A DNA stretch of 64,000 nucleotides from a virus. The notes beneath the pieces were generated by a model. It saw only the letters and a list, made by a program, of their open reading frames with translations. It did no database searches and had not been told where the DNA came from. Positions 1 through 64,000 of the stretch are shown in pieces (positions within the stretch are counted from its first letter, which is position 1; each line of letters opens with the position of its first letter). Location: the IMG/VR virus record IMGVR_UViG_3300027833_002114, positions 4,543 through 68,542 of that record; one strand, 5' to 3'. A program made the position numbers and the translations under genes.

Positions 1-2
1 AT

Positions 3-308
3 ATTTATGTTCTTCAAAATAAGGGTAATTTAGATGAGTTATTTATTACATATAATATAGATACATCATTTAGACCAGAAAGACCATTAGGTGATACCAT
101 ATTGGTTCATAGAAAGAAACAGTCTAATACTCTTTATACCATTAACGCTCTGAACGAATTGGTAAAAGAAGAAAATGGTGGTGTATTGGATAAAAAATTC
201 TCAATAGATTGGACAAAGTTCAAAAACTCAATTATCGTTACCAATGTAGAAGGAACAAAGAAAATTTCTACACGAATCTTCGAGGTAATAGAATTTAACA
301 AGAAATAA
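3..308 (+). CDS. Phage hypothetical protein, 5'-truncated by the window
   Basis: Frame is open from the window start (IYVLQNKGNLDELFITYN...VHRKKQSNTLYTINALN) to TAA at 306-308; the TTG at 102 is internal. Confidence 0.8.
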   Translation: MYVLQNKGNLDELFITYNIDTSFRPERPLGDTILVHRKKQSNTLYTINALNELVKEENGGVLDKKFSIDWTKFKNSIIVTNVEGTKKISTRIFEVIEFNKK

Positions 309-319
309 TTCACTTTTTA

Positions 320-360
320 TTAGGTTTTCTCATTTATTTTTCGTATATTTACATAGTAAA
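320..360 (+). promoter_or_regulatory. Early-type promoter, TATATTTAC variant
   Basis: TTAG...TTCGTATATTTACATAGTAAA; Bacteroidota -33/-7 geometry; repeated in the window. Confidence 0.75.
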
Positions 361-404
361 TGTGTGAGTGTTCACACAAAACTTAAAACTTAAAACGATA
401 AAAT

Positions 405-899
405 ATGAAAACAAAAAACCTATTTAAAGTAAATTTTAAAAGTGGAAAGACTTATTATGGTCTTTCAAGTGTTAAATCAACAGAGAGTTTTGTTAAAACT
501 CACACAAATCTGGCTAAGTTTCACTTAGAAAATCCACACATTCACACAATCACTAATTTCGAAACTCTTTTATTAAACGAAAACTTTGAATGTAGTTTTA
601 TCAAAGGAGGTAGTTTGGAAGAGATTGCCAAACTAAAAGATTCATTAGTTGAATCTGATAAGATGAGTATAAACTACAAGAAGAGTGTGATTGAGAAAAA
701 GAAGGCAGAGAAAAATCCTCTTACTCTAATCAAAAAAGAATTTATTAAGAATGTAAAAAATTCAAAAGGTGAGGTTCTTACTTTTATTGAGAAAACAACA
801 GGAATTAAAAAAGGATTAAGTGAGGGAATGAAGTTCTCTCAAACTCACCCACTAAATCAAAACTTTTGTTTGATTACCCAAAGTGTTAGTGTAATTTAA
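405..899 (+). CDS. Hypothetical protein with a GIY-YIG-like N-terminus and a C-terminal domain shared with 12528..12764
   Basis: LFKVNFKSGKTYYGLS resembles the GIY-YIG strands; C-terminal FSQTHPLN..F..IT motif. Confidence 0.5.
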   Translation: MKTKNLFKVNFKSGKTYYGLSSVKSTESFVKTHTNLAKFHLENPHIHTITNFETLLLNENFECSFIKGGSLEEIAKLKDSLVESDKMSINYKKSVIEKKKAEKNPLTLIKKEFIKNVKNSKGEVLTFIEKTTGIKKGLSEGMKFSQTHPLNQNFCLITQSVSVI

Positions 900-913
900 T
901 TAAAAATAATTCT

Positions 914-952
914 AAAATAAATGAGATTTCATTAGGATTTCTCATTTATTTT
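914..952. repeat. 13-bp perfect inverted repeat overlapping an early promoter (terminator-like stem-loop)
   Basis: AAAATAAATGAGA (914-926) / TCTCATTTATTTT (940-952). Confidence 0.7.
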
Positions 953-972
953 TTGTATATTTACATAGTAAA
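932..972 (+). promoter_or_regulatory. Early-type promoter, TATATTTAC variant
   Basis: One mismatch from the 36-bp cassette at 326-361. Confidence 0.75.
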
Positions 973-982
973 TAAGAAAGAT

Positions 983-1372
983 ATGACCGAAAAACAAGTC
1001 CAAAAAATAATCAACGAAGTTTATCCAAAGATAGAGAAACATTATGGTTACTCTAAATTTATACCAGAGTGTACTCCTTATGTAGAAACTCATTACAACA
1101 TCTATGCTAGATATAGTGGTGAATCAGAAGCAGAAGGTGAACAAGATGATTGTCATGCTGAGTTTGATAGAACTGATAATAGTATTGTTATCTACTATCC
1201 TAACATGAAGAGCAGAGAACATATTATTCAAACCCTAGTTCATGAGTACCAACATTACTTACAATCACCATCTTGGTTCAAACGATACTATGATATGGGA
1301 TATCACTATGGTAATCATCCATATGAAGTTCAAGCGTATGGTGAGGAAAAGAATTGGAAATTATTTAATTGA
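983..1372 (+). CDS. Zinc metallopeptidase-like (HEXXH) protein
   Basis: TLVHEYQHYLQ and downstream PYEVQA; ATG 983 preferred because TTG 953 lies inside the promoter. Confidence 0.7.
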   Translation: MTEKQVQKIINEVYPKIEKHYGYSKFIPECTPYVETHYNIYARYSGESEAEGEQDDCHAEFDRTDNSIVIYYPNMKSREHIIQTLVHEYQHYLQSPSWFKRYYDMGYHYGNHPYEVQAYGEEKNWKLFN

Positions 1373-1389
1373 AAATAAATCAAAAAAAG

Positions 1390-1430
1390 CTTGTATAATC
1401 CAAATAAATTTCGTATATTTACATAGTAAA
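1390..1430 (+). promoter_or_regulatory. Early-type promoter, TATATTTAC variant
   Basis: CTTGTATAATCCAAATAAATTTCGTATATTTACATAGTAAA. Confidence 0.75.
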
Positions 1431-1462
1431 TGAGTGATGATTAAACCCTTTAAACAATTAAA

Positions 1463-1762
1463 ATGATAAACGAAACACACATAGGATTAGTAAGAATGAA
1501 TGAAAGTGAAAATATATTGACTGGAGTTCAATATATGTTATCTAAGTGGGAGAGAAACTTAGGTGATTCACTTAATATAGATGGAGTAAAGTGGAGAGTT
1601 GGTATCATCGGTGATACTAAAAATGATGTAATTTCTGCTCTTAATACGATAATCAAAAAACAAAATTCTATAATCAATAAGAAAAAATATCAAGAATCAA
1701 AGAAAGAGAAAATGATATTTAATCAAATTCTTAATGATATAATGAAAGATATAAACCTTTAA
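1463..1762 (+). CDS. Hypothetical early protein
   Basis: ORF directly after a promoter, A-rich initiation region. Confidence 0.7.
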   Translation: MINETHIGLVRMNESENILTGVQYMLSKWERNLGDSLNIDGVKWRVGIIGDTKNDVISALNTIIKKQNSIINKKKYQESKKEKMIFNQILNDIMKDINL

Positions 1763-1772
1763 AATATAAAAT

Positions 1773-1997
1773 ATGATAAATTTAAGTGTAAGTGACCCGA
1801 TTGATGGGTTTGATAAGATTGGTGAGTTGAGGTCAGTAGTTGGTAAATACCACCAAGATGGCGATATTGTAGAATTGATAAGTGTATCCGAAGATGGGGA
1901 TAGATGTATTGTTCTTAAGAGAGATTACACCAACCGATGTGAACCTTATAAGGTATCAGAGCCTAGTTGGTTAACTTGGAACAGAATGTTCTTTTAA
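1773..1997 (+). CDS. Hypothetical protein
   Basis: Tightly packed ORF in the operon. Confidence 0.65.
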   Translation: MINLSVSDPIDGFDKIGELRSVVGKYHQDGDIVELISVSEDGDRCIVLKRDYTNRCEPYKVSEPSWLTWNRMFF

Positions 1998-2008
1998 AAT
2001 ATAAAACA

Positions 2009-2302
2009 ATGGCAAAAATTATAATTGATACTCAGTATTACGAAAATTATGGATTTCATGCGGGAACAACTCATTGGAAACCAAAAGGTGGACATAAGTT
2101 CACAATGGAAGTATCATCGGATGTGGCAACATGGACTGATGATATGGAGGGTAAACTATCTAAGATAGTAGAAAAACAATCCAATAACTTGGAGAAGTTT
2201 GAATATATTGACCACGAGGTTATATTCCATAACCCAACCGAGTTATCATATGACTTGTTAATGAAGGAAATTGATATTAAAGATAGAGAATACGAGGTAT
2301 GA
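2009..2302 (+). CDS. Hypothetical protein
   Basis: ATG 2009 after an A-rich leader (MAKIIIDTQYYENYG); ATGA overlap with the next gene. Confidence 0.7.
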   Translation: MAKIIIDTQYYENYGFHAGTTHWKPKGGHKFTMEVSSDVATWTDDMEGKLSKIVEKQSNNLEKFEYIDHEVIFHNPTELSYDLLMKEIDIKDREYEV

Positions 2303-2532
2303 GAATAGGATATAAAAAATTTAAAGAAATAAGAGAATGGTATGGTTCATCTGATTTTGAAATCGGATATGATAGAGAAAGCTTAACACTTAGATTTGGG
2401 TATTGGCAAAAAGTAGATTTCGAAGGATTACAAGAAATACTACCAGACTATTTTGAAGTTACAGAAAATCTAGTAGATGAAGATGATGATTGTGGAGCAC
2501 TTTTCAATTACACAATTAAACAAGCATATTAA
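2299..2532 (+). CDS. Hypothetical protein
   Basis: ATGA-coupled ORF. Confidence 0.65.
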   Translation: MRIGYKKFKEIREWYGSSDFEIGYDRESLTLRFGYWQKVDFEGLQEILPDYFEVTENLVDEDDDCGALFNYTIKQAY

Positions 2533-2549
2533 AATAAAATTAAAAAAGA

Positions 2550-2590
2550 TTTGGATATATGAAAATAATTTCGTATATTTGTATAACAAA
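2550..2590 (+). promoter_or_regulatory. Bacteroidota sigmaA-type promoter
   Basis: TTTG (2550-2553), 20-nt spacer, TATATTTG (2574-2581), matching -33 TTTG / -7 TAnnTTTG. Confidence 0.85.
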
Positions 2591-2600
2591 TTAGAAAAGT

Positions 2601-2963
2601 ATGATAGAACAAACTACACAACCTACTGAAAATGCAGTAGAATTCTGTGAAAGAACTTACCCACAAACTTGTGATGAGTTCAAAAAAATCTTAGATGAAA
2701 TGTATGTAACATTTTGTAAGAAACAAAGAAACTATGGACCTGGTAATATTTCAGTTGGTTCTCAATTGGAAACTGATGATGATAAGAAAGTTGCTTTAAC
2801 AGGTTTATGGTTCAGAAAAAATGATAAAATTCAAAGATTACTTCAATTAGTTGTTAAAGGACAACCTGATGAAGTAGGAGAAAATATTCAAGATACTTAC
2901 GAAGATTTATCTGTTTATGGTATAATCTCACAACTTGTACAAAGAGATAAATGGGCTAAGTAA
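2601..2963 (+). CDS. DUF1599 / nucleotide-modification-associated domain 1 (Nmad1)-like protein
   Basis: KKQRNYG...RKNDKIQRL...DTYEDLSVYGII pattern. Confidence 0.65.
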   Translation: MIEQTTQPTENAVEFCERTYPQTCDEFKKILDEMYVTFCKKQRNYGPGNISVGSQLETDDDKKVALTGLWFRKNDKIQRLLQLVVKGQPDEVGENIQDTYEDLSVYGIISQLVQRDKWAK

Positions 2964-3010
2964 ATTGTTAATAAGTAACCAAAAAAATTCGGTGTTTTTT
3001 GAGGTTTCTT

Positions 3011-3020
3011 TATATTTATA
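3011..3020 (+). promoter_or_regulatory. Candidate late/phage-type promoter (ATATTTAT class)
   Basis: TATATTTATA in an intergenic region lacking the TTCG and -33 elements; recurs at seven other intergenic sites. Confidence 0.5.
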
Positions 3021-3028
3021 TATACACC

Positions 3029-3099
3029 GAGTGTTACTAGTTTAGCACTCAAAACTTTAAACTTAAACAATTAATAATTAACACTAAAAGGTAAAAATC
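3029..3099 (+). promoter_or_regulatory. Structured ssb leader (hairpin or possible pseudoknot, then an unstructured A/U tract)
   Basis: GAGTGTTA (3029-3036) / TAGCACTC (3043-3050); loop-side AGTTT can pair with AAACT (3059-3063). Confidence 0.5.
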
Positions 3100-3900
3100 A
3101 TGGCTTTAGACATTAACGCAATCAGAGGTAGACTGAACAAACTACAAAACACACAACGTAAATCAGATTCATTATGGAAACCAACACCTGGTAAACACCA
3201 AGTGAGAATAGTTCCTTATCAATTCGAAAAGGATAATCCATTTATTGAACTGTACTTTCACTACAACATTAACAACAAAACTTATTTATCACCACAATCA
3301 TTTGGTAGACCAGACCCTATTGTAGAGTTTGCGGATAAACTAAAAAGAATGGGAGATAAAGAAGATTGGAAAGCAGCGAAAGCTATGGAGCCAAAACTTC
3401 GTACTTTTGTACCTGTTGTTGTGAGAGGTGAAGAAGGTGAAGGAGTTCGTTTTTGGGGATTCGGTAAAACAGTATATCAAGAAATTCTTGGATACATTGC
3501 TGACCCAGATTACGGAGATATCACAGACCCAACTAGTGGTAGAGATTTAACAATCGAGTACAAATCAGCAGAAGAAGCTGGAACTACTTATCCAACTACT
3601 ACTATTAGAGTTAAACCAAATGCATCTGCAGTAACTGAAGATGAAGCGAAAGTAACTCAATTCTTGGAATCACAAACTGAAATTACAGATTTATATTCTG
3701 AATTATCTTATGATGAATTAAAATCAGTATTAGAAGGATGGTTAAATCCAAGTGGTGAGGGTGAGAAGGAAACTGTATCTCAAAGTACTTTATCTCAAAG
3801 TACTCCATCTCAACCAACACAAACTGCACCAACTACAACTGAATCAGCAAAGAAAACTGATGATGTAGCTGCGGCATTTGATGACTTATTTAACAACTAA
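3100..3900 (+). CDS. Single-stranded DNA-binding protein, T4 gp32-like
   Basis: WKP..G...VRIVP, FWGFGKTVYQEI, DP..GRDL, acidic FDDLF tail; adjacent to recA. Confidence 0.8.
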   Translation: MALDINAIRGRLNKLQNTQRKSDSLWKPTPGKHQVRIVPYQFEKDNPFIELYFHYNINNKTYLSPQSFGRPDPIVEFADKLKRMGDKEDWKAAKAMEPKLRTFVPVVVRGEEGEGVRFWGFGKTVYQEILGYIADPDYGDITDPTSGRDLTIEYKSAEEAGTTYPTTTIRVKPNASAVTEDEAKVTQFLESQTEITDLYSELSYDELKSVLEGWLNPSGEGEKETVSQSTLSQSTPSQPTQTAPTTTESAKKTDDVAAAFDDLFNN

Positions 3901-3911
3901 AAACCAATTTA

Positions 3912-5042
3912 ATGGCGAAAAAGAAAGCAGTAAAAGAGCTTGACCTGGCTGATATTCTAGCAGGTGAGTTGAACAAACAATCGAAAGATTCCAAAGTAGC
4001 ATTTTTTCTTAATGATGATGAAGCTCCTACAAATGTAGATGGGTGGATATCAACCGGATGTGCAATGTTGGATGTAGCTGTTTCCAATCGTCCTTATGGT
4101 GGTTTGCCTGTTGGTAGAATAACTGAAATCACAGGATTAGAACAATCAGGAAAATCATTAGTATCAGCACACCTCCTTGCGGAAACACAGAAACAAGGTG
4201 GTGTTGCTGTTCTTATTGATACAGAAACTGCAGTAAGTAGAGAATTTTTAGAAGCAATCGGTGTTGACGTTTCTAAACTTCTTTATGTAACCGCAGATTC
4301 GGTTGAACAAATCTTTGATTTCACAGAAACTATCATTGAGAAAGTTAGAGAAACTTCGAAAGATAAAATAGTAACAATAGTAGTAGATTCAGTTGCGGCT
4401 GCTTCTACAACTAATGAATTAGCATCCGATTATAAGAAAGATGGATATGCTACTGATAAAGCTATTATTATCTCGAAGGCGATGAGAAAGATTACCAATA
4501 TGATTGGTAGACAGAAAATCTCATTAGTATTCACTAACCAATTAAGACAGAAGATGAATGCTATGTTCGGAGACCCTTGGACTACAAGTGGTGGTAAAGC
4601 TCTTGCTTTTCACGCATCTGTAAGATTAAGGTTGAAGAATATGGGACAAATCAAGATGAAGGTAAATGGTAAGGATAAGACAGTGGGAATGAAAGTTCGT
4701 TGTCAAGTAGTAAAAAACAGAATGGGACCTCCTTTGAGAGCAGCCGATTTTGAAATCTACTTTGACAGAGGGATTGATAACTATGGTTCATGGTTATCTG
4801 TTATGAAAGAAAACAAACTAGTAAAACAAGCAGGTGCATGGTATGCATACGTTGATACTGAAACTGGTGAAGAATTCAAATTTCAATCAAAAGATTTTAT
4901 TCCTTTGATGGGTACGAATACTGAACTCAGAGAACAAATTTATAAAAAGATATGTGAAGAAACAATCTTACAATATAAATCTGATACTTTAGATATTGAT
5001 GCTATGGAAATAGATACGAAAGGACCTGGAATTAACGAGTAA
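3912..5042 (+). CDS. recA: RecA/UvsX-like recombinase
   Basis: Walker A GLEQSGKS, IVVDSVAA, FTNQLR, TTSGGKALAFHASVRL, KNR. Confidence 0.95.
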   Translation: MAKKKAVKELDLADILAGELNKQSKDSKVAFFLNDDEAPTNVDGWISTGCAMLDVAVSNRPYGGLPVGRITEITGLEQSGKSLVSAHLLAETQKQGGVAVLIDTETAVSREFLEAIGVDVSKLLYVTADSVEQIFDFTETIIEKVRETSKDKIVTIVVDSVAAASTTNELASDYKKDGYATDKAIIISKAMRKITNMIGRQKISLVFTNQLRQKMNAMFGDPWTTSGGKALAFHASVRLRLKNMGQIKMKVNGKDKTVGMKVRCQVVKNRMGPPLRAADFEIYFDRGIDNYGSWLSVMKENKLVKQAGAWYAYVDTETGEEFKFQSKDFIPLMGTNTELREQIYKKICEETILQYKSDTLDIDAMEIDTKGPGINE

Positions 5043-5056
5043 AAACAAAAATCAAT

Positions 5057-5278
5057 ATGAGTAAATTAGTTACAATGTTGAGATTAAGTGCTGAAGCTGA
5101 TAAAGCTAAAGCACTTTTATCTCTTGACTTATTGGAAAATAAGGCAGTTGGAATTGGTGACCATTCTACTGAAGATTTCTACAAAAATGCAGAGGAAGCT
5201 CTGATTAAGTTAGTAGATGCTGATGATAGAATAGAAGCATTAGAAAAATACTTTCCTCCAACAAAAGAAGTTATATAA
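5057..5278 (+). CDS. Hypothetical protein
   Basis: TAATG-coupled ORF, AVGIGDHS motif. Confidence 0.7.
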   Translation: MSKLVTMLRLSAEADKAKALLSLDLLENKAVGIGDHSTEDFYKNAEEALIKLVDADDRIEALEKYFPPTKEVI

Positions 5279-6333
5279 TGAAAGAACTCTACAAAAACAT
5301 TTTAGATTCGGTTGAAACCGATAGAGAAACGAATATCAATAGACACAAGAATTCTCGTGTTTTAATTATTGATGGGTTAAATACATTTATCAGATGTTGG
5401 TCATCCATTCCTACAATGAATGAAGATGGTGACCATGTTGGTGGTGCAACTGGTGTTCTCAAATCGATTGGATATGCAATTAGACAAACTCAACCAACTC
5501 GTGTTGTTGTAGTGTTCGATGGGAAAGGTGGTTCTACACAAAGAAAGAAGAAATTTAGTGGATATAAAGCTCAAAGAGATTCTAACAAACTCAGAGTAAA
5601 TCGTGCATATAAAGGTATGATGAATGATGAGGATGAAAGAGAATCTATGAAAAGACAATACGTTTGGTTAAACGAAATGTTAGATGGGTTACCTCTTACA
5701 ACTATGATATACGATGGTGTTGAAGCCGATGATATCATGGCTTATATATCCACTAAAATTCTCAAGGAAGATGAACAAGCGGTAGTAATGTCAACAGATA
5801 AGGATTTCCTTCAACTGATTGATGATACAACTATCGTTTGGTCACCTACCAAAAAGAAAATGTATAATACCAAAATGGTAAAAGAAGAATATGGTATCGA
5901 ATCCAAGAATCTTTTATTGTATAGAGTATTGGATGGTGATAAATCCGATAACATACCTGGTGTTTATGGGTGTGGGATTAAGACCGTAGTAAAAAGATTT
6001 CCTGAAATAACAGAAGATAAGAAATTATCAGTAGATGATTTATTAGAACTTGCTGAGAAAAAATCAGAGGAAACAAAAGGAAAAATAAAAATATACAATG
6101 ATATTTTAAAATCCAAAAGACAAATCTTACTTAATGAAGATTTGATGCAACTACATGATGTTGATATTAGTGGTACTATAAAGATGAAAACTTTAGATAG
6201 GTTTAACGAGCCAATCACTCCACTAAATAAAATGGATTTTATGAAAATTCTACTAAAATACAAAGTAATCGGAAACTTTGGAGATATCAATGATTGGTTA
6301 AAAACCACTTTTGGTAATTTAATAACAGAATAA
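5278..6333 (+). CDS. 5'-3' exonuclease / T4 RNase H-like flap endonuclease
   Basis: LIIDGLN, VVFDG, YKAQR, EADDI, STDKDFLQL, GDKSDNIPGV.G.G.KT (H3TH). Confidence 0.93.
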   Translation: MKELYKNILDSVETDRETNINRHKNSRVLIIDGLNTFIRCWSSIPTMNEDGDHVGGATGVLKSIGYAIRQTQPTRVVVVFDGKGGSTQRKKKFSGYKAQRDSNKLRVNRAYKGMMNDEDERESMKRQYVWLNEMLDGLPLTTMIYDGVEADDIMAYISTKILKEDEQAVVMSTDKDFLQLIDDTTIVWSPTKKKMYNTKMVKEEYGIESKNLLLYRVLDGDKSDNIPGVYGCGIKTVVKRFPEITEDKKLSVDDLLELAEKKSEETKGKIKIYNDILKSKRQILLNEDLMQLHDVDISGTIKMKTLDRFNEPITPLNKMDFMKILLKYKVIGNFGDINDWLKTTFGNLITE

Positions 6334-6370
6334 TTAGGATATTAAAAATAAATTTCGTATATTTGTATAA
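6334..6370 (+). promoter_or_regulatory. Bacteroidota sigmaA-type promoter
   Basis: TTAGGAT...TTTCGTATATTTGTATAA. Confidence 0.8.
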
Positions 6371-6386
6371 GTTTTAAAAAGAGTCA

Positions 6387-7748
6387 ATGGCAGAACAAAT
6401 AGATACATTATCAAAATTCGGACAATCATTTCAATCGAAGGTATTATCCGCATTATTGACCGATGGTAAATTTCTTGATACAATTAGTGAAATAACAACT
6501 GCAAAGTTCTTTGAGAACGATGCAAATAAATGGATTGTATCTGAAATACTAAATTATCATTCGGAGTATAAAAAACCACCAACATTAGATGTATTCAAAG
6601 CTCAACTATCAAAGGTTGATAATGAAATATTAAAGAAAACAACAGTAGAACAACTAAGACACGTTTTTACAAATGTTGGTAATGTAGATTTAGATTATAT
6701 AAAAGATGAATTCAAAAGCTTTTGTATTAATCAAAATTTAAAAGGAGTAATCTTACAATCAGTTGATTTGTTACAAGCTGGTTCGTATGATAGAATAAAA
6801 GAATTAGTAGATTCGGCTATGAAAGTTGGTAATGAAACCAATTTAGGATTAAATTATATCGAAGATTTTGATTTAAGAGCCGAGGAAATAAATAGAACAA
6901 CAGTTCCAACTAAATGGGAGCCAATTAATGCACTGATGGATGGTGGATTAGGACCTGGTGAACTTGGAGTAGTTGTAGCACCTTCGGGTGTAGGAAAAAC
7001 ATGGATTCTCACCGCAATAGGTGCAGAAGCTGTTCGGAGAGGTTTGAGTGTAGTACATTACACAATGGAATTATCAGAGCACTACGTTGGTGCTAGATAT
7101 GATACTGTGTTTACTGGCATTCCTTCCACCGATTTGAAGGAAAAGAAAGATGAGGTCAAAGCAAAAATCACGAATCTTAATGGGAAATTATTGATAAAAT
7201 ATTTTCCTCCAAAGGGTGTTTCAGTAAAAAGGTTACAGCAACATATTGAGAAAATGGTTACGTTAGATAACAAACCCGATGTTATCATTGTGGATTATGC
7301 TGACCTCTTACTCTCCCACTCTAATAAGTCAGACTCTACTTATGCAGAGCAAGGAGGGGTATATATTGACCTTCGTGGAATGAGTGGCGAATTGGAAATA
7401 CCAATTTGGACTGCATCTCAAACTAACCGTTCAGCAATTGATTCCGAAGTTATTGAAGCAGATAAGATTGCAGATTCTTATGCTAAAGTAATGAATGCCG
7501 ATTTTATTATGAGTGTTAGTAGAAAATCAAAAGATAAATTGAATGATACTGCAAGAGCTCATATTATGAAAAACAGATTCGGACCAGATGGAATTACTTT
7601 CCCTATGAAAATGAATACAAACACAGGTTACATGGAAGTTTATGATGGAACATCACCTGATGGGGTAATTGCAACAAAACAATCTGCAAGTGGACAATTA
7701 GAAACTAAAAAACTCCTACATAAAAAGTATGTAGAAAATATGGGATAG
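6387..7748 (+). CDS. Replicative helicase (DnaB / T4 gp41-like)
   Basis: APSGVGKT, YTMELS, IIVDYADL, WTASQTNR, KNRFG. Confidence 0.93.
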   Translation: MAEQIDTLSKFGQSFQSKVLSALLTDGKFLDTISEITTAKFFENDANKWIVSEILNYHSEYKKPPTLDVFKAQLSKVDNEILKKTTVEQLRHVFTNVGNVDLDYIKDEFKSFCINQNLKGVILQSVDLLQAGSYDRIKELVDSAMKVGNETNLGLNYIEDFDLRAEEINRTTVPTKWEPINALMDGGLGPGELGVVVAPSGVGKTWILTAIGAEAVRRGLSVVHYTMELSEHYVGARYDTVFTGIPSTDLKEKKDEVKAKITNLNGKLLIKYFPPKGVSVKRLQQHIEKMVTLDNKPDVIIVDYADLLLSHSNKSDSTYAEQGGVYIDLRGMSGELEIPIWTASQTNRSAIDSEVIEADKIADSYAKVMNADFIMSVSRKSKDKLNDTARAHIMKNRFGPDGITFPMKMNTNTGYMEVYDGTSPDGVIATKQSASGQLETKKLLHKKYVENMG

Positions 7749-7749
7749 T

Positions 7750-8718
7750 ATGGGAGTATTAAAATGGAAAGACCCTTGGCAAAGAGATTATACAGAACTT
7801 AATGTTTTATATGATACTGGATTCTGTAATAGAATATTTCATTGGGAAATTGCAAGTCATTTAAATCGTGAGTTCTATAATAATGAGTTTACCATAGCAG
7901 TTGAAGAATCTCAATGGCCAGAATTAGATGAACTAATTAATTTACCAAATACCATAGTAATACCAAAAGAAGAAGAAATCAGATATTTTAATAACTTAAA
8001 TGATATACAAATTAAAGATTGGGAAACTTTAGGTAAGGCGTTTACAAATGATATACCATTAGATTCAGAAAAAAATTATGTATCTAAATTTAGTTTTACT
8101 GATTTGGGATATTTCTTTGAACATAGAGGAGAACTAGTTGATTTAGAAATAAGACCATTGCAGTATATTAAACTAAAAGATGAGAATATTCAGACAATAA
8201 TTGAAGATTCGGTATCTGATTTAGTTGGTGTTCATATGAGAAGAGGCAGAGGAGTTAAGATTCCAGAAACTTTGTACACTAATAGTGAGTATTCTGATTA
8301 TATTAAATTTAGAGAAGAACAAGGGGCAATTGAAAATTCAATATTTACATATCATAGAGATGAAGAATACTTTGAATTATTTGATTCTATTTTAGAAATT
8401 AATCCAAATCAAAAATTTTATCTATCATATGATGTACCAGAAAAGTATATGAAAAATGTTTTAGATAAGTACCGAGATGTTTTGGTTACGAAAGAGGATT
8501 TGAGAAAAAAATTAGATTTAACTGGCTTTAAAAAAAGTAAAAAAATGCATATTGATAATATGATTGATTTATTTGGGTTATCGAATACTATGTATCTAAT
8601 TGCATATCCTGTTTCCACTTGGAGTGTATTTTCACATGAATATAAAAATAAAAAAAGAAATTTTATACATGATGAGTTAGGGTGGATATTATCGAGATAC
8701 GAGAGACTCTTAAAATAA
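7750..8718 (+). CDS. Fucosyltransferase-like GT-B glycosyltransferase (GT11/GT23-NodZ-like)
   Basis: GFCNR, VGVHMRRG, DLFGLS and STWS correspond to fucosyltransferase motifs. Confidence 0.6.
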   Translation: MGVLKWKDPWQRDYTELNVLYDTGFCNRIFHWEIASHLNREFYNNEFTIAVEESQWPELDELINLPNTIVIPKEEEIRYFNNLNDIQIKDWETLGKAFTNDIPLDSEKNYVSKFSFTDLGYFFEHRGELVDLEIRPLQYIKLKDENIQTIIEDSVSDLVGVHMRRGRGVKIPETLYTNSEYSDYIKFREEQGAIENSIFTYHRDEEYFELFDSILEINPNQKFYLSYDVPEKYMKNVLDKYRDVLVTKEDLRKKLDLTGFKKSKKMHIDNMIDLFGLSNTMYLIAYPVSTWSVFSHEYKNKKRNFIHDELGWILSRYERLLK

Positions 8719-8825
8719 ATAATGTATCAAAAAAATTATAACAGACAAATATAAAAAAATAGTTATGTGTAATAATGGAAAATTTAAAAAATAATATTAA
8801 AATCATTTCGTTTTTCAATATATAC

Positions 8826-8856
8826 TATAATTATAAACACGACCAAATGATTGGTC
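8826..8856 (+). promoter_or_regulatory. Candidate late-type promoter with a 5' hairpin
   Basis: TATAATTATA (8826-8835), then GACCAA-atga-TTGGTC (8841-8856). Confidence 0.45.
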
Positions 8857-8886
8857 ACTTCAAAACAATTAATAATTAAATATTTT

Positions 8887-9057
8887 ATGGCAAATTCACA
8901 AGAATTATTTGAACAGATTAAAGATTTATTCGTTCAATTCGAAACAGAACACAATGGTGGTTCTAAAGCAGCTAAATCAAGAGCAAGAAAAGCAATTGGT
9001 GAAGTTAAAAAATTAGTAACAGATTATAGAAAAGCTTCAGTAGAAGAATCAAAATAA
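8887..9057 (+). CDS. Histone H1-like Hc1-family protein
   Basis: 56 aa; GSKAAKSRARKAIGEVKKLVTDYRKASV matches the Hc1 core; ATG 8887. Confidence 0.75.
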   Translation: MANSQELFEQIKDLFVQFETEHNGGSKAAKSRARKAIGEVKKLVTDYRKASVEESK

Positions 9058-9067
9058 TTAAATTACT

Positions 9068-10063
9068 ATGAGCAAACTATTTCAAGAAAGAATTCCATTC
9101 AAACCATTCGAATATCCAACTTACTATACAGAAGGTTGGTTGAAACAAGCACAAGCATTTTGGTTACACACAGAAATCCCAATGCAAGGTGATGTTAAGG
9201 ATTGGAATGAGAGATTAACTCCAGCTGAGAAAAACTTAGTTGGTAACATTCTTTTGGGGTTTGCTCAAACTGAATGTGCAGTTTCCGATTATTGGACTAA
9301 TATGGTTACCGATTGGTTTCCTAAACATGAGATAAGACAGATGGCTATGATGTTTGGTTCACAAGAAACAATTCATGCAACTGCATATTCATACTTAAAT
9401 GAAACATTAGGATTAGATGACTTCTCAGCGTTTCTGCACGAACCTGCAGTTGCTGAGAAGTTTGAACTCCTTACTGCAACATCCAATGAATGGAAACATA
9501 CAGATTTGGCAACAAATCCACAAGCAAGAAAAGAAGTTGGTAGAAGTTTAGCAATCTTCTCTGCATTTAGTGAAGGGGTATCCCTATACTCTTCATTTGC
9601 AGTGTTGTACTCATTCCAAATGAGAAATATGCTAAAAGGGATTGGACAACAAATGAAATGGAGTGTAAGAGATGAATCTCTACATTCTAAAATGGGTTGC
9701 CAATTGTTCAGAGATATGTGTAATGAATATCCTACGTTATTAGAAGAGTGTAAAGAATCAATTGAAGAAGCTTCAAAATTAATTGTTCAGTTAGAAACAA
9801 ACTTTATTGATATGATATTTGAACAAGGTGATTTAGAAAACCTTGAGAAAGAAGATTTGAAAGAGTTTATTAAAGCTAGAACAAATACAAAATTACAAGA
9901 ATTAGGATATGACTCCATTCATGAATTCGATAAAACGAAGGCTGAAAAGTTAGAATGGTTCTATCACCTAACAGGTGGATTAACCCATACTGATTTCTTT
10001 GCCGTTAGACCTACTGATTATAGTAAGGCAAACGAAGGTGAAGATTGGGGAGATTTATTTTAA
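9068..10063 (+). CDS. nrdB: Ribonucleotide reductase class I beta subunit
   Basis: QETIHATAYS, EGVSLYSSF, VRDESLH, TDFFAVRPTDYSK. Confidence 0.95.
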   Translation: MSKLFQERIPFKPFEYPTYYTEGWLKQAQAFWLHTEIPMQGDVKDWNERLTPAEKNLVGNILLGFAQTECAVSDYWTNMVTDWFPKHEIRQMAMMFGSQETIHATAYSYLNETLGLDDFSAFLHEPAVAEKFELLTATSNEWKHTDLATNPQARKEVGRSLAIFSAFSEGVSLYSSFAVLYSFQMRNMLKGIGQQMKWSVRDESLHSKMGCQLFRDMCNEYPTLLEECKESIEEASKLIVQLETNFIDMIFEQGDLENLEKEDLKEFIKARTNTKLQELGYDSIHEFDKTKAEKLEWFYHLTGGLTHTDFFAVRPTDYSKANEGEDWGDLF

Positions 10064-10074
10064 AATACAAATAT

Positions 10075-10386
10075 ATGAAAACATTTAACGAATTAGAAAT
10101 AAGCGTAAGAAATTGGGCAATAGAAAAGGGTATAGATAAGCCAGAAAATGCACCAAAACAAATGCTAAAAGTGATGGAAGAAGTAGGTGAAACTGCTGGG
10201 GCACTTTTAAAAAATAATGAAGCAGAATTAAAAGATGGGATAGGTGATTCATTTGTAACTCTTATCATACTTTGTCAGCAATTAGGTTATTCCCCAACAG
10301 AATGTTTACAATTAGCATACAACGAAATAGAAAATAGAAAAGGTAAAACAGTTAACGGAGTGTTCGTTAAAGAAGAAAATTTATAA
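10075..10386 (+). CDS. MazG-like nucleotide pyrophosphohydrolase
   Basis: KVMEEVGE, LKDGIGD, AYNEIENRKG...GVFVKE; ATG 10075. Confidence 0.85.
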   Translation: MKTFNELEISVRNWAIEKGIDKPENAPKQMLKVMEEVGETAGALLKNNEAELKDGIGDSFVTLIILCQQLGYSPTECLQLAYNEIENRKGKTVNGVFVKEENL

Positions 10387-10388
10387 AA

Positions 10389-12173
10389 ATGGCAAAAACA
10401 AATTACGGAGCAGATTTAGGTTGGGAACTTGATGTAGATTTCCCATCATGGGCAAATACAGAGATATATGTTAAAACTATATCTAAAGGATATTTGTTAG
10501 AAGGTGAAAAACCAAAAGATGCTTATTGGAGAGTTGCAACACGAGTTGCTCAAAGATTAGATAAACCACAATTGGCAACTAAATTCTTCGATTATATTTG
10601 GAAAGGTTGGTTAAACTTAGCAACACCAGTTCTTTCAAATACTGGTACTGATAGAGGATTACCTATATCTTGTTTTGGTATAGATGTTGCTGATTCCATA
10701 TATGATATCGGAAATAAGAACTTAGAATTAATGTTACTTGCAAAACATGGTGGTGGTGTTGGTATTGGTATCAACCAAATCAGACCTGCAGGAGCTAAGA
10801 TTACAGGTAATGGAACAAGTGATGGTGTAGTACCATTTGCTAAAATATACGATTCTACAATCCTTGCCACAAACCAAGGTTCAGTACGAAGAGGAGCAGC
10901 ATCTGTTAACCTTAATATTGACCACAAGGATTTCGATGAGTGGATTGAAATCAGAGAACCAAAGGGAGATGTAAATAGACAATCACTAAATCTACACCAA
11001 TGTGCAGTTGTAGGTGATAAGTTTATGAGAAAACTTCAAGATGGAGATGAAACTGCAAGAAGAAAGTGGGGAAAATTACTACAAAAAAGAAAAGCAACTG
11101 GTGAACCATACATCATGTACAAAGGAAATGTTAATAAAGCAAATCCTGAAATGTACAAAAAAAATGGATTAAAAGTTCATATGACAAACATATGTTCTGA
11201 GATTACATTACATACAGATGAGAACCATTCTTTTGTTTGTTGTTTATCATCAGTAAATCTATCTAAATACAATGAGTGGAGAGATACTGATTTGGTTTAT
11301 ACTGCAACTTGGTTCTTAGATGGAGTACTTTCTGAATTTATCCAAAAGGCTAAAAACATGAGAGGATTTGAAAATTCTGTTGCATCTGCTGAAAAAGGTA
11401 GAGCATTAGGATTGGGAGTTTTAGGATGGCACACTTACCTACAACAAAATGGTATTCCATTTGAAGGTATGGAAGCTCAATTTGAAACTCGTAAGATTTT
11501 TTCTCAGTTAAAGATAGAATCAGAAAGAGCATCAAGAGATATGGCAACCGAATATGGTGAACCTCTATGGTGTAGAGAAAGTGGATTTAGAAATACTCAC
11601 TTAAGAGCAGTTGCTCCAACAGTTAGTAACTCTAAATTAGCTGGAAATGTATCTGCTGGTATCGAACCTTGGGCTGCAAATGTATTCACCGAACAAACTG
11701 CAAAAGGAACGTTCATTAGAAAAAACAATGAGTTAGTAAAGGTTCTAAGAAAAGCAGGTATCAATAATAAAGATACTTGGGATAAGATTATGGAAGATGG
11801 TGGTTCGGTACAAGATATCAAAGAACTTGATAAGTGGTGTTACTTAGAAGGTAAAATGGTACTTTGTGAAGAAATTACTAACGGAGATAGAGATAAAGTT
11901 TATCCTGTCAAGGATGTGTTCAGAACATTCAAAGAAATAAATCAAATGGATTTGGTTAAACAAGCTGGTATTAGACAACAGTATATTGACCAAGGAGTTT
12001 CATTAAATTTAGCATTCCCTTCCATTGCATCACCGAAATGGATTAACCAAGTAACTATGGAAGCTTGGAAACAAGGAATTAAAACGTTGTATTATATGAG
12101 AACTGAATCAGTTCTTAGAGGTGATATAGCAACAAGAGCGGTAGACCCTGATTGTGTTGCGTGTGATGGATAA
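10389..12173 (+). CDS. nrdA: Ribonucleotide reductase class I alpha subunit (short, no ATP cone)
   Basis: ISCF, QGSVRRGA, TNICSEI, VCCLSS, APTVS, KTLYY, C-terminal CVAC. Confidence 0.95.
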   Translation: MAKTNYGADLGWELDVDFPSWANTEIYVKTISKGYLLEGEKPKDAYWRVATRVAQRLDKPQLATKFFDYIWKGWLNLATPVLSNTGTDRGLPISCFGIDVADSIYDIGNKNLELMLLAKHGGGVGIGINQIRPAGAKITGNGTSDGVVPFAKIYDSTILATNQGSVRRGAASVNLNIDHKDFDEWIEIREPKGDVNRQSLNLHQCAVVGDKFMRKLQDGDETARRKWGKLLQKRKATGEPYIMYKGNVNKANPEMYKKNGLKVHMTNICSEITLHTDENHSFVCCLSSVNLSKYNEWRDTDLVYTATWFLDGVLSEFIQKAKNMRGFENSVASAEKGRALGLGVLGWHTYLQQNGIPFEGMEAQFETRKIFSQLKIESERASRDMATEYGEPLWCRESGFRNTHLRAVAPTVSNSKLAGNVSAGIEPWAANVFTEQTAKGTFIRKNNELVKVLRKAGINNKDTWDKIMEDGGSVQDIKELDKWCYLEGKMVLCEEITNGDRDKVYPVKDVFRTFKEINQMDLVKQAGIRQQYIDQGVSLNLAFPSIASPKWINQVTMEAWKQGIKTLYYMRTESVLRGDIATRAVDPDCVACDG

Positions 12174-12201
12174 TAATTAATTAATAATAGGAGAAATTAA
12201 A

Positions 12202-12465
12202 ATGGTAGAAGTAAAGAAATTTTATGCAGAATGGTGTGGACCTTGTAAGGTTCTAACACCTTTAATGGAAAACGTTAAAACTAAATTTTCAGATGTTAAC
12301 TTTGAAAATGTGGATATTGATTCACAATTCGAAATAGCTCAGAAGTATCATGTACGTTCTGTACCAACAGTAATTATTGAAAAAGATGGTGTTGAAGTAC
12401 AAAGAATGGTAGGAGTTCAATCAGAATTAGCATATACAAACGCTTTAACTGAAAATTTATCGTAA
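12202..12465 (+). CDS. trxA: Thioredoxin
   Basis: WCGPC, SVPT; AGGAG at 12189-12193. Confidence 0.9.
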   Translation: MVEVKKFYAEWCGPCKVLTPLMENVKTKFSDVNFENVDIDSQFEIAQKYHVRSVPTVIIEKDGVEVQRMVGVQSELAYTNALTENLS

Positions 12466-12469
12466 AATA

Positions 12470-12510
12470 TTTGGATTTCTCATTTATTTTTCGTATATTT
12501 ACATAGTAAA
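12470..12510 (+). promoter_or_regulatory. Early-type promoter, TATATTTAC variant
   Basis: 12476-12511 is identical over 36 bp to 326-361. Confidence 0.8.
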
Positions 12511-12527
12511 TAATAAAAACATAATAT

Positions 12528-12764
12528 ATGGCAGGAATTAAATTTGTACATCACGAAGAAGAAGTAGTAAAATTAAAAGGAACACCTAAAGTTCCTTTTA
12601 GTAAAAGTAAAAAGTTAAGTAGTATGGATGGTGGTAATACGTTATACTATATTGATACGGAGGTTGCGTTTAGAATGAAACTAGAGAATTTTGTAGATTT
12701 CACACAAAAACATCCACAAAACAGTAGCTATGCTGTAATTACCATTCCAATCGAAAGAGTTTAA
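12528..12764 (+). CDS. Hypothetical protein, paralog of the C-terminus of 405..899
   Basis: FTQKHPQNSSYAVIT vs FSQTHPLNQNFCLIT. Confidence 0.65.
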   Translation: MAGIKFVHHEEEVVKLKGTPKVPFSKSKKLSSMDGGNTLYYIDTEVAFRMKLENFVDFTQKHPQNSSYAVITIPIERV

Positions 12765-12781
12765 AAATAAAATAAAAAGTT

Positions 12782-12982
12782 ATGTCAAAAACCTTATGGT
12801 TTTTTAGTAATAGGTTACGAGGAGAATCTCACCCTAGGTCAAAATTAACAACAGAACAAGTAATACAAATTAGAGACCTTTACTCCAAGGGGTTTTCTAC
12901 AAATGTCATTGCTCGTAACTATAAGGTATCTACTTGGAATGTAGAAGAAATAGTAAAAAGAAAAACTTGGACACACATTTAA
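12782..12982 (+). CDS. Stand-alone HTH protein of the type found at the C-terminus of HNH homing endonucleases
   Basis: RGESHPRSKLTTEQVIQIR...IARNYKVS...IVKRKTWTHI. Confidence 0.7.
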   Translation: MSKTLWFFSNRLRGESHPRSKLTTEQVIQIRDLYSKGFSTNVIARNYKVSTWNVEEIVKRKTWTHI

Positions 12983-12996
12983 AATTTAAAAGAATT

Positions 12997-13650
12997 ATGA
13001 ATAAATACAATGAAAAACAACTCGAAGAGAATTATAATAAGTTTATCGAGGCACTTAAGAAATCTTTCGAAGGAGATAGATTAGAGAAATTACTACATAT
13101 GTACTCAATGGATGAATTAGGACCAAACCTAATGTTATCACCAGCGAGTGGAAATGTTAATTATCACAATGCATATGAAGGTGGTTATATTGACCATGTT
13201 ATGAATGTAGCTAGAAATTCACTCAGAATGATGAAACTCTACAAAGAAGCAGGTGGTATCATTGATTTCACACAAGATGAATTATTATTTGCAGCATTCC
13301 ATCACGATTTAGGAAAACTAGGAAGTAAAGGAAAAGTTCATTATGTAACAAATCCTTCTGATTGGCACGTAAAGAATCAAGGTAAGATATATGTTAGTAA
13401 TTCAGACCTATCATATCTAACACATACTGATAGAACATTCTTCTTATTACAAGAATATGGAATTAAATACAATGAAAACGAATATTTTGGAATCAAACTT
13501 ACTGATGGTATGTATGATGAAGATAACGTAAAATATTTCAAAGTATTTGACCCAAAAAACTACTTAAAATCAAATATACAATTTATACTTCATTGGGCTG
13601 ACCATATGAGTACTTGTATAGAAAGAGATACACAAAACGCTCCGTTTTAA
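12997..13650 (+). CDS. HD-domain phosphohydrolase (YhaM-like HD domain)
   Basis: PAS...YHNAYEGGYIDH, HHDLGK, HWAD; ATG 12997. Confidence 0.85.
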   Translation: MNKYNEKQLEENYNKFIEALKKSFEGDRLEKLLHMYSMDELGPNLMLSPASGNVNYHNAYEGGYIDHVMNVARNSLRMMKLYKEAGGIIDFTQDELLFAAFHHDLGKLGSKGKVHYVTNPSDWHVKNQGKIYVSNSDLSYLTHTDRTFFLLQEYGIKYNENEYFGIKLTDGMYDEDNVKYFKVFDPKNYLKSNIQFILHWADHMSTCIERDTQNAPF

Positions 13651-13651
13651 T

Positions 13652-15091
13652 ATGTGTGGAATCATCGGAGGAAATAACTTTAACTCATCTTCTATAAAAG
13701 ATGGGTTAGACAAGATACTACATAGAGGTAGAGATAATTCAACTATTGAACAAGTTGGAGATTTCTACTTTGCTCATAATAGATTATCAATACAAGATTT
13801 ATCAGAATTTGCAAATCAACCACTTTGGAATGAAGATAAAACAGTTTGTATAGTTTATAATGGTGAACTATGGGGAAGTAAACTTACCGATAAACTTAAG
13901 AGTAAAATAACAATACCATTCAGAACAACTTCTGATACTGAAATTATATTAAACTCTTACTTAGAGTTCGGTGTAGATTCTTTCAAAGATTTAGATGGTA
14001 TGTTTTCTTTTTGTATTATTGATACACGAAGTAAAACTGCATATTTAGTTAGAGATTATATTGGTGAACTTCCTTTTTGGTATTCAATTGATAAATTAAC
14101 TAATAAGTTAGCATTCTGTTCAGAGAAAAAAGGATTACCTCTATCAGATATTTACATGACGAGTGTAAAGACAGTTTATCCGGGTACATATGTTGAATAC
14201 AACTATGAAACACTATATCATAGTGTTAAAACTTACTATGAACTACCTAATGAAATAATAGAACACGATAGAGATACTATTATTAAGAATATAAGAAGTT
14301 TATTAGGAGAAGCCGTTCAAGCAAAAATGATTTCGGATGTTCCTATTTGTACACTTCTAAGTGGGGGAATTGATTCTGTAATAACAACATATCTTTTATC
14401 TAAGTTATATCCTAAATTAGAAGCATTTGTAGTAACAACAGAGGGTGGTAGTGATATAAAGTTTGCAAGAATAGCAGCAAAAGAATTTGGTATCAAATTA
14501 CATGAAATTCATATGACAAATGATGAAATCATGAATTCAATTGATACTACGTTATATGTAACTGAATTAACAAAATGGCAGAATATAGGTAGTGCACTTG
14601 CAACTATCAAACTAGGTGAAGAGATAAAGAAACATGGATTTAAGGTAGTGTTTTCTGGTGATTTATCTGATGAGATTTGGGGTAGTTATGGTCACATTCA
14701 AGCATTTCATTATACACCTGAAACTTATGATATAGCAAGAAGAAAATTAATAAAGGATGTACATAAAGGAAACTTTCCATCACAAAATCAATCTATGATG
14801 TGGGGTGGTACTGTTGAAATTAGAACTCCTTACTCTTGGAGACCATTTGTAGAGTACTCTTTAAACATTCCTCCATTGTACCAAAATGAAAAGGGACATA
14901 TGAAACCATTGTTAAGAGAAGCATTTAAAGGAGAAATATCAGATGAGTTATTGTGGAGAAAGAAAGTTTGGTTTGCACAAGGAGCAGGAACATCAGATGG
15001 TATAGAAAAAATAAAAGATACATTAAAAGACAGATTGAAAAATCAGTTTCAATATAAAGATGATTTAAATATAAAGAAGTTTTGGGATTAA
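13652..15091 (+). CDS. asnB: Asparagine synthetase B-like glutamine amidotransferase
   Basis: N-terminal MCGI, HRG, HNRLSI, NGE, SDTE, LSGGIDS, SGDLSDE. Confidence 0.88.
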   Translation: MCGIIGGNNFNSSSIKDGLDKILHRGRDNSTIEQVGDFYFAHNRLSIQDLSEFANQPLWNEDKTVCIVYNGELWGSKLTDKLKSKITIPFRTTSDTEIILNSYLEFGVDSFKDLDGMFSFCIIDTRSKTAYLVRDYIGELPFWYSIDKLTNKLAFCSEKKGLPLSDIYMTSVKTVYPGTYVEYNYETLYHSVKTYYELPNEIIEHDRDTIIKNIRSLLGEAVQAKMISDVPICTLLSGGIDSVITTYLLSKLYPKLEAFVVTTEGGSDIKFARIAAKEFGIKLHEIHMTNDEIMNSIDTTLYVTELTKWQNIGSALATIKLGEEIKKHGFKVVFSGDLSDEIWGSYGHIQAFHYTPETYDIARRKLIKDVHKGNFPSQNQSMMWGGTVEIRTPYSWRPFVEYSLNIPPLYQNEKGHMKPLLREAFKGEISDELLWRKKVWFAQGAGTSDGIEKIKDTLKDRLKNQFQYKDDLNIKKFWD

Positions 15092-15606
15092 ATGTAGTTC
15101 ATATAAAAGAAGAAGGTGAAGAGATGGATAAGGTCATTGAAGATACAATGGCTATTATTGATATGTATCCTGATATATTTCCTCATATGTACAAACAAGG
15201 ATTCAAACTTGTTAAAAGAATCAAACGAGGTAATTTAGTTTTACAAGATGGTGTAATGATTACATTTACACAATATACACATGGTGGTAAACTATCTCGA
15301 AATGCAACAACGATAAAGAAAACAAATGATTTTATTATTCATCAGATAGCATCAGACCAAACCCAAAAGGGTTCAACTAAAAAGGTATTAGATGAATTTG
15401 TAGAATATTGTAAATCAAAAAAAGCTGGTAATATATTATTAACTGTTCGAGCTTTCAACGAAAGGGCTCGTAAATTCTATGAAAGATATGGATTCAAGTA
15501 CGATTCAGATATACAATGGAATTCAAAAGAAACAGGTATAATACCAGGTGTAATTTATAGGTTACAACTAGAAAAAATAAAAAGTGAAAAGTTTTTTCAG
15601 TTTTAG
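15082..15606 (+). CDS. GNAT-family acyltransferase
   Basis: IHQIASD...KG, LTVRAFNERARKFYERYGF. Confidence 0.85.
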   Translation: MGLNVVHIKEEGEEMDKVIEDTMAIIDMYPDIFPHMYKQGFKLVKRIKRGNLVLQDGVMITFTQYTHGGKLSRNATTIKKTNDFIIHQIASDQTQKGSTKKVLDEFVEYCKSKKAGNILLTVRAFNERARKFYERYGFKYDSDIQWNSKETGIIPGVIYRLQLEKIKSEKFFQF

Positions 15607-15674
15607 CTTGTATAATTAAAAATAATTTCGTATATTTGTATAACAAATTCATTATAAGTCATGAAATGGGTTTG
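15607..15674 (+). promoter_or_regulatory. Bacteroidota sigmaA-type promoter followed by a 5' hairpin
   Basis: CTTG...TTTCGTATATTTGTATAA; CAAATTCATT (15644-15653) / AATGGGTTTG (15665-15674). Confidence 0.75.
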
Positions 15675-15700
15675 AATAATTTTTAAAAAAAAGAAATATT

Positions 15701-15844
15701 ATGTCAAAGATTAAAACCAAATGGGTAAAAATACCTGTTGAAACAACTTCATCTTATTGGATGAACAACGTAGAAGATACTCAGTCAGATGTGTATTCGG
15801 AAGCGTATGCAAAAGCTTGGGAAAAATATTTTTGCTCAAGATAA
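15701..15844 (+). CDS. Small hypothetical protein (47 aa), absent from the ORF track
   Basis: MSKIKTKWVKIPVETTSSYWMNN...KAWEKYFCSR; first ORF after the promoter, A-rich leader. Confidence 0.6.
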   Translation: MSKIKTKWVKIPVETTSSYWMNNVEDTQSDVYSEAYAKAWEKYFCSR

Positions 15845-15851
15845 TTAAACA

Positions 15852-15940
15852 AACGCTGTGGGATTGGATACCTTACTCTAAATGGAAAGCGTTGAAATAG
15901 AAAAACATCCAAACCCTCACTATAAAAATGAAGTGAGGTT
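15852..15940 (+). ncRNA. Candidate structured cis-regulatory RNA (pseudoknot plus hairpin)
   Basis: AACGCT/AGCGTT (15852-57/15888-93), TTGGAT/ATCCAA (15864-69/15907-12), CCTCACT/AGTGAGG (15915-21/15932-38). Confidence 0.4.
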
Positions 15941-15967
15941 ATAACAAATATTAAATAAAAGAATATT

Positions 15968-17461
15968 ATGCATTACACAAAAAAGCAAGCTATATCATTA
16001 GCAAATTCCGCTTCCATTAAGAATAAAAATGGTAAAAATTGGGAAACAATCGTAGAAACTACATTTAAAAAAAATGAAATTCTACCAGATATAAAGGATT
16101 TAAATAAATCCTTGTTTAAGACAAAAACTTATTGGTTTTATAGTGGCGGTAATCGTTTAAGAACCAAACTTATTGACCAGTGGTTACCAAAATTCAATCA
16201 TATTATTGAAGATAAAAATTCAATAGGAGACGCTCAAATTGATGAATTTATAATAGCAACTGATTCTTTAGCAATTGATTCTTCAAAAAAAGATTCACAA
16301 TTTGGAGATAATTACAAATATATTGCTCTAATACGAGAAACACCTGATAAGAGACAAACCGAAAGATTAGATAGTATCAAACAAAATTATCCTACTAATT
16401 TCGAATATTATATTGGAGAAAGAGGACTTGAAGAATATATGGATTCTCTTACGAATCCAGTTGAAAAAAAACAATTACCAGTTGGAAAAGTCGAGTGGAC
16501 TGGCATTGATAAGTTACTTGATAATGAAGTCAATAGAGATTTAGATGATGTTCATGTTTATGAGTTAATGGATTCTTTATTAGCTGAAATGAGAAATGGA
16601 AGTGTGAGAGGATTGGTAAGACCTTTGATTGGTATTAAGGCAAATGGAAAAGATTATTTAGTCGATGCTCATCATTTAAAAAAGGCGATTATCTTAATAA
16701 ATAAATTTACGCAGTGGAACATAACCGAAGTACCTGTTTATTACTTAACTCATTTAGAAGATTGTACTGAAGAAGAGCTTACAATGTTGATGAGTGTAAT
16801 TAATGTACTAGTAAAAAAATGGAATCCATTCAATTATGTTGGGTTATGGGAAAAAACTTATGATAAATTAAATGAAGAGGATAGAAAATTTCCATATACT
16901 AAATTGAGAGAAGAAATGGAAAGATTAAATCCATCAGACCCTGCAAAATCACCAATTCTTCATGCATTTTGTATTTCTGATAGAGCAGAGGAAAAAGATT
17001 GGGGAAATAATACTAAGAAAGTTACTTTTGGCAAATTAATGTTTACAGAAGAGGATTACACTAACAAATACAAACCAATTGTTGATTCCATAATAAAACT
17101 TAAAGAAAGAATAACTAAGACACGAGGTGTAATTGGTAAAGACTATATCAATAAAGATACAAAAGAAAAAGAGAAGTCACCAACAAACGTCAGCTCTGTT
17201 TTGAGAGCATTTGCTACTGAACTTTCTGTTCAAGGAACTGAGATATCAGATAAAGAAGTTTATTATCAAATATTACAAGAATTATCAAATGGATATTGGG
17301 ATTCAAAAAATGGGGTATTGCCAATTTGGACAGATGAACAATCATATAACATAAAAAATTGGAGAAGTATTAGTAATTTTCCAAGAAGAGCGAATGAAAT
17401 GAAATTTCTTGTAAGAGATGAAATAATTCCTACACTAGAAGAAGATTTAACTTCAGAATAG
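15968..17461 (+). CDS. PD-(D/E)XK nuclease-like N-terminus fused to a ParB/Srx-like domain
   Basis: GKNWE...IDQW...IIEDK; VNRDLD..HV..L..S...PLI...YLVDAHHL. Confidence 0.55.
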   Translation: MHYTKKQAISLANSASIKNKNGKNWETIVETTFKKNEILPDIKDLNKSLFKTKTYWFYSGGNRLRTKLIDQWLPKFNHIIEDKNSIGDAQIDEFIIATDSLAIDSSKKDSQFGDNYKYIALIRETPDKRQTERLDSIKQNYPTNFEYYIGERGLEEYMDSLTNPVEKKQLPVGKVEWTGIDKLLDNEVNRDLDDVHVYELMDSLLAEMRNGSVRGLVRPLIGIKANGKDYLVDAHHLKKAIILINKFTQWNITEVPVYYLTHLEDCTEEELTMLMSVINVLVKKWNPFNYVGLWEKTYDKLNEEDRKFPYTKLREEMERLNPSDPAKSPILHAFCISDRAEEKDWGNNTKKVTFGKLMFTEEDYTNKYKPIVDSIIKLKERITKTRGVIGKDYINKDTKEKEKSPTNVSSVLRAFATELSVQGTEISDKEVYYQILQELSNGYWDSKNGVLPIWTDEQSYNIKNWRSISNFPRRANEMKFLVRDEIIPTLEEDLTSE

Positions 17462-17472
17462 TACAAAATTAA

Positions 17473-18699
17473 ATGATAGAAGATATACTAAATAAATACA
17501 AAAAGGGTACTTACGAAGGTGAGTACCCAACTGTATCTGAAGAAGATTTTACTTTACTCAAGAAAAACTTTGATAAAGATAAAGTAAAAGAAGCATTTGC
17601 AGAATTATTCATGGAGTATGAAATACCCTATGCAGAAATTAGTGAAAAAAATGCATATGATGATTTCTTATCACTTAAGGGTTTCCGGTGGAGCCAGTAT
17701 CTAAAGGAAGGACAATGGTTTCCACGAAAAGCAGCGGAATCTAAGTATCCACTAACATACGATGGAAAACAACAATACTTTTCTCGTATCAATACAGGTA
17801 ACAGAGCATCTAATTACTTTCAACAACACAACAGATGGAGTGTAGATGGTTCAGTTTCACCAGGTCCAAAAAGAACTTGGGAAACAAAAGCATTTATGGT
17901 ATCATTAATGGGTGCAGCTTATTCTTTAAAATTACCACAAGTTGGTAAAAAAGAATTAAGAACAATGATTGGATTGAGAAAATACATATGTGCTCAGTTC
18001 AAACCAAATGTAGCGAAGATGTTCTATGATATGAACAATGCTAAAACTGTACTTGATTTCTCAATGGGATGGGGTGATAGATTAGCAGGTGCATTTTCAA
18101 GTGAAACAGTTGAACATTATGTAGGGTTAGACCCTCGTAAAGAAAATCATCCGTTCTATGAACAACAAAGAGATTTTTATACTAAACATACATCTTTCTT
18201 TGAAACACCTACTAAAACAAACTTCTATGAATCACCAGCAGAAGATTTTGATTACTCTGAATATAACGAGTACTTTGATGTAGTATTTACATCACCTCCA
18301 TATTTCTCAGTAGAAAGATATTCACATGATGATACTCAGAGTTGGGTAAGATATAAAAACATAAACGATTGGAACAAGAACTTTTTACATACTACTTTAG
18401 GTAAGATTATACCAACAGTAAAGAAAGGTGGTATCATTGCAGTGAACATAGCGGATGTATATGCTAGTTCCAAAGGTGATAAGGGATGGTTAGAGATTTG
18501 TAATCCAATGATTGATTATCTTACATCACAAGGATTAACTTACAAAGGTTGTATTGGTATGGAAATGGCAAAGAGACCTAATAGTGGTGGAGCAGGAACT
18601 GCTAAAGATGATGGACAGTATTCAGAAGAAAGTTTAAAATTAGCAGAAGAAACAAAAAATCAAACTTTTTGTGAACCTGTTTGGATATGTCAAAAATAA
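17473..18699 (+). CDS. DNA amino-methyltransferase-like protein (N4-C/N6-A fold)
   Basis: Motif I LDFSMGWG precedes motif IV FTSPPY; C-terminal EPVW. Confidence 0.82.
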   Translation: MIEDILNKYKKGTYEGEYPTVSEEDFTLLKKNFDKDKVKEAFAELFMEYEIPYAEISEKNAYDDFLSLKGFRWSQYLKEGQWFPRKAAESKYPLTYDGKQQYFSRINTGNRASNYFQQHNRWSVDGSVSPGPKRTWETKAFMVSLMGAAYSLKLPQVGKKELRTMIGLRKYICAQFKPNVAKMFYDMNNAKTVLDFSMGWGDRLAGAFSSETVEHYVGLDPRKENHPFYEQQRDFYTKHTSFFETPTKTNFYESPAEDFDYSEYNEYFDVVFTSPPYFSVERYSHDDTQSWVRYKNINDWNKNFLHTTLGKIIPTVKKGGIIAVNIADVYASSKGDKGWLEICNPMIDYLTSQGLTYKGCIGMEMAKRPNSGGAGTAKDDGQYSEESLKLAEETKNQTFCEPVWICQK

Positions 18700-18716
18700 T
18701 TCGTATATTTGTATAA
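18680..18716 (+). promoter_or_regulatory. Bacteroidota sigmaA-type promoter for polB
   Basis: TTTGGAT...TTCGTATATTTGTATAA overlapping the end of the MTase gene. Confidence 0.8.
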
Positions 18717-18735
18717 ATAAATAAAACAGAACAGA

Positions 18736-21252
18736 TTGTATCAAAACATTTATTACCAACGAGAAAGAAATTTAATCCATCTTTGGGATGACCAAAGAGG
18801 ATATTCTGCATTTCCATACACACGATATGCTTATGAACCTGCACAAAGAGGTGAGTATAAATCTATTTATGGAGATAGTTTATCCAAAATTTATAAGTTT
18901 AAGAAAGATGACCCAAATTTATTTGAGTCAGATGTACCTGAAACTACACGAGCATTAGTAGATATGTATTCAGATAAAGATGATATATCAGACGGTCATG
19001 TTATCTTAACATATGATATTGAGTGTGAAATGATAAGTGGATTACCAGACCCACTAGAAGCTAAGAATGAATTAACTTCAATTGCACTTCACGATTCTGC
19101 AACAGACCAGTATTGGGTATTGGTTGTTGATAAGGAAGGTGGTATGAAAGAAAAGACTACTGATAAGTGTATCGTATTCCCATTCCAAGATGAACGAGAT
19201 ATGTTAGCTAAGTATTTGGAGTTATATGAGATGATTAATCCCTCAATCGTTACCGGTTGGAATATTGATTTCTTTGATACACCAATGTTATATAATCGTA
19301 TAAAACGATTAATGGGAGAAAAACAAGCAAATAGATTATCACCAATCGGACAATGTTTCTGGTCACCTTATCGTAAAAGATACTTTATGGCAGGTGTATC
19401 TTATTTAGATTACATTACACTTTATAAGAATTACAATTATGGTGAACTACCAAACTATCGATTGGATAGTGTTGCACAAAAAGAATTGGGTAGAGGAAAG
19501 ATTGAGTATGATGGAAACTTGGACCAATTATTTAGAGATGATATTGAAAAGTTTATCGAATATAACTTAGTAGATGTTGAGTTAGTAGTTGAGTTTGATA
19601 AAAAACTTCAGTTCATCGATTTGTGTAGAGGTATCTGTCATGCGGGACACGTTCCATATGAAGATTTCGTTTACTCATCAAAGTATCTTGAAGGAGCAAT
19701 GTTAACTTATCTTAGAAGAAAGGGATTGGTTGCACCAAACAAACCAGCAGATAGGCAAGAACGAATGCAAGAAATTCGTGATAATAATCAAGAGAAATTT
19801 ATTGGAGCATATGTAAAAGCTCCAATTGTTGGAAAATATGATTGGATATATGATTTAGATTTAACATCTCTATATCCTTCTATTATTATGACCCTCAACA
19901 TTTCACCCGAATCAAAGATTGGTAAGATTCAAGATTGGGATGCAAATAAATTTGTTAAAGGGGAAGTTGATACTTATTATATCGGAGATAATACCATATC
20001 TAAAGAAAATTTAAGAAAGTATTTAGATGATTCCAAATTCTCAGTTGCATCGAATGGTGTACTTTACCGAACCGATACCGTTGGTTGTATACCTGGTATT
20101 CTTGACTTGTGGTTTCAAAAACGAGTTGAGTATAAAAATGAAATGAAAAAATATGGGAAAGCAGGAGATGATGAAAAATATGCCTTCTATCACAAACGTC
20201 AGTTGGTTCAGAAAATTTTACTTAACTCTTTATATGGTGTGCTTGGGCTTCCTGCCTTTCGGTTCTATGATGTTGATAATGCTACCGCTGTTACCACGAC
20301 AGGACAGACAGTTATTAAATCAACTGCGGATATGGCTAACATCAAGTACAACAAGGAGCTTAATACTCCTGATTTGGATTCTAACATATACATCGATACT
20401 GATTCTGTATTCTTCTCAGCAGTTCCTTTAATGGATAAACGATTTCCTAATTGGAAAGATGAAGAACAAGATACAATTGCTGGTTATGTAAATGATATTG
20501 CAGAAGAGATGCAAGATTACCTTAATGATTTCTATGATATACTTTCAACAAAGGTTTTAAATGTTGATAAAGATAAACACAGATTAGAGATTAAGAAGGA
20601 GTATGTTGCAAAAGCAGGATTGTGGGTAGCAAAGAAACGATATGCACAATGGATTATATCAGATAATGGTGTACCAGTAGATAAGTTAGATGTAAAAGGA
20701 TTAGATGTAAAACGTTCATCATTCCCAAAAGCATTCCAAGAATGTATGGGTACAGTTCTTATTGATATTCTAAAAGGTAAAACCGAAGAAGAGATTTCAG
20801 ATTATGTTTTAGATTTCAAAAAGAATATGGTAAATAGACCTACATCCGAGATTGCAAAGAACTCAGCAGTAAAGAATCTTAAAAAATATATGCCGAAAGG
20901 TAAAAGAGAACGATTCTCTATGATGAAAGGAACACCTGCTCATGTTAAAGCAGCAATTCTATATAATGATTGTTTAAAACATTTCAATGCTCCTTTCAAT
21001 TATGAACCATTAAAAAATGGTGATAAAGTTAAGTGGGTATATCTTAAAGATAATCCATTGGGAATTGATGGTTTAGCATTCACAGGTTATAAAGACCCAC
21101 CAGAGATTGAGAAGTTTTTAGCTACTTACATTGACCACAACAAAATCTTCGAAAGAGAACTAGGACATAAACTACAAGTTTTCTTTGATGCAGTTGGTTG
21201 GGGTGAAGTAATAAGTGAACAAAGAACTGCTGAAAAATTCTTCAGTTTTTAG
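18736..21252 (+). CDS. polB: Family B DNA polymerase (T4 gp43-like)
   Basis: Exo YDIE, GWNIDFFD, YNLVD; pol DLTSLYPSII, KILLNSLYG, YIDTDS, KKRY. Confidence 0.97.
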   Translation: MYQNIYYQRERNLIHLWDDQRGYSAFPYTRYAYEPAQRGEYKSIYGDSLSKIYKFKKDDPNLFESDVPETTRALVDMYSDKDDISDGHVILTYDIECEMISGLPDPLEAKNELTSIALHDSATDQYWVLVVDKEGGMKEKTTDKCIVFPFQDERDMLAKYLELYEMINPSIVTGWNIDFFDTPMLYNRIKRLMGEKQANRLSPIGQCFWSPYRKRYFMAGVSYLDYITLYKNYNYGELPNYRLDSVAQKELGRGKIEYDGNLDQLFRDDIEKFIEYNLVDVELVVEFDKKLQFIDLCRGICHAGHVPYEDFVYSSKYLEGAMLTYLRRKGLVAPNKPADRQERMQEIRDNNQEKFIGAYVKAPIVGKYDWIYDLDLTSLYPSIIMTLNISPESKIGKIQDWDANKFVKGEVDTYYIGDNTISKENLRKYLDDSKFSVASNGVLYRTDTVGCIPGILDLWFQKRVEYKNEMKKYGKAGDDEKYAFYHKRQLVQKILLNSLYGVLGLPAFRFYDVDNATAVTTTGQTVIKSTADMANIKYNKELNTPDLDSNIYIDTDSVFFSAVPLMDKRFPNWKDEEQDTIAGYVNDIAEEMQDYLNDFYDILSTKVLNVDKDKHRLEIKKEYVAKAGLWVAKKRYAQWIISDNGVPVDKLDVKGLDVKRSSFPKAFQECMGTVLIDILKGKTEEEISDYVLDFKKNMVNRPTSEIAKNSAVKNLKKYMPKGKRERFSMMKGTPAHVKAAILYNDCLKHFNAPFNYEPLKNGDKVKWVYLKDNPLGIDGLAFTGYKDPPEIEKFLATYIDHNKIFERELGHKLQVFFDAVGWGEVISEQRTAEKFFSF

Positions 21253-21253
21253 T

Positions 21254-21298
21254 AACATGACAATTTGTCATGTTTAAGTAAAATGGTATAATAAATGA
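21254..21298 (+). promoter_or_regulatory. Palindromic operator plus sigma54-like -24/-12 element upstream of the groEL unit
   Basis: AACATGACAA-T-TTGTCATGTT (21254-21274); TGGTAT-N5-ATGA (21284-21298). Confidence 0.55.
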
Positions 21299-21323
21299 AC
21301 TATAATATAATAAATTAAAATAA

Positions 21324-23329
<2,006 letters not shown>

Positions 23330-23345
23330 AATAAATACGAAAAAG

Positions 23346-23382
23346 TTTGGTAGTATCAAATAAATTTCGTATATTTGTACAA
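23346..23382 (+). promoter_or_regulatory. Bacteroidota sigmaA-type promoter
   Basis: TTTGGTAG...TTTCGTATATTTGTAC. Confidence 0.8.
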
Positions 23383-23407
23383 ATAATAAATTATAATTAA
23401 GTAAACA

Positions 23408-24121
23408 ATGGAAAAACAATCATTAAGCAGGTTCGTATCAAAGTACAACCTATCAGGTCTAGTAGAATCTGTAAAGTGGGAATCAAAAGATGGTTCTCTA
23501 ACTACTTCTTTCATCTCTGATGATAAATCAGTTTTAGGAAGTGTAAGTATGAAAGAGTTTGATAGTTCAGATGCATCATTTGGTGTATATGATACAACCA
23601 AACTAACAAAGATGTTATCGGTTCTCGGTAACGATGTAGATTTCTCAATGAATGATATTGATGGGAAACCAGTATCTTTGAAATTCAAAGATAAATCAAC
23701 ATCTGTAAATTATATGTTAGCTGATTTATCAGTTATCCCTAATGTACCAGATTTGAAACAATTACCAGATTTTAATGTAGAAATTAAATTGGATTCAAGT
23801 TTCATCTCTACGTTCATTAAAGCAAAGGGTGCATTGCAAGATGAGAACAATTTTACATTTACTTGTAAAGAAGGTAATGGTCAGATTATCTTAGGATATT
23901 CTAATATTAACACAAACAGAATTAATATTGATGTTGATTGTGTATGTGAAGGTGATGTAGACCCAATTTCATTTTCTGCAACATACCTAAAAGAGATATT
24001 AGTTGCAAACAAAGAAGCAACTGATGCAACTTTAAAGATTTCTTCTCAAGGATTAGCCCACATTTCCTTTTCAATTGACAATTATGAATCAAATTACTTT
24101 CTTGTAGAAATTCAATCTTAA
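23408..24121 (+). CDS. Sliding clamp (gp45/PCNA-like)
   Basis: 237 aa; FGVYDTTKL..MLS, YMLAD, LKISSQGLAHISF, C-terminal YFLV; replication context. Confidence 0.75.
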   Translation: MEKQSLSRFVSKYNLSGLVESVKWESKDGSLTTSFISDDKSVLGSVSMKEFDSSDASFGVYDTTKLTKMLSVLGNDVDFSMNDIDGKPVSLKFKDKSTSVNYMLADLSVIPNVPDLKQLPDFNVEIKLDSSFISTFIKAKGALQDENNFTFTCKEGNGQIILGYSNINTNRINIDVDCVCEGDVDPISFSATYLKEILVANKEATDATLKISSQGLAHISFSIDNYESNYFLVEIQS

Positions 24122-25773
24122 TGAGCACTAAATATTTTTACGAACAAAGTAAATTTTCTGAGTTCAAATCTAAAAAAACTTACCATGAGTTACTTGATAT
24201 GACTGATGGTGAGTTTGAGGATTGGGCAAGGTTAATCCGTAAGGAGATTGTCGATGCGTGGGATATTGATGGGCAACCTCCTGTTAAAGGAAAAACAGAA
24301 GAACAAATTATCAGCCATTTTGGTAAATTGAAAAAAGATGAATGTAATTTCTTTATTAAAGATGATGAAGATAAAGAATCATTGGGGATTATAAAAAACT
24401 TTAATAAAAGTCAAAGTGTAGTAAATCAGTTTTTTCCAACAATGTTGAAAACTAGAATTTCTATTGGTGAATCAGCTGATGGCGGAACATCAATTTATGA
24501 TTATTTTGCAGAAGATAGTTTAGAAGGTGGTTTCATTAAAACAATGGCAAGAGCGGTTAAGAGAGATTCCATGTATGCATGGTGTCGTTCATTAACAACT
24601 GTTAAAGATGAGAATCCTTTTTGGAATGGACAAACACCATATAAGTTCGTAAAGGATGTATATGATGGTAAGATATTCAAAGGCAAGTGGGAAAACTATG
24701 ATATTGTACTTCACAGAACAACTGAAGCTTCTATTAGAAAATACGGACCTTTAAATGAAACTAAACAAACGTATGGAACAATCCTATTCTTAACTGGTAA
24801 ACAAGTAAGAAGATTAGTAAAAGAAGGATTTCTAAACAAACGTCAGATTTCAAATATTGGTGATATACCTAATTCAAAAACTTTAAAAAATGGTAAAGTT
24901 GTTAACTATGTTTACAATGTAAGGTGGTATGAAAAATCAGATGGTATTTTCCCTAAGATTATACAAGCATTTAGATTAGGTTTAGGACAACCTGCTGTAA
25001 ACTTTCCTGCATTAACTGCAAAATGGATTTACGAAAACTATACTAATCATATTGAACAAGAAGAACCATTACATATTTATGATTCATCGAGTGGTTGGGG
25101 TGGTAGAATTGCAGGAGCAATGAGTAGTAGAAAGAAAGTTCACTACGTTGGTACAGACCCTAATCCAGATAACTTTATTGATGATTTGGGTATTTCTCGA
25201 TATGAATACATGGCAAAGTTCTATAATGATAAAGTAGTTGATACTCATTCAGAAGCAATGAGTAACTTCTTTACAGTAGAAAAGCAAGGTAACACCTATG
25301 AGTTATTTCAAGATGGTTCAGAGTTAATTAAAAACAATCCTGAGTTCCAAAAGTATAAAGGTAAATTAGATATTTCATTTACTTCACCTCCTTACTTTAA
25401 TAGAGAACAATATTCACAAGATGAGAACCAATCGTTCAAAGCTTATGGTGAGTATGATGATTGGAGAGATAACTTTTTAAGACCTACTCTTACAACAATC
25501 TATGAATATCTTAAAAACGATAGGTATATCCTATGGAATATTGCTGATATCAAAATTGGTAAATCAATTTACTTTCCACTAGAACAAGATTCGATTGATA
25601 TTCTTCAATCACTTGGTGGTGAATATAAAGGTAAACTTAAGATGACAATGGCAGCAATGATTGGTGCAAATGTAAACAAACGAGAATCAATTGAAACAGG
25701 TATGAAAAACTTAGTACAAGTTGGAACTACTTGGTACAAATATGAACCTATATTCGTATTTCATAAAAAGTAA
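24121..25773 (+). CDS. Large DNA amino-methyltransferase-like protein, paralog A
   Basis: YDSSSGWGGR, YVGTDPN, FTSPPYFNRE.YS, WNIAD, EPIFVF. Confidence 0.82.
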   Translation: MSTKYFYEQSKFSEFKSKKTYHELLDMTDGEFEDWARLIRKEIVDAWDIDGQPPVKGKTEEQIISHFGKLKKDECNFFIKDDEDKESLGIIKNFNKSQSVVNQFFPTMLKTRISIGESADGGTSIYDYFAEDSLEGGFIKTMARAVKRDSMYAWCRSLTTVKDENPFWNGQTPYKFVKDVYDGKIFKGKWENYDIVLHRTTEASIRKYGPLNETKQTYGTILFLTGKQVRRLVKEGFLNKRQISNIGDIPNSKTLKNGKVVNYVYNVRWYEKSDGIFPKIIQAFRLGLGQPAVNFPALTAKWIYENYTNHIEQEEPLHIYDSSSGWGGRIAGAMSSRKKVHYVGTDPNPDNFIDDLGISRYEYMAKFYNDKVVDTHSEAMSNFFTVEKQGNTYELFQDGSELIKNNPEFQKYKGKLDISFTSPPYFNREQYSQDENQSFKAYGEYDDWRDNFLRPTLTTIYEYLKNDRYILWNIADIKIGKSIYFPLEQDSIDILQSLGGEYKGKLKMTMAAMIGANVNKRESIETGMKNLVQVGTTWYKYEPIFVFHKK

Positions 25774-25776
25774 TTA

Positions 25777-27405
25777 ATGCATTATTACCAACGAAATAAA
25801 TTTGTAGATTTTAAATCAAATATTCTTTTCCATGAATTACTTGATACTAGTGATTCCGAATTCGAAGATTGGGCAAAGACTTTGCGTAAAGAAGTTACTG
25901 AACAATGGGATGAGTTCGGAAATCCACCTGTTATCGGAAAAAATCATGATAAGATTATTACATCACTTGGTAAATTAAAATCAAATGATTGTGATTTTAT
26001 TGAAAAAGATTTAAGTGGTGATGATGAATCATTAGGTATCATTAAAAACTTTAACAAAGATGCATCTGTTGTAAATCAGTTCTTTCCTACAATGTTGAAA
26101 ACTAAAATATCAAGTGGAAAAACTGCTGAAGGTGGTTTATCTATTTATGATTATTTTGGTGACCCTACAATGGAAGAGCAGTTTATTAAGATAATGAAGA
26201 GAGCAGTACGAAGAGATTCTATGTATGTTTGGTCTCGCTCACTTGTTAATAAAAAAGATGAGAATCCTTTTTGGAATGGTCAGAGTGGATACGAATTTAT
26301 CAAAGATGTTAAAGATGGAAAAGTATTCACAGGTAAATGGGAAAACTACGATATCTATTTAACGAAATCAAAAGATAGTACATTTGATAACTACGGAACA
26401 TTTAATGATGAGTATGTTGGGTTTACAAACATATATCTAACATCAGATGAAGTAAATGAATTAGTAGATAATGATTACTTAAATTCAAGACAAGTTTCTA
26501 ACATAAATAAAATAGAAGAATCTTCAACATCTAAAGTGGGGAAGGTAACGAAATATTCTTATATGGTTAGATGGTATGATAAAACTGAAGGATTATTTCC
26601 TAATATGTTAAGAGTAATACGTTTAAGTTGTGGACAAGCAGCTGTAAACTTTCCTTCATTAACTGCAAAGTGGATTTATGAAAATTATACTAATCATATT
26701 GATTCAACTGAACCTATAACTGTTTATGATTCATCTAGTGGATGGGGTGGTAGAATTATAGGTGCAATGAGTTCTCGTAAGAAAATTCATTATGTTGGTA
26801 CAGACCCTAATCCTGATAACTTCTTAGATAATGAAGGAATTTCTCGTTATGAGTATGTAGCAGATTTTTACAACAAGAATTGTATAGATAATCATTCGGA
26901 TAAACTTACATCATTCTTTGATGTTGAAACACAATCTAATACATATGAACTCTTTCAAGATGGTTCAGAGTTAATTAAAAACAATCCTGAGTTTCAGAAG
27001 TATAAAGGTAAAGTTGATATATCATTTACATCACCACCATATTTTAATAGAGAACAATATTCACAAGATGAAAAGCAGTCTTTCAAAGCATATTCTGAGT
27101 ACGAAGATTGGAGAGATAATTTCTTAAAACCAACCTTAAAAACAATTTACGAATACTTAAATAAAGATAGATATATTTTGTGGAATATTGCAGATATTAA
27201 AATAGGTGAAAGTACTTACTATCCATTGGAACAAGATTCAATTGATATATTAAATCAACTTGGGTGTGAGTATAAAGGAAAGCTTAAAATGTTAATGACA
27301 CGAATGGTTGGATTAGACCCTTCCAAGAGTGGAATTAAAAACGCAGTAAAACATAATGGGAAATCATATAAATTTGAACCTATATTCGTATTCCATAAAA
27401 AATAA
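25777..27405 (+). CDS. Large DNA amino-methyltransferase-like protein, paralog B
   Basis: Same motifs as 24121..25773; tandem duplicate. Confidence 0.82.
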   Translation: MHYYQRNKFVDFKSNILFHELLDTSDSEFEDWAKTLRKEVTEQWDEFGNPPVIGKNHDKIITSLGKLKSNDCDFIEKDLSGDDESLGIIKNFNKDASVVNQFFPTMLKTKISSGKTAEGGLSIYDYFGDPTMEEQFIKIMKRAVRRDSMYVWSRSLVNKKDENPFWNGQSGYEFIKDVKDGKVFTGKWENYDIYLTKSKDSTFDNYGTFNDEYVGFTNIYLTSDEVNELVDNDYLNSRQVSNINKIEESSTSKVGKVTKYSYMVRWYDKTEGLFPNMLRVIRLSCGQAAVNFPSLTAKWIYENYTNHIDSTEPITVYDSSSGWGGRIIGAMSSRKKIHYVGTDPNPDNFLDNEGISRYEYVADFYNKNCIDNHSDKLTSFFDVETQSNTYELFQDGSELIKNNPEFQKYKGKVDISFTSPPYFNREQYSQDEKQSFKAYSEYEDWRDNFLKPTLKTIYEYLNKDRYILWNIADIKIGESTYYPLEQDSIDILNQLGCEYKGKLKMLMTRMVGLDPSKSGIKNAVKHNGKSYKFEPIFVFHKK

Positions 27406-27411
27406 CAAAAT

Positions 27412-27633
27412 ATGACTAAAGCAGAAATAGTACAGGAGTTACTAGATAAAGGACATATTACCGCTGAAAAAGCAGTAGTATTGTTAACTAATGAAACTTC
27501 GAGGGGTGGTATTACTTATATACCATATCAACCAAATCCATATTGGCAAACCGAACCCAATATTCCAAATCAACCTTGGTACACAACAACAAATACATTT
27601 GAAAATAATATAAATAAAAAAGAAGATGAGTAA
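27412..27633 (+). CDS. Hypothetical protein with a Pro/aromatic-rich tail
   Basis: ELLDKGHITAEKAVVLL; overlaps the groES start. Confidence 0.65.
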   Translation: MTKAEIVQELLDKGHITAEKAVVLLTNETSRGGITYIPYQPNPYWQTEPNIPNQPWYTTTNTFENNINKKEDE

Positions 27634-27928
27634 TTTTAAACCATTAGGTGATAGAATTTTGGTAAGACCTGATTCTAAAAACGAAGAAAAGAAATCAAAA
27701 GGAGGATTAATCCTTACTGATTCCATCTCAAGGGGAACTAAAGTTTATGGAGAAGTAGTATCAGTTGGTACTGGTCTTTTCTCACAAACTGGAACTAAAA
27801 TCCCAATAACAGTTAGTGTGGGTGATAAGGTATTATATACCAAACAAGAAGCTTCTAATACTATAAAAGTAGATGGTGAAGAACTTCTTATTTTTCACGA
27901 ACATGAACTTTTAGGTTTTATTCAATGA
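27626..27928 (+). CDS. groES: Co-chaperonin GroES
   Basis: FKPLGDRILV, KSKGGLIL, GEVVSVGTG, VSVGDKVLY. Confidence 0.93.
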   Translation: MSNFKPLGDRILVRPDSKNEEKKSKGGLILTDSISRGTKVYGEVVSVGTGLFSQTGTKIPITVSVGDKVLYTKQEASNTIKVDGEELLIFHEHELLGFIQ

Positions 27929-28995
27929 GAAACTCTCTAACATACGATGATATTCAGTTAGTACCTCAGTACTCTACTGTTCCCTCTCGTACTCAAATTG
28001 ACTTAAAAACACTTGTATCTCGTAGATATGGTATTTTAAATCCAATTGTAGCATCTCCGATGGATACAGTTTGTGGATTAGAAATGGCTTACAAGATATT
28101 TTTACTCGGTGGAGTGGGTTGTATCCACCGTTTCAATTCAATAGAAGAACAATCCAAAATAATCAAAGAACTATATCACAGAATTTATTCCGATGAATGG
28201 GGAAATCAATTTGAATCATGGGGAGTCATGATTGATAATTGGCATTCAGAAATTCCTCATGTTCCAATTATGGCATCCATTGGAGTAAGTGAAAGTGATA
28301 AAGATAGAGCAAAATCTTTAGTAGATAATGGTTGTAACATTATCGTTATTGATGTAGCTCATGGACACCACAAAAACGTTGAAACAATGTTGGGATGGTT
28401 GAAAAGTAACCTTGATGACAAAGTAGACATTATCGCTGGTAATATCGCAACCAAAGAAGCAGCTCAAGAATTAGAATCTTGGGGAGCAGATGGGTTGAGA
28501 GTCGGTATTGGTGGAGGTTCACTTTGTACAACAAGAGTTAAGACAGGATTCGGAGTACCGAATGTAAGTTGTTTAGAAGATATAGTATCTGTTGCGAAAA
28601 CACCCGTTATGGCTGATGGAGGTATTCGTTCAAGTGGTGATATATCAAAAGCTCTTGCAATTGGAGCGAGTTCTGTTATGTTGGGTTCTCTAATCGCTGG
28701 TACTGATGAAGCACCAGGTCAGATTGTTGAAACTCAAAAAGGTCTTTATAAGAGATATAGAGGTTCTGCATCGTTAGAAACGAAAGTAACACATGGTCAA
28801 AAGGCTAGAAATGTAGAAGGTGAATCTACAACCATTCCCTACAAGGGCGGAGTTAAGTTCATAGTGAATGGGTTAATTGATGGAGTAAAATCGGCACTCT
28901 CTTATGGAGGTGCTCAAACATTAGAAGATTTTAATCCACCTTATGTACAGGTTACAAATTCGGGTATTAATGAAGCAAAACCACATTTATTATAA
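27925..28995 (+). CDS. IMP dehydrogenase / GMP reductase family enzyme lacking CBS domains
   Basis: LTYDDIQLVP, SPMDTV, IDVAHGH, GIGGGSLCTTR, ADGGI, VMLGS, YRGSAS. Confidence 0.9.
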   Translation: MRNSLTYDDIQLVPQYSTVPSRTQIDLKTLVSRRYGILNPIVASPMDTVCGLEMAYKIFLLGGVGCIHRFNSIEEQSKIIKELYHRIYSDEWGNQFESWGVMIDNWHSEIPHVPIMASIGVSESDKDRAKSLVDNGCNIIVIDVAHGHHKNVETMLGWLKSNLDDKVDIIAGNIATKEAAQELESWGADGLRVGIGGGSLCTTRVKTGFGVPNVSCLEDIVSVAKTPVMADGGIRSSGDISKALAIGASSVMLGSLIAGTDEAPGQIVETQKGLYKRYRGSASLETKVTHGQKARNVEGESTTIPYKGGVKFIVNGLIDGVKSALSYGGAQTLEDFNPPYVQVTNSGINEAKPHLL

Positions 28996-29036
28996 AGACA
29001 AGGTTATACAATTTAATTAAATTAAAAACAATTATT

Positions 29037-31751
29037 ATGAGAAAACTATTATTAGTTGGATTGATGCTCTTAACGAGTATCGTTACTTTTGCACAAGTTA
29101 GTGGGAAAGTATTAGACATCGAAACTAATGACCCTCTACCAGGAGCAACCATCATCGTTCAAGGAACGGCGGATGGAGTTGTAACTGGTTTTGATGGTAC
29201 ATTTGAAATCGATGTTAAAAACGGAGAAGAATTGATTATCTCCTATCTAGGGTATGAAACTGCATTTGTTGTTTCTACTGTGGATGATTTTATGGAAATC
29301 TACTTAGAACCAGACCTAAATCAATTAGGTGAGGTTGTAGTAACTTCTGGTGTAATTGATATTGCGAAGGTGAGAGAAACTCCTGTTGCTGTATCAACCA
29401 TTTCACCATCAGAGATTGCGTTAAAAGTAGGTAACCAAGAGTTTCCTGAAATCATGAATAAAACTCCTGGAGTTTACGCTACCAAACAAGGTGGTGGTTA
29501 TGGTGATTCAAGAATCTCTTTAAGAGGATTTGACCAAAGAAACACTTCTTTCCTTATTAATGGGCAACCAGTTAATGATATGGAAAACGGATGGGTTTAT
29601 TGGTCTAACTGGCAAGGTTTAACTGATGTTGCAAGTGGTATCCAATTACAGAGAGGATTGGGAGCTTCAAGATTAGCAGTACCATCTGTTGGTGGAACTG
29701 TATCAATCTTTACAAAAGCTGCTGAAGCAAGAAAAGGTGCATCTGTACAACAATCAGTTGGTAATGATGGATACTTTAAAACTACTGCTTCTGTATCAAC
29801 AGGATTATCTGATAATGGATGGGCTACATCTGTGTTACTTTCTAAGTGGCAAGGTGATGGTTATATCTATAACACAAAAGGAGAGGGTTACACTTACTTC
29901 TTTGCGTTAGGATATGCACCTGAAGATTCAGACCATTCTGTTAACTTTTCTTTCTTAGGTGCTGGACAATGGCATCACCAAAGAGATGTTTGGGTTTCTA
30001 TTAGAGATTACCAAAACTTCGGTAAAGAAGGAATTGATAGAAGATGGAATTCCAATGGTGGTGTTTTAAATGGTGAAGAATTCTCAATGAGAAGAAACTT
30101 CTATAACAAACCATTAGCAACATTAAATTGGGATTGGGAAATCAACGATAACCTTAAATTAGCTACATCATTATATGGTTCAGCTGGTAGAGGTGGAGGA
30201 ACTGGTCCAAGAGGAAACAATTACAGAAACGCTACATCTGATATCTTACCATTCAGAAAGGATTTAACTGAACACTACTTAGAAAATGGTAGAGGTGCAA
30301 GAACTCCTGAAGGATTTATAGATTTCGATGCAGTTGTTGCTAACAATCAAGATACAACAGACCCATATAGTGGAGCTATTGGTGCATTTGAAGGTCAGTT
30401 AATTGGTTCTAATGGATTCAGAGATGATGGTGTTAATAGAGAAGTTCTTGTAAGAAGAGCATCTATGAACTCTCATGACTGGGTTGGAGCAATCTCTAAC
30501 TTAGAATACGAAAGTGGAAATTGGAAATATTCAGTTGGTGTGGATTTAAGAAACTATACTGGTTATCATTATAGAACTCTTAACCACTTAATGGGATTAG
30601 ATGGATACTACTCAACGGGTAATAGAAACTCTAATGGTCAAATTATCAATACTTTAGTGGAGGCATCTCCATTTAAAGGTACTGGTTTAAAAGGACCGAA
30701 GATTGATTATTACAATGTTGGTAAAGTTGGATGGCAAGGATTCAATGGTTTAGTTGAATATAAGAATGATAAGATTTCTGCAGTATTACAAGCAGGTACT
30801 TCTAATCAATCTTTCCAAAGACTTGATTATTTCGACCAACCAGATAATCCAGAATCAGATACTAAGAATCAAGGTGGAGGTTATCTTAAAGGTGGTGCAA
30901 ACTACAACATTGATGATAAACAAAACGTATTCTTTAATGCTGGTATGATTTCAAGACAACCACAATTTGGAGCAGTATTCCCTAACTATGCAAATGATGT
31001 TAATCCAGATTTACAAAACGAAGAAATTAAATCATTCGAATTAGGATATGGTTTCATTGGTAGTAACTTTAAAGTTAATGTTAATGCATATTCAACAGTA
31101 TGGGGTAATAGATTCGTTCAAAGAAGTTTATCTAATCAACAAGGTGTAGATGGTTCAGCTCAATTTAAAGATATCGATGTAGTACACAATGGTATCGAAG
31201 TTGAAACTTCTTATAACCCAACAGATAAGTTGAGATTAAAAGGTATGTTATCAATCGGTGATTGGAGATATACTAATGATTTCTCAGCAGAATTATTTGA
31301 TGACCAACAACAATCAATCGGTACAGGTACATTATACCTAAAAGATGCTAAAGTAGGAGATGCGGCTCAGTTCACAACTTATGTTGAAGCAGATTACGAG
31401 ATTATCCAAGGATTAAGAGTTGATTTAGGATATAGATTCGTTGATGGATTATATGCTGATTATTCAATCACAGATTCAGAATTTACTCAACCAGATAACC
31501 AAGGAGCTTTAAAATTACCGTCTTATGGATTGGCTGATTTAGGAGCAACTTATGTGTTTGATTTATTCGGAACTGATGCATCGTTTAGAGTTAACGTAAA
31601 TAACTTATTTGATACTTACTACATTGCAGAGTCTAACACTAACATCCACGCTGATGGTAGTTCACAGACATGGAATGGTGTAGATACGAGAAACTCAGTA
31701 TGGTTCGGATTCGGACGTACTTTCAACACATCTCTAAAAGTAAGATTCTAA
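29037..31751 (+). CDS. TonB-dependent receptor with an N-terminal carboxypeptidase-regulatory-like domain
   Basis: Signal peptide, PLPGATI..G...GFDGTF, LGEVVV, plug ISLRGF..INGQP, barrel end VNNLFD...GRTF...VRF. Confidence 0.93.
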   Translation: MRKLLLVGLMLLTSIVTFAQVSGKVLDIETNDPLPGATIIVQGTADGVVTGFDGTFEIDVKNGEELIISYLGYETAFVVSTVDDFMEIYLEPDLNQLGEVVVTSGVIDIAKVRETPVAVSTISPSEIALKVGNQEFPEIMNKTPGVYATKQGGGYGDSRISLRGFDQRNTSFLINGQPVNDMENGWVYWSNWQGLTDVASGIQLQRGLGASRLAVPSVGGTVSIFTKAAEARKGASVQQSVGNDGYFKTTASVSTGLSDNGWATSVLLSKWQGDGYIYNTKGEGYTYFFALGYAPEDSDHSVNFSFLGAGQWHHQRDVWVSIRDYQNFGKEGIDRRWNSNGGVLNGEEFSMRRNFYNKPLATLNWDWEINDNLKLATSLYGSAGRGGGTGPRGNNYRNATSDILPFRKDLTEHYLENGRGARTPEGFIDFDAVVANNQDTTDPYSGAIGAFEGQLIGSNGFRDDGVNREVLVRRASMNSHDWVGAISNLEYESGNWKYSVGVDLRNYTGYHYRTLNHLMGLDGYYSTGNRNSNGQIINTLVEASPFKGTGLKGPKIDYYNVGKVGWQGFNGLVEYKNDKISAVLQAGTSNQSFQRLDYFDQPDNPESDTKNQGGGYLKGGANYNIDDKQNVFFNAGMISRQPQFGAVFPNYANDVNPDLQNEEIKSFELGYGFIGSNFKVNVNAYSTVWGNRFVQRSLSNQQGVDGSAQFKDIDVVHNGIEVETSYNPTDKLRLKGMLSIGDWRYTNDFSAELFDDQQQSIGTGTLYLKDAKVGDAAQFTTYVEADYEIIQGLRVDLGYRFVDGLYADYSITDSEFTQPDNQGALKLPSYGLADLGATYVFDLFGTDASFRVNVNNLFDTYYIAESNTNIHADGSSQTWNGVDTRNSVWFGFGRTFNTSLKVRF

Positions 31752-31763
31752 AACTTATAAAAT

Positions 31764-31789
31764 AAGGGGGATTAATTTCCCCCTTTTTT
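31764..31789 (+). terminator. Rho-independent terminator after the TBDR gene
   Basis: AAGGGGGA-ttaatt-TCCCCCTT followed by a T run. Confidence 0.85.
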
Positions 31790-31792
31790 ATT

Positions 31793-32038
31793 ATGAAAAG
31801 CACAAAAAAAACTAATAGAATAGAGTTATTATATCAATATGGTGTAATATACTTCGGTACAGCATTAATGATGCTTTCTCCATTCATTATCGATTCAATT
31901 TATGGAAAGATGGGAATGGTTGTGGGGTTAATCCTCATTACAGTACAAACACAAAGAACAAAACAATATAATTTATCCTTACTTAATTTAGTAGGAATCA
32001 CTGGTTACATATATTCACTTATAAAAACATGGTTATGA
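31793..32038 (+). CDS. Small three-helix membrane protein
   Basis: Three hydrophobic segments; loosely PnuC/SemiSWEET half-like. Confidence 0.6.
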   Translation: MKSTKKTNRIELLYQYGVIYFGTALMMLSPFIIDSIYGKMGMVVGLILITVQTQRTKQYNLSLLNLVGITGYIYSLIKTWL

Positions 32039-32817
32039 AAAAATTATTAATATTAGTTTTAATCTTATTTACCTTAACATCGTTTTCAACAACGATGTTT
32101 TGGGGTAAGATAGGACATAGAACAGTTGGTGAAATTGCACAAAGACAATTAACACTAACAACAGAACAACGAGTTAATGAAATTTTAGATGGACAAACAC
32201 TTGCAGTTGCAAGTACTTGGGCAGATGAGATGAGGAGTAATCCTGATTTTGATAAATTTTCAACTTGGCATTATGTTAATCTTCCAATTGATAAAAATTA
32301 TGAGGAAGTAGAACATACACAAGAAAATGTAGTAAAAATGATTAATACTGCAATTCCTATTTTACAATCACCATCTGCATCAAAAGAGATGAAAGCGTTT
32401 TGGTTAAAGTATTTGGTTCATATGGTAGGAGATTTGCACCAACCTTTACATACTGGAAGATTTGAAGATTATGGTGGTAGTAAAATCAAAGTAAACTTCA
32501 AAGGAAGAAAAGGAGCAGAGAATCAAACGAATCTTCATGTATTATGGGATACCGATATGATTGATGATTACAAGATGAGTTATACTGAATATGCTGATAA
32601 ATTACAAAACCAATTTAAAGATACAGTAGTGGAACAAGGAAATGCTATCAAGTGGGCAAATGAATCACATGAGTATGTATCTAAGATTTATGAAACAAAA
32701 GATGGTTCATATTTATCATATGATTATGTATATGAGAATCTACCAATCGTAGATGAGAGATTATATTTTGCTGGAATCAGATTGGGTAACCTTTTAAATG
32801 AGATATTTGGAGAATGA
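32029..32817 (+). CDS. Exported S1/P1 nuclease
   Basis: Signal peptide, WGKIGH, WADEMR, WHYVN, HMVGDLHQPLH, NLHVLWD. Confidence 0.93.
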   Translation: MVMKKLLILVLILFTLTSFSTTMFWGKIGHRTVGEIAQRQLTLTTEQRVNEILDGQTLAVASTWADEMRSNPDFDKFSTWHYVNLPIDKNYEEVEHTQENVVKMINTAIPILQSPSASKEMKAFWLKYLVHMVGDLHQPLHTGRFEDYGGSKIKVNFKGRKGAENQTNLHVLWDTDMIDDYKMSYTEYADKLQNQFKDTVVEQGNAIKWANESHEYVSKIYETKDGSYLSYDYVYENLPIVDERLYFAGIRLGNLLNEIFGE

Positions 32818-33359
32818 GTAAATTAATAAACCTCTTTGGTGGACCTGGTATTGGAAAATCTTCAATAGCAAATGGAATCACCTATAAACTAAAAAAACAA
32901 CACATTAGTTGTAACAACCCATATGAATTTCCCAAACGATTAGCTTGGGATAAAAATATACCAGCAATATCAGACCAACTTTATGTATTTGCAAATCAAC
33001 ATAGAGGAATAGCAGAATGTTATGGTAAAGTAGATTATATAATAATCGATTCACCAATTTTATTTTCTACAATTTACCACAGATATTATACAGAAGGATA
33101 TCCTGCTGAATTTTATGGAGAACCTTTCCATAATTTAGTTATTGATTTACATAGAAAATATGATAGTATCAATATCTTATTAAAACGAGGTGAAACTAAA
33201 CACAATGATAATGAACGATTTCAAGATTTGAAACAATCACTTGAAATAGATGAGTTGTGTAAAAAAGTATTAGAAGAAAATAAAGTTCCTTACCATGAAA
33301 TAGAGGTTGGACCAAAAACCGTAAAAAAAATTATGAAATTATTAGGAAAGTCCAAATAA
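32814..33359 (+). CDS. NadR/AAA_28-like P-loop kinase
   Basis: INLFGGPGIGKS, IIIDSPIL, R.Q...S. Confidence 0.75.
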   Translation: MSKLINLFGGPGIGKSSIANGITYKLKKQHISCNNPYEFPKRLAWDKNIPAISDQLYVFANQHRGIAECYGKVDYIIIDSPILFSTIYHRYYTEGYPAEFYGEPFHNLVIDLHRKYDSINILLKRGETKHNDNERFQDLKQSLEIDELCKKVLEENKVPYHEIEVGPKTVKKIMKLLGKSK

Positions 33360-33380
33360 TTTTCGTATATTTGTATAACA
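33342..33380 (+). promoter_or_regulatory. Bacteroidota sigmaA-type promoter
   Basis: TTAGGAA...TTTTCGTATATTTGTATAA. Confidence 0.8.
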
Positions 33381-33396
33381 AATAATAATAGATAAA

Positions 33397-33621
33397 ATGG
33401 CAAACTTACAAGAAATAGCAAAAAAGTTTAGAGTATCAGATAATTTTCTGAACTCAAAAGAAGATGCGTTACTAATCGTAGCAACATCAATGGTAGATTT
33501 AATCGGTGAATTAAACAGAAATCAAAACAGAGGTATTGATGAAAATCAAAAACAATCACTAATTACTAAATTAGAAAAGTTAGGAGAATTTTGTAAAGAA
33601 GTAAAAAACTCTACATTTTAA
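33397..33621 (+). CDS. Hypothetical protein
   Basis: First ORF after the promoter. Confidence 0.7.
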   Translation: MANLQEIAKKFRVSDNFLNSKEDALLIVATSMVDLIGELNRNQNRGIDENQKQSLITKLEKLGEFCKEVKNSTF

Positions 33622-33622
33622 T

Positions 33623-34576
33623 ATGGCATTTTTCGAAGATAATAACACACAACCAAATAAGGTAGCAAATTCTCTATGGGTAGAGAAGTACAGACCTTCT
33701 AAACTAACAGAATACGTTGGTAATGAACATTTAAAGGATAAGGTAAAGGATTATCTTGAAAGTGGAGAAATCCCTCATCTTTTATTCTTCGGTAAAGCTG
33801 GTACAGGTAAAACAACATTAGCTAAGTTAATTGTAAATTCAATTGATTGTGACCATATCATTATAAATGCATCTGATGAAAATAATGTAGATACCGTTCG
33901 TAATAAAGTAAAAGGATTTGCTTCAACTGTTGGTTTCAAAGATATGAAAATAATCATACTTGATGAGTTTGATTATATGACACCAAATGCACAAGCACTT
34001 TTAAGAAACTTGATGGAAACGTTCTCAAAACATTGTAGATTCATTCTAACTTGTAATTATGTTGAGAAAGTAATCTCACCAATTAGAAGTAGAACACAAG
34101 AGTTTCAGATTGTACCTCCAACTAAAAAAGATGTTGCAGTTCAAATATCACAGATTTTAGGTAGAGAATCTATTAGTTTCCAACCAGCAAACCTTGTACC
34201 TATCATTGATAGTTCATATCCTGATATTAGAAAGATTATCAATACTTGCCAGTTGAATTCATCTAAGGGAGAATTAAAAGTTGATACAACCTCTGTAATT
34301 GATGCAGATATTAAATCAAAGGTAGTAGATATTCTTAAAGGTTCTGATGCAAAAGCCAATAAATGGAAAAATATCAGACAAGCAGTTGCAGATGCGAGAG
34401 TACAAGATTTCACAGAACTTTATACGTTCTTATATGAAAAAGTAGAAGTTTATGGTGGTACAAATACCTCAAACATAATACTAATCTTATCAGAATCACA
34501 ACACAAAGATGCATTGGTAGTAGATAAAGAAATTACCTTTATGAGTTGTATAATTCAAATAGTTGGTATATTATGA
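33623..34576 (+). CDS. Clamp loader AAA+ subunit (gp44 / RFC-like)
   Basis: LWVEKYRP, GKAGTGKTT, INASDE, ILDEFD, IRSR. Confidence 0.93.
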   Translation: MAFFEDNNTQPNKVANSLWVEKYRPSKLTEYVGNEHLKDKVKDYLESGEIPHLLFFGKAGTGKTTLAKLIVNSIDCDHIIINASDENNVDTVRNKVKGFASTVGFKDMKIIILDEFDYMTPNAQALLRNLMETFSKHCRFILTCNYVEKVISPIRSRTQEFQIVPPTKKDVAVQISQILGRESISFQPANLVPIIDSSYPDIRKIINTCQLNSSKGELKVDTTSVIDADIKSKVVDILKGSDAKANKWKNIRQAVADARVQDFTELYTFLYEKVEVYGGTNTSNIILILSESQHKDALVVDKEITFMSCIIQIVGIL

Positions 34577-34674
34577 TAAACAAATTAAAAAAAGTTTGGA
34601 ACTATCTAACTTGGTTAGAAGAACAACGAATGAAAGCCGCAATCAAATGTGGTAGTGCAGGACCTTTACTATGA
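34573..34674 (+). CDS. Small protein (33 aa), absent from the ORF track
   Basis: MINKLKKVWNYLTWLEEQRMKAAIKCGSAGPLL; ATGA overlaps at both ends. Confidence 0.65.
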   Translation: MINKLKKVWNYLTWLEEQRMKAAIKCGSAGPLL

Positions 34675-34985
34675 TAAACTTAGAAACAGATTCACTTGAT
34701 GTATTGATACGAACACAACCAAAGTTAATGGTTATGTTTGGAACTGATTGGTGTGGGAATTGTGATGTTCTTAAACCATATTTTGAGAAAGTTTCTAATC
34801 AACAACAAAATAGACAAATTCCGTTTGTGTATGTTAATCCTGATAACTCACCAAATAGTAGAGAGTTAGTTGATTTAACAAACATACCAATGGTAGTTGC
34901 TTTTAAGAAAGGAAAGGTAATTGCAAATGAATATGGAAACAAAGAAGAGATAGTTGATAAAGTTTTATCAATTTTATTAGGATAA
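34671..34985 (+). CDS. Thioredoxin-like protein
   Basis: WCGNC, NIP. Confidence 0.85.
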   Translation: MINLETDSLDVLIRTQPKLMVMFGTDWCGNCDVLKPYFEKVSNQQQNRQIPFVYVNPDNSPNSRELVDLTNIPMVVAFKKGKVIANEYGNKEEIVDKVLSILLG

Positions 34986-35014
34986 ATAAAATATTTTTTG
35001 TATATTTGTATAAC
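34977..35014 (+). promoter_or_regulatory. Bacteroidota sigmaA-type promoter
   Basis: TTAGGAT...TTTTGTATATTTGTATAAC. Confidence 0.75.
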
Positions 35015-35030
35015 AAATAAACTTTAAAAG

Positions 35031-35378
35031 ATGAAATACGACCACGAAAATCCATTAAATGAAGCAGAGTTAGAAGCATTGGGTAATGAGAACTTTGATT
35101 CTTTTCTTGCATATCTCGATAGTAAAACAGAATATCTTAAACAATTCACTAAACCACTTAGTTCATATCATACCAAAAGATTTGCTTCATTAAGTTCAGC
35201 ACAACAAGGTAAATCAATCACAGAAGAAGAACTTAAGAAAGCTAATGATATTGGTAGAAAGAATGAACTAGAAGCTATTGATAAGATTAAAAACAAAGAG
35301 TGGAAAGAGAAGGAAATCGAAATGTTAAAGAAAACAGTAAAAAATGTAAAAACAGACCGTTCACAATGGTTCGATTAA
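35031..35378 (+). CDS. Hypothetical protein
   Basis: First ORF after the promoter. Confidence 0.7.
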   Translation: MKYDHENPLNEAELEALGNENFDSFLAYLDSKTEYLKQFTKPLSSYHTKRFASLSSAQQGKSITEEELKKANDIGRKNELEAIDKIKNKEWKEKEIEMLKKTVKNVKTDRSQWFD

Positions 35379-35389
35379 ATAAATAAATT

Positions 35390-35656
35390 ATGGCAAAGAT
35401 TATAGGAATGAATAATGGTGGAAATACACCCCCACCTCAACAACCAAAGATAGATTTATCTAAGGCAACAGAAATGAAATGTGAAGAATGTGGTGGTACT
35501 GTGTTTATACAAGGTACTAAGTTCTTGAAGATTTCAAAGATAGTAACAGGTACACCACAAGATGCAATCATACCAGTAGAGTTATATCTATGTGGTGATT
35601 GTGGTGAAATAAACAAAGAGTTATTACCAAAAGAATTACAGAATAATGGCAACTAG
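35390..35656 (+). CDS. Zinc-ribbon protein
   Basis: CEECG...CGDCG. Confidence 0.7.
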   Translation: MAKIIGMNNGGNTPPPQQPKIDLSKATEMKCEECGGTVFIQGTKFLKISKIVTGTPQDAIIPVELYLCGDCGEINKELLPKELQNNGN

Positions 35657-36098
35657 AACACTATTTGACCATATAACAAATATAACTTCAGTTCAAAATC
35701 CAAAGTATTGGGATAGTTTAGAAGATGCTGATAAGAAAACATGGAGTAACTATATGGTACATCGTTTTCTTTCTATGAATCCTGATTGGATAGAAGTTCT
35801 TTCAGAGATACAACCATACACACAAGTTTTAGAACCGAAACAATTATATCTTGCTCTTATCGGTATATTACCAAAAGGTAGAAGATATTTGAAATATACA
35901 AAAGGTAAGAAAGCAAACAAGTACGAATCTTGGTTAATTGATTTACTTATACAAGATTTTAATTGTTCAAGTATAGAAGCAGAAGATTATTGTGAAATAC
36001 TTTATGCAACTAAAGAAGGTAGAGAAAATATAAAGTTCATTTGTGAAAAGTATGGTATTGATAAGAAACAAATAACTAAATTAAAGTTGAAACTTTAG
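35646..36098 (+). CDS. Clamp loader small subunit (gp62-like)
   Basis: LFDHI..I, YMVHRFLSM, Y..L...LPK..RYLKY.K; near the gp44-like gene. Confidence 0.65.
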   Translation: MATRTLFDHITNITSVQNPKYWDSLEDADKKTWSNYMVHRFLSMNPDWIEVLSEIQPYTQVLEPKQLYLALIGILPKGRRYLKYTKGKKANKYESWLIDLLIQDFNCSSIEAEDYCEILYATKEGRENIKFICEKYGIDKKQITKLKLKL

Positions 36099-36107
36099 TA
36101 GAAAAAA

Positions 36108-36148
36108 TTAGGATATATCAAATATTTTTCGTATATTTACATAGTAAA
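36108..36148 (+). promoter_or_regulatory. Early-type promoter, TATATTTAC variant
   Basis: TTAGGATAT...TTTTCGTATATTTACATAGTAAA. Confidence 0.78.
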
Positions 36149-36162
36149 TAAAACATAAAAGT

Positions 36163-37020
36163 ATGGCAAGAGTAAGTTATTCTCAGTATGGTATGTATAG
36201 TTCATGCCAACAACAGTACAAATTAAATTATATTGATAAGTTAGGTATTAGTAATGCTAATATCCATCTTATATTTGGTAGTGCAATGCACGAAGTTATT
36301 CAACATTTCTTAGATGTGATGTATAATGTAACTAAAAAACAAGCATTAACACTTCCACTTGAATCAATGTTACAAGATAAACTTGTAGAACACTTTACTA
36401 AGTATAAAGAAAAGATGGGTGAAGATGACCCATGTACTAAGAAAGAACTTCAAGAGTTCTTTGAGGATGGTAAGGCTATCCTAAAATACTTCACAAGTAA
36501 ATTAGATAAGTTATACACTAAGAGTGGATTCGAACTTATTGCAATTGAACAAAGATTAAATGCTGAGATTAAACCTGGTGTTAACTTCATCGGTTTTATT
36601 GATGTACTCCTAAAGGATAAAACTACTCAAGATTATATTATCATTGATTTAAAAACATCTACACGAGGTTGGAACAAATATCAGAAAGCTGATAAAGTAA
36701 AAACTTCTCAGATGTTACTATATAAGAAATTCTATTCTGAAAAATACGATATACCATTAGATAAGATTAAAGTAGAATATCAAATACTCAAACGAAAACT
36801 TTGGGAAGGTGCTGATTTTGTACAACCAAGGATATCTAAGTTTGTTCCTGCAAATGGTAAACCCTCAATGAATATGGCATGGAAAAATTTCATGTTCTTT
36901 GTTGATTCAGTATTTGGTGAAAATGGTGAGATAATTCAAACTGAGTTTCCAACTAATAAAGGTAAACCTTGTGATTGGTGTGAATTCAAACAACGAGGAT
37001 TATGTTCTGCATGGAATTAG
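36163..37020 (+). CDS. PD-(D/E)XK exonuclease (RecB/AddB/Cas4-like)
   Basis: SYSQ...C, FGSAMH, GFIDV, IIDLKTS, QMLLY, CDWC...C. Confidence 0.88.
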   Translation: MARVSYSQYGMYSSCQQQYKLNYIDKLGISNANIHLIFGSAMHEVIQHFLDVMYNVTKKQALTLPLESMLQDKLVEHFTKYKEKMGEDDPCTKKELQEFFEDGKAILKYFTSKLDKLYTKSGFELIAIEQRLNAEIKPGVNFIGFIDVLLKDKTTQDYIIIDLKTSTRGWNKYQKADKVKTSQMLLYKKFYSEKYDIPLDKIKVEYQILKRKLWEGADFVQPRISKFVPANGKPSMNMAWKNFMFFVDSVFGENGEIIQTEFPTNKGKPCDWCEFKQRGLCSAWN

Positions 37021-37040
37021 TAACGTTTTTATAATTTATA

Positions 37041-37050
37041 TATATTTATA
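37041..37050 (+). promoter_or_regulatory. Candidate late-type promoter
   Basis: TATATTTATA, intergenic, at the head of the glycosylation island. Confidence 0.5.
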
Positions 37051-37071
37051 TAAAACAATAAAAGGATAGTT

Positions 37072-37266
37072 ATGGCAGAAACAAAACTTACAACAGTAAA
37101 AATAATTAAAGATATTTATTCTAAATTCAAAAAAATATCATTTGACTCAAATATAACCCTACAAAAACTGGTTAACAGGTCTGTAAACAAATATATTGAA
37201 GATGAAGATTTTAGATTGGATATTAATAAATATGATAATCTACATGAGAGCGGTTCTCAATTTTAA
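37072..37266 (+). CDS. Ribbon-helix-helix-like small protein
   Basis: LTTVKI...Y..FK......TLQKLVNRSV..Y. Confidence 0.55.
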   Translation: MAETKLTTVKIIKDIYSKFKKISFDSNITLQKLVNRSVNKYIEDEDFRLDINKYDNLHESGSQF

Positions 37267-37284
37267 TAAGAAAGTAAAAAAACA

Positions 37285-37425
37285 ATGAGTACAACAAGTA
37301 GTAACTCCGGACCTCAATTAAACACACTTAGGTCTACCTACAATGAATTAGTTTCTAAGAAGTTATTCTTAGGTAAAAGTAAAAAAGTACAATGGGAATC
37401 TAAGAGAAGATTCGGAAACATTTAA
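37285..37425 (+). CDS. Small basic protein (46 aa), absent from the ORF track
   Basis: MSTTSSNSGPQLNTLRSTYNELVSKKLFLGKSKKVQWESKRRFGNI fills the intergenic gap. Confidence 0.55.
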   Translation: MSTTSSNSGPQLNTLRSTYNELVSKKLFLGKSKKVQWESKRRFGNI

Positions 37426-37446
37426 AAAATTATTAATAAAGGTTAT

Positions 37447-38850
37447 ATGAGTAAAAAGAAGAAAATTTTATTACTATCTGATGACTTACGAATGTCATCG
37501 GGTATAGCAACAGTTTCTAAAGAATTGGTTTTTGGTACTCTTGATAAATACGACTGGGTTCAATTAGGAGCAGCAGTTAATCATCCAGAAAAGGGTAAGG
37601 AAATAGATTTAGGAGATGATGCGAAAAAAAGAAGTGGAATAGAAGATGCTTCTCTTAAAATTATTCCATGGACAGGTTATGGAGATGCAAACATTCTTCG
37701 TGAATTAATTATGAGACATCAACCTGATGCAATTCTACACTTTACAGACCCAAGATATTGGAGATGGTTATATGAGATGGAAGCGGAGGTAAGACAAAAT
37801 CTTCCTATTTTATTTTACCACATTTGGGATGATTTACCAGACCCGGATTACAATAGAAACTACTATGAATCATGTGATTGGTTGGGATGTATCTCAAGAC
37901 AAACTTATGGTATTGTAAGTAGAGTAGGTAATATAGATTCAGAAACAATCAAACCATTAGAAGATTGGCAAGTATCTTATGTACCACATGGTATCAATTC
38001 AGAAACCTACAAACCAACTATTGTAAATGAGGATTTCAAAAAACAATTACTAGGTGATAAGGATTATAAGTTTGTATTATTTTGGATGAACCGAAATATC
38101 AAACGTAAACAACCATCAGATGTTATTTGGGCATTCAGTAAATTTGTGAATGGGTTACCTAAAGAAGATAGGGATAAGGTGTGTTTAATTATGCATACAA
38201 ATCCGATTGACCAGAATGGAACTGATTTAGTATCTGTATCTGAGAAAATCGCACCTGGATGTGATATAAAATTCTCAACCGATAGAATTACACAAGAACA
38301 ACTAAATCAGTTATATAACATAGCAGATTGTACAATCAATATTGCGGGTAATGAAGGATTTGGGTTAACAACTGCAGAATCTGTTATGGCAGGAACACCA
38401 TCTATTATAAACGTTACAGGTGGATTACAAGACCAATGTGGATTCAAATGGATTTCTGATGATAAAAAAGTAGATGGAAAATACCTAACTGCTGAAGATT
38501 ATAAAGAAATTGGTTCACTTCACAATTACAGAGATTGGGAAGATAAAGTAACACATGGGGAATGGGTAAAGCCAGTTTGGCCAAGAGTTCAAACTATGGT
38601 TGGTTCAGTTCCAACTCCTTATATCATTGATGATAAGGTTGATGTAAATGAAGTTGCAGATGCAATTAGATATTGGTATGATATTCATCCAGAAGATAGA
38701 AGAGAACGAGGATTAAAGGGTAGAGATGAATTTTTAGGTGAAATGGGATTGAATTCTAAAAATATGTGTAAAACACTTGTTGATGGAATTGAAACTACAT
38801 TTGAAAATTGGAAACCAAAAGATAAATTTAACGTTTATAAAATTAGGTAA
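37447..38850 (+). CDS. GT-B (GT4-like) glycosyltransferase
   Basis: NRNIKRKQ, LYNIAD, EGFGLTTAES, TGGLQDQ. Confidence 0.88.
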   Translation: MSKKKKILLLSDDLRMSSGIATVSKELVFGTLDKYDWVQLGAAVNHPEKGKEIDLGDDAKKRSGIEDASLKIIPWTGYGDANILRELIMRHQPDAILHFTDPRYWRWLYEMEAEVRQNLPILFYHIWDDLPDPDYNRNYYESCDWLGCISRQTYGIVSRVGNIDSETIKPLEDWQVSYVPHGINSETYKPTIVNEDFKKQLLGDKDYKFVLFWMNRNIKRKQPSDVIWAFSKFVNGLPKEDRDKVCLIMHTNPIDQNGTDLVSVSEKIAPGCDIKFSTDRITQEQLNQLYNIADCTINIAGNEGFGLTTAESVMAGTPSIINVTGGLQDQCGFKWISDDKKVDGKYLTAEDYKEIGSLHNYRDWEDKVTHGEWVKPVWPRVQTMVGSVPTPYIIDDKVDVNEVADAIRYWYDIHPEDRRERGLKGRDEFLGEMGLNSKNMCKTLVDGIETTFENWKPKDKFNVYKIR

Positions 38851-39128
38851 TGAGTAAGCCAATCTTCATAGTTAGATTACCAGGTTACTGGAATCCTAAA
38901 CAATTTGATATATCAAGAAAAGCAATTTACGATAGAAAAGAACTATCAAATGAGTATCATGTATTAGTATTATCTGATAATGAAGTTGAAACTATACGAT
39001 TTGAGTGTTATAACTCACCACATGAACCAGAAAAGTTAGAAGAAATAACAAAACTAACTCAGATATCAATAGAAAGATGTTTGAGAAACGAAGAAGAAAA
39101 CCGATTAAGAGAATTAGAAGATGAATAA
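38850..39128 (+). CDS. Hypothetical protein
   Basis: TAATG-coupled ORF. Confidence 0.65.
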   Translation: MSKPIFIVRLPGYWNPKQFDISRKAIYDRKELSNEYHVLVLSDNEVETIRFECYNSPHEPEKLEEITKLTQISIERCLRNEEENRLRELEDE

Positions 39129-40380
39129 ACCTTTATTAGTATATCAGGCACCAATAGCAACTAGAAGTGGTTATGGTGACCATTCAAGAGATATCTTGAA
39201 ATCATTATTTGAATTAGATAAGTACGATGTTAAAATTGTACCAACACGATGGGGAAATACTCCACAAGACCAAATCAATCCACAAACTGAGTTTGGACAA
39301 AAGGTTATACAAAATATAACAACTCAAGTTGATAGAAAACCAGATATTTTTATACAAGTATCGGTTGCAAATGAATTTAAAAGAGTTGGTGAGTATAATA
39401 TTGGGATTACTGCTGGAGTAGAATCTACGGTTGCACCTCAAGAATTTTTACAAGGTGGTAATCAGATGGATTTAATCATAACACCATCAGAGTTTACAAA
39501 AGAAGTTTTGGTTAAAACAACATATACTCAAGTTGATAAAACAACTAAAAAAGAAATAGGGCAAGTCAAATTAGATAGACCTGTTGAAGTTTTATTTGAA
39601 GGAGTTGATACTTCTATATTTAATGGAAAATCAAAAAAATCGGTTTTAGATTCAGTTGATACTGATTTTAACTTCCTTTTTGTAGGACATTGGTTAGCAG
39701 GTGGATTGGGACATGATAGAAAGGATGTAGGAATGATGATTAAAACATTTTGTACTGTTTTTAAATCATTACCAAAAGATAAACAACCAGGTTTTATTCT
39801 AAAAACATCTCATGCAGGTTTCTCAGTAGGTGATAGAGAAAAGATAGCAATTAATATAAAAAATATAACTGAAGAATTTGGTGATAAGTGTCCTCCTATT
39901 CATTTAGTATTTGGGGATTTATCCGAATCAGAATTAAATGATTTGTATAATGATGATAAAGTAAAAGCAATGGTATCATTTACCAAGGGAGAAGGATATG
40001 GTAGACCACTTGCAGAATTTGCTACAACGGGTAAACCAATCATTGTTTCTAATTGGAGTGGATTCACAGATTTCTTACCAAAAGAACATACACTCTACTT
40101 GGATGGTGAGCTACAAAACATTGATGAATCAGCTTCTAATAAATTTTTATTAAAAGAAGCTAAGTGGTTTTATGTAAATTATTCTAAAGCAGCTCAAGTA
40201 TTGTATAAAACTTATGATAAATACACAGATGCACTAAAACAAAGTGCAGGATTGAAAGTTAATATAAACAAGAATTTCACACTAAATAAAATGACAAGTA
40301 AATTGGGTGAAATACTTGATAAATATGTTAAGGTAACACAAAAAATAGAAATGAAATTACCAACTATTAATAAACTTTAA
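39121..40380 (+). CDS. GT-B (GT4-like) glycosyltransferase
   Basis: SGYG, DRKDV, GEGYGRPLAEF, GKPIIVSNWSG. Confidence 0.88.
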   Translation: MNKPLLVYQAPIATRSGYGDHSRDILKSLFELDKYDVKIVPTRWGNTPQDQINPQTEFGQKVIQNITTQVDRKPDIFIQVSVANEFKRVGEYNIGITAGVESTVAPQEFLQGGNQMDLIITPSEFTKEVLVKTTYTQVDKTTKKEIGQVKLDRPVEVLFEGVDTSIFNGKSKKSVLDSVDTDFNFLFVGHWLAGGLGHDRKDVGMMIKTFCTVFKSLPKDKQPGFILKTSHAGFSVGDREKIAINIKNITEEFGDKCPPIHLVFGDLSESELNDLYNDDKVKAMVSFTKGEGYGRPLAEFATTGKPIIVSNWSGFTDFLPKEHTLYLDGELQNIDESASNKFLLKEAKWFYVNYSKAAQVLYKTYDKYTDALKQSAGLKVNINKNFTLNKMTSKLGEILDKYVKVTQKIEMKLPTINKL

Positions 40381-40916
40381 TGGCATATACAAGACAATAT
40401 CAGGCATTTCTAAAACCGGAAAGAAGAGTTGGTAAAGCATTAATCAGACCACGAAACATTTATAGAATCACAACTTATAAAGGAGGAGAACCTGCAACTA
40501 GAAGTGGTGAAGATGCAAGATATGTATTTGTTATTGGTATTGTGGATAAAATGGTTCATTGTATTAAACTTAATCCAATAAAACCTATTGATTTTACAAC
40601 ATTAATAGCTAAACTTAGAGATAAAAGAATACCAATAGGTTCAGACCAATCATTGGAATTATTGTTGAAGAAATTTAGTAAAGATGGTAATAATTTATTT
40701 TCATCTTTTATAAAAAATAATAGTAAATTATATTCTCGTTCATTATCAAATTATAGAACATATAAATTAAATAATATAACAAACATTTACGAAATTAGAT
40801 TTGAACAAGAGTTCTTACAAGAACTATTCAAAGAAGGTTCAAATAAATCAACAAGAAGACAAGTTATTACAGAAGAAGTAGCAGAAGACAAACAAGATAT
40901 AGCAGATAATGAATAA
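40380..40916 (+). CDS. Hypothetical basic protein (weak resemblance to T4 gp2 DNA end protector)
   Basis: VFVIG...HCIKLN...NYRTY; the resemblance is tentative. Confidence 0.4.
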   Translation: MAYTRQYQAFLKPERRVGKALIRPRNIYRITTYKGGEPATRSGEDARYVFVIGIVDKMVHCIKLNPIKPIDFTTLIAKLRDKRIPIGSDQSLELLLKKFSKDGNNLFSSFIKNNSKLYSRSLSNYRTYKLNNITNIYEIRFEQEFLQELFKEGSNKSTRRQVITEEVAEDKQDIADNE

Positions 40917-41907
40917 AATATTAATCACAGGAGTAGCAGGTTTACTTGGAAGTAGATTGGCAGATTGGATTATAGAAAATAAACCAAATGTAGAAGTTTG
41001 GGGATTAGATGATTTATCAGGTGGGTATAAAGAAAACGTAAATAGTAAAGTAAAATTTATAAAAGTAAATTTGGTTACTGATGCACCATTAGTATCTCAT
41101 GTTTTCGAAGCTGAAAAGTTTGATTATGTATTTCACTTTGCCGCTTATGCAGCTGAAGGATTATCACCATTTATTAGAACATATAACTATGATAACAATC
41201 TTAGAGCAACTGCTCTTATTGTAAACGAATGTATTAAACATGATGTTACTAGATTGGTGTTCACTTCAACATTAGCTGTATATGGATATGGTTATGGTGG
41301 TATCTTTGATGAAACACAAGTACCAAACCCAATAGACCCTTATGGTGTTGCAAAATATGGATGTGAAATGGATATACAAATTGCGGGTGAACAACATGGA
41401 TTAGATTGGTGTATTATCAGACCACATAATGTATATGGTATTAAACAAAACATATGGGATAAATACAGAAATGTATTAGGAATATGGATGTATCAACATT
41501 TAAATGGTGAGGATATGACAATATTTGGTGATGGTACACAAACAAGAGCATTTAGTTTCATTGATGATTCATTAGAACCATTATGGAATTCTGCAGTTAG
41601 AAAAGAAGCATCAAAAGAAATTATTAACTTAGGTGGTGTTGAAGAAATATCAATTAAGGATGCATCAACTATTGTTAGAGAAGTTATTGGTGAGGGTAAA
41701 GTAGTTCACTTAGAACCAAGACATGAAGTTAAACATTCAATACCAACATTTCAGAAATCAATTGATTTGTTAGGATTCGAACATAAAACTTCCATGAAAG
41801 ATGGATTAACACAAATGTGGAAATGGGTTAAAGAACAACCGATGAGAGAAAGATTTGTTTGGTCAGAGTATGAATTAGATAAAGGAATATATAGTTTTTG
41901 GAAATGA
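40909..41907 (+). CDS. NAD-dependent nucleotide-sugar epimerase/dehydratase
   Basis: ITGVAGLLG, YGVAK, RPHNVYG, GDGTQTRAF. Confidence 0.92.
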   Translation: MNKILITGVAGLLGSRLADWIIENKPNVEVWGLDDLSGGYKENVNSKVKFIKVNLVTDAPLVSHVFEAEKFDYVFHFAAYAAEGLSPFIRTYNYDNNLRATALIVNECIKHDVTRLVFTSTLAVYGYGYGGIFDETQVPNPIDPYGVAKYGCEMDIQIAGEQHGLDWCIIRPHNVYGIKQNIWDKYRNVLGIWMYQHLNGEDMTIFGDGTQTRAFSFIDDSLEPLWNSAVRKEASKEIINLGGVEEISIKDASTIVREVIGEGKVVHLEPRHEVKHSIPTFQKSIDLLGFEHKTSMKDGLTQMWKWVKEQPMRERFVWSEYELDKGIYSFWK

Positions 41908-42527
41908 AAATAAGTTATGCAATTACGGTTTGTAATGAGTTAGATGAAATAACTAAGTTATTAAACTTTTTACAATTAAATATTAGAAAAGAAGATGAAA
42001 TTGTAATACAATACGATGAATCATCTGTTACATCTGAAGTAAAAGAATATATTTCTTTAATGGATATGATGCATGAAAATCATAATGTTATTGGATTTCC
42101 TCTTAATAAAGATTTTGCATCATTTAAAAATAATCTTAAATCAAATTGTAGTGGTGATTATATTTTTCAAATAGATGCAGATGAAATACCACACGCTGCT
42201 TTAATAGAGTATTTACCTGAAGTATTAACTACCAATCCTGTTGATATTGTATTTGTACCACGAGTAAATACAGTAGAAGGGTTAACACAAGAACACATTG
42301 ATAAATGGGGTTGGAATGTTAACGAAAAAGGTTGGGTTAATTGGCCTGATTATCAAACTCGTATTTACAAAAATACAGAAGATGTAACTTGGATGAATAA
42401 AGTACATGAAAAAATAACAGGATATAATAACTTTTCTAATTTTCCAATGGAAGAACATTGGAGTTTATATCATCCAAAGAAAATAGATAGACAAGAAAAG
42501 CAAAACGAATTTTACGAAACAATATGA
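41904..42527 (+). CDS. GT2-like glycosyltransferase
   Basis: ISYAITVCNE, QIDADE, PDYQTR, VHE; ATG 41904. Confidence 0.85.
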   Translation: MKISYAITVCNELDEITKLLNFLQLNIRKEDEIVIQYDESSVTSEVKEYISLMDMMHENHNVIGFPLNKDFASFKNNLKSNCSGDYIFQIDADEIPHAALIEYLPEVLTTNPVDIVFVPRVNTVEGLTQEHIDKWGWNVNEKGWVNWPDYQTRIYKNTEDVTWMNKVHEKITGYNNFSNFPMEEHWSLYHPKKIDRQEKQNEFYETI

Positions 42528-43372
42528 AAACACTAGTAACAGGTGGTGCAGGTTTTATTGGAAGTAATCTTATTAAGAGATTAAAAGATGATGGACATCA
42601 TGTTGTAGTATTGGATGATTATTCAACTGGTGATAGAAAAAATCACATAGAAGGTGTAAAATATATAAACGCAGATATTGAACAAATAGAATACATTAAA
42701 GGAAAGGATGTTGATTTATGTTTTCATCTAGGTGCGGTATCAAGAGTACAACCATCATTTGATGACCCAACAGAATGTTTACGAGTTAATGTAAATGGAA
42801 CTGAAAAGGTAATGGAATGGGCAGATAATTGGGATATACGAGTTGTATATGCTGGTTCATCTTCTAAACACCATGACCCTACCGATTCACCATATGCTAT
42901 GTACAAATATCTTGGAGAAGAAGTTTGTAAGTTATACAAAAATAGTTTTGATGTTGATGTTAGAATTGCTAGATTCTATAATGTATATGGACCAGGTGAA
43001 TCATTGGATGAAAAATATGGTAATGTAATTGGTATTTGGAGAACCAAGAGTTTCAATTGTGAAAAACTACCAATTGTAGGTGATGGTGAACAAAGAAGAG
43101 ATTTTACTCATGTAGATGATATAGTAGATGGTTTGATTAAAATATCAGAAACAGATGATATACACGAAGATGCATGGGAACTTGGGTGTGGTGTAAACTA
43201 CTCAGTAAATCAGTTGGCAGGATTCTTTAATGAAAGATTCGAAACTGAAACAACTTACATACCAGAACAAAAAGGAAATTATAGAGAAACTCTTAATACC
43301 AATACAGATGCTATTGATAGATTAGGATGGAAACCACAAGATAGATTAGAAGATTATATAAAAAGTTTATAA
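42524..43372 (+). CDS. NAD-dependent nucleotide-sugar epimerase/dehydratase
   Basis: VTGGAGFIGS, YAMYK, RFYNVYGP, GDGEQRRDF. Confidence 0.92.
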   Translation: MKTLVTGGAGFIGSNLIKRLKDDGHHVVVLDDYSTGDRKNHIEGVKYINADIEQIEYIKGKDVDLCFHLGAVSRVQPSFDDPTECLRVNVNGTEKVMEWADNWDIRVVYAGSSSKHHDPTDSPYAMYKYLGEEVCKLYKNSFDVDVRIARFYNVYGPGESLDEKYGNVIGIWRTKSFNCEKLPIVGDGEQRRDFTHVDDIVDGLIKISETDDIHEDAWELGCGVNYSVNQLAGFFNERFETETTYIPEQKGNYRETLNTNTDAIDRLGWKPQDRLEDYIKSL

Positions 43373-44205
43373 TGATAGGAATCATAGGGCAAGGTTTCGT
43401 AGGAAATGCAGTTTACCAAAAGTTTAAAAACTATTATGATGTACTTACATATGATTTAGATGAAACAAAATCTAATTCTAATGTAAATGAAATAATTTGT
43501 AAATGTACAAATATATTCATATGTTTACCAACACCAATGAATAAAGATGGGAGTTGTAATATCAGTATAGTAGAACAAGTTTTAACTGGAATTGATTTAA
43601 CAACTGATAACTTAGAAACCCAAAGAAACATTATAATCAAATCCACAATACCACCAGGTACAACTGCAAAATGGAATCATAGATTTGAATCACTTAATAT
43701 CGTATTTAATCCAGAGTTCTTAACAGAGGCAAATGCCGTATCTGATTATGAGAACCAAGATAGAATTATATTAGGTGGTGTAAGACCTGCAACTACTGAA
43801 TTGAAAACTATATTTTCAAAAGTATTCCCAAAGGCACATATAATCAAAACAGATTCAACTCATGCTGAGATGGTGAAGTATTTAACTAATACATTTTTAG
43901 CTACTAAAGTATCATTCGCAAACGAAATGTATTCATTGTGTAATGAACTCAATGTTGATTATGATAAAGTTGTAGAATATGCAACGTTAGATGATAGGTT
44001 AGGAAAATCTCATTGGAATGTACCAGGACCAGATGGAGATTTTGGATTCGGTGGACATTGTTTTCCGAAAGATTTAGCAGCAATACTTCATTTAAGTGAG
44101 GAATTAAATACAATGAATAATGTACTATGTGCAGTTCAAGAAACTAACAATAACGTTAGAAAGAATAGAGATTGGGAACAAATGAAAGGAAGAGCAGTAT
44201 CATGA
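43372..44205 (+). CDS. UDP-glucose/GDP-mannose 6-dehydrogenase family protein, short form lacking the C-terminal domain
   Basis: GQGFVG, CLPTP, KSTIPPGT, NPEFL, AEMVKY, GGHCFPKD. Confidence 0.88.
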   Translation: MIGIIGQGFVGNAVYQKFKNYYDVLTYDLDETKSNSNVNEIICKCTNIFICLPTPMNKDGSCNISIVEQVLTGIDLTTDNLETQRNIIIKSTIPPGTTAKWNHRFESLNIVFNPEFLTEANAVSDYENQDRIILGGVRPATTELKTIFSKVFPKAHIIKTDSTHAEMVKYLTNTFLATKVSFANEMYSLCNELNVDYDKVVEYATLDDRLGKSHWNVPGPDGDFGFGGHCFPKDLAAILHLSEELNTMNNVLCAVQETNNNVRKNRDWEQMKGRAVS

Positions 44206-45086
44206 AAGTAACATTTATATATGCATATGAAAACGAAGAATGGTCAACACCAATGGCTCTTGCAAATGAATTTGAATCAAGAGATTGGGAAGTTGATTTT
44301 GTTTCTATTGGTTCAAATAGAACAGGACAATATTCTGATGAACAACTTCAACTTTGGATTCAACAAGATTTAGAATGTGATATTGCATTGTTTATGGATT
44401 GGGGTAGGTTTGATTCTAAGTGGTTGGATAAGAATTTAAAATCAGACACATTTTGGGTACAAGAAAGTGGAGATGACCCACAGAACTTTGAAAGAAACTT
44501 TCCCAAATCAGATAGATTTGATATGACTCTTTCACCCGATAGTGATGCAACTAACGAATATAAAAATAGAGGAATTGCTTCATATTGGTGGACACATTTT
44601 GCAGATACACGAGTTCAGTTTCCCATGGATATAGAACCTGAATATGTTGGAGTAACTACCAGAGGAACTGGTAATTCAGAATTTTTAGATACACTAACTC
44701 AACATGGTGGGGGAACTATTGGAAATAAAAATGGACTTGATGCAAAAGAACATACAGAATTTCTTAATAAAGGATTAATGGTAATTCAAAATTCAAGATG
44801 GGGTGAAGTAACCCGTAGAATATTTGAAGGAATGGCTTGTGGTAAATTAGTGTTATGTGATAGATTACATGAAAATAAGAAATTACATGAATTGTTTATA
44901 GATGGTGAAGATATCGTTTACTATGATGATATGATAGATTGTATCACTAAAATGAATAGATATTCTGAAGATAATATTGAAAGAGAGCGTATCGCAAAAA
45001 ATGGTTATAATAAAGTTCTAAAAAACCATACACAGAAACAACGAGTAGATTTCATACTCAAAAAATATAAAGAGTGGAAGAATTAA
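44202..45086 (+). CDS. CgeB/Glyco_trans_1_2-like glycosyltransferase
   Basis: RRIFEGMACG, IAKNGY.KV...HT...RV; ATG 44202. Confidence 0.8.
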   Translation: MKVTFIYAYENEEWSTPMALANEFESRDWEVDFVSIGSNRTGQYSDEQLQLWIQQDLECDIALFMDWGRFDSKWLDKNLKSDTFWVQESGDDPQNFERNFPKSDRFDMTLSPDSDATNEYKNRGIASYWWTHFADTRVQFPMDIEPEYVGVTTRGTGNSEFLDTLTQHGGGTIGNKNGLDAKEHTEFLNKGLMVIQNSRWGEVTRRIFEGMACGKLVLCDRLHENKKLHELFIDGEDIVYYDDMIDCITKMNRYSEDNIERERIAKNGYNKVLKNHTQKQRVDFILKKYKEWKN

Positions 45087-46666
45087 AACCATATTCTAAA
45101 AAAGATTTACTAGTAGGATGTATTACTAAATACTCCAAATCAGACATTGAACCGTGGGTAGAATCAATTCAAAGAAGTGGTTATACTGGTGGTAAGATGA
45201 TGTTGGTATATGATGTATCTCAAGATGTAATCAATTACTTAAAATTAAATCATTTTGATGTTTATCAATCACAACTAAATCAACACATTATATTACAAAG
45301 ATTTTTAGATTTAAACCATCTTTTAAAAGATATTGATTGTGATAGAATTATTTGGACTGATGTTAAGGATGTTATATTTCAAACCAATCCATCTCATTGG
45401 TTAAACAAAAACAAAAATAAACCAATCATTGCTTGTTCAGAGTGTATTACATTTAAAGATGATGAATGGGCAGTTACAAATGCAGGAACATCTTTCCCTA
45501 TGGAATGGGAATGGTTACAAAATAAAACATCACATTGTGCAGGAACTATTGCTGGTGATAAAGAATACATCAGAGATTTATTTATAAACATTTACCGATG
45601 GAGTTTAACAAGTTCGAATCCAGACCAGTTATCAGACCAAGCAGCATATAATGTTTTAATTAACCAAACTCAATATAAAGATATTGTACAATTCACACCA
45701 CAAGAAGATGGATTTGCAACTCAACTTGGAACTGTTCTAATTAAGAAAGACCACTTCGGTGATAAATTATTAGAACCTACTCCAATCGTAGATGATTTAA
45801 TCAGAAATCAAAAAGGAGAACCATTTGTAATCGTTCATCAGTATGATAGAAATCCTCAACTAAAACAATCTATTCATAATATGTACAAAGATAAAATTTA
45901 TACAGAACCTTCAAAAGATAATGCATTAGGATTTAGTTATGAAAATTGGTTATCTATAAGAAGTAAGGGAAAATATGATACCCAATACAATGATTTACTT
46001 AAAGATAAAAGAGTTATAATTGTAGGACCATCTCCATCACTCGTAGGAAGTGGTAAGGGAAAAGAAATAGATGATTATGATATTGTTATCAGAATTAACA
46101 AGGGATTTCCAATCGAAGAAGGAATGGAATCTGATTTGGGTTCACGCACAGATATTCATTATCATTGTCTACACACACATCCAGCGTGTGGTGGTAAGAT
46201 TTTTTATGAAGAAATGAAAGATAAAAACGTTTTAGTTTCTTGTCCTTATCCAAAGTATGTTGGACCATTTCATGGTGATGTAACTTCATTTGAAAGTGAA
46301 AACAAAAAATGGAATCTACCATTTCATTGTGCTGATACTGATTATTATATTGGTGTTGCAAAAATGTTAGGTACAAGACCTAATGCAGGTACAATGACAA
46401 TAATGGATTTACTTTGTTATGATTTAAAAGAATTACATATTACAGGTTTTACTTGGTTTAGAGATGGTTGGAGAAAAACATATAAAGACCATTGTGAACT
46501 ATTTGGTGAAGAGGAAGGTAAACGAAAAAGAGAAAAAGAATTAAGTGGTGAGTTCGGTGGAAATCATCTTCAAAAACCACAAGAAGATTTAGTAAGAGAA
46601 ATATATTTGAATGATGACAGAGTTTTTATTGATGATATAATGAAACAAATACTTGAAGTAAAGTAG
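45074..46666 (+). CDS. Two-domain glycosyltransferase: GT-A domain plus a GT29 sialyltransferase-like domain
   Basis: N-terminal TDVKDVIFQ.NP, DQAAYN, HQYDR; C-terminal L-motif-like RVIIVGPS..L.GSG.G.EIDDYDIVIRIN...GSRT and S-motif-like PNAG...ELHITGF. Confidence 0.75.
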   Translation: MEELKPYSKKDLLVGCITKYSKSDIEPWVESIQRSGYTGGKMMLVYDVSQDVINYLKLNHFDVYQSQLNQHIILQRFLDLNHLLKDIDCDRIIWTDVKDVIFQTNPSHWLNKNKNKPIIACSECITFKDDEWAVTNAGTSFPMEWEWLQNKTSHCAGTIAGDKEYIRDLFINIYRWSLTSSNPDQLSDQAAYNVLINQTQYKDIVQFTPQEDGFATQLGTVLIKKDHFGDKLLEPTPIVDDLIRNQKGEPFVIVHQYDRNPQLKQSIHNMYKDKIYTEPSKDNALGFSYENWLSIRSKGKYDTQYNDLLKDKRVIIVGPSPSLVGSGKGKEIDDYDIVIRINKGFPIEEGMESDLGSRTDIHYHCLHTHPACGGKIFYEEMKDKNVLVSCPYPKYVGPFHGDVTSFESENKKWNLPFHCADTDYYIGVAKMLGTRPNAGTMTIMDLLCYDLKELHITGFTWFRDGWRKTYKDHCELFGEEEGKRKREKELSGEFGGNHLQKPQEDLVREIYLNDDRVFIDDIMKQILEVK

Positions 46667-46672
46667 AAAAAA

Positions 46673-46712
46673 CTTGTATAATCCAAATAAATTTCGTATA
46701 TTTGTATAACAA
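46673..46712 (+). promoter_or_regulatory. Bacteroidota sigmaA-type promoter
   Basis: 46673-46703 is identical over 31 bp to 1390-1420, then GTATAAC. Confidence 0.8.
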
Positions 46713-46722
46713 ACACCTTAGT

Positions 46723-47148
46723 ATGAAACAAGATAGTAATGTAAAACGAGTATTAAAAGATGATGGAGTAACTAATTCCTTATTAGTTGCTGGTCATGAG
46801 TTCGAAAATCCAAAAACAATAAACATTCCAACACTAGAAAAAGAATTAGGTTATAAAGATTCTTGGGCAGTTCGAGTAGTTTATAATGATAGATTTGGTG
46901 GAGTTATAATCAAACAGAATCCTGGTGAGGGAAATAGATTACATTATCATCCTGATGCTGATGAATGTTGGGTTGTTCTTGAAGGTGAATATGAGTGGCA
47001 AATCGAAGAAGAAGTTAGTAGAGTTAAACAAGGTGATATCATTGTTGTAAAAGCTAACACATGGCATAAGATTACTGCAGTTGGTGATAAACCAGCCGCA
47101 AGATTAGCAATTACAAAACCAGATGTAGAACACATATATGAAGATTAA
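46723..47148 (+). CDS. Cupin-domain protein
   Basis: HYHPDADECWVVLEG, GDIIVV....WH; ATG 46723. Confidence 0.85.
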   Translation: MKQDSNVKRVLKDDGVTNSLLVAGHEFENPKTINIPTLEKELGYKDSWAVRVVYNDRFGGVIIKQNPGEGNRLHYHPDADECWVVLEGEYEWQIEEEVSRVKQGDIIVVKANTWHKITAVGDKPAARLAITKPDVEHIYED

Positions 47149-47809
47149 CTTTAAAAATAAAACAGCAGTAGTTGTTGGTTCTTCTAAAGGAATAGGATTG
47201 GGAGTAGCAGATAAGTTTGAAGAACTTGGTGCAAAAGTAATCCGAGTTTCGAGAACAGAGGGAGTTGATATATCTGATAAAAACAGTATAGATTCCTTTT
47301 TCGAATCAATTACAGATATTGATTTTTTAATCAATGTTGCTGGTATTAATTTTTGTAAGAAAATAGAAGATATAGAAATAGATGAGTGGGATTCTGTAAT
47401 TGATACAAACCTTCGTTCCTTTTATTATCTAATTAAAAAATCCATACCACTTATGAAAAGTGGAGGTAGAATAGTAAACGTATCTTCAATTGCAGGTAGA
47501 AATAAAAGTATTGTAAGTGGGGTTCATTATACTTCAAGTAAGGCAGGTATTATTGGATTAACAAGACAACTTGCACATGAACTAGGACCAAGAGGTATTC
47601 GTGTAAATTGTACTTGTCCATCTCAAACACTAACTCCCATGTTAGAAGAATCAATGACAAAAGAAGAACAAGATAAACTATGTGAGAATATTCCATTGAG
47701 AAGATTAGGTACAATAGATGACCAAGTTGGACCAATTGTATTCTTATGTTCAGAACTTTCAAACTATTTAAATGGTTCTGTAATTGATGTAAACGGAGGG
47801 CAGTTATGA
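47138..47809 (+). CDS. Short-chain dehydrogenase/reductase
   Basis: GSSKGIG, INVAG, NVSS, YTSSK, VNGG. Confidence 0.92.
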   Translation: MKINFKNKTAVVVGSSKGIGLGVADKFEELGAKVIRVSRTEGVDISDKNSIDSFFESITDIDFLINVAGINFCKKIEDIEIDEWDSVIDTNLRSFYYLIKKSIPLMKSGGRIVNVSSIAGRNKSIVSGVHYTSSKAGIIGLTRQLAHELGPRGIRVNCTCPSQTLTPMLEESMTKEEQDKLCENIPLRRLGTIDDQVGPIVFLCSELSNYLNGSVIDVNGGQL

Positions 47810-48468
47810 AAAAAGGAAAAGTTACAGCAGTAGTTGCAGTTCGTAAAGGTTCTCAAAGAGTACCTAATAAAAATATTAAACCATTTGGTGATACTACCTT
47901 ATTGGATTTAAAATTACAAACTTTATTAAAGGTTAGTAATATAGATGAAATCATAGTCAATAGTGATTGTGATGAAATGATTGAAATAGGAAAATCATAT
48001 GGTGTAAAAACAAAGAAAAGAGAAGAGTACTTTGCAAGTAGTGAAGCTTCTAATTCTGAGTTTCATGGTCATATTGGTAAAACAACTGATACTGATTATA
48101 TATTTCTGGCACCTGTATGTTCTCCTTTCATAAGTTCCGAAAAACACGAGGAAGCTATAAATAAATTTATGAATTCTGAATGTGATAGTTTAACCTCAAC
48201 ATCTTTGGTAAAAGGACACTTGTGGTTAGATGGTAAACCAATAAATTATGATTTAGATAATGTACCAAACTCACAGGATTTACCTGATATCGAAATGATA
48301 AATTATGGTATAACTATTGTAGATAAAAATACAATGAAAATCAAATCAAGAGTGATTGGTGATACTCCAGATTTCATTATACTTAATGAATACGAGGGAG
48401 TTGATATTAATACTCCTTTTGAATTCCAAACAGCAGAAATAATATACAAATTACAAAAAAATAAATAA
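47806..48468 (+). CDS. Acylneuraminate/ulosonate cytidylyltransferase (NeuA/KdsB family)
   Basis: AVRKGSQRVPNKNI, VNSD, CSPF, DINTPFEF. Confidence 0.85.
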   Translation: MKKGKVTAVVAVRKGSQRVPNKNIKPFGDTTLLDLKLQTLLKVSNIDEIIVNSDCDEMIEIGKSYGVKTKKREEYFASSEASNSEFHGHIGKTTDTDYIFLAPVCSPFISSEKHEEAINKFMNSECDSLTSTSLVKGHLWLDGKPINYDLDNVPNSQDLPDIEMINYGITIVDKNTMKIKSRVIGDTPDFIILNEYEGVDINTPFEFQTAEIIYKLQKNK

Positions 48469-48470
48469 TT

Positions 48471-49451
48471 ATGGCAGGATTAAATTTCGAAAACATTGGT
48501 GATAAATTCTTAGAAGTCATCAATACAAAAGAGTGGAATGATATACAAGAAAAATTCAACGATTGTGTGGATATTTTTGTATTAGGACATGGTGGTAACT
48601 TAGGAGTTGCAGACCATGCAGCAACAGATATCTCAAGGTTATCAAATGGAACAAAGAATGCACAAGCACCTGGTAGTGCCATTGTAGCAACCTCTCTAAT
48701 CAACGATTCTTCGTTTGATGATTGGATGGTTCATTGGGTAAGACAGAGAACTGTATCTCAAACACCAGAACAATTAAAGAAAACTTTAATTCTTGGTATT
48801 TCATCAAGTGGTAAATCAGTTGATATTATGAAAGCATTAGAAGATGGTGAATCACGAGGAATGCAAATTGCAATGATTACATCAGCTCCAATACCAGAAA
48901 AAATTAACAACTTATCAGAAGTTGTATTAGGTGCTGAATATTATCACACATCAGAAGTACTTACATTATTACTTACTTATCAACTTACACATGGTAGTGG
49001 TAAAGTTTGTCCTCCAATATTCCAAAACAAACCAGAAGATTTAGAATTACTAAATAGACAAGGTGGTGCATCTGCAACAAGAGAACATTCTTATCCTGAT
49101 GAATTAGTAAACATTGGTGTAGATTTCGATGGTGTTATTCATAAGAACTCAAAAGGATACCACGATGGAACTGTTTATGATGAACCAGTAGAAGGTGCAA
49201 GAGAAGCATTACAAAAACTATCTGAGAAATATGTTGTAATTGTATATTCTGCAAAAGCAAGGAAAGATAGAGGTTTAGTAAATGGACAAAGTGGTACACA
49301 ATTGATTTGGGAATGGTTAAAGAAACATGATTTAAATCAGTATGTATCTAAAGTAACTTCACAAAAACCAAGAGCAGTTGCTTACATAGATGATAAAGGA
49401 ATTAAGTTTGATAATTGGGATTCAGTATTATCACAAGTAGATTTATCATAA
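48471..49451 (+). CDS. SIS (GmhA-like) sugar-phosphate isomerase fused to a HAD phosphatase
   Basis: GHGGN..VADH, GISSSGKS; VDFDGVIH...YIDDK. Confidence 0.8.
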   Translation: MAGLNFENIGDKFLEVINTKEWNDIQEKFNDCVDIFVLGHGGNLGVADHAATDISRLSNGTKNAQAPGSAIVATSLINDSSFDDWMVHWVRQRTVSQTPEQLKKTLILGISSSGKSVDIMKALEDGESRGMQIAMITSAPIPEKINNLSEVVLGAEYYHTSEVLTLLLTYQLTHGSGKVCPPIFQNKPEDLELLNRQGGASATREHSYPDELVNIGVDFDGVIHKNSKGYHDGTVYDEPVEGAREALQKLSEKYVVIVYSAKARKDRGLVNGQSGTQLIWEWLKKHDLNQYVSKVTSQKPRAVAYIDDKGIKFDNWDSVLSQVDLS

Positions 49452-49452
49452 A

Positions 49453-50346
49453 TTGAAAATAGTAATATCCATATTTTGTTTGCCTTACGAGATTGATGAA
49501 CTAGAGAATACTCTAACTCAACTTCGTAGGGCATCATATTACTTATCTGATACTAATGAGTGGGAACTTGATGTAACAATTGGGTTATCAGATACGTTAG
49601 TAAATTGGAGCAATTCTCGTATCCCAAAAGAATACTTTTCTGATAGGATTACAAGTCTTGCAAAATCAGTTGATTGGTGTAAAGGTAATTTCTATATATC
49701 AGGTGATGATATAAATGGGTGTGTATCTCAAAGAAGACATTCATTAAACACACATAATGATGCAGATTACTTCTTATGGTTGGATACTGATATTATATTT
49801 GATGAAAGAACTCTTTCTTATATAGAGAATACAATATCAGCAACAAAAGATATAACACCATATTCAATAATTACACCAGAAATTGTTAGAGTTTGGGATG
49901 ACACATGGGATTGTATTGTAAATGAACAATTCTTAGATAAACCACTCGAATATCAAAAAACAAATGACCCATATAAAGATAGTGGTGTAATCGGAGATAT
50001 TAGTATTGAATCCGTAAACAACTATAAATCACCACAATCACAATTTAAATTTGCAGGAGGTTGGATGACTTGTTTAAGTGGTGAACTTCTTCGTAAAATT
50101 GGTATACCCGATGGATTGGGACACTATGGATTAGAGGATACCTTTATAATGGTAGCATCTACTGTACTCCAACAAAAATACAATACTAACATCCAACAAT
50201 TTAAAATAAAAAACCTAGTAATTTGTGAAAATTACAAATATAGAGATAACTCATTTTATAAATCATTTTTATCTGTAAATGATATGAGAGAAACTTATCT
50301 TGCATTTGCAGAAGAGAATGCACAGATGGAATTACAAAAAATTTAG
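49453..50346 (+). CDS. GT-A (GT2-like) glycosyltransferase
   Basis: LWLDTDII, GGW, YGLEDTF. Confidence 0.7.
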   Translation: MKIVISIFCLPYEIDELENTLTQLRRASYYLSDTNEWELDVTIGLSDTLVNWSNSRIPKEYFSDRITSLAKSVDWCKGNFYISGDDINGCVSQRRHSLNTHNDADYFLWLDTDIIFDERTLSYIENTISATKDITPYSIITPEIVRVWDDTWDCIVNEQFLDKPLEYQKTNDPYKDSGVIGDISIESVNNYKSPQSQFKFAGGWMTCLSGELLRKIGIPDGLGHYGLEDTFIMVASTVLQQKYNTNIQQFKIKNLVICENYKYRDNSFYKSFLSVNDMRETYLAFAEENAQMELQKI

Positions 50347-50377
50347 TATAAAATACTTACTTTTTTACACCTACCCA

Positions 50378-50531
50378 TATATTTATTATCAGAAACGCAC
50401 AACAAGTGCACGTTATACACAAAAAAAGTTCTACTTAACAATCCCCTCAGAGGGCAGTTCTACAAATAAAAGTAGTTTTATCAATCGTTTTTTTAATTAG
50501 TTACAGTAATCTATTAATATAGGAGATTACT
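50378..50531 (+). promoter_or_regulatory. Candidate late-type promoter and long structured leader with an RBS-sequestering hairpin
   Basis: TATATTTATT (50378-87); AGTAATCT (50505-12) / AGATTACT (50524-31) overlapping AGGAG (50521-25). Confidence 0.5.
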
Positions 50532-51041
50532 TTGAAGTACGCTACATTAAATGTATTTAAAATATTCATTTTATGTATCTTTGTTTTATTACCGACAGGT
50601 TCTAATGAGATGCATAAAGATGACGATAACCTCATTAAAGTCGGTGAAGTAACCAACGAAATCCGAATGGGACAGTTTGCAGGTAACCGAAACCTAGCAG
50701 TTGGTGTCAAGAATATCCTCGAAGAATTATTAATGGATTTAGATTATGATTTATCAGACCAAGCTTCTGCGCAAATAAACGTAAAATTGGTCTTTTTTGA
50801 TATAAAAAATATTGGAACATCCGTTGCGGTGTTTCATAAAGATGTTTCACTAACTCAAATTATTGCGATTGGTGAATTAGAAGTCAATGGTAAGGTTAAA
50901 AAACGTACTACTCAAAGAGGAACGAGTAAAACGATTTCTACTAGTACCCTTGTAGTTGCACAAGACGGAACATTTAATCAACAAACAGCTAGCATAGCAC
51001 TGAAAAAGGTATGCGAACAAATTATTAAGGATTTATTATGA
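50532..51041 (+). CDS. Exported protein, distant CsgG/TolB-N-like fold
   Basis: Signal/TM segment; LAVGVKNILEELL and ALKK C-terminal helix parallel to 54079..54798. Confidence 0.45.
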   Translation: MKYATLNVFKIFILCIFVLLPTGSNEMHKDDDNLIKVGEVTNEIRMGQFAGNRNLAVGVKNILEELLMDLDYDLSDQASAQINVKLVFFDIKNIGTSVAVFHKDVSLTQIIAIGELEVNGKVKKRTTQRGTSKTISTSTLVVAQDGTFNQQTASIALKKVCEQIIKDLL

Positions 51042-52675
51042 AAAAAATTTTAGTATTATTAGTTAGTGTACTTTTTACACTAAGTTCATTTGGACAATCA
51101 TCTATTGATTATACTCCGGTGAATACAGTAACTCAAGTAGGGGACACTTTAATTATGAAGTTTCAATACTTTAAAGGAGATGGAGCTAATTTGACTTTAG
51201 GTCAATTAGATTTCGAGTATAACAATAAATTGTTATCGTATATCTCACATGAATCACAAGCACCAAGTGGTGCATCATTTGCTAGAAATGCTTGGACAGG
51301 ATACAAATATGTACCTAAAGCAAATTCCGATGAAGATGATATGGATGTACAATATATCTATTGGAGAGATGAAGCAGGTGGTAATTCATATTCAACTTCT
51401 GCTGATTGGAGTATTGAAAGAATTACTGTACAATCTGCATCAGCATTGGAAAATGGACAAGAATTTGTTAAGTACGAATTTAAGGTAAAAGATAAGTTCA
51501 ATAGTGGATATTCTAATTATAATGATATCATTAAAGTGAATTGGGCAAACTACCAAGAATCAGATGGTACACAAATTCAAACTACTCGTTCTAAAGATGG
51601 ACAAGATTTAAGTGGTATAGAGGGTGGTAATGCTGGTGCATTCGTAATTAACCTTAAAACTGCAAATTCAGCTAAAACAGATTACTCTTATACTATTAAG
51701 AATGGTGCAGGTGAATCAGTTGCAACTGGTAATTTTGATGAAAGTGGACAAGCATCAATAAGTGGTTTAGAAAACAACGTAACTTATACTGCAGAAGCAA
51801 ACTTATCTGAAAATGCAAGTTACTTAGACCAAGTGGTAACCGTATCTGATTTAGCATTAGTATTCGCTGAAGCAATCGGAGCAGGTTCTGGTCCAAGTGG
51901 TGGTTCAACTACATTTGATTATTACATTCAAGATGTGATGGGTGATGTTGTTGGTGATTTTGATGGTGTAAATTTCCAAGATTCATACGAAATACTTGCT
52001 TACTTACAAGGTGTAACAAGTGGTAATTCAAATTATATTACACAAGATGGACAAACACAAGATGCTAGTGGTATAGAATCTACATATGGTGCACTTGTAG
52101 ATAATGTAGTAACCTTCGCTAAATCATTCACACCAATTGATTCAGATGTTACTTCTAAAACAATTGATTTAGCTCATGGTTTAGTTGGTGATGTAAACTT
52201 CTCTCACTCATGGGAGCCAACTGTATCTAGTGGTGAAAAAGCAACATCAGCACAATCATCAGCTAGAATGAGTATGAGTGTAGGTTCTAAATTTAATAAT
52301 CCTGAAAATGCTAATATTGATTTGATATCTGAAATAAATTCAGAAGGACAAGTAGTATTCTCAATCAACTCAGATGTTGAGGGAATGGTTGGTTCTCAGT
52401 TTAACATCGTATATGACCCTAACGTAATTCAATTAGAGAATGTTATATTCGATACTGGTAATACAATGACTAACTTCTCAAACGTAATCCAAGATGGATA
52501 TGTTAGACTCGGTTCATTTGACCAAGAATTTGAATCAACAGTTAAACAAGGAACACCATACAAACTAATATTCACACCATTAGAAACAATAGATAATACA
52601 TCGGGATTGATATCATTTAGAGTTAAAGAAGGCGTAAAAGCTGATGGAACACAAATTAATTTTATAATACAATAA
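51038..52675 (+). CDS. Secreted cohesin-like / dockerin-like / cohesin-like protein
   Basis: Signal peptide; VGDTL...QLDFEYNNKLL; VTVSD and GDVVGDFDGVNFQDSYEILAYL; GDVNFSHS; GSQFNIVYDPNVIQL. Confidence 0.6.
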   Translation: MKKILVLLVSVLFTLSSFGQSSIDYTPVNTVTQVGDTLIMKFQYFKGDGANLTLGQLDFEYNNKLLSYISHESQAPSGASFARNAWTGYKYVPKANSDEDDMDVQYIYWRDEAGGNSYSTSADWSIERITVQSASALENGQEFVKYEFKVKDKFNSGYSNYNDIIKVNWANYQESDGTQIQTTRSKDGQDLSGIEGGNAGAFVINLKTANSAKTDYSYTIKNGAGESVATGNFDESGQASISGLENNVTYTAEANLSENASYLDQVVTVSDLALVFAEAIGAGSGPSGGSTTFDYYIQDVMGDVVGDFDGVNFQDSYEILAYLQGVTSGNSNYITQDGQTQDASGIESTYGALVDNVVTFAKSFTPIDSDVTSKTIDLAHGLVGDVNFSHSWEPTVSSGEKATSAQSSARMSMSVGSKFNNPENANIDLISEINSEGQVVFSINSDVEGMVGSQFNIVYDPNVIQLENVIFDTGNTMTNFSNVIQDGYVRLGSFDQEFESTVKQGTPYKLIFTPLETIDNTSGLISFRVKEGVKADGTQINFIIQ

Positions 52676-52693
52676 TAAAAAGGAAACAGAAAA

Positions 52694-53071
52694 ATGAAAA
52701 AAATATTAACATTACTTAGTTTAATTTTAGTGATGGGTTGTTACCAAGATGATGATTTAGTAACACTTTATCCAGACCAGGAAGTACCACAATCTTTACA
52801 GATTAAAGAATTGATTGGTATTAAATTAGAAAACACTATTGTAACTGATAGAGTTGCTATGAATGTAAAATTACCACTAGATGGTAAATACAGAATAAAG
52901 ATTAGACAAGGAATTACTAATGAATTAATTTCACAAGAAATGATAACTGCGGGTGAGGGTGATAACCTTCTTAAAGTATATGTTGCATCTTTAGAGAAAA
53001 GTGGATATATGATTCAATTAACTGATGAATTTCATAATGTGTTAGGTAATGAGTCTTTTGTAGTAAATTAA
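52694..53071 (+). CDS. Lipoprotein with a T9SS-CTD-like Ig domain
   Basis: Lipobox VMGC then YQDDD; GDN...VYVASLEKSGYMIQL. Confidence 0.6.
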   Translation: MKKILTLLSLILVMGCYQDDDLVTLYPDQEVPQSLQIKELIGIKLENTIVTDRVAMNVKLPLDGKYRIKIRQGITNELISQEMITAGEGDNLLKVYVASLEKSGYMIQLTDEFHNVLGNESFVVN

Positions 53072-53072
53072 A

Positions 53073-53207
53073 ATGATAACTAATATAATCTTAGTGTGTT
53101 TTGGTGTGTTCTGTATGTGGTTAATTAGAACAACTAATATTACTGAATGTAAACATACACAATGTGATTGTAGAGAGTGTAGACAAAAACGGAGAAATAA
53201 ATTATGA
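53073..53207 (+). CDS. Small Cys-rich membrane peptide (44 aa), absent from the ORF track
   Basis: MITNIILVCFGVFCMWLIR...ECKHTQCDCRECRQKRRNKL; ATGA overlap with the next gene. Confidence 0.55.
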   Translation: MITNIILVCFGVFCMWLIRTTNITECKHTQCDCRECRQKRRNKL

Positions 53208-53506
53208 GTGATAAAAAAGAAGGATTCTTCGCACAAATAAAGAATCAAGTAATAGCTGGGGTTGGTATAGTACTAACTACATTGGGTGGTGTTTTTATAG
53301 ATGAGGTAAAATCATTTGTAGGAATAGAAGATGATTCAGAACCACAAACTGAGGTTGTACAAGAAAACAACCAATCAGTAAATGTAGAAGGACCTACCAT
53401 AGTAGTAAACATACCAGAACAACAGGTAAAAGAAAAAGTAATTATCAAGGAAGTTAAAGTTCCTGTTGAGAAGAAAAAAGAAAAAGAACAAGAAATTGAT
53501 TGGTAA
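53204..53506 (+). CDS. Single-TM membrane protein
   Basis: VIAGVGIVLTTLGGVF helix followed by a V/E/K-rich tail. Confidence 0.7.
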   Translation: MSDKKEGFFAQIKNQVIAGVGIVLTTLGGVFIDEVKSFVGIEDDSEPQTEVVQENNQSVNVEGPTIVVNIPEQQVKEKVIIKEVKVPVEKKKEKEQEIDW

Positions 53507-53523
53507 AATAAAAAAGGAGAAAA

Positions 53524-53751
53524 ATGAGTAGTTTCAAAAAGTGGTGGAAATTGAATGGACAGGGTATCGGATTTATAGTCGGTATTGTGTTCTTAAATGC
53601 GTACTTTTTACTTTTAGGTGATTTAATGAACAAACACGAATGGTTAGCTGGTGTTTGGTTATTATGTTTCTTTGGATTTGCAGGATGGTATTCTTGGCAA
53701 ATGAAGATTCATGGGTGGAGATTACCTAAGAATATAAAAGATACCCACTAA
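53524..53751 (+). CDS. Two-TM membrane protein
   Basis: Two hydrophobic helices; AGGAG at 53515-53519. Confidence 0.7.
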   Translation: MSSFKKWWKLNGQGIGFIVGIVFLNAYFLLLGDLMNKHEWLAGVWLLCFFGFAGWYSWQMKIHGWRLPKNIKDTH

Positions 53752-53786
53752 TGTCTAACGTAATACATGGAGAACAATGATAAACA

Positions 53787-53975
53787 ATGTTAAAACAAAT
53801 TTTCACAGAAAAAATGTCAGACTATAAGATAGTTGATATTATACTGAAAATATGGGTTGCGGGTTTATTATCTATGGCGGTACTTGGTTTAATTGGTGTG
53901 ATTACTCACATCATTATGAACCCTTCAGCTATTGATAACGCAACATTTGGTGTATTTGATACACTAGGGAATTAA
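53787..53975 (+). CDS. Single-TM membrane protein
   Basis: IWVAGLLSMAVLGLIGVITHII. Confidence 0.6.
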   Translation: MLKQIFTEKMSDYKIVDIILKIWVAGLLSMAVLGLIGVITHIIMNPSAIDNATFGVFDTLGN

Positions 53976-53977
53976 AT

Positions 53978-54082
53978 ATGAAAAAAATTATAGAAATAAT
54001 AATCAAGATAGATGCTTGGTTAATGAAGATGGGATATGAAATGTATCCAAACTTAACTAAGCATCAGAAAGATAAAAAATGA
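53978..54082 (+). CDS. Small protein (34 aa), absent from the ORF track
   Basis: MKKIIEIIIKIDAWLMKMGYEMYPNLTKHQKDKK; ATGA overlap with the next gene. Confidence 0.55.
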   Translation: MKKIIEIIIKIDAWLMKMGYEMYPNLTKHQKDKK

Positions 54083-54798
54083 AGAATATATTTATTTTAA
54101 TTTTATGTGGGTTATTTGCACAAAATACTATTGGGCAAACTATTGGTAAAATAAAAGCAGAAACATATCAAGCTGAATTCGAAAAACGAAAATCAATTGA
54201 TGATGTATCTGATTACGATGGGGAATATATTCCTATTGCTTTACTTAATATATCAGCTAGTGATGGGGTTTATGAGATGTGGCCTGATTTAAAGGATGCT
54301 AGAGTAGGTTTAGGTGTAACAAATATGGTAATTGAGTACTTGGACTGGACAAACAGATTCGAGTTCGTAGAAGAGAAATCTGAAATTAAGAATAGAATGA
54401 AATCACAATGGGTTGCATCTCGTAAAGGTGTATCCGAAAACCAAGTTTATGGTATGGGTAAGATTAAACTTGCTGAATACTTTGTAACAATAGAGATATA
54501 TGATTTCTCAGTATCTGAGGATGAAACATTATCTTTAAAGGATGGTTCTAAACAAACTCAAACAACTCGTTTGGGATTACAAGTTCGTTTTACTAATGCA
54601 ACAAATGGTACTTACTTTGTAGGTTCAGGTCTCGGTGAGGCTAATACCGTTAAAACACAAGAAGGTTTGTTGGGTTTAGATTTGGAGGAAATAAACTTCA
54701 GACAATCAGCAATTGGAGTAACTACCAGAAAAGCATTAGAAACGGCTTCGGCAAGAATAGTAGCAAGAATGATTAGAAAAAAAATATTTGAAAACTAA
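54079..54798 (+). CDS. CsgG/HfaB-like exported protein
   Basis: Signal peptide; GLGVTNMVIEYL..TNRFEFVE, AEYFVTIEIYDF, LQVRFTNATNG, RKALETA. Confidence 0.7.
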   Translation: MKNIFILILCGLFAQNTIGQTIGKIKAETYQAEFEKRKSIDDVSDYDGEYIPIALLNISASDGVYEMWPDLKDARVGLGVTNMVIEYLDWTNRFEFVEEKSEIKNRMKSQWVASRKGVSENQVYGMGKIKLAEYFVTIEIYDFSVSEDETLSLKDGSKQTQTTRLGLQVRFTNATNGTYFVGSGLGEANTVKTQEGLLGLDLEEINFRQSAIGVTTRKALETASARIVARMIRKKIFEN

Positions 54799-54801
54799 TG
54801 A

Positions 54802-56394
54802 ATGAGAAAACTACTATCGATACTTGCATTTTGGTTCATAACTAATCTTAGTTATGGACAAACCTTCACACAGACATTTGTAGATAGATGTACTGGTGAA
54901 GTACAAGTTGTTACCGCTGATTTTACAAGTGGTTCAGCTATCGTTGCATTCTACAACGAAGCCAAATTATTCACATACGCACAATATACTAATGGTGAAC
55001 TCCAACAATGGTTAGTTCAGAAATATGCTTGGTGGGCAGCACTTTCACCTTGTTCATCTGCTAGTAACGCAACCAACAACGCCAACAATACTGCAAACAA
55101 CGCAACCAATAACACTAATAACACCAACTCAGGTTCGAGTGGTTCAAGTGGGTCTGATTCAAGTGGAAGTGGTTCTAGTGGAGGAGGAGATTCAGGAGGT
55201 GGTTCTGGAGATAGTGGTGGTGGAAGTGGAGACTCTGGTGGCGGTGGAGATTCTGGTGGAGATAGTGGTGGAGATAGTGGTGGCTCTGATTCCGATGGCG
55301 GAGGAGGAGACTCTGATGGTGGGGGTGGTGATTCCGATGGCGATGGCGGAGGAGATTCTGATGGAGATTCTGATTCCGATGGCGGAGGAGATTCGGATGG
55401 TGATTCCGATGGAGATGGTGATGGGGATTCTGATTCTGATGGAGATGGAGATGGTGGCGATGATGACTCTGATTCCGATGGTGATGATGAAGGTGGCGAT
55501 GATGAAGGTGGTGATGATGATAAAGAGGAAGAGGAAACTAAAGAGGAAGAAGAAAAAGAAGAAGAATCCGAGGAAGAAGAAAAAGAAGAGGAAGAAGAAA
55601 AGGATGAAGAAGATGAAGAGGAAGAAAAAGAAGAAGAAGAGGAAGATGAAGAGGAAGAAGAGGAAGAAGAAGAAAAAGATGAGGAAGAAGATGAGGAAGA
55701 GGAAGAAGAAAAGAAAAAGAAATTTATGCCAATAGTATTGAAGGCAGATATAATGTCAATGCAAGCTCTAACAAGAGATTACAATCAAGTACTTGCAATT
55801 GGAGCATCTCAAGCATCAATTTATGGTGATATATCAAATACAGCAAACTTACAAATATACGATAATCTAAAACAAGTTGGATTATCTTTGGGTAGAAGTA
55901 AAGTAAGTTTAAATGAAAATTATCAAGTAACTTGGGTAGATGCAGTAAATGTATCTTACATGAGAAACTACAAAATGAATTCAACAACATTATCTGTAAG
56001 TAGAATGAAACCAATGGGTAAATGGGGAACGGTTGGAGTGGGAATTAATTACTCATATATGTTTGGTAAAGATGCACTTGGAGAAACTCTACCAAAAATG
56101 GGTTCTTTAGGATACAATGTATTATACACAAATATGGTAAAAATAAACGATAGAATAATGTACACACCTGCATTAATAGGAGCACAGAACCCATACTCTT
56201 ATACACAAAAAACAGATAAGTTTGATGCATTTGGTACAGTAAGTAACGATTTTATAGGGATTCTTGCAAATTCCTTCACAATACAATTAACAAAAAGTTT
56301 TTCGTTCAATGCAGGGTGGACGATAATTTATAGTAGTAATGAGTTTGTACCAATAATGAATTCGTTTATGATAGGTGCTAAATTACCATTTTAA
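54802..56394 (+). CDS. Predicted outer-membrane beta-barrel protein with a long G/S/D/E low-complexity linker
   Basis: Signal peptide, small Cys-pair domain, about 215-aa linker, amphipathic strands ending IGAKLPF. Confidence 0.65.
   Translation: MRKLLSILAFWFITNLSYGQTFTQTFVDRCTGEVQVVTADFTSGSAIVAFYNEAKLFTYAQYTNGELQQWLVQKYAWWAALSPCSSASNATNNANNTANNATNNTNNTNSGSSGSSGSDSSGSGSSGGGDSGGGSGDSGGGSGDSGGGGDSGGDSGGDSGGSDSDGGGGDSDGGGGDSDGDGGGDSDGDSDSDGGGDSDGDSDGDGDGDSDSDGDGDGGDDDSDSDGDDEGGDDEGGDDDKEEEETKEEEEKEEESEEEEKEEEEEKDEEDEEEEKEEEEEDEEEEEEEEEKDEEEDEEEEEEKKKKFMPIVLKADIMSMQALTRDYNQVLAIGASQASIYGDISNTANLQIYDNLKQVGLSLGRSKVSLNENYQVTWVDAVNVSYMRNYKMNSTTLSVSRMKPMGKWGTVGVGINYSYMFGKDALGETLPKMGSLGYNVLYTNMVKINDRIMYTPALIGAQNPYSYTQKTDKFDAFGTVSNDFIGILANSFTIQLTKSFSFNAGWTIIYSSNEFVPIMNSFMIGAKLPF
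55065..55710 (+). repeat. Low-complexity coding repeats: NNA/T, GGS, GGDSD, poly-E
   Basis: Recurring units such as GATTCCGATGGCGGAGGAG and GAAGAGGAAGAA. Confidence 0.9.
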
Positions 56395-56403
56395 GGAGGA
56401 AAT

Positions 56404-56931
56404 ATGAAAAAAATAGATTGGAAATTAGGAGTAATAGGAGTATTGGTAGGATTATCAATATGGTTATCAGTAAATCCAAAAATACAGGAAGTAGAAAAAA
56501 TTACCGAAATAAAAGTACTTCAGAAAATCATAGATACATTTTACGTTGATAAAATTGTAGAAAAGAAAATATTTGTACCAAAGTATATCTATAAAACAAA
56601 AGTAAAATTAGATACTATAATAAAAGAAGTAATAGTAGATAGACCTGTTGAAAAAATAAAAACTATATATAAGGATAGAGAACGTATCCAATATGTAGAT
56701 GTTCCTAGACCTGAAGTAAATAAATGGTATGCTGGATTTGCGTATCAATATGATTTAGAAAACTACTTTAGTGGAGCAAATGTTCAAGTTCTACATAAAT
56801 TCAAAAATGATAAGATGTTCAGTTTGGATTTGGGATTCAGAAACGATAGATTAGATAAAGAAACTGGTGTAAGTAAATTAAGACCTTATGTTGGTGGTAC
56901 AATATATTTTAGATTGGATAACAAAAAGTAA
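56404..56931 (+). CDS. Membrane-anchored protein with a V/E/K-rich stalk and C-terminal beta-strands
   Basis: N-terminal TM helix; TAAGGAGG at 56392-56399. Confidence 0.7.
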   Translation: MKKIDWKLGVIGVLVGLSIWLSVNPKIQEVEKITEIKVLQKIIDTFYVDKIVEKKIFVPKYIYKTKVKLDTIIKEVIVDRPVEKIKTIYKDRERIQYVDVPRPEVNKWYAGFAYQYDLENYFSGANVQVLHKFKNDKMFSLDLGFRNDRLDKETGVSKLRPYVGGTIYFRLDNKK

Positions 56932-56941
56932 TTTTTAAGAT

Positions 56942-59002
56942 ATGAAAAACTGGTTATTTTTAATATTATTATTACCAACATTAGTGTTTGGTCAAAGTGG
57001 TGAAGGATATATAAATTATAAATCCTACAAAACTCACTATGGTACTGGTTCATCTTCAACTTTAAATAGTGTAACATATAATGGAGGTGCAAATTCAACT
57101 GCTGAGTTTGATGCAATGGTTGATACAAACCAACCAGGTACAACACTAACTCATACTGGAGAAGTATCACCATATGGTTCAACTGGATTAAGTGGAGGAC
57201 ACCCACCACGATATGGAAGTTCATATTTTGCAATAGTTTATTCAGGTTGGTTCAAGCCAAATAAAACAGGAACTTATAATATTAGAACTCTAGCAGATGA
57301 TTCATCAGAAACTCGATATAGAGAAGTGGGAACTACTACTTGGCAAACAATGACATTTCATTGGGGATGTTGTTCTAATCGATATGGAACTGCAACTTTA
57401 GATAATACTAAATGGTATGAGTTTGAATTTAGATACCAAGAATATGGTGGAGGGGATTATTACTACTTCTCATATTCAATACCATCAAATTCTTCATCTC
57501 CTATTTACAATCAACTAGGTGGTAACAATGGTTCTTCACATCTATTTGGAACTTGGACAAATATAGACCCAAGTGGTGGAACTACTACAACAGACCCTGA
57601 AGTTGATTTAGATTTAGAATTCCATTCTCAGTTGGCACCAGAGCAATATAGATTCGGTGTATATTATGATGCATCAAATGAACAAGATGGTTCAACATAT
57701 TTCAATACTTCTACTATGAATTCAAAATATTATTTAGATGATGATGGTAGTAAAGATATAACTGATTATCTAAATTTAGTTAAGATGGCAGATGGTAAGA
57801 AAGCAACTACAACTGGTGGTAATGTAGAATGGTGTGTGGTATATGATTATGATAACACAAATAAAAGATATAGAGTTGGTATAGATAAAAGAGAATTTCC
57901 AAGTGGTGTTAGTTCTTCTGATGTAAAACAACTTCAACTATTTGATGTATGGGATGGGGATGTAACTTTCAAATCTGATGATGGAACATGGGGAGAGTAT
58001 TACATTTATACCGATACTCAATTGGATTTTACAAACTCCACTTCTTCAGGATTTATCAGAGATGCGAATGGATTTTATGGAATGAAGGCAGAGTTCTCAT
58101 TTGAAGATGTTGAAATATACAAAGGACATAAAATATCTTTTATGAACCCATCTAATAATATAGAACAATGGACAGCGGAAGAATTTATGGATAATTACAT
58201 TACAGTTGCAGATGTAGTTGCGGGATTTAATGAATTAACTGGTGGTGGAATATTTGGTGGATATAAAGGAGATTTAAGTGGAGTTCAATTACAAAACTCA
58301 GATGTAAATCAAGATGGTGAATTTGATTTCCAAGATAGTCAAATAGGATTAGCTTTCTTAAATGGTGGTGATACTCCTTTCAATGGTTATCTGTCTGAAA
58401 TAATGAGAATAGTCCCTAAATCAGAATACGATAATACTACAACTACTAATTGGAAAACACAAACAAACAAATCACCATCAACATCATTTACGTTTAGTGT
58501 TATAGATACGATACAAACTTTAGAATATAAGGTTTCCTTTATAGGTGATGTAAACCTTTCACATTCTGCACCACAATCAACAAGTTCAAATAGTACACAA
58601 TCAACATCGGCGAGAAAATCATCTTCTCAAAAATCAAATGAGTTCGAAATATTATTAGATATCAGTAAGGAAGAAGATAAATTTGTGGTAACATTAGATG
58701 TACCACAAAACAATCATAACATTGTAGGTTCTGAATTTAGAATAGGATATGATAACACTAGAGTAGAGTTTGATAGAATAGAAACTACTTCTAACTTACA
58801 ATCATTCTCAGCTGAAAGAACAAACTACATAAAGTTAGGTTCTATATCTACCGATGGTTCTCAAAATCTAAATGGTGGTGTACAATATAAGATTTACTTT
58901 TCACCACAACAAACTTTTGAATCTACACTAGGATTACTATCAGTTTTAAAATCAGAATTAGTAAAACAAAATGGGGGTGGAATAGACCATAAAATAAAAT
59001 GA
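56942..59002 (+). CDS. Secreted PA14 / dockerin-like / cohesin-like protein
   Basis: Signal peptide; PA14 YSGWFKP.KTGTY...ADD and YQEYGGG; ITVAD and SDVNQDGEFDFQD; GDVNLSHS; GSEFRIGYD. Confidence 0.7.
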   Translation: MKNWLFLILLLPTLVFGQSGEGYINYKSYKTHYGTGSSSTLNSVTYNGGANSTAEFDAMVDTNQPGTTLTHTGEVSPYGSTGLSGGHPPRYGSSYFAIVYSGWFKPNKTGTYNIRTLADDSSETRYREVGTTTWQTMTFHWGCCSNRYGTATLDNTKWYEFEFRYQEYGGGDYYYFSYSIPSNSSSPIYNQLGGNNGSSHLFGTWTNIDPSGGTTTTDPEVDLDLEFHSQLAPEQYRFGVYYDASNEQDGSTYFNTSTMNSKYYLDDDGSKDITDYLNLVKMADGKKATTTGGNVEWCVVYDYDNTNKRYRVGIDKREFPSGVSSSDVKQLQLFDVWDGDVTFKSDDGTWGEYYIYTDTQLDFTNSTSSGFIRDANGFYGMKAEFSFEDVEIYKGHKISFMNPSNNIEQWTAEEFMDNYITVADVVAGFNELTGGGIFGGYKGDLSGVQLQNSDVNQDGEFDFQDSQIGLAFLNGGDTPFNGYLSEIMRIVPKSEYDNTTTTNWKTQTNKSPSTSFTFSVIDTIQTLEYKVSFIGDVNLSHSAPQSTSSNSTQSTSARKSSSQKSNEFEILLDISKEEDKFVVTLDVPQNNHNIVGSEFRIGYDNTRVEFDRIETTSNLQSFSAERTNYIKLGSISTDGSQNLNGGVQYKIYFSPQQTFESTLGLLSVLKSELVKQNGGGIDHKIK

Positions 59003-59337
59003 GAAAGTATATAGTATTAATATTGTTTGTTATATTATCTTGTCAACCAGAAGATTTGATGATTGTAGAACCACTACCACAATACGAAATGATATTTGAA
59101 GAAACTGAATCATCAGTAACAGATGGACAAGAATTTTCTTTTGAAATAATATCAGAAGAAGAACATCATTTAGTGATATCAAAAGATGGTTCTGTTATTG
59201 CAAAAGAATCATTTTTACCTACACTTGAATTGAATACAAGAAAGATTTATACTAAATCACTTCCTAAAGATTTGTTACAATTGGAACTAATTAATTCCAA
59301 TGGTGTTATAAAAAACACTTTTATACAAATATACTAA
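58999..59337 (+). CDS. Lipoprotein with a T9SS-CTD-like domain, paralog of 52694..53071
   Basis: Lipobox ILSC then QPED; N...IYTKSLPKDLLQLEL. Confidence 0.6.
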   Translation: MRKYIVLILFVILSCQPEDLMIVEPLPQYEMIFEETESSVTDGQEFSFEIISEEEHHLVISKDGSVIAKESFLPTLELNTRKIYTKSLPKDLLQLELINSNGVIKNTFIQIY

Positions 59338-59345
59338 TATTTATA
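59336..59345 (+). promoter_or_regulatory. Candidate late-type promoter
   Basis: AATATTTATA, intergenic. Confidence 0.45.
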
Positions 59346-59351
59346 TATAAA

Positions 59352-59444
59352 ATGGAAAACCTCATACTTCTGTTCAAGTGTGTTATCATATTGGTAATTT
59401 TTTATATTGGAATGAACAGATTTTTTAAGTGGTTAGATAAATAG
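59352..59444 (+). CDS. Small single-TM peptide (30 aa), absent from the ORF track
   Basis: MENLILLFKCVIILVIFYIGMNRFFKWLDK. Confidence 0.5.
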   Translation: MENLILLFKCVIILVIFYIGMNRFFKWLDK

Positions 59445-59446
59445 AA

Positions 59447-59659
59447 ATGTCAGCAAAATTAAAACCAAGTTCTAAAGAATATGTTAGAGTCAATAATAAA
59501 TTGACCAATAAATTTGTAATTAAACATTACACTCCTTCAAATACATCTACTGATGAGTTAATCAAGATGTATGATTCACCATCAATGAAAAGAAAAAGAG
59601 GAATTATTCAGAGAGAACTTATGAAAAGAGGAAAATGGGAAAGCTTAAAGAAAAAATAA
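59447..59659 (+). CDS. Small basic hypothetical protein
   Basis: Packed ORF. Confidence 0.7.
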   Translation: MSAKLKPSSKEYVRVNNKLTNKFVIKHYTPSNTSTDELIKMYDSPSMKRKRGIIQRELMKRGKWESLKKK

Positions 59660-59820
59660 TTGAAAAAGGAAGTGGTTTAGTTGCTAAATCAAAAACTAAA
59701 AAACAATTAGAAAAAGTATTACCAAAACCTTTAGCCAAACAAATCTCAAAAAAAGTTGGTAAGGGTGTAGAATCTATCACATCTAAAGCGATAGAATTGT
59801 GGAATAAATTTAACAAATAA
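59635..59820 (+). CDS. Small basic hypothetical protein
   Basis: Overlapping packed ORF. Confidence 0.6.
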   Translation: MGKLKEKIIEKGSGLVAKSKTKKQLEKVLPKPLAKQISKKVGKGVESITSKAIELWNKFNK

Positions 59821-59825
59821 TTTTA

Positions 59826-60536
59826 ATGGGTACTCTTTATACATTTGGATGTAGTTATACTGCTCCTTATCGTAAATCATCAAAAAATACCGAATCATCG
59901 GAGTTGAGTTTGTATGATAGCTATTATGATTACAGAAATCAATCATTTCCACTAACATGGCCAGAAATACTTTCTTCAAAATTAAATTTAAAATTAAATA
60001 ATCTAGGTAAAGAAGCTCAAGGTAATGATTATGTATTTGAATCTTTTTGTAAAATTTCACATGAAATTGAAAAAGGAGATTGTGTAGTATATGAAGTTCC
60101 ATATGTAGAAAGATTTCGAATAATAGATGATAATGATGAATGGACAGCTGCTAGTAGTGAAACAGATGTATCATATTGTCCTCTAAATATTTCTGAATTT
60201 ATTGGAGTACAAAGAACGAATGATAGATATATTGAGGAAATACTAAATAGGTTAAAGTTTATCAAAGCATATTCTGAATCAAAAGGATTTGAATTTTATG
60301 TATGGTTTGCAGATAATAGGTTTCATAAATTTATAGATTTAAAGAATTCAATATATCTTTTAAATACATACTTAATTAAAGATATTGAACAAAGTGTCTT
60401 TAATCCTGTTTTTGACTTGGGAGGACTTAGGATATATGAAGAAACTAATAATGAAATATATGATTTGCATTTCGGAGAAAGTGCACATAAAATACTTGCA
60501 GATTTGTTTTATAAACACATGACAAATATCTTATAA
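59826..60536 (+). CDS. SGNH/GDSL-like hydrolase
   Basis: TFGCSYT, TWP, NLG....N, DLHFGESAH. Confidence 0.65.
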   Translation: MGTLYTFGCSYTAPYRKSSKNTESSELSLYDSYYDYRNQSFPLTWPEILSSKLNLKLNNLGKEAQGNDYVFESFCKISHEIEKGDCVVYEVPYVERFRIIDDNDEWTAASSETDVSYCPLNISEFIGVQRTNDRYIEEILNRLKFIKAYSESKGFEFYVWFADNRFHKFIDLKNSIYLLNTYLIKDIEQSVFNPVFDLGGLRIYEETNNEIYDLHFGESAHKILADLFYKHMTNIL

Positions 60537-60547
60537 AATCTTAACTA

Positions 60548-60557
60548 TATATTTATA
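60548..60557 (+). promoter_or_regulatory. Candidate late-type promoter
   Basis: TATATTTATA just upstream of the ATG. Confidence 0.45.
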
Positions 60558-60562
60558 CTAGT

Positions 60563-61210
60563 ATGTTCATATTCACAGAAGAAAATATCGGAAATATTAA
60601 AAATGCTATCTATACCAAAGATGGTATACCAGACAAACTCGCTAAGAAAATTGAAGGAATCAAAGATGGTTTTTTTAAAGATTTCAATTATTCTAAATAT
60701 AAAGTAAAAAATCCTCCAAAAAATACTTCCATGATAGTTTATAATGAACTACAATATCTAAAAGATTTACCAGAAGATGATGAATATGTTGAAGAACATG
60801 ATGATATTGAAAAAGTATTTGAACAAGTTTGTAAAGAAAATAATGTAGAATATCCAAAAGAATTAGTAGAAAAATTACTCATATCAGCTGCAGGAATTAT
60901 ATTAGATTTAAAATACATACATAACAGACCAAGACCATTTCAATTGGCATCTCATTACAACATGAAATTAAGTGCAAATGTATTGGATTCTATGAAAACC
61001 CCATCTTACCCATCAGGACATTCCACACAAGGTATTTTGATAGGGAAGGTACTACAAACTAGATTACCAATCAATACAGATGCCTTTTTGGAAGCAGGAA
61101 AACGAATATCATATAGTAGAAATATAGGAAGAGCACACTATCCATCTGACTCAAGATTGGGTGAAGATATTGGTGATGCAATGTTTAGATACATTAGAGA
61201 GAAGATTTAA
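60563..61210 (+). CDS. PAP2 / haloperoxidase-superfamily phosphatase
   Basis: K....RPRP, PSYPSGH, SR...RAHYPSD. Confidence 0.88.
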   Translation: MFIFTEENIGNIKNAIYTKDGIPDKLAKKIEGIKDGFFKDFNYSKYKVKNPPKNTSMIVYNELQYLKDLPEDDEYVEEHDDIEKVFEQVCKENNVEYPKELVEKLLISAAGIILDLKYIHNRPRPFQLASHYNMKLSANVLDSMKTPSYPSGHSTQGILIGKVLQTRLPINTDAFLEAGKRISYSRNIGRAHYPSDSRLGEDIGDAMFRYIREKI

Positions 61211-61231
61211 ATAATTATTTACAAATACTTT

Positions 61232-61241
61232 TATACTTATA
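61232..61241 (+). promoter_or_regulatory. Candidate late-type promoter (variant)
   Basis: TATACTTATA, intergenic. Confidence 0.4.
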
Positions 61242-61266
61242 TAGTATAGAACACTAAGGAATTAAT

Positions 61267-61527
61267 ATGAAACTATCAGAATTTAAAGAAGCAGTTAGAA
61301 AGGTACTTAGAGAAAGAAGTATCAACGCTATTTCAAAACTACAACAAAAAAATGTTGAAAATATTGCTAAAGCATTAGAGTTCTACAAAAAGAACAAACA
61401 CACAGATAAAAAAGAACCGTTTATCAAACTTCTTAAAAAACTAGGTAAAGAGAAAGAAGCTCTAGCAAAAGAACTTGATATGAAAGTTAGTGGTATGTAT
61501 AAAAACGCGGAGTACAAAGGTGATTAA
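61267..61527 (+). CDS. Hypothetical protein, candidate internal head protein
   Basis: MKLSEFKEAVRKVLRE leader; TAAGGA upstream. Confidence 0.65.
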   Translation: MKLSEFKEAVRKVLRERSINAISKLQQKNVENIAKALEFYKKNKHTDKKEPFIKLLKKLGKEKEALAKELDMKVSGMYKNAEYKGD

Positions 61528-61873
61528 ACTAAAAGATGTATTATCGGAAGTTAAGTGGGAAGGTAAGTCAGTAGAACTTGGTAAAGTTTATTCTAATCCT
61601 TATGCAACTTCATTCAAACCACAAGAAACTATAAAAGAAGAAGAGATAAAAGAAGATGACCATGAAGTAGGTATGGGATTATCATCTCTAAAATCATCAG
61701 TTCGTTCCGCAAAAATCATATATACTAATATCAAAAAACGTAATATTGAAGATTTAGATGGTTGGGTTCAAGAAAAAATGACCTTAGCCGCTGATTATCT
61801 TAAAAATGTTGCTGATTACATGGAAGATTTAGACGAATACGATACAGATGGAACAGATACTAGGGAATCATAA
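61520..61873 (+). CDS. Hypothetical protein, candidate internal head protein
   Basis: GTG start gives MIKLKDVLSE; DHEVGM...WVQEKMTLAADYL. Confidence 0.65.
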   Translation: MIKLKDVLSEVKWEGKSVELGKVYSNPYATSFKPQETIKEEEIKEDDHEVGMGLSSLKSSVRSAKIIYTNIKKRNIEDLDGWVQEKMTLAADYLKNVADYMEDLDEYDTDGTDTRES

Positions 61874-62486
61874 TCATATAATGGAATTAATTGCAGCATT
61901 TCTAACAGGAGTAGTTGGACCGATAATGTATTTACTTATCAGCAAACATCTACAAAAACAAAAAGATAAAAACAGAGATGTTGTAAAAGAAAACATCTCA
62001 AGTGTTTCTCTAATTTCAAACGAACTCGAAGAAATCAGAGAAGATTTCAATGGAGATAGAGTTTGGATTGCTCAATTTCATAATGGTGGTAACTTTTATC
62101 CCACAGGTAAATCAATCCAAAAATTCTCAATATTCTATGAAGTAACCAAAGTTGGTGTATCTTCAGTATCTCATACCTTTAATAACATCCCATGTTCACT
62201 TTATCCCAAAACATTTGAACATACAATGGATGGAAACAATATTTTTATTCCAGATTTTCAAGACCCTAAAATTGCAACCTATGGATTAAAAGGAGCAGCA
62301 GAATCTGTTGGTACAAAATCTACATACTTAGTACCACTATTTACCTTAGATGATAAGTACATTGGAAACATGGGAATGGATTATGTTGGTAGAAAAAAGA
62401 AAATGACCAAAGATGATTGGGAACATTTTCAAATCAAAGCTGGTAGAATCGCAGGATACATTTCAAACCACTTATCTAGTACCTAA
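61848..62486 (+). CDS. Single-TM GAF-domain protein, T4 T-holin-like
   Basis: N-terminal TM helix; DRVWIAQFHNGG, LVPLF...IGNMGMDY. Confidence 0.6.
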   Translation: MEQILGNHNHIMELIAAFLTGVVGPIMYLLISKHLQKQKDKNRDVVKENISSVSLISNELEEIREDFNGDRVWIAQFHNGGNFYPTGKSIQKFSIFYEVTKVGVSSVSHTFNNIPCSLYPKTFEHTMDGNNIFIPDFQDPKIATYGLKGAAESVGTKSTYLVPLFTLDDKYIGNMGMDYVGRKKKMTKDDWEHFQIKAGRIAGYISNHLSST

Positions 62487-62536
62487 AACACCCTTATTTA
62501 TATCTCTTATAAACTAGCAAAATAATTCACTTTTTG

Positions 62537-62577
62537 CTTGGATTTCTCGTATTTTTTTCGTACATTTACTATGTAAA
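62537..62577 (+). promoter_or_regulatory. Early-type promoter, TACATTTAC variant
   Basis: CTTGGATTTCTC...TTTTCGTACATTTACTATGTAAA; preceded by AATAATTCACTTTTT as at 304-318. Confidence 0.72.
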
Positions 62578-62596
62578 TGATTAAAGATTAAAAGAT

Positions 62597-62824
62597 ATGA
62601 CAATTAAACAATTTTACTTAGAAACGTACCCAACTGATGATATGGGTAAAGATATTAAAGATGATGCTACTTTTGTTGGATTAGTTACTCAACTATTTGG
62701 TGAAGGTGATGTTTATGATTACCTTGGTGTTTACGATAGTTTAATAAGAGAAAGGTTATTCTCAGAACTAGCAAAACAACTAAAAACAAGTTATGATTAT
62801 GTTTACAACTTGTGGTTAAAATAA
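62597..62824 (+). CDS. Hypothetical early protein
   Basis: DVYDYLGVYDSLIRERLFSELA; first ORF after the promoter. Confidence 0.7.
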   Translation: MTIKQFYLETYPTDDMGKDIKDDATFVGLVTQLFGEGDVYDYLGVYDSLIRERLFSELAKQLKTSYDYVYNLWLK

Positions 62825-62845
62825 TCAAAAATAAGTGTTAAAAAG

Positions 62846-62910
62846 CTTGTTTATTCCAATTATTTTTCGTATATTTACTATGTAGTTTTGAGAGAGTTGA
62901 GAGAGCTACA
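62846..62910 (+). promoter_or_regulatory. Early-type promoter followed by a 5' hairpin
   Basis: CTTG...TTTTCGTATATTTACTATG; TGTAGTTTT (62881-89) / AGAGCTACA (62902-10). Confidence 0.72.
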
Positions 62911-62933
62911 TTAACCTTTAAAACCCATAAAAT

Positions 62934-63176
62934 ATGAGCGATTTAAGAACATTTGATTTAGGAGAAGCAGTTGAGGATTTTAACCTCTTCGAAATGTTGG
63001 TAAATACCAAAGAGTATGTTACCAAAGATGAGTTCAATTTCATCGTAGGGTGGGATGCAACTGAGAAGAACAACTTCTCATATGTTGATTCTTACTTAGG
63101 TGATTATCTAAACCTAAACCTTTATTCAGAACATGAACATCATGATTTTCAATATAGAATGGAATGTGGAATTTAA
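62934..63176 (+). CDS. Acidic hypothetical early protein
   Basis: First ORF after the promoter. Confidence 0.7.
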   Translation: MSDLRTFDLGEAVEDFNLFEMLVNTKEYVTKDEFNFIVGWDATEKNNFSYVDSYLGDYLNLNLYSEHEHHDFQYRMECGI

Positions 63177-63186
63177 AATATAAATT

Positions 63187-63552
63187 ATGAAAACAGTAAG
63201 ACAGTATTTAAGAGAAGAGTGGAGTGAGAATAGTGGACATATTACAAAGAAGGCTATCCTAAACAATGCGTGTGATAGAATTGGAAGTTATCAAAGTTAT
63301 AACGATATAGAAGGAGCGTATATGGCAGTATATTCTTATTGGGACCACAATGTTGAACACTTCAATGAGGTAGAAAATCACAAGTACGTTGGTTACGAGA
63401 TTAACGTAGATGGTCAAAAAGAACAATGGTTAATGAAAAACTATGGTGTACACTCAATCAAACTTATAATTCCTCAATGGGTTATGAATATAAAAGCTGA
63501 TAGTGAGAGACATGCTTCTAATTTGTTTAACAAATACTTAAAAAGATTGTAG
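63187..63552 (+). CDS. Hypothetical protein
   Basis: Packed ORF. Confidence 0.7.
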   Translation: MKTVRQYLREEWSENSGHITKKAILNNACDRIGSYQSYNDIEGAYMAVYSYWDHNVEHFNEVENHKYVGYEINVDGQKEQWLMKNYGVHSIKLIIPQWVMNIKADSERHASNLFNKYLKRL

Positions 63553-63554
63553 TT

Positions 63555-63564
63555 AATATTTATA
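63555..63564 (+). promoter_or_regulatory. Candidate late-type promoter
   Basis: AATATTTATA followed by AGGAG (63572-63576). Confidence 0.5.
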
Positions 63565-63582
63565 TACTAATAGGAGAACATT

Positions 63583-63909
63583 ATGATAACATTAAAATCA
63601 ATATTAGAAGATGCTAAAATCAATACAAAGATTGATGAAGCAAACGATACATACTTTAAATCCTTTACAGATGCAGTAGAATTCGCTAGAAAAGCTACTG
63701 AAAAAAGAGGATTCACAATCGATGAAGATGATTGGCAAACTCAAATTGCTTTTGGTGGTAAGTACACTCGTTCAAGACCTTCTAAGGGTAAAACGAATTC
63801 ATTTACAGTAGGATTACTTAAGAATGGTAAACCACAAAGAAAATCATTACAAATCTCTGTATTTGGTATGCCAAGTGGTTCTTATGAGTTAACCCACTAC
63901 ATTAACTAA
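63583..63909 (+). CDS. Hypothetical protein, candidate internal head protein
   Basis: MITLKSILE leader; LQISVFGM.SG.YEL..Y. Confidence 0.7.
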   Translation: MITLKSILEDAKINTKIDEANDTYFKSFTDAVEFARKATEKRGFTIDEDDWQTQIAFGGKYTRSRPSKGKTNSFTVGLLKNGKPQRKSLQISVFGMPSGSYELTHYIN

Positions 63910-64000
63910 TGATTAAATTAAAAGATATGATAAGTAGAAGTTTATTTGTAGAATCAAAGAAACTCAGAGTGTTCGATTTTGATGATACTTTGGTTAAAAC
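63909..64000 (+). CDS. HAD-superfamily protein, 3'-truncated by the window
   Basis: MIKLKDMISRSLFVESKKLRVFDFDDTLVK (DxDxT motif); TAATG coupling. Confidence 0.7.
   Translation, partial: MIKLKDMISRSLFVESKKLRVFDFDDTLVK

Follow-up and report, generated by a model that had tools for sequence, protein, structure and literature searches.

Gene organization of the replication region

The DNA analysed here (the window; 64,000 nucleotides, positions 4,543 to 68,542 of the IMG/VR record IMGVR_UViG_3300027833_002114) is a replication region of an abundant, uncultured, marine T4-like phage with an AT-rich genome (GC about 0.31). It encodes a T4-type family B DNA polymerase of 838 aa (PolB; 18736..21252, + strand; phrog_262, E 2.4e-184; PF00136 and PF03104), which is 52.6% identical to the PolB of Microcystis phage Mel-JY01, a clamp loader (33623-34576; phrog_168, E 1e-82) and a PCNA/gp45-like sliding clamp of 237 aa (23408..24121, + strand). 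The clamp has sub-threshold sequence matches (NF002222, E 2.8e-6, 27 bits where the cut-off is 207; phrog_947, E 4e-4), and a sequence search of the PDB found nothing for it; its AlphaFold2 model (mean pLDDT 70.4) retrieved PCNA chains in a Foldseek search (E 1.2e-13, TM 0.76).

Upstream of the polymerase lies the gene for a 479-aa AsnB-like glutamine-dependent amidotransferase (13652..15091, + strand), which combines an N-terminal Cys (MCGI) glutaminase domain with a PP-loop (SGGIDS) synthetase domain (GATase_7, E 1.4e-26; PF00733, E 5.4e-47) and matches E. coli AsnB (1ct9) with an E-value of 9e-48. Its stop codon overlaps by 10 nt the start of a gene for a GNAT acetyltransferase-fold protein (15082..15606, + strand; 174 aa from TTG 15082 or 160 aa from ATG 15124), the N-terminal extension of which is kept in homologs; the overlap could constrain the last two AsnB codons, not the K-F codons discussed below. 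The GNAT passes two Pfam cut-offs (Acetyltransf_10, 26.8 versus 23.6; Acetyltransf_1, 25.3 versus 20.7) and belongs to a small subfamily, with 192 representatives at E<=1e-3 among 1.84 billion. Conservation was studied in 80 distinct viral contigs (92 locus ids, 12 contigs being present twice), in 77 of which the AsnB-like and GNAT genes are strictly adjacent; these contigs are related, so that counts drawn from them, including those for the tails given below, describe kin sequences rather than independent events.

Three genes for SPPY methyltransferase-like proteins accompany this pair, namely MT1 (408 aa; 17473..18699, + strand), MT2 (550 aa; 24121..25773, + strand) and MT3 (542 aa; 25777..27405, + strand), which alignment identifies as a tandem paralog of MT2. 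In L011, L016 and the far clade, too, the clamp gene is followed by one of the MT2/MT3 type. More loosely associated with this cassette is an HD-domain phosphohydrolase-like protein of 217 aa (12997..13650, + strand; PF01966, E 0.0038, below cut-off; phrog_5889, E 1.1e-16; phrog_28876 'metal-dependent phosphohydrolase', E 1.1e-8), the gene for which precedes AsnB in L126 and the near clades and for which the far clade gave no match. Between the GNAT and MT1 genes, a variable insert codes for a 497-aa protein of no known family (15968..17461, + strand), which gave no Pfam, PHROG, NCBIfam or PADLOC match; of the first 32 loci, L002 and L004 alone have full-length homologs of it.

A polymerase-type C-terminal peptide in the AsnB-like and GNAT proteins

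The sequence-only reading of this DNA had pointed to similar C-terminal peptides in three of these proteins, and the ORF translations bear this out: PolB ends in QRTAEKFFSF (EKFFSF at 21232..21249, + strand), the GNAT in KIKSEKFFQF (the polymerase-type EKFFQF at 15586..15603, + strand) and the AsnB-like protein in LNIKKFWD (KKFWD, with a K-F-[F/W] core, at 15074..15088, + strand), the last being the weakest match in the window, without the final aromatic residue. Among the 93 + strand ORFs of the entire 68.5-kb contig that do not overlap and reach 40 aa, these three alone have KF[FW] within their last 8 residues, the chance expectation for KFF in that position being 0.095 ORFs; a match to EKFFSF in at least five of six residues at the exact C-terminus is expected 3.5e-4 times among the other 92 ORFs. 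In a complete 274-kb relative (G001), PolB and AsnB are the only 2 of 390 ORFs with KFF among their final 8 residues (0.38 expected).

Conservation of the tails in homologs holds for the AsnB-like protein and PolB and fails for the majority of the GNATs. The AsnB tail retains K-F-[F/W], followed by 1-5 variable residues, in all 77 homologs from the 80 contigs; its flanks vary, and its 27 distinct DNA versions show alternation of AAA/AAG and TTT/TTC with the residues unchanged. PolB terminates in KFFxF in 40 of its 44 complete best matches (18 distinct DNA tails), the remaining four being N-terminal pieces of split polymerases, and the Mel-JY01 enzyme ends in SKFFNFK. A [K/Q]FF tail is seen on 27 of 76 complete GNAT copies; the 49 tail-less versions comprise 32 of the NIETVCI type, 14 of the FRLFR type and 3 others. 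Homologs without the tail are about 11 residues shorter at this end, which places the GNAT tail outside the fold proper, after its last strand; KQFFNVD, SNFFNF, EKFFD or LNKFI likewise closes the sequence of distant homologs (38-51% identity), and still more remote ones terminate where the fold ends. There is one case of co-variation, in L073 and L080, with Q for K in both the C-terminal piece of PolB (AEQFFSFG) and the GNAT (TEQFFKY). Sister phages additionally display [K/Q]FF tails on canonical PF01555 adenine-methyltransferase-like proteins (EKVNQFFG in L076, E 1.7e-38; LDKYKFFQ in L105, E 1.6e-44). These comparisons support the reading of both tails, GNAT and AsnB, as short conserved motifs like that of the polymerase. 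Given that the AsnB-like enzyme and the GNAT share this short "KFF" peptide with PolB, each at a flexible C-terminus, both probably ride the phage sliding clamp.

Predicted docking on the sliding clamp

A structure prediction of the clamp with the GNAT, a check of the kind that the sequence-only reading had called for, places the GNAT tail on the interdomain loop of the clamp with an ipSAE of 0.82, as against 0.00 for the best of 3 controls. The docking mark used here is passed by 58 of 80 solved complexes and by 2 of 110 mismatched pairs, a calibration that holds only roughly because the docking used shallow alignments (11 and 24 rows). At least 97% of contacts agree between runs, the pLDDT of the partner is at least 84, and the lowest-error pairs join F157, F158, Q159 and F160 of the GNAT to clamp residues 114-117, 216, 231, 233, 43, 36 and 40. 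Residues invariant in the clamp account for 26 of the 36 in contact, compared with 102 of 237 overall (Fisher p 1.3e-4). The GNAT tail is thereby predicted to occupy the PIP-type pocket of the clamp. Many PIP-PCNA complexes have been solved, and a pass in such a docking may reflect likeness to them.

The most ordinary alternative would cast the AsnB-like enzyme as an auxiliary asparagine maker, the GNAT as unrelated to it and the methyltransferases as orphan m6A/m4C anti-restriction enzymes, their neighbors' tails having no clamp function. Shared tails could come from chance, composition or translational coupling. The low GC content indeed favors K, F and N codons, the AsnB and GNAT genes do overlap, and the catalytic hallmarks of the AsnB-like protein, with intact glutaminase and PP-loop motifs, are all compatible with plain Asn synthesis, the TIGR01536 asparagine synthase cut-off being narrowly passed (273.4 versus 267.1). 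However, the score for NF006949 AsnB falls far short of its cut-off (273.7 versus 499), and the TT[I/V]RAS segment common to the E. coli and human asparagine synthetases is missing or replaced both here and in gp124 of Streptomyces phage TurkishDelight, the closest homolog in an isolated phage (31% identity, E 5e-58). The rarity of chance matches to the GNAT tail, the persistence of K-F-[F/W] through synonymous codon changes amid variable flanks, the strict AsnB-GNAT adjacency and the predicted docking above controls likewise speak against this alternative, which we consider very unlikely. The AsnB-like enzyme, constantly accompanied by GNAT and methyltransferase-like genes within the replication cluster, looks unlike a standard asparagine synthetase, in agreement with the original suggestion.

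The methyltransferase-like paralogs and their FF loops

MT1 has the motif order I-II-III-IV of the class I SAM fold; it falls below the PF01555 cut-off (22.8 versus 26.7), matches PADLOC MTase_II (E 1.4e-7), and its model (mean pLDDT 69.1) retrieves generic class I methyltransferases only (E about 1e-6). MT2 likewise scores 24.4 against 26.7 for PF01555 (phrog_498, E 1.5e-8; MTase_II, E 1.6e-8), and its N-terminal part of about 300 aa is of unknown fold, the ESM Atlas being uninformative for it. MT3 matches phrog_12517 (E 1.9e-11), phrog_498 (E 8.7e-9) and MTase_II (E 5.7e-10), with no Pfam match at E<=0.01. As the paralogs lie below the Pfam DNA-methylase threshold and their structural matches are generic, weak similarity and context are what suggest DNA as their substrate.

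All three carry an (S/N)FF peptide between motif I (D.S.GWG.R) and motif IV (SPPY): HTSFFE in MT1 (18187..18204), MSNFFT in MT2 (25258..25275) and LTSFFD in MT3 (26905..26922), all on the + strand. The peptides listed in the sequence-only reading are indeed present, and their FF pairs align with one another column by column (F242 and F243 of MT1 being invariant), so that they constitute one homologous loop inherited by the paralog family and not three independent occurrences. Such loops might bind the clamp in the manner of the internal LDFLF loop through which T4 DNA ligase contacts gp45, as described in excerpts of PMC6212786. An aromatic pair is present at this position in all 54 distinct motif II-IV segments (95 ORFs from the 80 contigs), and the loop is longer in MT2/MT3 and missing from the non-phage methyltransferase-GNAT fusions P0225 and P0174. 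Nevertheless, besides amounting to a single position, the peptide has neither the K nor the xF found in the tails; in MT1 the neighboring residues are likewise conserved and the segment is always 64 residues long, as expected of a structural or cofactor-lid element, and the model shows a short 9-residue loop (helix 223-238 to strand 248-252, pLDDT about 70) rather than a long disordered insert. Hence we regard a clamp-binding role for these loops as unlikely.

A candidate post-replicative modification module

We propose that the KF[FW] tails would hook the AsnB-like enzyme, in every clade, and the GNAT, in some, onto the PCNA-like clamp, and that together with the three SPPY methyltransferase-like paralogs they may form a single post-replicative nucleic-acid modification module acting on newly copied DNA; this joint reading we judge to be narrowly the probable one. 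The initial interpretation is supported in part: the conserved tails and the predicted docking of the GNAT speak for it, whereas the GNAT tail is missing from most homologs and the three FF peptides amount to one loop. The amidotransferase could convert a carboxyl on a modified base to a primary amide, using ATP via the PP-loop and glutamine via the N-terminal Cys domain, and the GNAT could acylate the same base or adduct at an amino group. In eukaryotes, PIP-type peptides recruit DNMT1 and the GNAT-fold Eco1 to PCNA, both acting right behind the fork; these proteins are unrelated to the phage enzymes and the likeness is an analogy of logic only.

DNA modification is suggested by three kinds of comparison. 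First, members of the GNAT subfamily are fused to MT2/MT3-type domains (P0225, P0174, P0207), and in L126 the GNAT gene begins 3 nt after an MT2-like gene. Second, AsnB-like genes occur in the modification clusters of other phages: that of TurkishDelight gp124 lies between genes for a C5-MTase and a CmoA-like protein, beside two ParB genes, and that of Achromobacter phage Motura within a QueC-AsnB-TGT-QueE-FolE cluster. Third, canonical methylases of the sister phages carry the [K/Q]FF tails. The same three observations weigh against a different possibility, namely that the tails do bind the clamp and the enzymes act on fork proteins or RNA, or compete with the polymerase to regulate replication or late transcription, with no base modification involved. 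Acetylation of replisome or host proteins would be one example of such a protein target. The nearest named families of the GNAT are in fact protein N-acetyltransferases (RimI, TIGR01575, E 1.2e-8, below cut-off), clamp tails in T4 serve transcription factors as well as replication enzymes (excerpts of PMC6212786), and no DNA-modifying chemistry was seen in the present analysis of sequences and models. An amidotransferase is, however, hard to reconcile with a purely regulatory role, and we find this possibility quite improbable.

Comparison with known systems

As portrayed in excerpts of PMC6212786, the gp45 partners of T4/RB69 include the gp43 polymerase tail, gp33 and the above ligase, and a short hydrophobic/aromatic peptide common to the polymerase and other clients docks into a hydrophobic pocket that lies on the outside of the trimeric PCNA-like clamp. 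The window phage resembles this system in its T4-type polymerase, its PCNA-like clamp and the predicted contacts at the interdomain loop and pocket, and the KFFxF peptide of PolB would be the counterpart of the gp43 tail. The two differ in motif (KFFxF versus LDFLF) and in clients, which here would be an amidotransferase and a GNAT, with DNA methylases in sister phages; a literature search returned no paper joining sliding clamp, acetyltransferase, clamp-binding motif and phage.

The pairing of a methyltransferase-fold enzyme with AsnB-like amidation follows a known logic of phage DNA modification (PMC12783734). In Synechococcus phage S-B43, CmoA/CmoX/CmoY yield 5-carboxymethylcytosine and its glycine amide, the methyltransferase-fold enzyme installing the handle on DNA and an asparagine-synthetase homolog amidating it with ATP; for a cluster of ligases bearing a glutaminase domain, glutamine-derived ammonia is predicted (PMC12783734). 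TurkishDelight gp124, the homolog of the window protein noted above, is of this glutaminase-bearing kind, yet it ends in ...HTRLYG, without a KFF-type tail. Unlike in S-B43, there is neither CmoA nor a C5-MTase, even in the complete 274-kb relative, which lacks TGT as well; no donor of the carboxyl group is evident. The methyltransferase-like proteins of the window phage have the SPPY amino-transferase motif rather than SPPC, the GNAT is an obligatory partner, and the enzymes carry clamp-type tails. Motura also has a phage AsnB-like amidotransferase, located in its case in a 7-deazaguanine DNA-modification cluster and only 25% identical to that of the window; TGT/DpdA and a separate QueC were not found in the phage group of the window. 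A further parallel is Mom of phage Mu, a GNAT-fold DNA adenine carbamoylmethylase producing an amide-bearing adduct, according to excerpts of PMC13219725 and bioRxiv 10.1101/2023.03.24.534169. Mom acts alone, whereas the GNAT of the window group is always found with AsnB-like and methyltransferase-like proteins.

Terminal motifs common to the polymerase and two neighboring enzymes

Three proteins encoded on the plus strand of the window, an AsnB-like enzyme (13652-15091), a GNAT protein (15082-15606) and the T4-type polymerase PolB (18736-21252), terminate respectively in KKFWD, EKFFQF and EKFFSF, and three methyltransferase-like proteins carry internal peptides with an aromatic pair, namely HTSFFE (MT1, 17473-18699), MSNFFT (MT2, 24121-25773) and LTSFFD (MT3, 25777-27405). 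The sequence-only reading had proposed all of these as ligands of the sliding clamp (23408-24121) and the enzymes as a candidate system for hypermodification of nascent DNA; the six peptides were recovered with exactly the sequences and at exactly the places it gave. In the whole contig KF[FW] occurs within the last eight residues of 3 of 93 ORFs, which are those of the AsnB-like enzyme, the GNAT and PolB. The chance expectation is 0.095 ORFs with KFF in that segment, and 3.5e-4 other ORFs whose exact C-terminus agrees with the PolB hexapeptide in no fewer than five of its six positions. At synonymous sites the DNA encoding the GNAT tail departs from that encoding the PolB tail, so neither is a recent copy of the other.

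Two scans of IMG/VR returned 92 locus identifiers, which correspond to 80 distinct contigs (12 being represented twice), and the conservation counts use these 80; as many of the contigs are close relatives, distinct DNA versions of a tail are the fairer counting unit. The AsnB-like gene is present on 77 contigs, each time immediately upstream of the GNAT gene, and its product terminates in K-F-[F/W] in all 77, with between one and five further residues behind this core (D, G, DA, K, E, EYA, QYA, KNA, SING or SLND). These tails are encoded by 27 distinct DNA versions, in which AAA and AAG as well as TTT and TTC alternate while the three core residues are constant and the flanking residues vary. 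Such a pattern is that of a short linear motif under selection at the protein level. Of the 44 complete best hits for PolB, 40 terminate in KFFxF (18 distinct DNA tails), and the polymerase of the Microcystis phage Mel-JY01 ends in SKFFNFK. The four exceptions, in the related loci L071, L072, L073 and L080, are N-terminal pieces of polymerases divided over two or three ORFs; the C-terminal pieces end in VFFDFGED in L071 and in AEQFFSFG in L073 and L080, and that of L072 is cut off.

Conservation of the tails in homologs thus holds for the AsnB-like enzyme and PolB but only in part for the GNAT, whose 76 complete copies terminate in [K/Q]FF plus at most three residues (27), in NIETVCI-like sequences (32), in ...FRLFR(QI) (14) or otherwise (3). 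In a library of 1.84 billion proteins, GNAT representatives at 38-51% identity end in KQFFNVD, SNFFNF, EKFFD or LNKFI, and remoter representatives terminate with the final strand of the fold. The GNAT tail lies outside the folded domain, tail-less homologs stopping about 11 residues sooner at that strand, and alignments of the AsnB-like protein with E. coli or human AsnS end before its tail. The only visible co-variation of tails is a single event in L073 and L080, where E-Q-F-F takes the place of E-K-F-F in the PolB piece as well as in the GNAT; as the K-F-F core hardly varies, co-variation is a weak test here. In the complete 274-kb relative G001, KFF is found in the last eight residues of PolB and the AsnB-like enzyme alone among 390 ORFs (0.38 expected). 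A six-frame reading of the 80 contigs gives 2495 complete ORFs with a minimum length of 60 amino acids; 161 terminate in [KQ]F[FW] plus at most five residues, and 146 of these are AsnB (77), PolB (42) and GNAT (27) proteins.

Other terminal features were seen in individual lineages. In the clade of loci L109-L122 and in the library protein P0126 the GNAT lacks KFF and has a longer aromatic/hydrophobic C-terminal tail (...NKKYNFIRNVFRLFRQI). In L124, from a distant phage with the GNAT terminus LNKFI, the next ORF (1930-2682, 250 amino acids) has the terminus VNDFFE. Immediately 3' of the GNAT, L071 and L072 contain a 525-amino-acid ORF (10575-12152 in each) with a weak GIY-YIG match (E 0.0049), which ends in NIKSEKFFQFN and NIKSEKFFRFN respectively and thereby resembles the GNAT tail of the window; the GNATs of these two loci themselves end in NEKFFSFD. 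This ORF may be a homing-endonuclease insertion carrying or duplicating a GNAT 3' end.

Predicted docking of the GNAT tail on the sliding clamp

Assignment of the clamp needed a fold because sequence models gave only sub-threshold matches; the single sequence retrieved nothing from the PDB, and a profile reached only E ~0.9. The AlphaFold2 model (pLDDT 70.4) has two beta-alpha-beta domains with a low-confidence connector (residues 106-117) between them, and matches PCNA chains with an E-value of 1.2e-13 and a TM-score of 0.76. The complex of the clamp (alignment A2) and the 160-residue form of the GNAT (alignment A3), predicted from shallow custom alignments, scored 0.82 (median of three runs) as against 0.00 for the best of three controls, a mark that is also attained by 58 of 80 solved complexes and by 2 of 110 mismatched pairs. 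The runs agreed in at least 97% of contacts, with a pLDDT of at least 84 for the partner. In the lowest-error pairs F157, F158, Q159 and F160 of the GNAT face clamp residues 114-117 of the interdomain connector together with 216, 231, 233, 43, 36 and 40, and this predicted contact surface coincides with the PIP-box site known from PCNA-type clamps. The model agrees with the earlier suggestion that the GNAT would dock on the clamp through its tail, and places the tail at the interdomain connector and the pocket. Contact residues of the clamp are invariant in 26 of 36 cases versus 102 of 237 (Fisher p 1.3e-4, an approximate value from 11 related rows with clamps 50-99% identical). As complexes of PIP peptides with PCNA are abundant among solved structures, the docking score may reflect likeness only, and we regard the predicted docking as support for clamp binding by the GNAT, not as proof. 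A literature search returned nothing combining a sliding clamp, an acetyltransferase and a clamp-binding motif in phage.

The methyltransferase-like paralogs and their internal loops

MT1, MT2 and MT3 are paralogs with the FF pair in the same alignment columns, so that the pair is one inherited feature and the three peptides have to be counted once. SAM motif I (D.S.GWG.R) and motif IV (TSPPYF) are invariant in all three. Against PF01555 MT1 scores 22.8 and MT2 24.4, both below the cut-off of 26.7, and MT3 gives no match, while type II methyltransferase models of PADLOC, the only ones in that collection to match, do so at E 1e-7 to 6e-10 in the motif IV region only. A fold search with MT1 returned generic class I methyltransferases only, and a search of the PDB with MT2 returned nothing useful. 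The N-terminal parts of the paralogs are divergent, and for this reason the proteins probably differ in sequence specificity; these parts match no Pfam family at E<=1, and the N-terminal 300 residues of MT2 retrieved only unnamed viral clusters from the ESM Atlas.

All 54 distinct motif II-IV segments of the phage group, from 95 ORFs, retain the internal aromatic pair, which is missing from the methyltransferase-GNAT fusions P0225 and P0174 of the protein library. An internal loop able to bind gp45 is described for T4 ligase in PMC6212786. Against a similar role here, the loop flanks and the segment length are fixed in MT1, the MT1 model places FF in a loop of 9 residues that joins helix 223-238 to strand 248-252 (pLDDT ~70), and the loop motif of the paralogs is without the K and the trailing aromatic residue of the tails. 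We consider a clamp role for the motif improbable.

The AsnB-like enzyme

The AsnB-like protein combines GATase_7 and Asn_synthase domains and retains MCGI..., HRG.D, NGE and SGGIDS; with its N-terminal Cys glutaminase domain and PP-loop, it should convert a carboxylate to a primary amide. It scores 273.4 against the TIGR01536 cut-off of 267.1, above it by 6 bits, and far below that of NF006949 (273.7 versus 499). Two segments which are TT[I/V]RAS and D..R.[D/N][R/K] in the two canonical enzymes compared, those of E. coli and human, are replaced by QNIGSA and N..S.NQ. We take these segments to bind the aspartyl intermediate and serve aspartyl-AMP formation; a literature search on their residues returned no open paper supporting this role. 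The best match in an isolated phage is gp124 of TurkishDelight (31%, E 5e-58), which has QVEIGWA and NFPRVNK at the same segments and is flanked by a C5-methyltransferase gene and a CmoA-like gene, with two ParB-like genes adjoining. In phage Motura an AsnB-like gene lies within a 7-deazaguanine cluster. The homolog in the cyanophage S-SCSM1 lies among glycosyltransferases, so not every phage AsnB is DNA-directed.

The GNAT family and its linkage to methyltransferase-like genes

The GNAT is recognised by PF13673 (26.8 versus 23.6) and PF00583 (25.3 versus 20.7), which cover the region of the acetyl-CoA-binding motif A. It belongs to a small, unnamed subfamily with 192 representatives at E<=1e-3, the cluster members of which have no informative source names. 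Three representatives, P0225 (full length), P0174 and P0207 (both truncated), have the GNAT as a C-terminal fusion to an MT2/MT3-type domain, and in the locus L126 an MT2-like gene is followed after a gap of 3 nt by the GNAT gene, with HD and MT1 homologs close by. In L051, from the metagenome scan, a methyltransferase-GNAT fusion adjoins a ParB-DNA-methylase and there is no AsnB. Further fusions within the subfamily are to a DruA domain (P0146) and to Asp/Asn-hydroxylase-like oxygenases (P0161 and P0203). The related-locus search found no viral contig for the distant homologs P0125, P0121 and P0225, and one weak partial match for P0132. In P0177, P0184, P0220, P0239, P0246, P0247, P0251, P0256 and others, the GNAT forms the C-terminal part of proteins in which basic repeats of the KKKTRKKRGG kind abound.

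The adjacencies AsnB-GNAT-MT1 and clamp-MT2 persist to 58% PolB identity, and the far clade has the arrangement Trx-AsnB-GNAT-MT1-MT1'-clamp-MT2-PolB. Proteins of sister phages which resemble CcrM-type adenine methylases, well above the PF01555 threshold, themselves terminate in EKVNQFFG (L076, and also L074) or LDKYKFFQ (L105). From the linkage, the fusions, these tailed DNA methylases, the features of the AsnB-like enzyme and the exclusion of described pathways, we infer that the cassette is a DNA-modification module.

Comparison with described pathways and a proposed mechanism

In the Cmo systems described by Yang et al. (PMC12783734), CmoA makes Cx-SAM, CmoX carboxymethylates C5 of cytosine and CmoY, an asparagine-synthetase homolog, ligates glycine; a second ligase cluster, which has a glutaminase domain, is predicted there to use ammonia. 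The gene arrangement around TurkishDelight gp124 is the one so described. The phage of the window shares with these systems an asparagine-synthetase-like ATP-dependent amide ligase, but CmoX is a C5-cytosine methyltransferase with SPPC whereas the methyltransferase-like proteins here have SPPY. Both CmoA (TIGR00740) and a C5-methyltransferase (PF00145) are missing from all five records searched, namely the source record and four related phage records including the 100%-complete G001; the TIGR00740 model detects TurkishDelight gp125 at E 2.6e-25. CmoA may be supplied by the host. A 7-deazaguanine route was likewise rejected, as no TGT or DpdA was found, including in the complete G001, and the sole QueC-like signal is the PP-loop of the AsnB-like enzyme itself. 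The absence of CmoA, C5-methyltransferase and TGT/QueC even from G001 implies that the cassette is not a copy of a described pathway.

Two other leads in G001 were set aside: a ThyA-family gene (E 4.8e-97), considered for a hydroxymethyl-pyrimidine route, reads as an ordinary thymidylate synthase, and a PNP_UDP_1 gene, considered as an MTA-handling enzyme hinting at aminocarboxypropyl transfer, is by NCBIfam a purine nucleoside phosphorylase and not MTAP. No SAH/MTA nucleosidase was found in G001, and no SAM synthetase was found. The literature search returned nothing relevant joining aminocarboxypropyl and DNA modification in bacteriophage.

For the module we propose the following mechanism. 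Clamp loading would come first; the KFF tails of PolB, of the AsnB-like enzyme and, in this phage, of the GNAT would then occupy the three pockets of the trimer, in competition or side by side, a step supported for the GNAT by the docking model and for the AsnB-like enzyme by the conservation of its motif. The methyltransferase-like paralogs would then attach a group to an exocyclic nitrogen of a base, the tethered amidotransferase would turn the carboxyl of the adduct into an amide and the GNAT would acylate its amine; these later steps we infer by analogy with TYW2/Tsr3, diphthamide amidation and Mom. The group might be a carboxymethyl taken from host Cx-SAM, or else the 3-amino-3-carboxypropyl moiety of SAM. 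A replisome-coupled pathway to an undescribed adduct, in which an SPPY enzyme adds a group bearing a carboxyl and perhaps an amine, the AsnB-like enzyme amidates it and the GNAT caps the amine, is offered tentatively, as a possible rather than a probable outcome. The original interpretation, its observations being sound, is thus retained in part: the predicted docking of the GNAT and the conservation of the AsnB tail speak for it, and the irregular occurrence of the GNAT tail speaks against it.

Clamp-client tails and AsnB-assisted phage DNA hypermodification are both of already known kinds, and the cassette is a variant of both. Should the predicted function of the tails hold, DNA-modifying enzymes of phages would be coupled to the sliding clamp, the same logic by which DNMT1 is coupled to PCNA in eukaryotes. 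Such coupling would explain how post-replicative modification keeps up with a fast replisome and shields nascent DNA from restriction, and in an abundant group of ocean phages the proposed chemistry would produce, within seconds of DNA synthesis, an N-linked base that is neutral and bears an amide. The combination of an amino-methyltransferase fold, a GNAT and a glutamine amidotransferase with no CmoA, C5-methyltransferase or deazaguanine genes points to chemistry outside the described pathways. A KFF tail common to the polymerase and its client might further serve as a simple, testable sequence rule by which replisome clients could be recognised in uncultured phages.

The phage group and neighboring genes

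The source record is 68.5 kb long and estimated to be 38% complete, the window covering its bases 4543-68542; the GC content is ~0.31 and all large ORFs are on the plus strand. Genes for a gp32-like SSB, UvsX, a DnaB-type helicase, RNR and thioredoxin are followed by those for an HD protein, the AsnB-like enzyme, the GNAT, a 497-amino-acid orphan, MT1, PolB, GroEL, the clamp, MT2 and MT3, and then by GroES, an IMPDH/GMP-reductase-like protein and a TonB-dependent receptor, with a gp44-type clamp loader farther along. PolB is 52.6% identical to that of Mel-JY01 and ~30% identical to gp43 of the cyanophage and KVP40 types. Among isolated phages, megablast found no DNA-level match to the region and tblastn no match to the GNAT. 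In marine metagenomes the clamp has 2476 matches at E<=0.001, the best 120 of the 2476 being 87-99% identical, and the phage group is very common there. Among isolated phages Mel-JY01 (L127) is the nearest relative by PolB. Nothing in it matches the AsnB-like protein or the GNAT; an S-adenosylmethionine synthase (11590-12792) is encoded near its clamp-loader genes.

Of the first 32 loci, L002 and L004 alone have a full-length homolog of the 497-amino-acid protein between the GNAT and MT1 (15968-17461), which is thus a variable insert; searches of Pfam (as far as E<=1), PHROGs, NCBIfam and PADLOC yielded no family for it. At E<=1 Pfam gave no family for the proteins of 124 and 73 amino acids and sub-threshold matches only for those of 78 and 66, so that these models lend no support to a ParB/nuclease reading. 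The GroEL-like (21644-23329) and GroES-like (27626-27928) proteins were named from their translations, and a full-length ORF of 904 amino acids (29037-31751) was likewise read as a TonB-dependent receptor; IMP dehydrogenase/GMP reductase models match the product of 27925-28995 below their cut-offs. The gp32-like SSB (3100-3900) and the RNR small subunit (9068-10063) end respectively in AAFDDLFNN and EDWGDLF, tails of a partner-binding type distinct from KFF. On the 3' side of the replication genes, two glycosyltransferases and a nucleotide-sugar epimerase form a glycan/sugar-nucleotide cluster (37447-42527).
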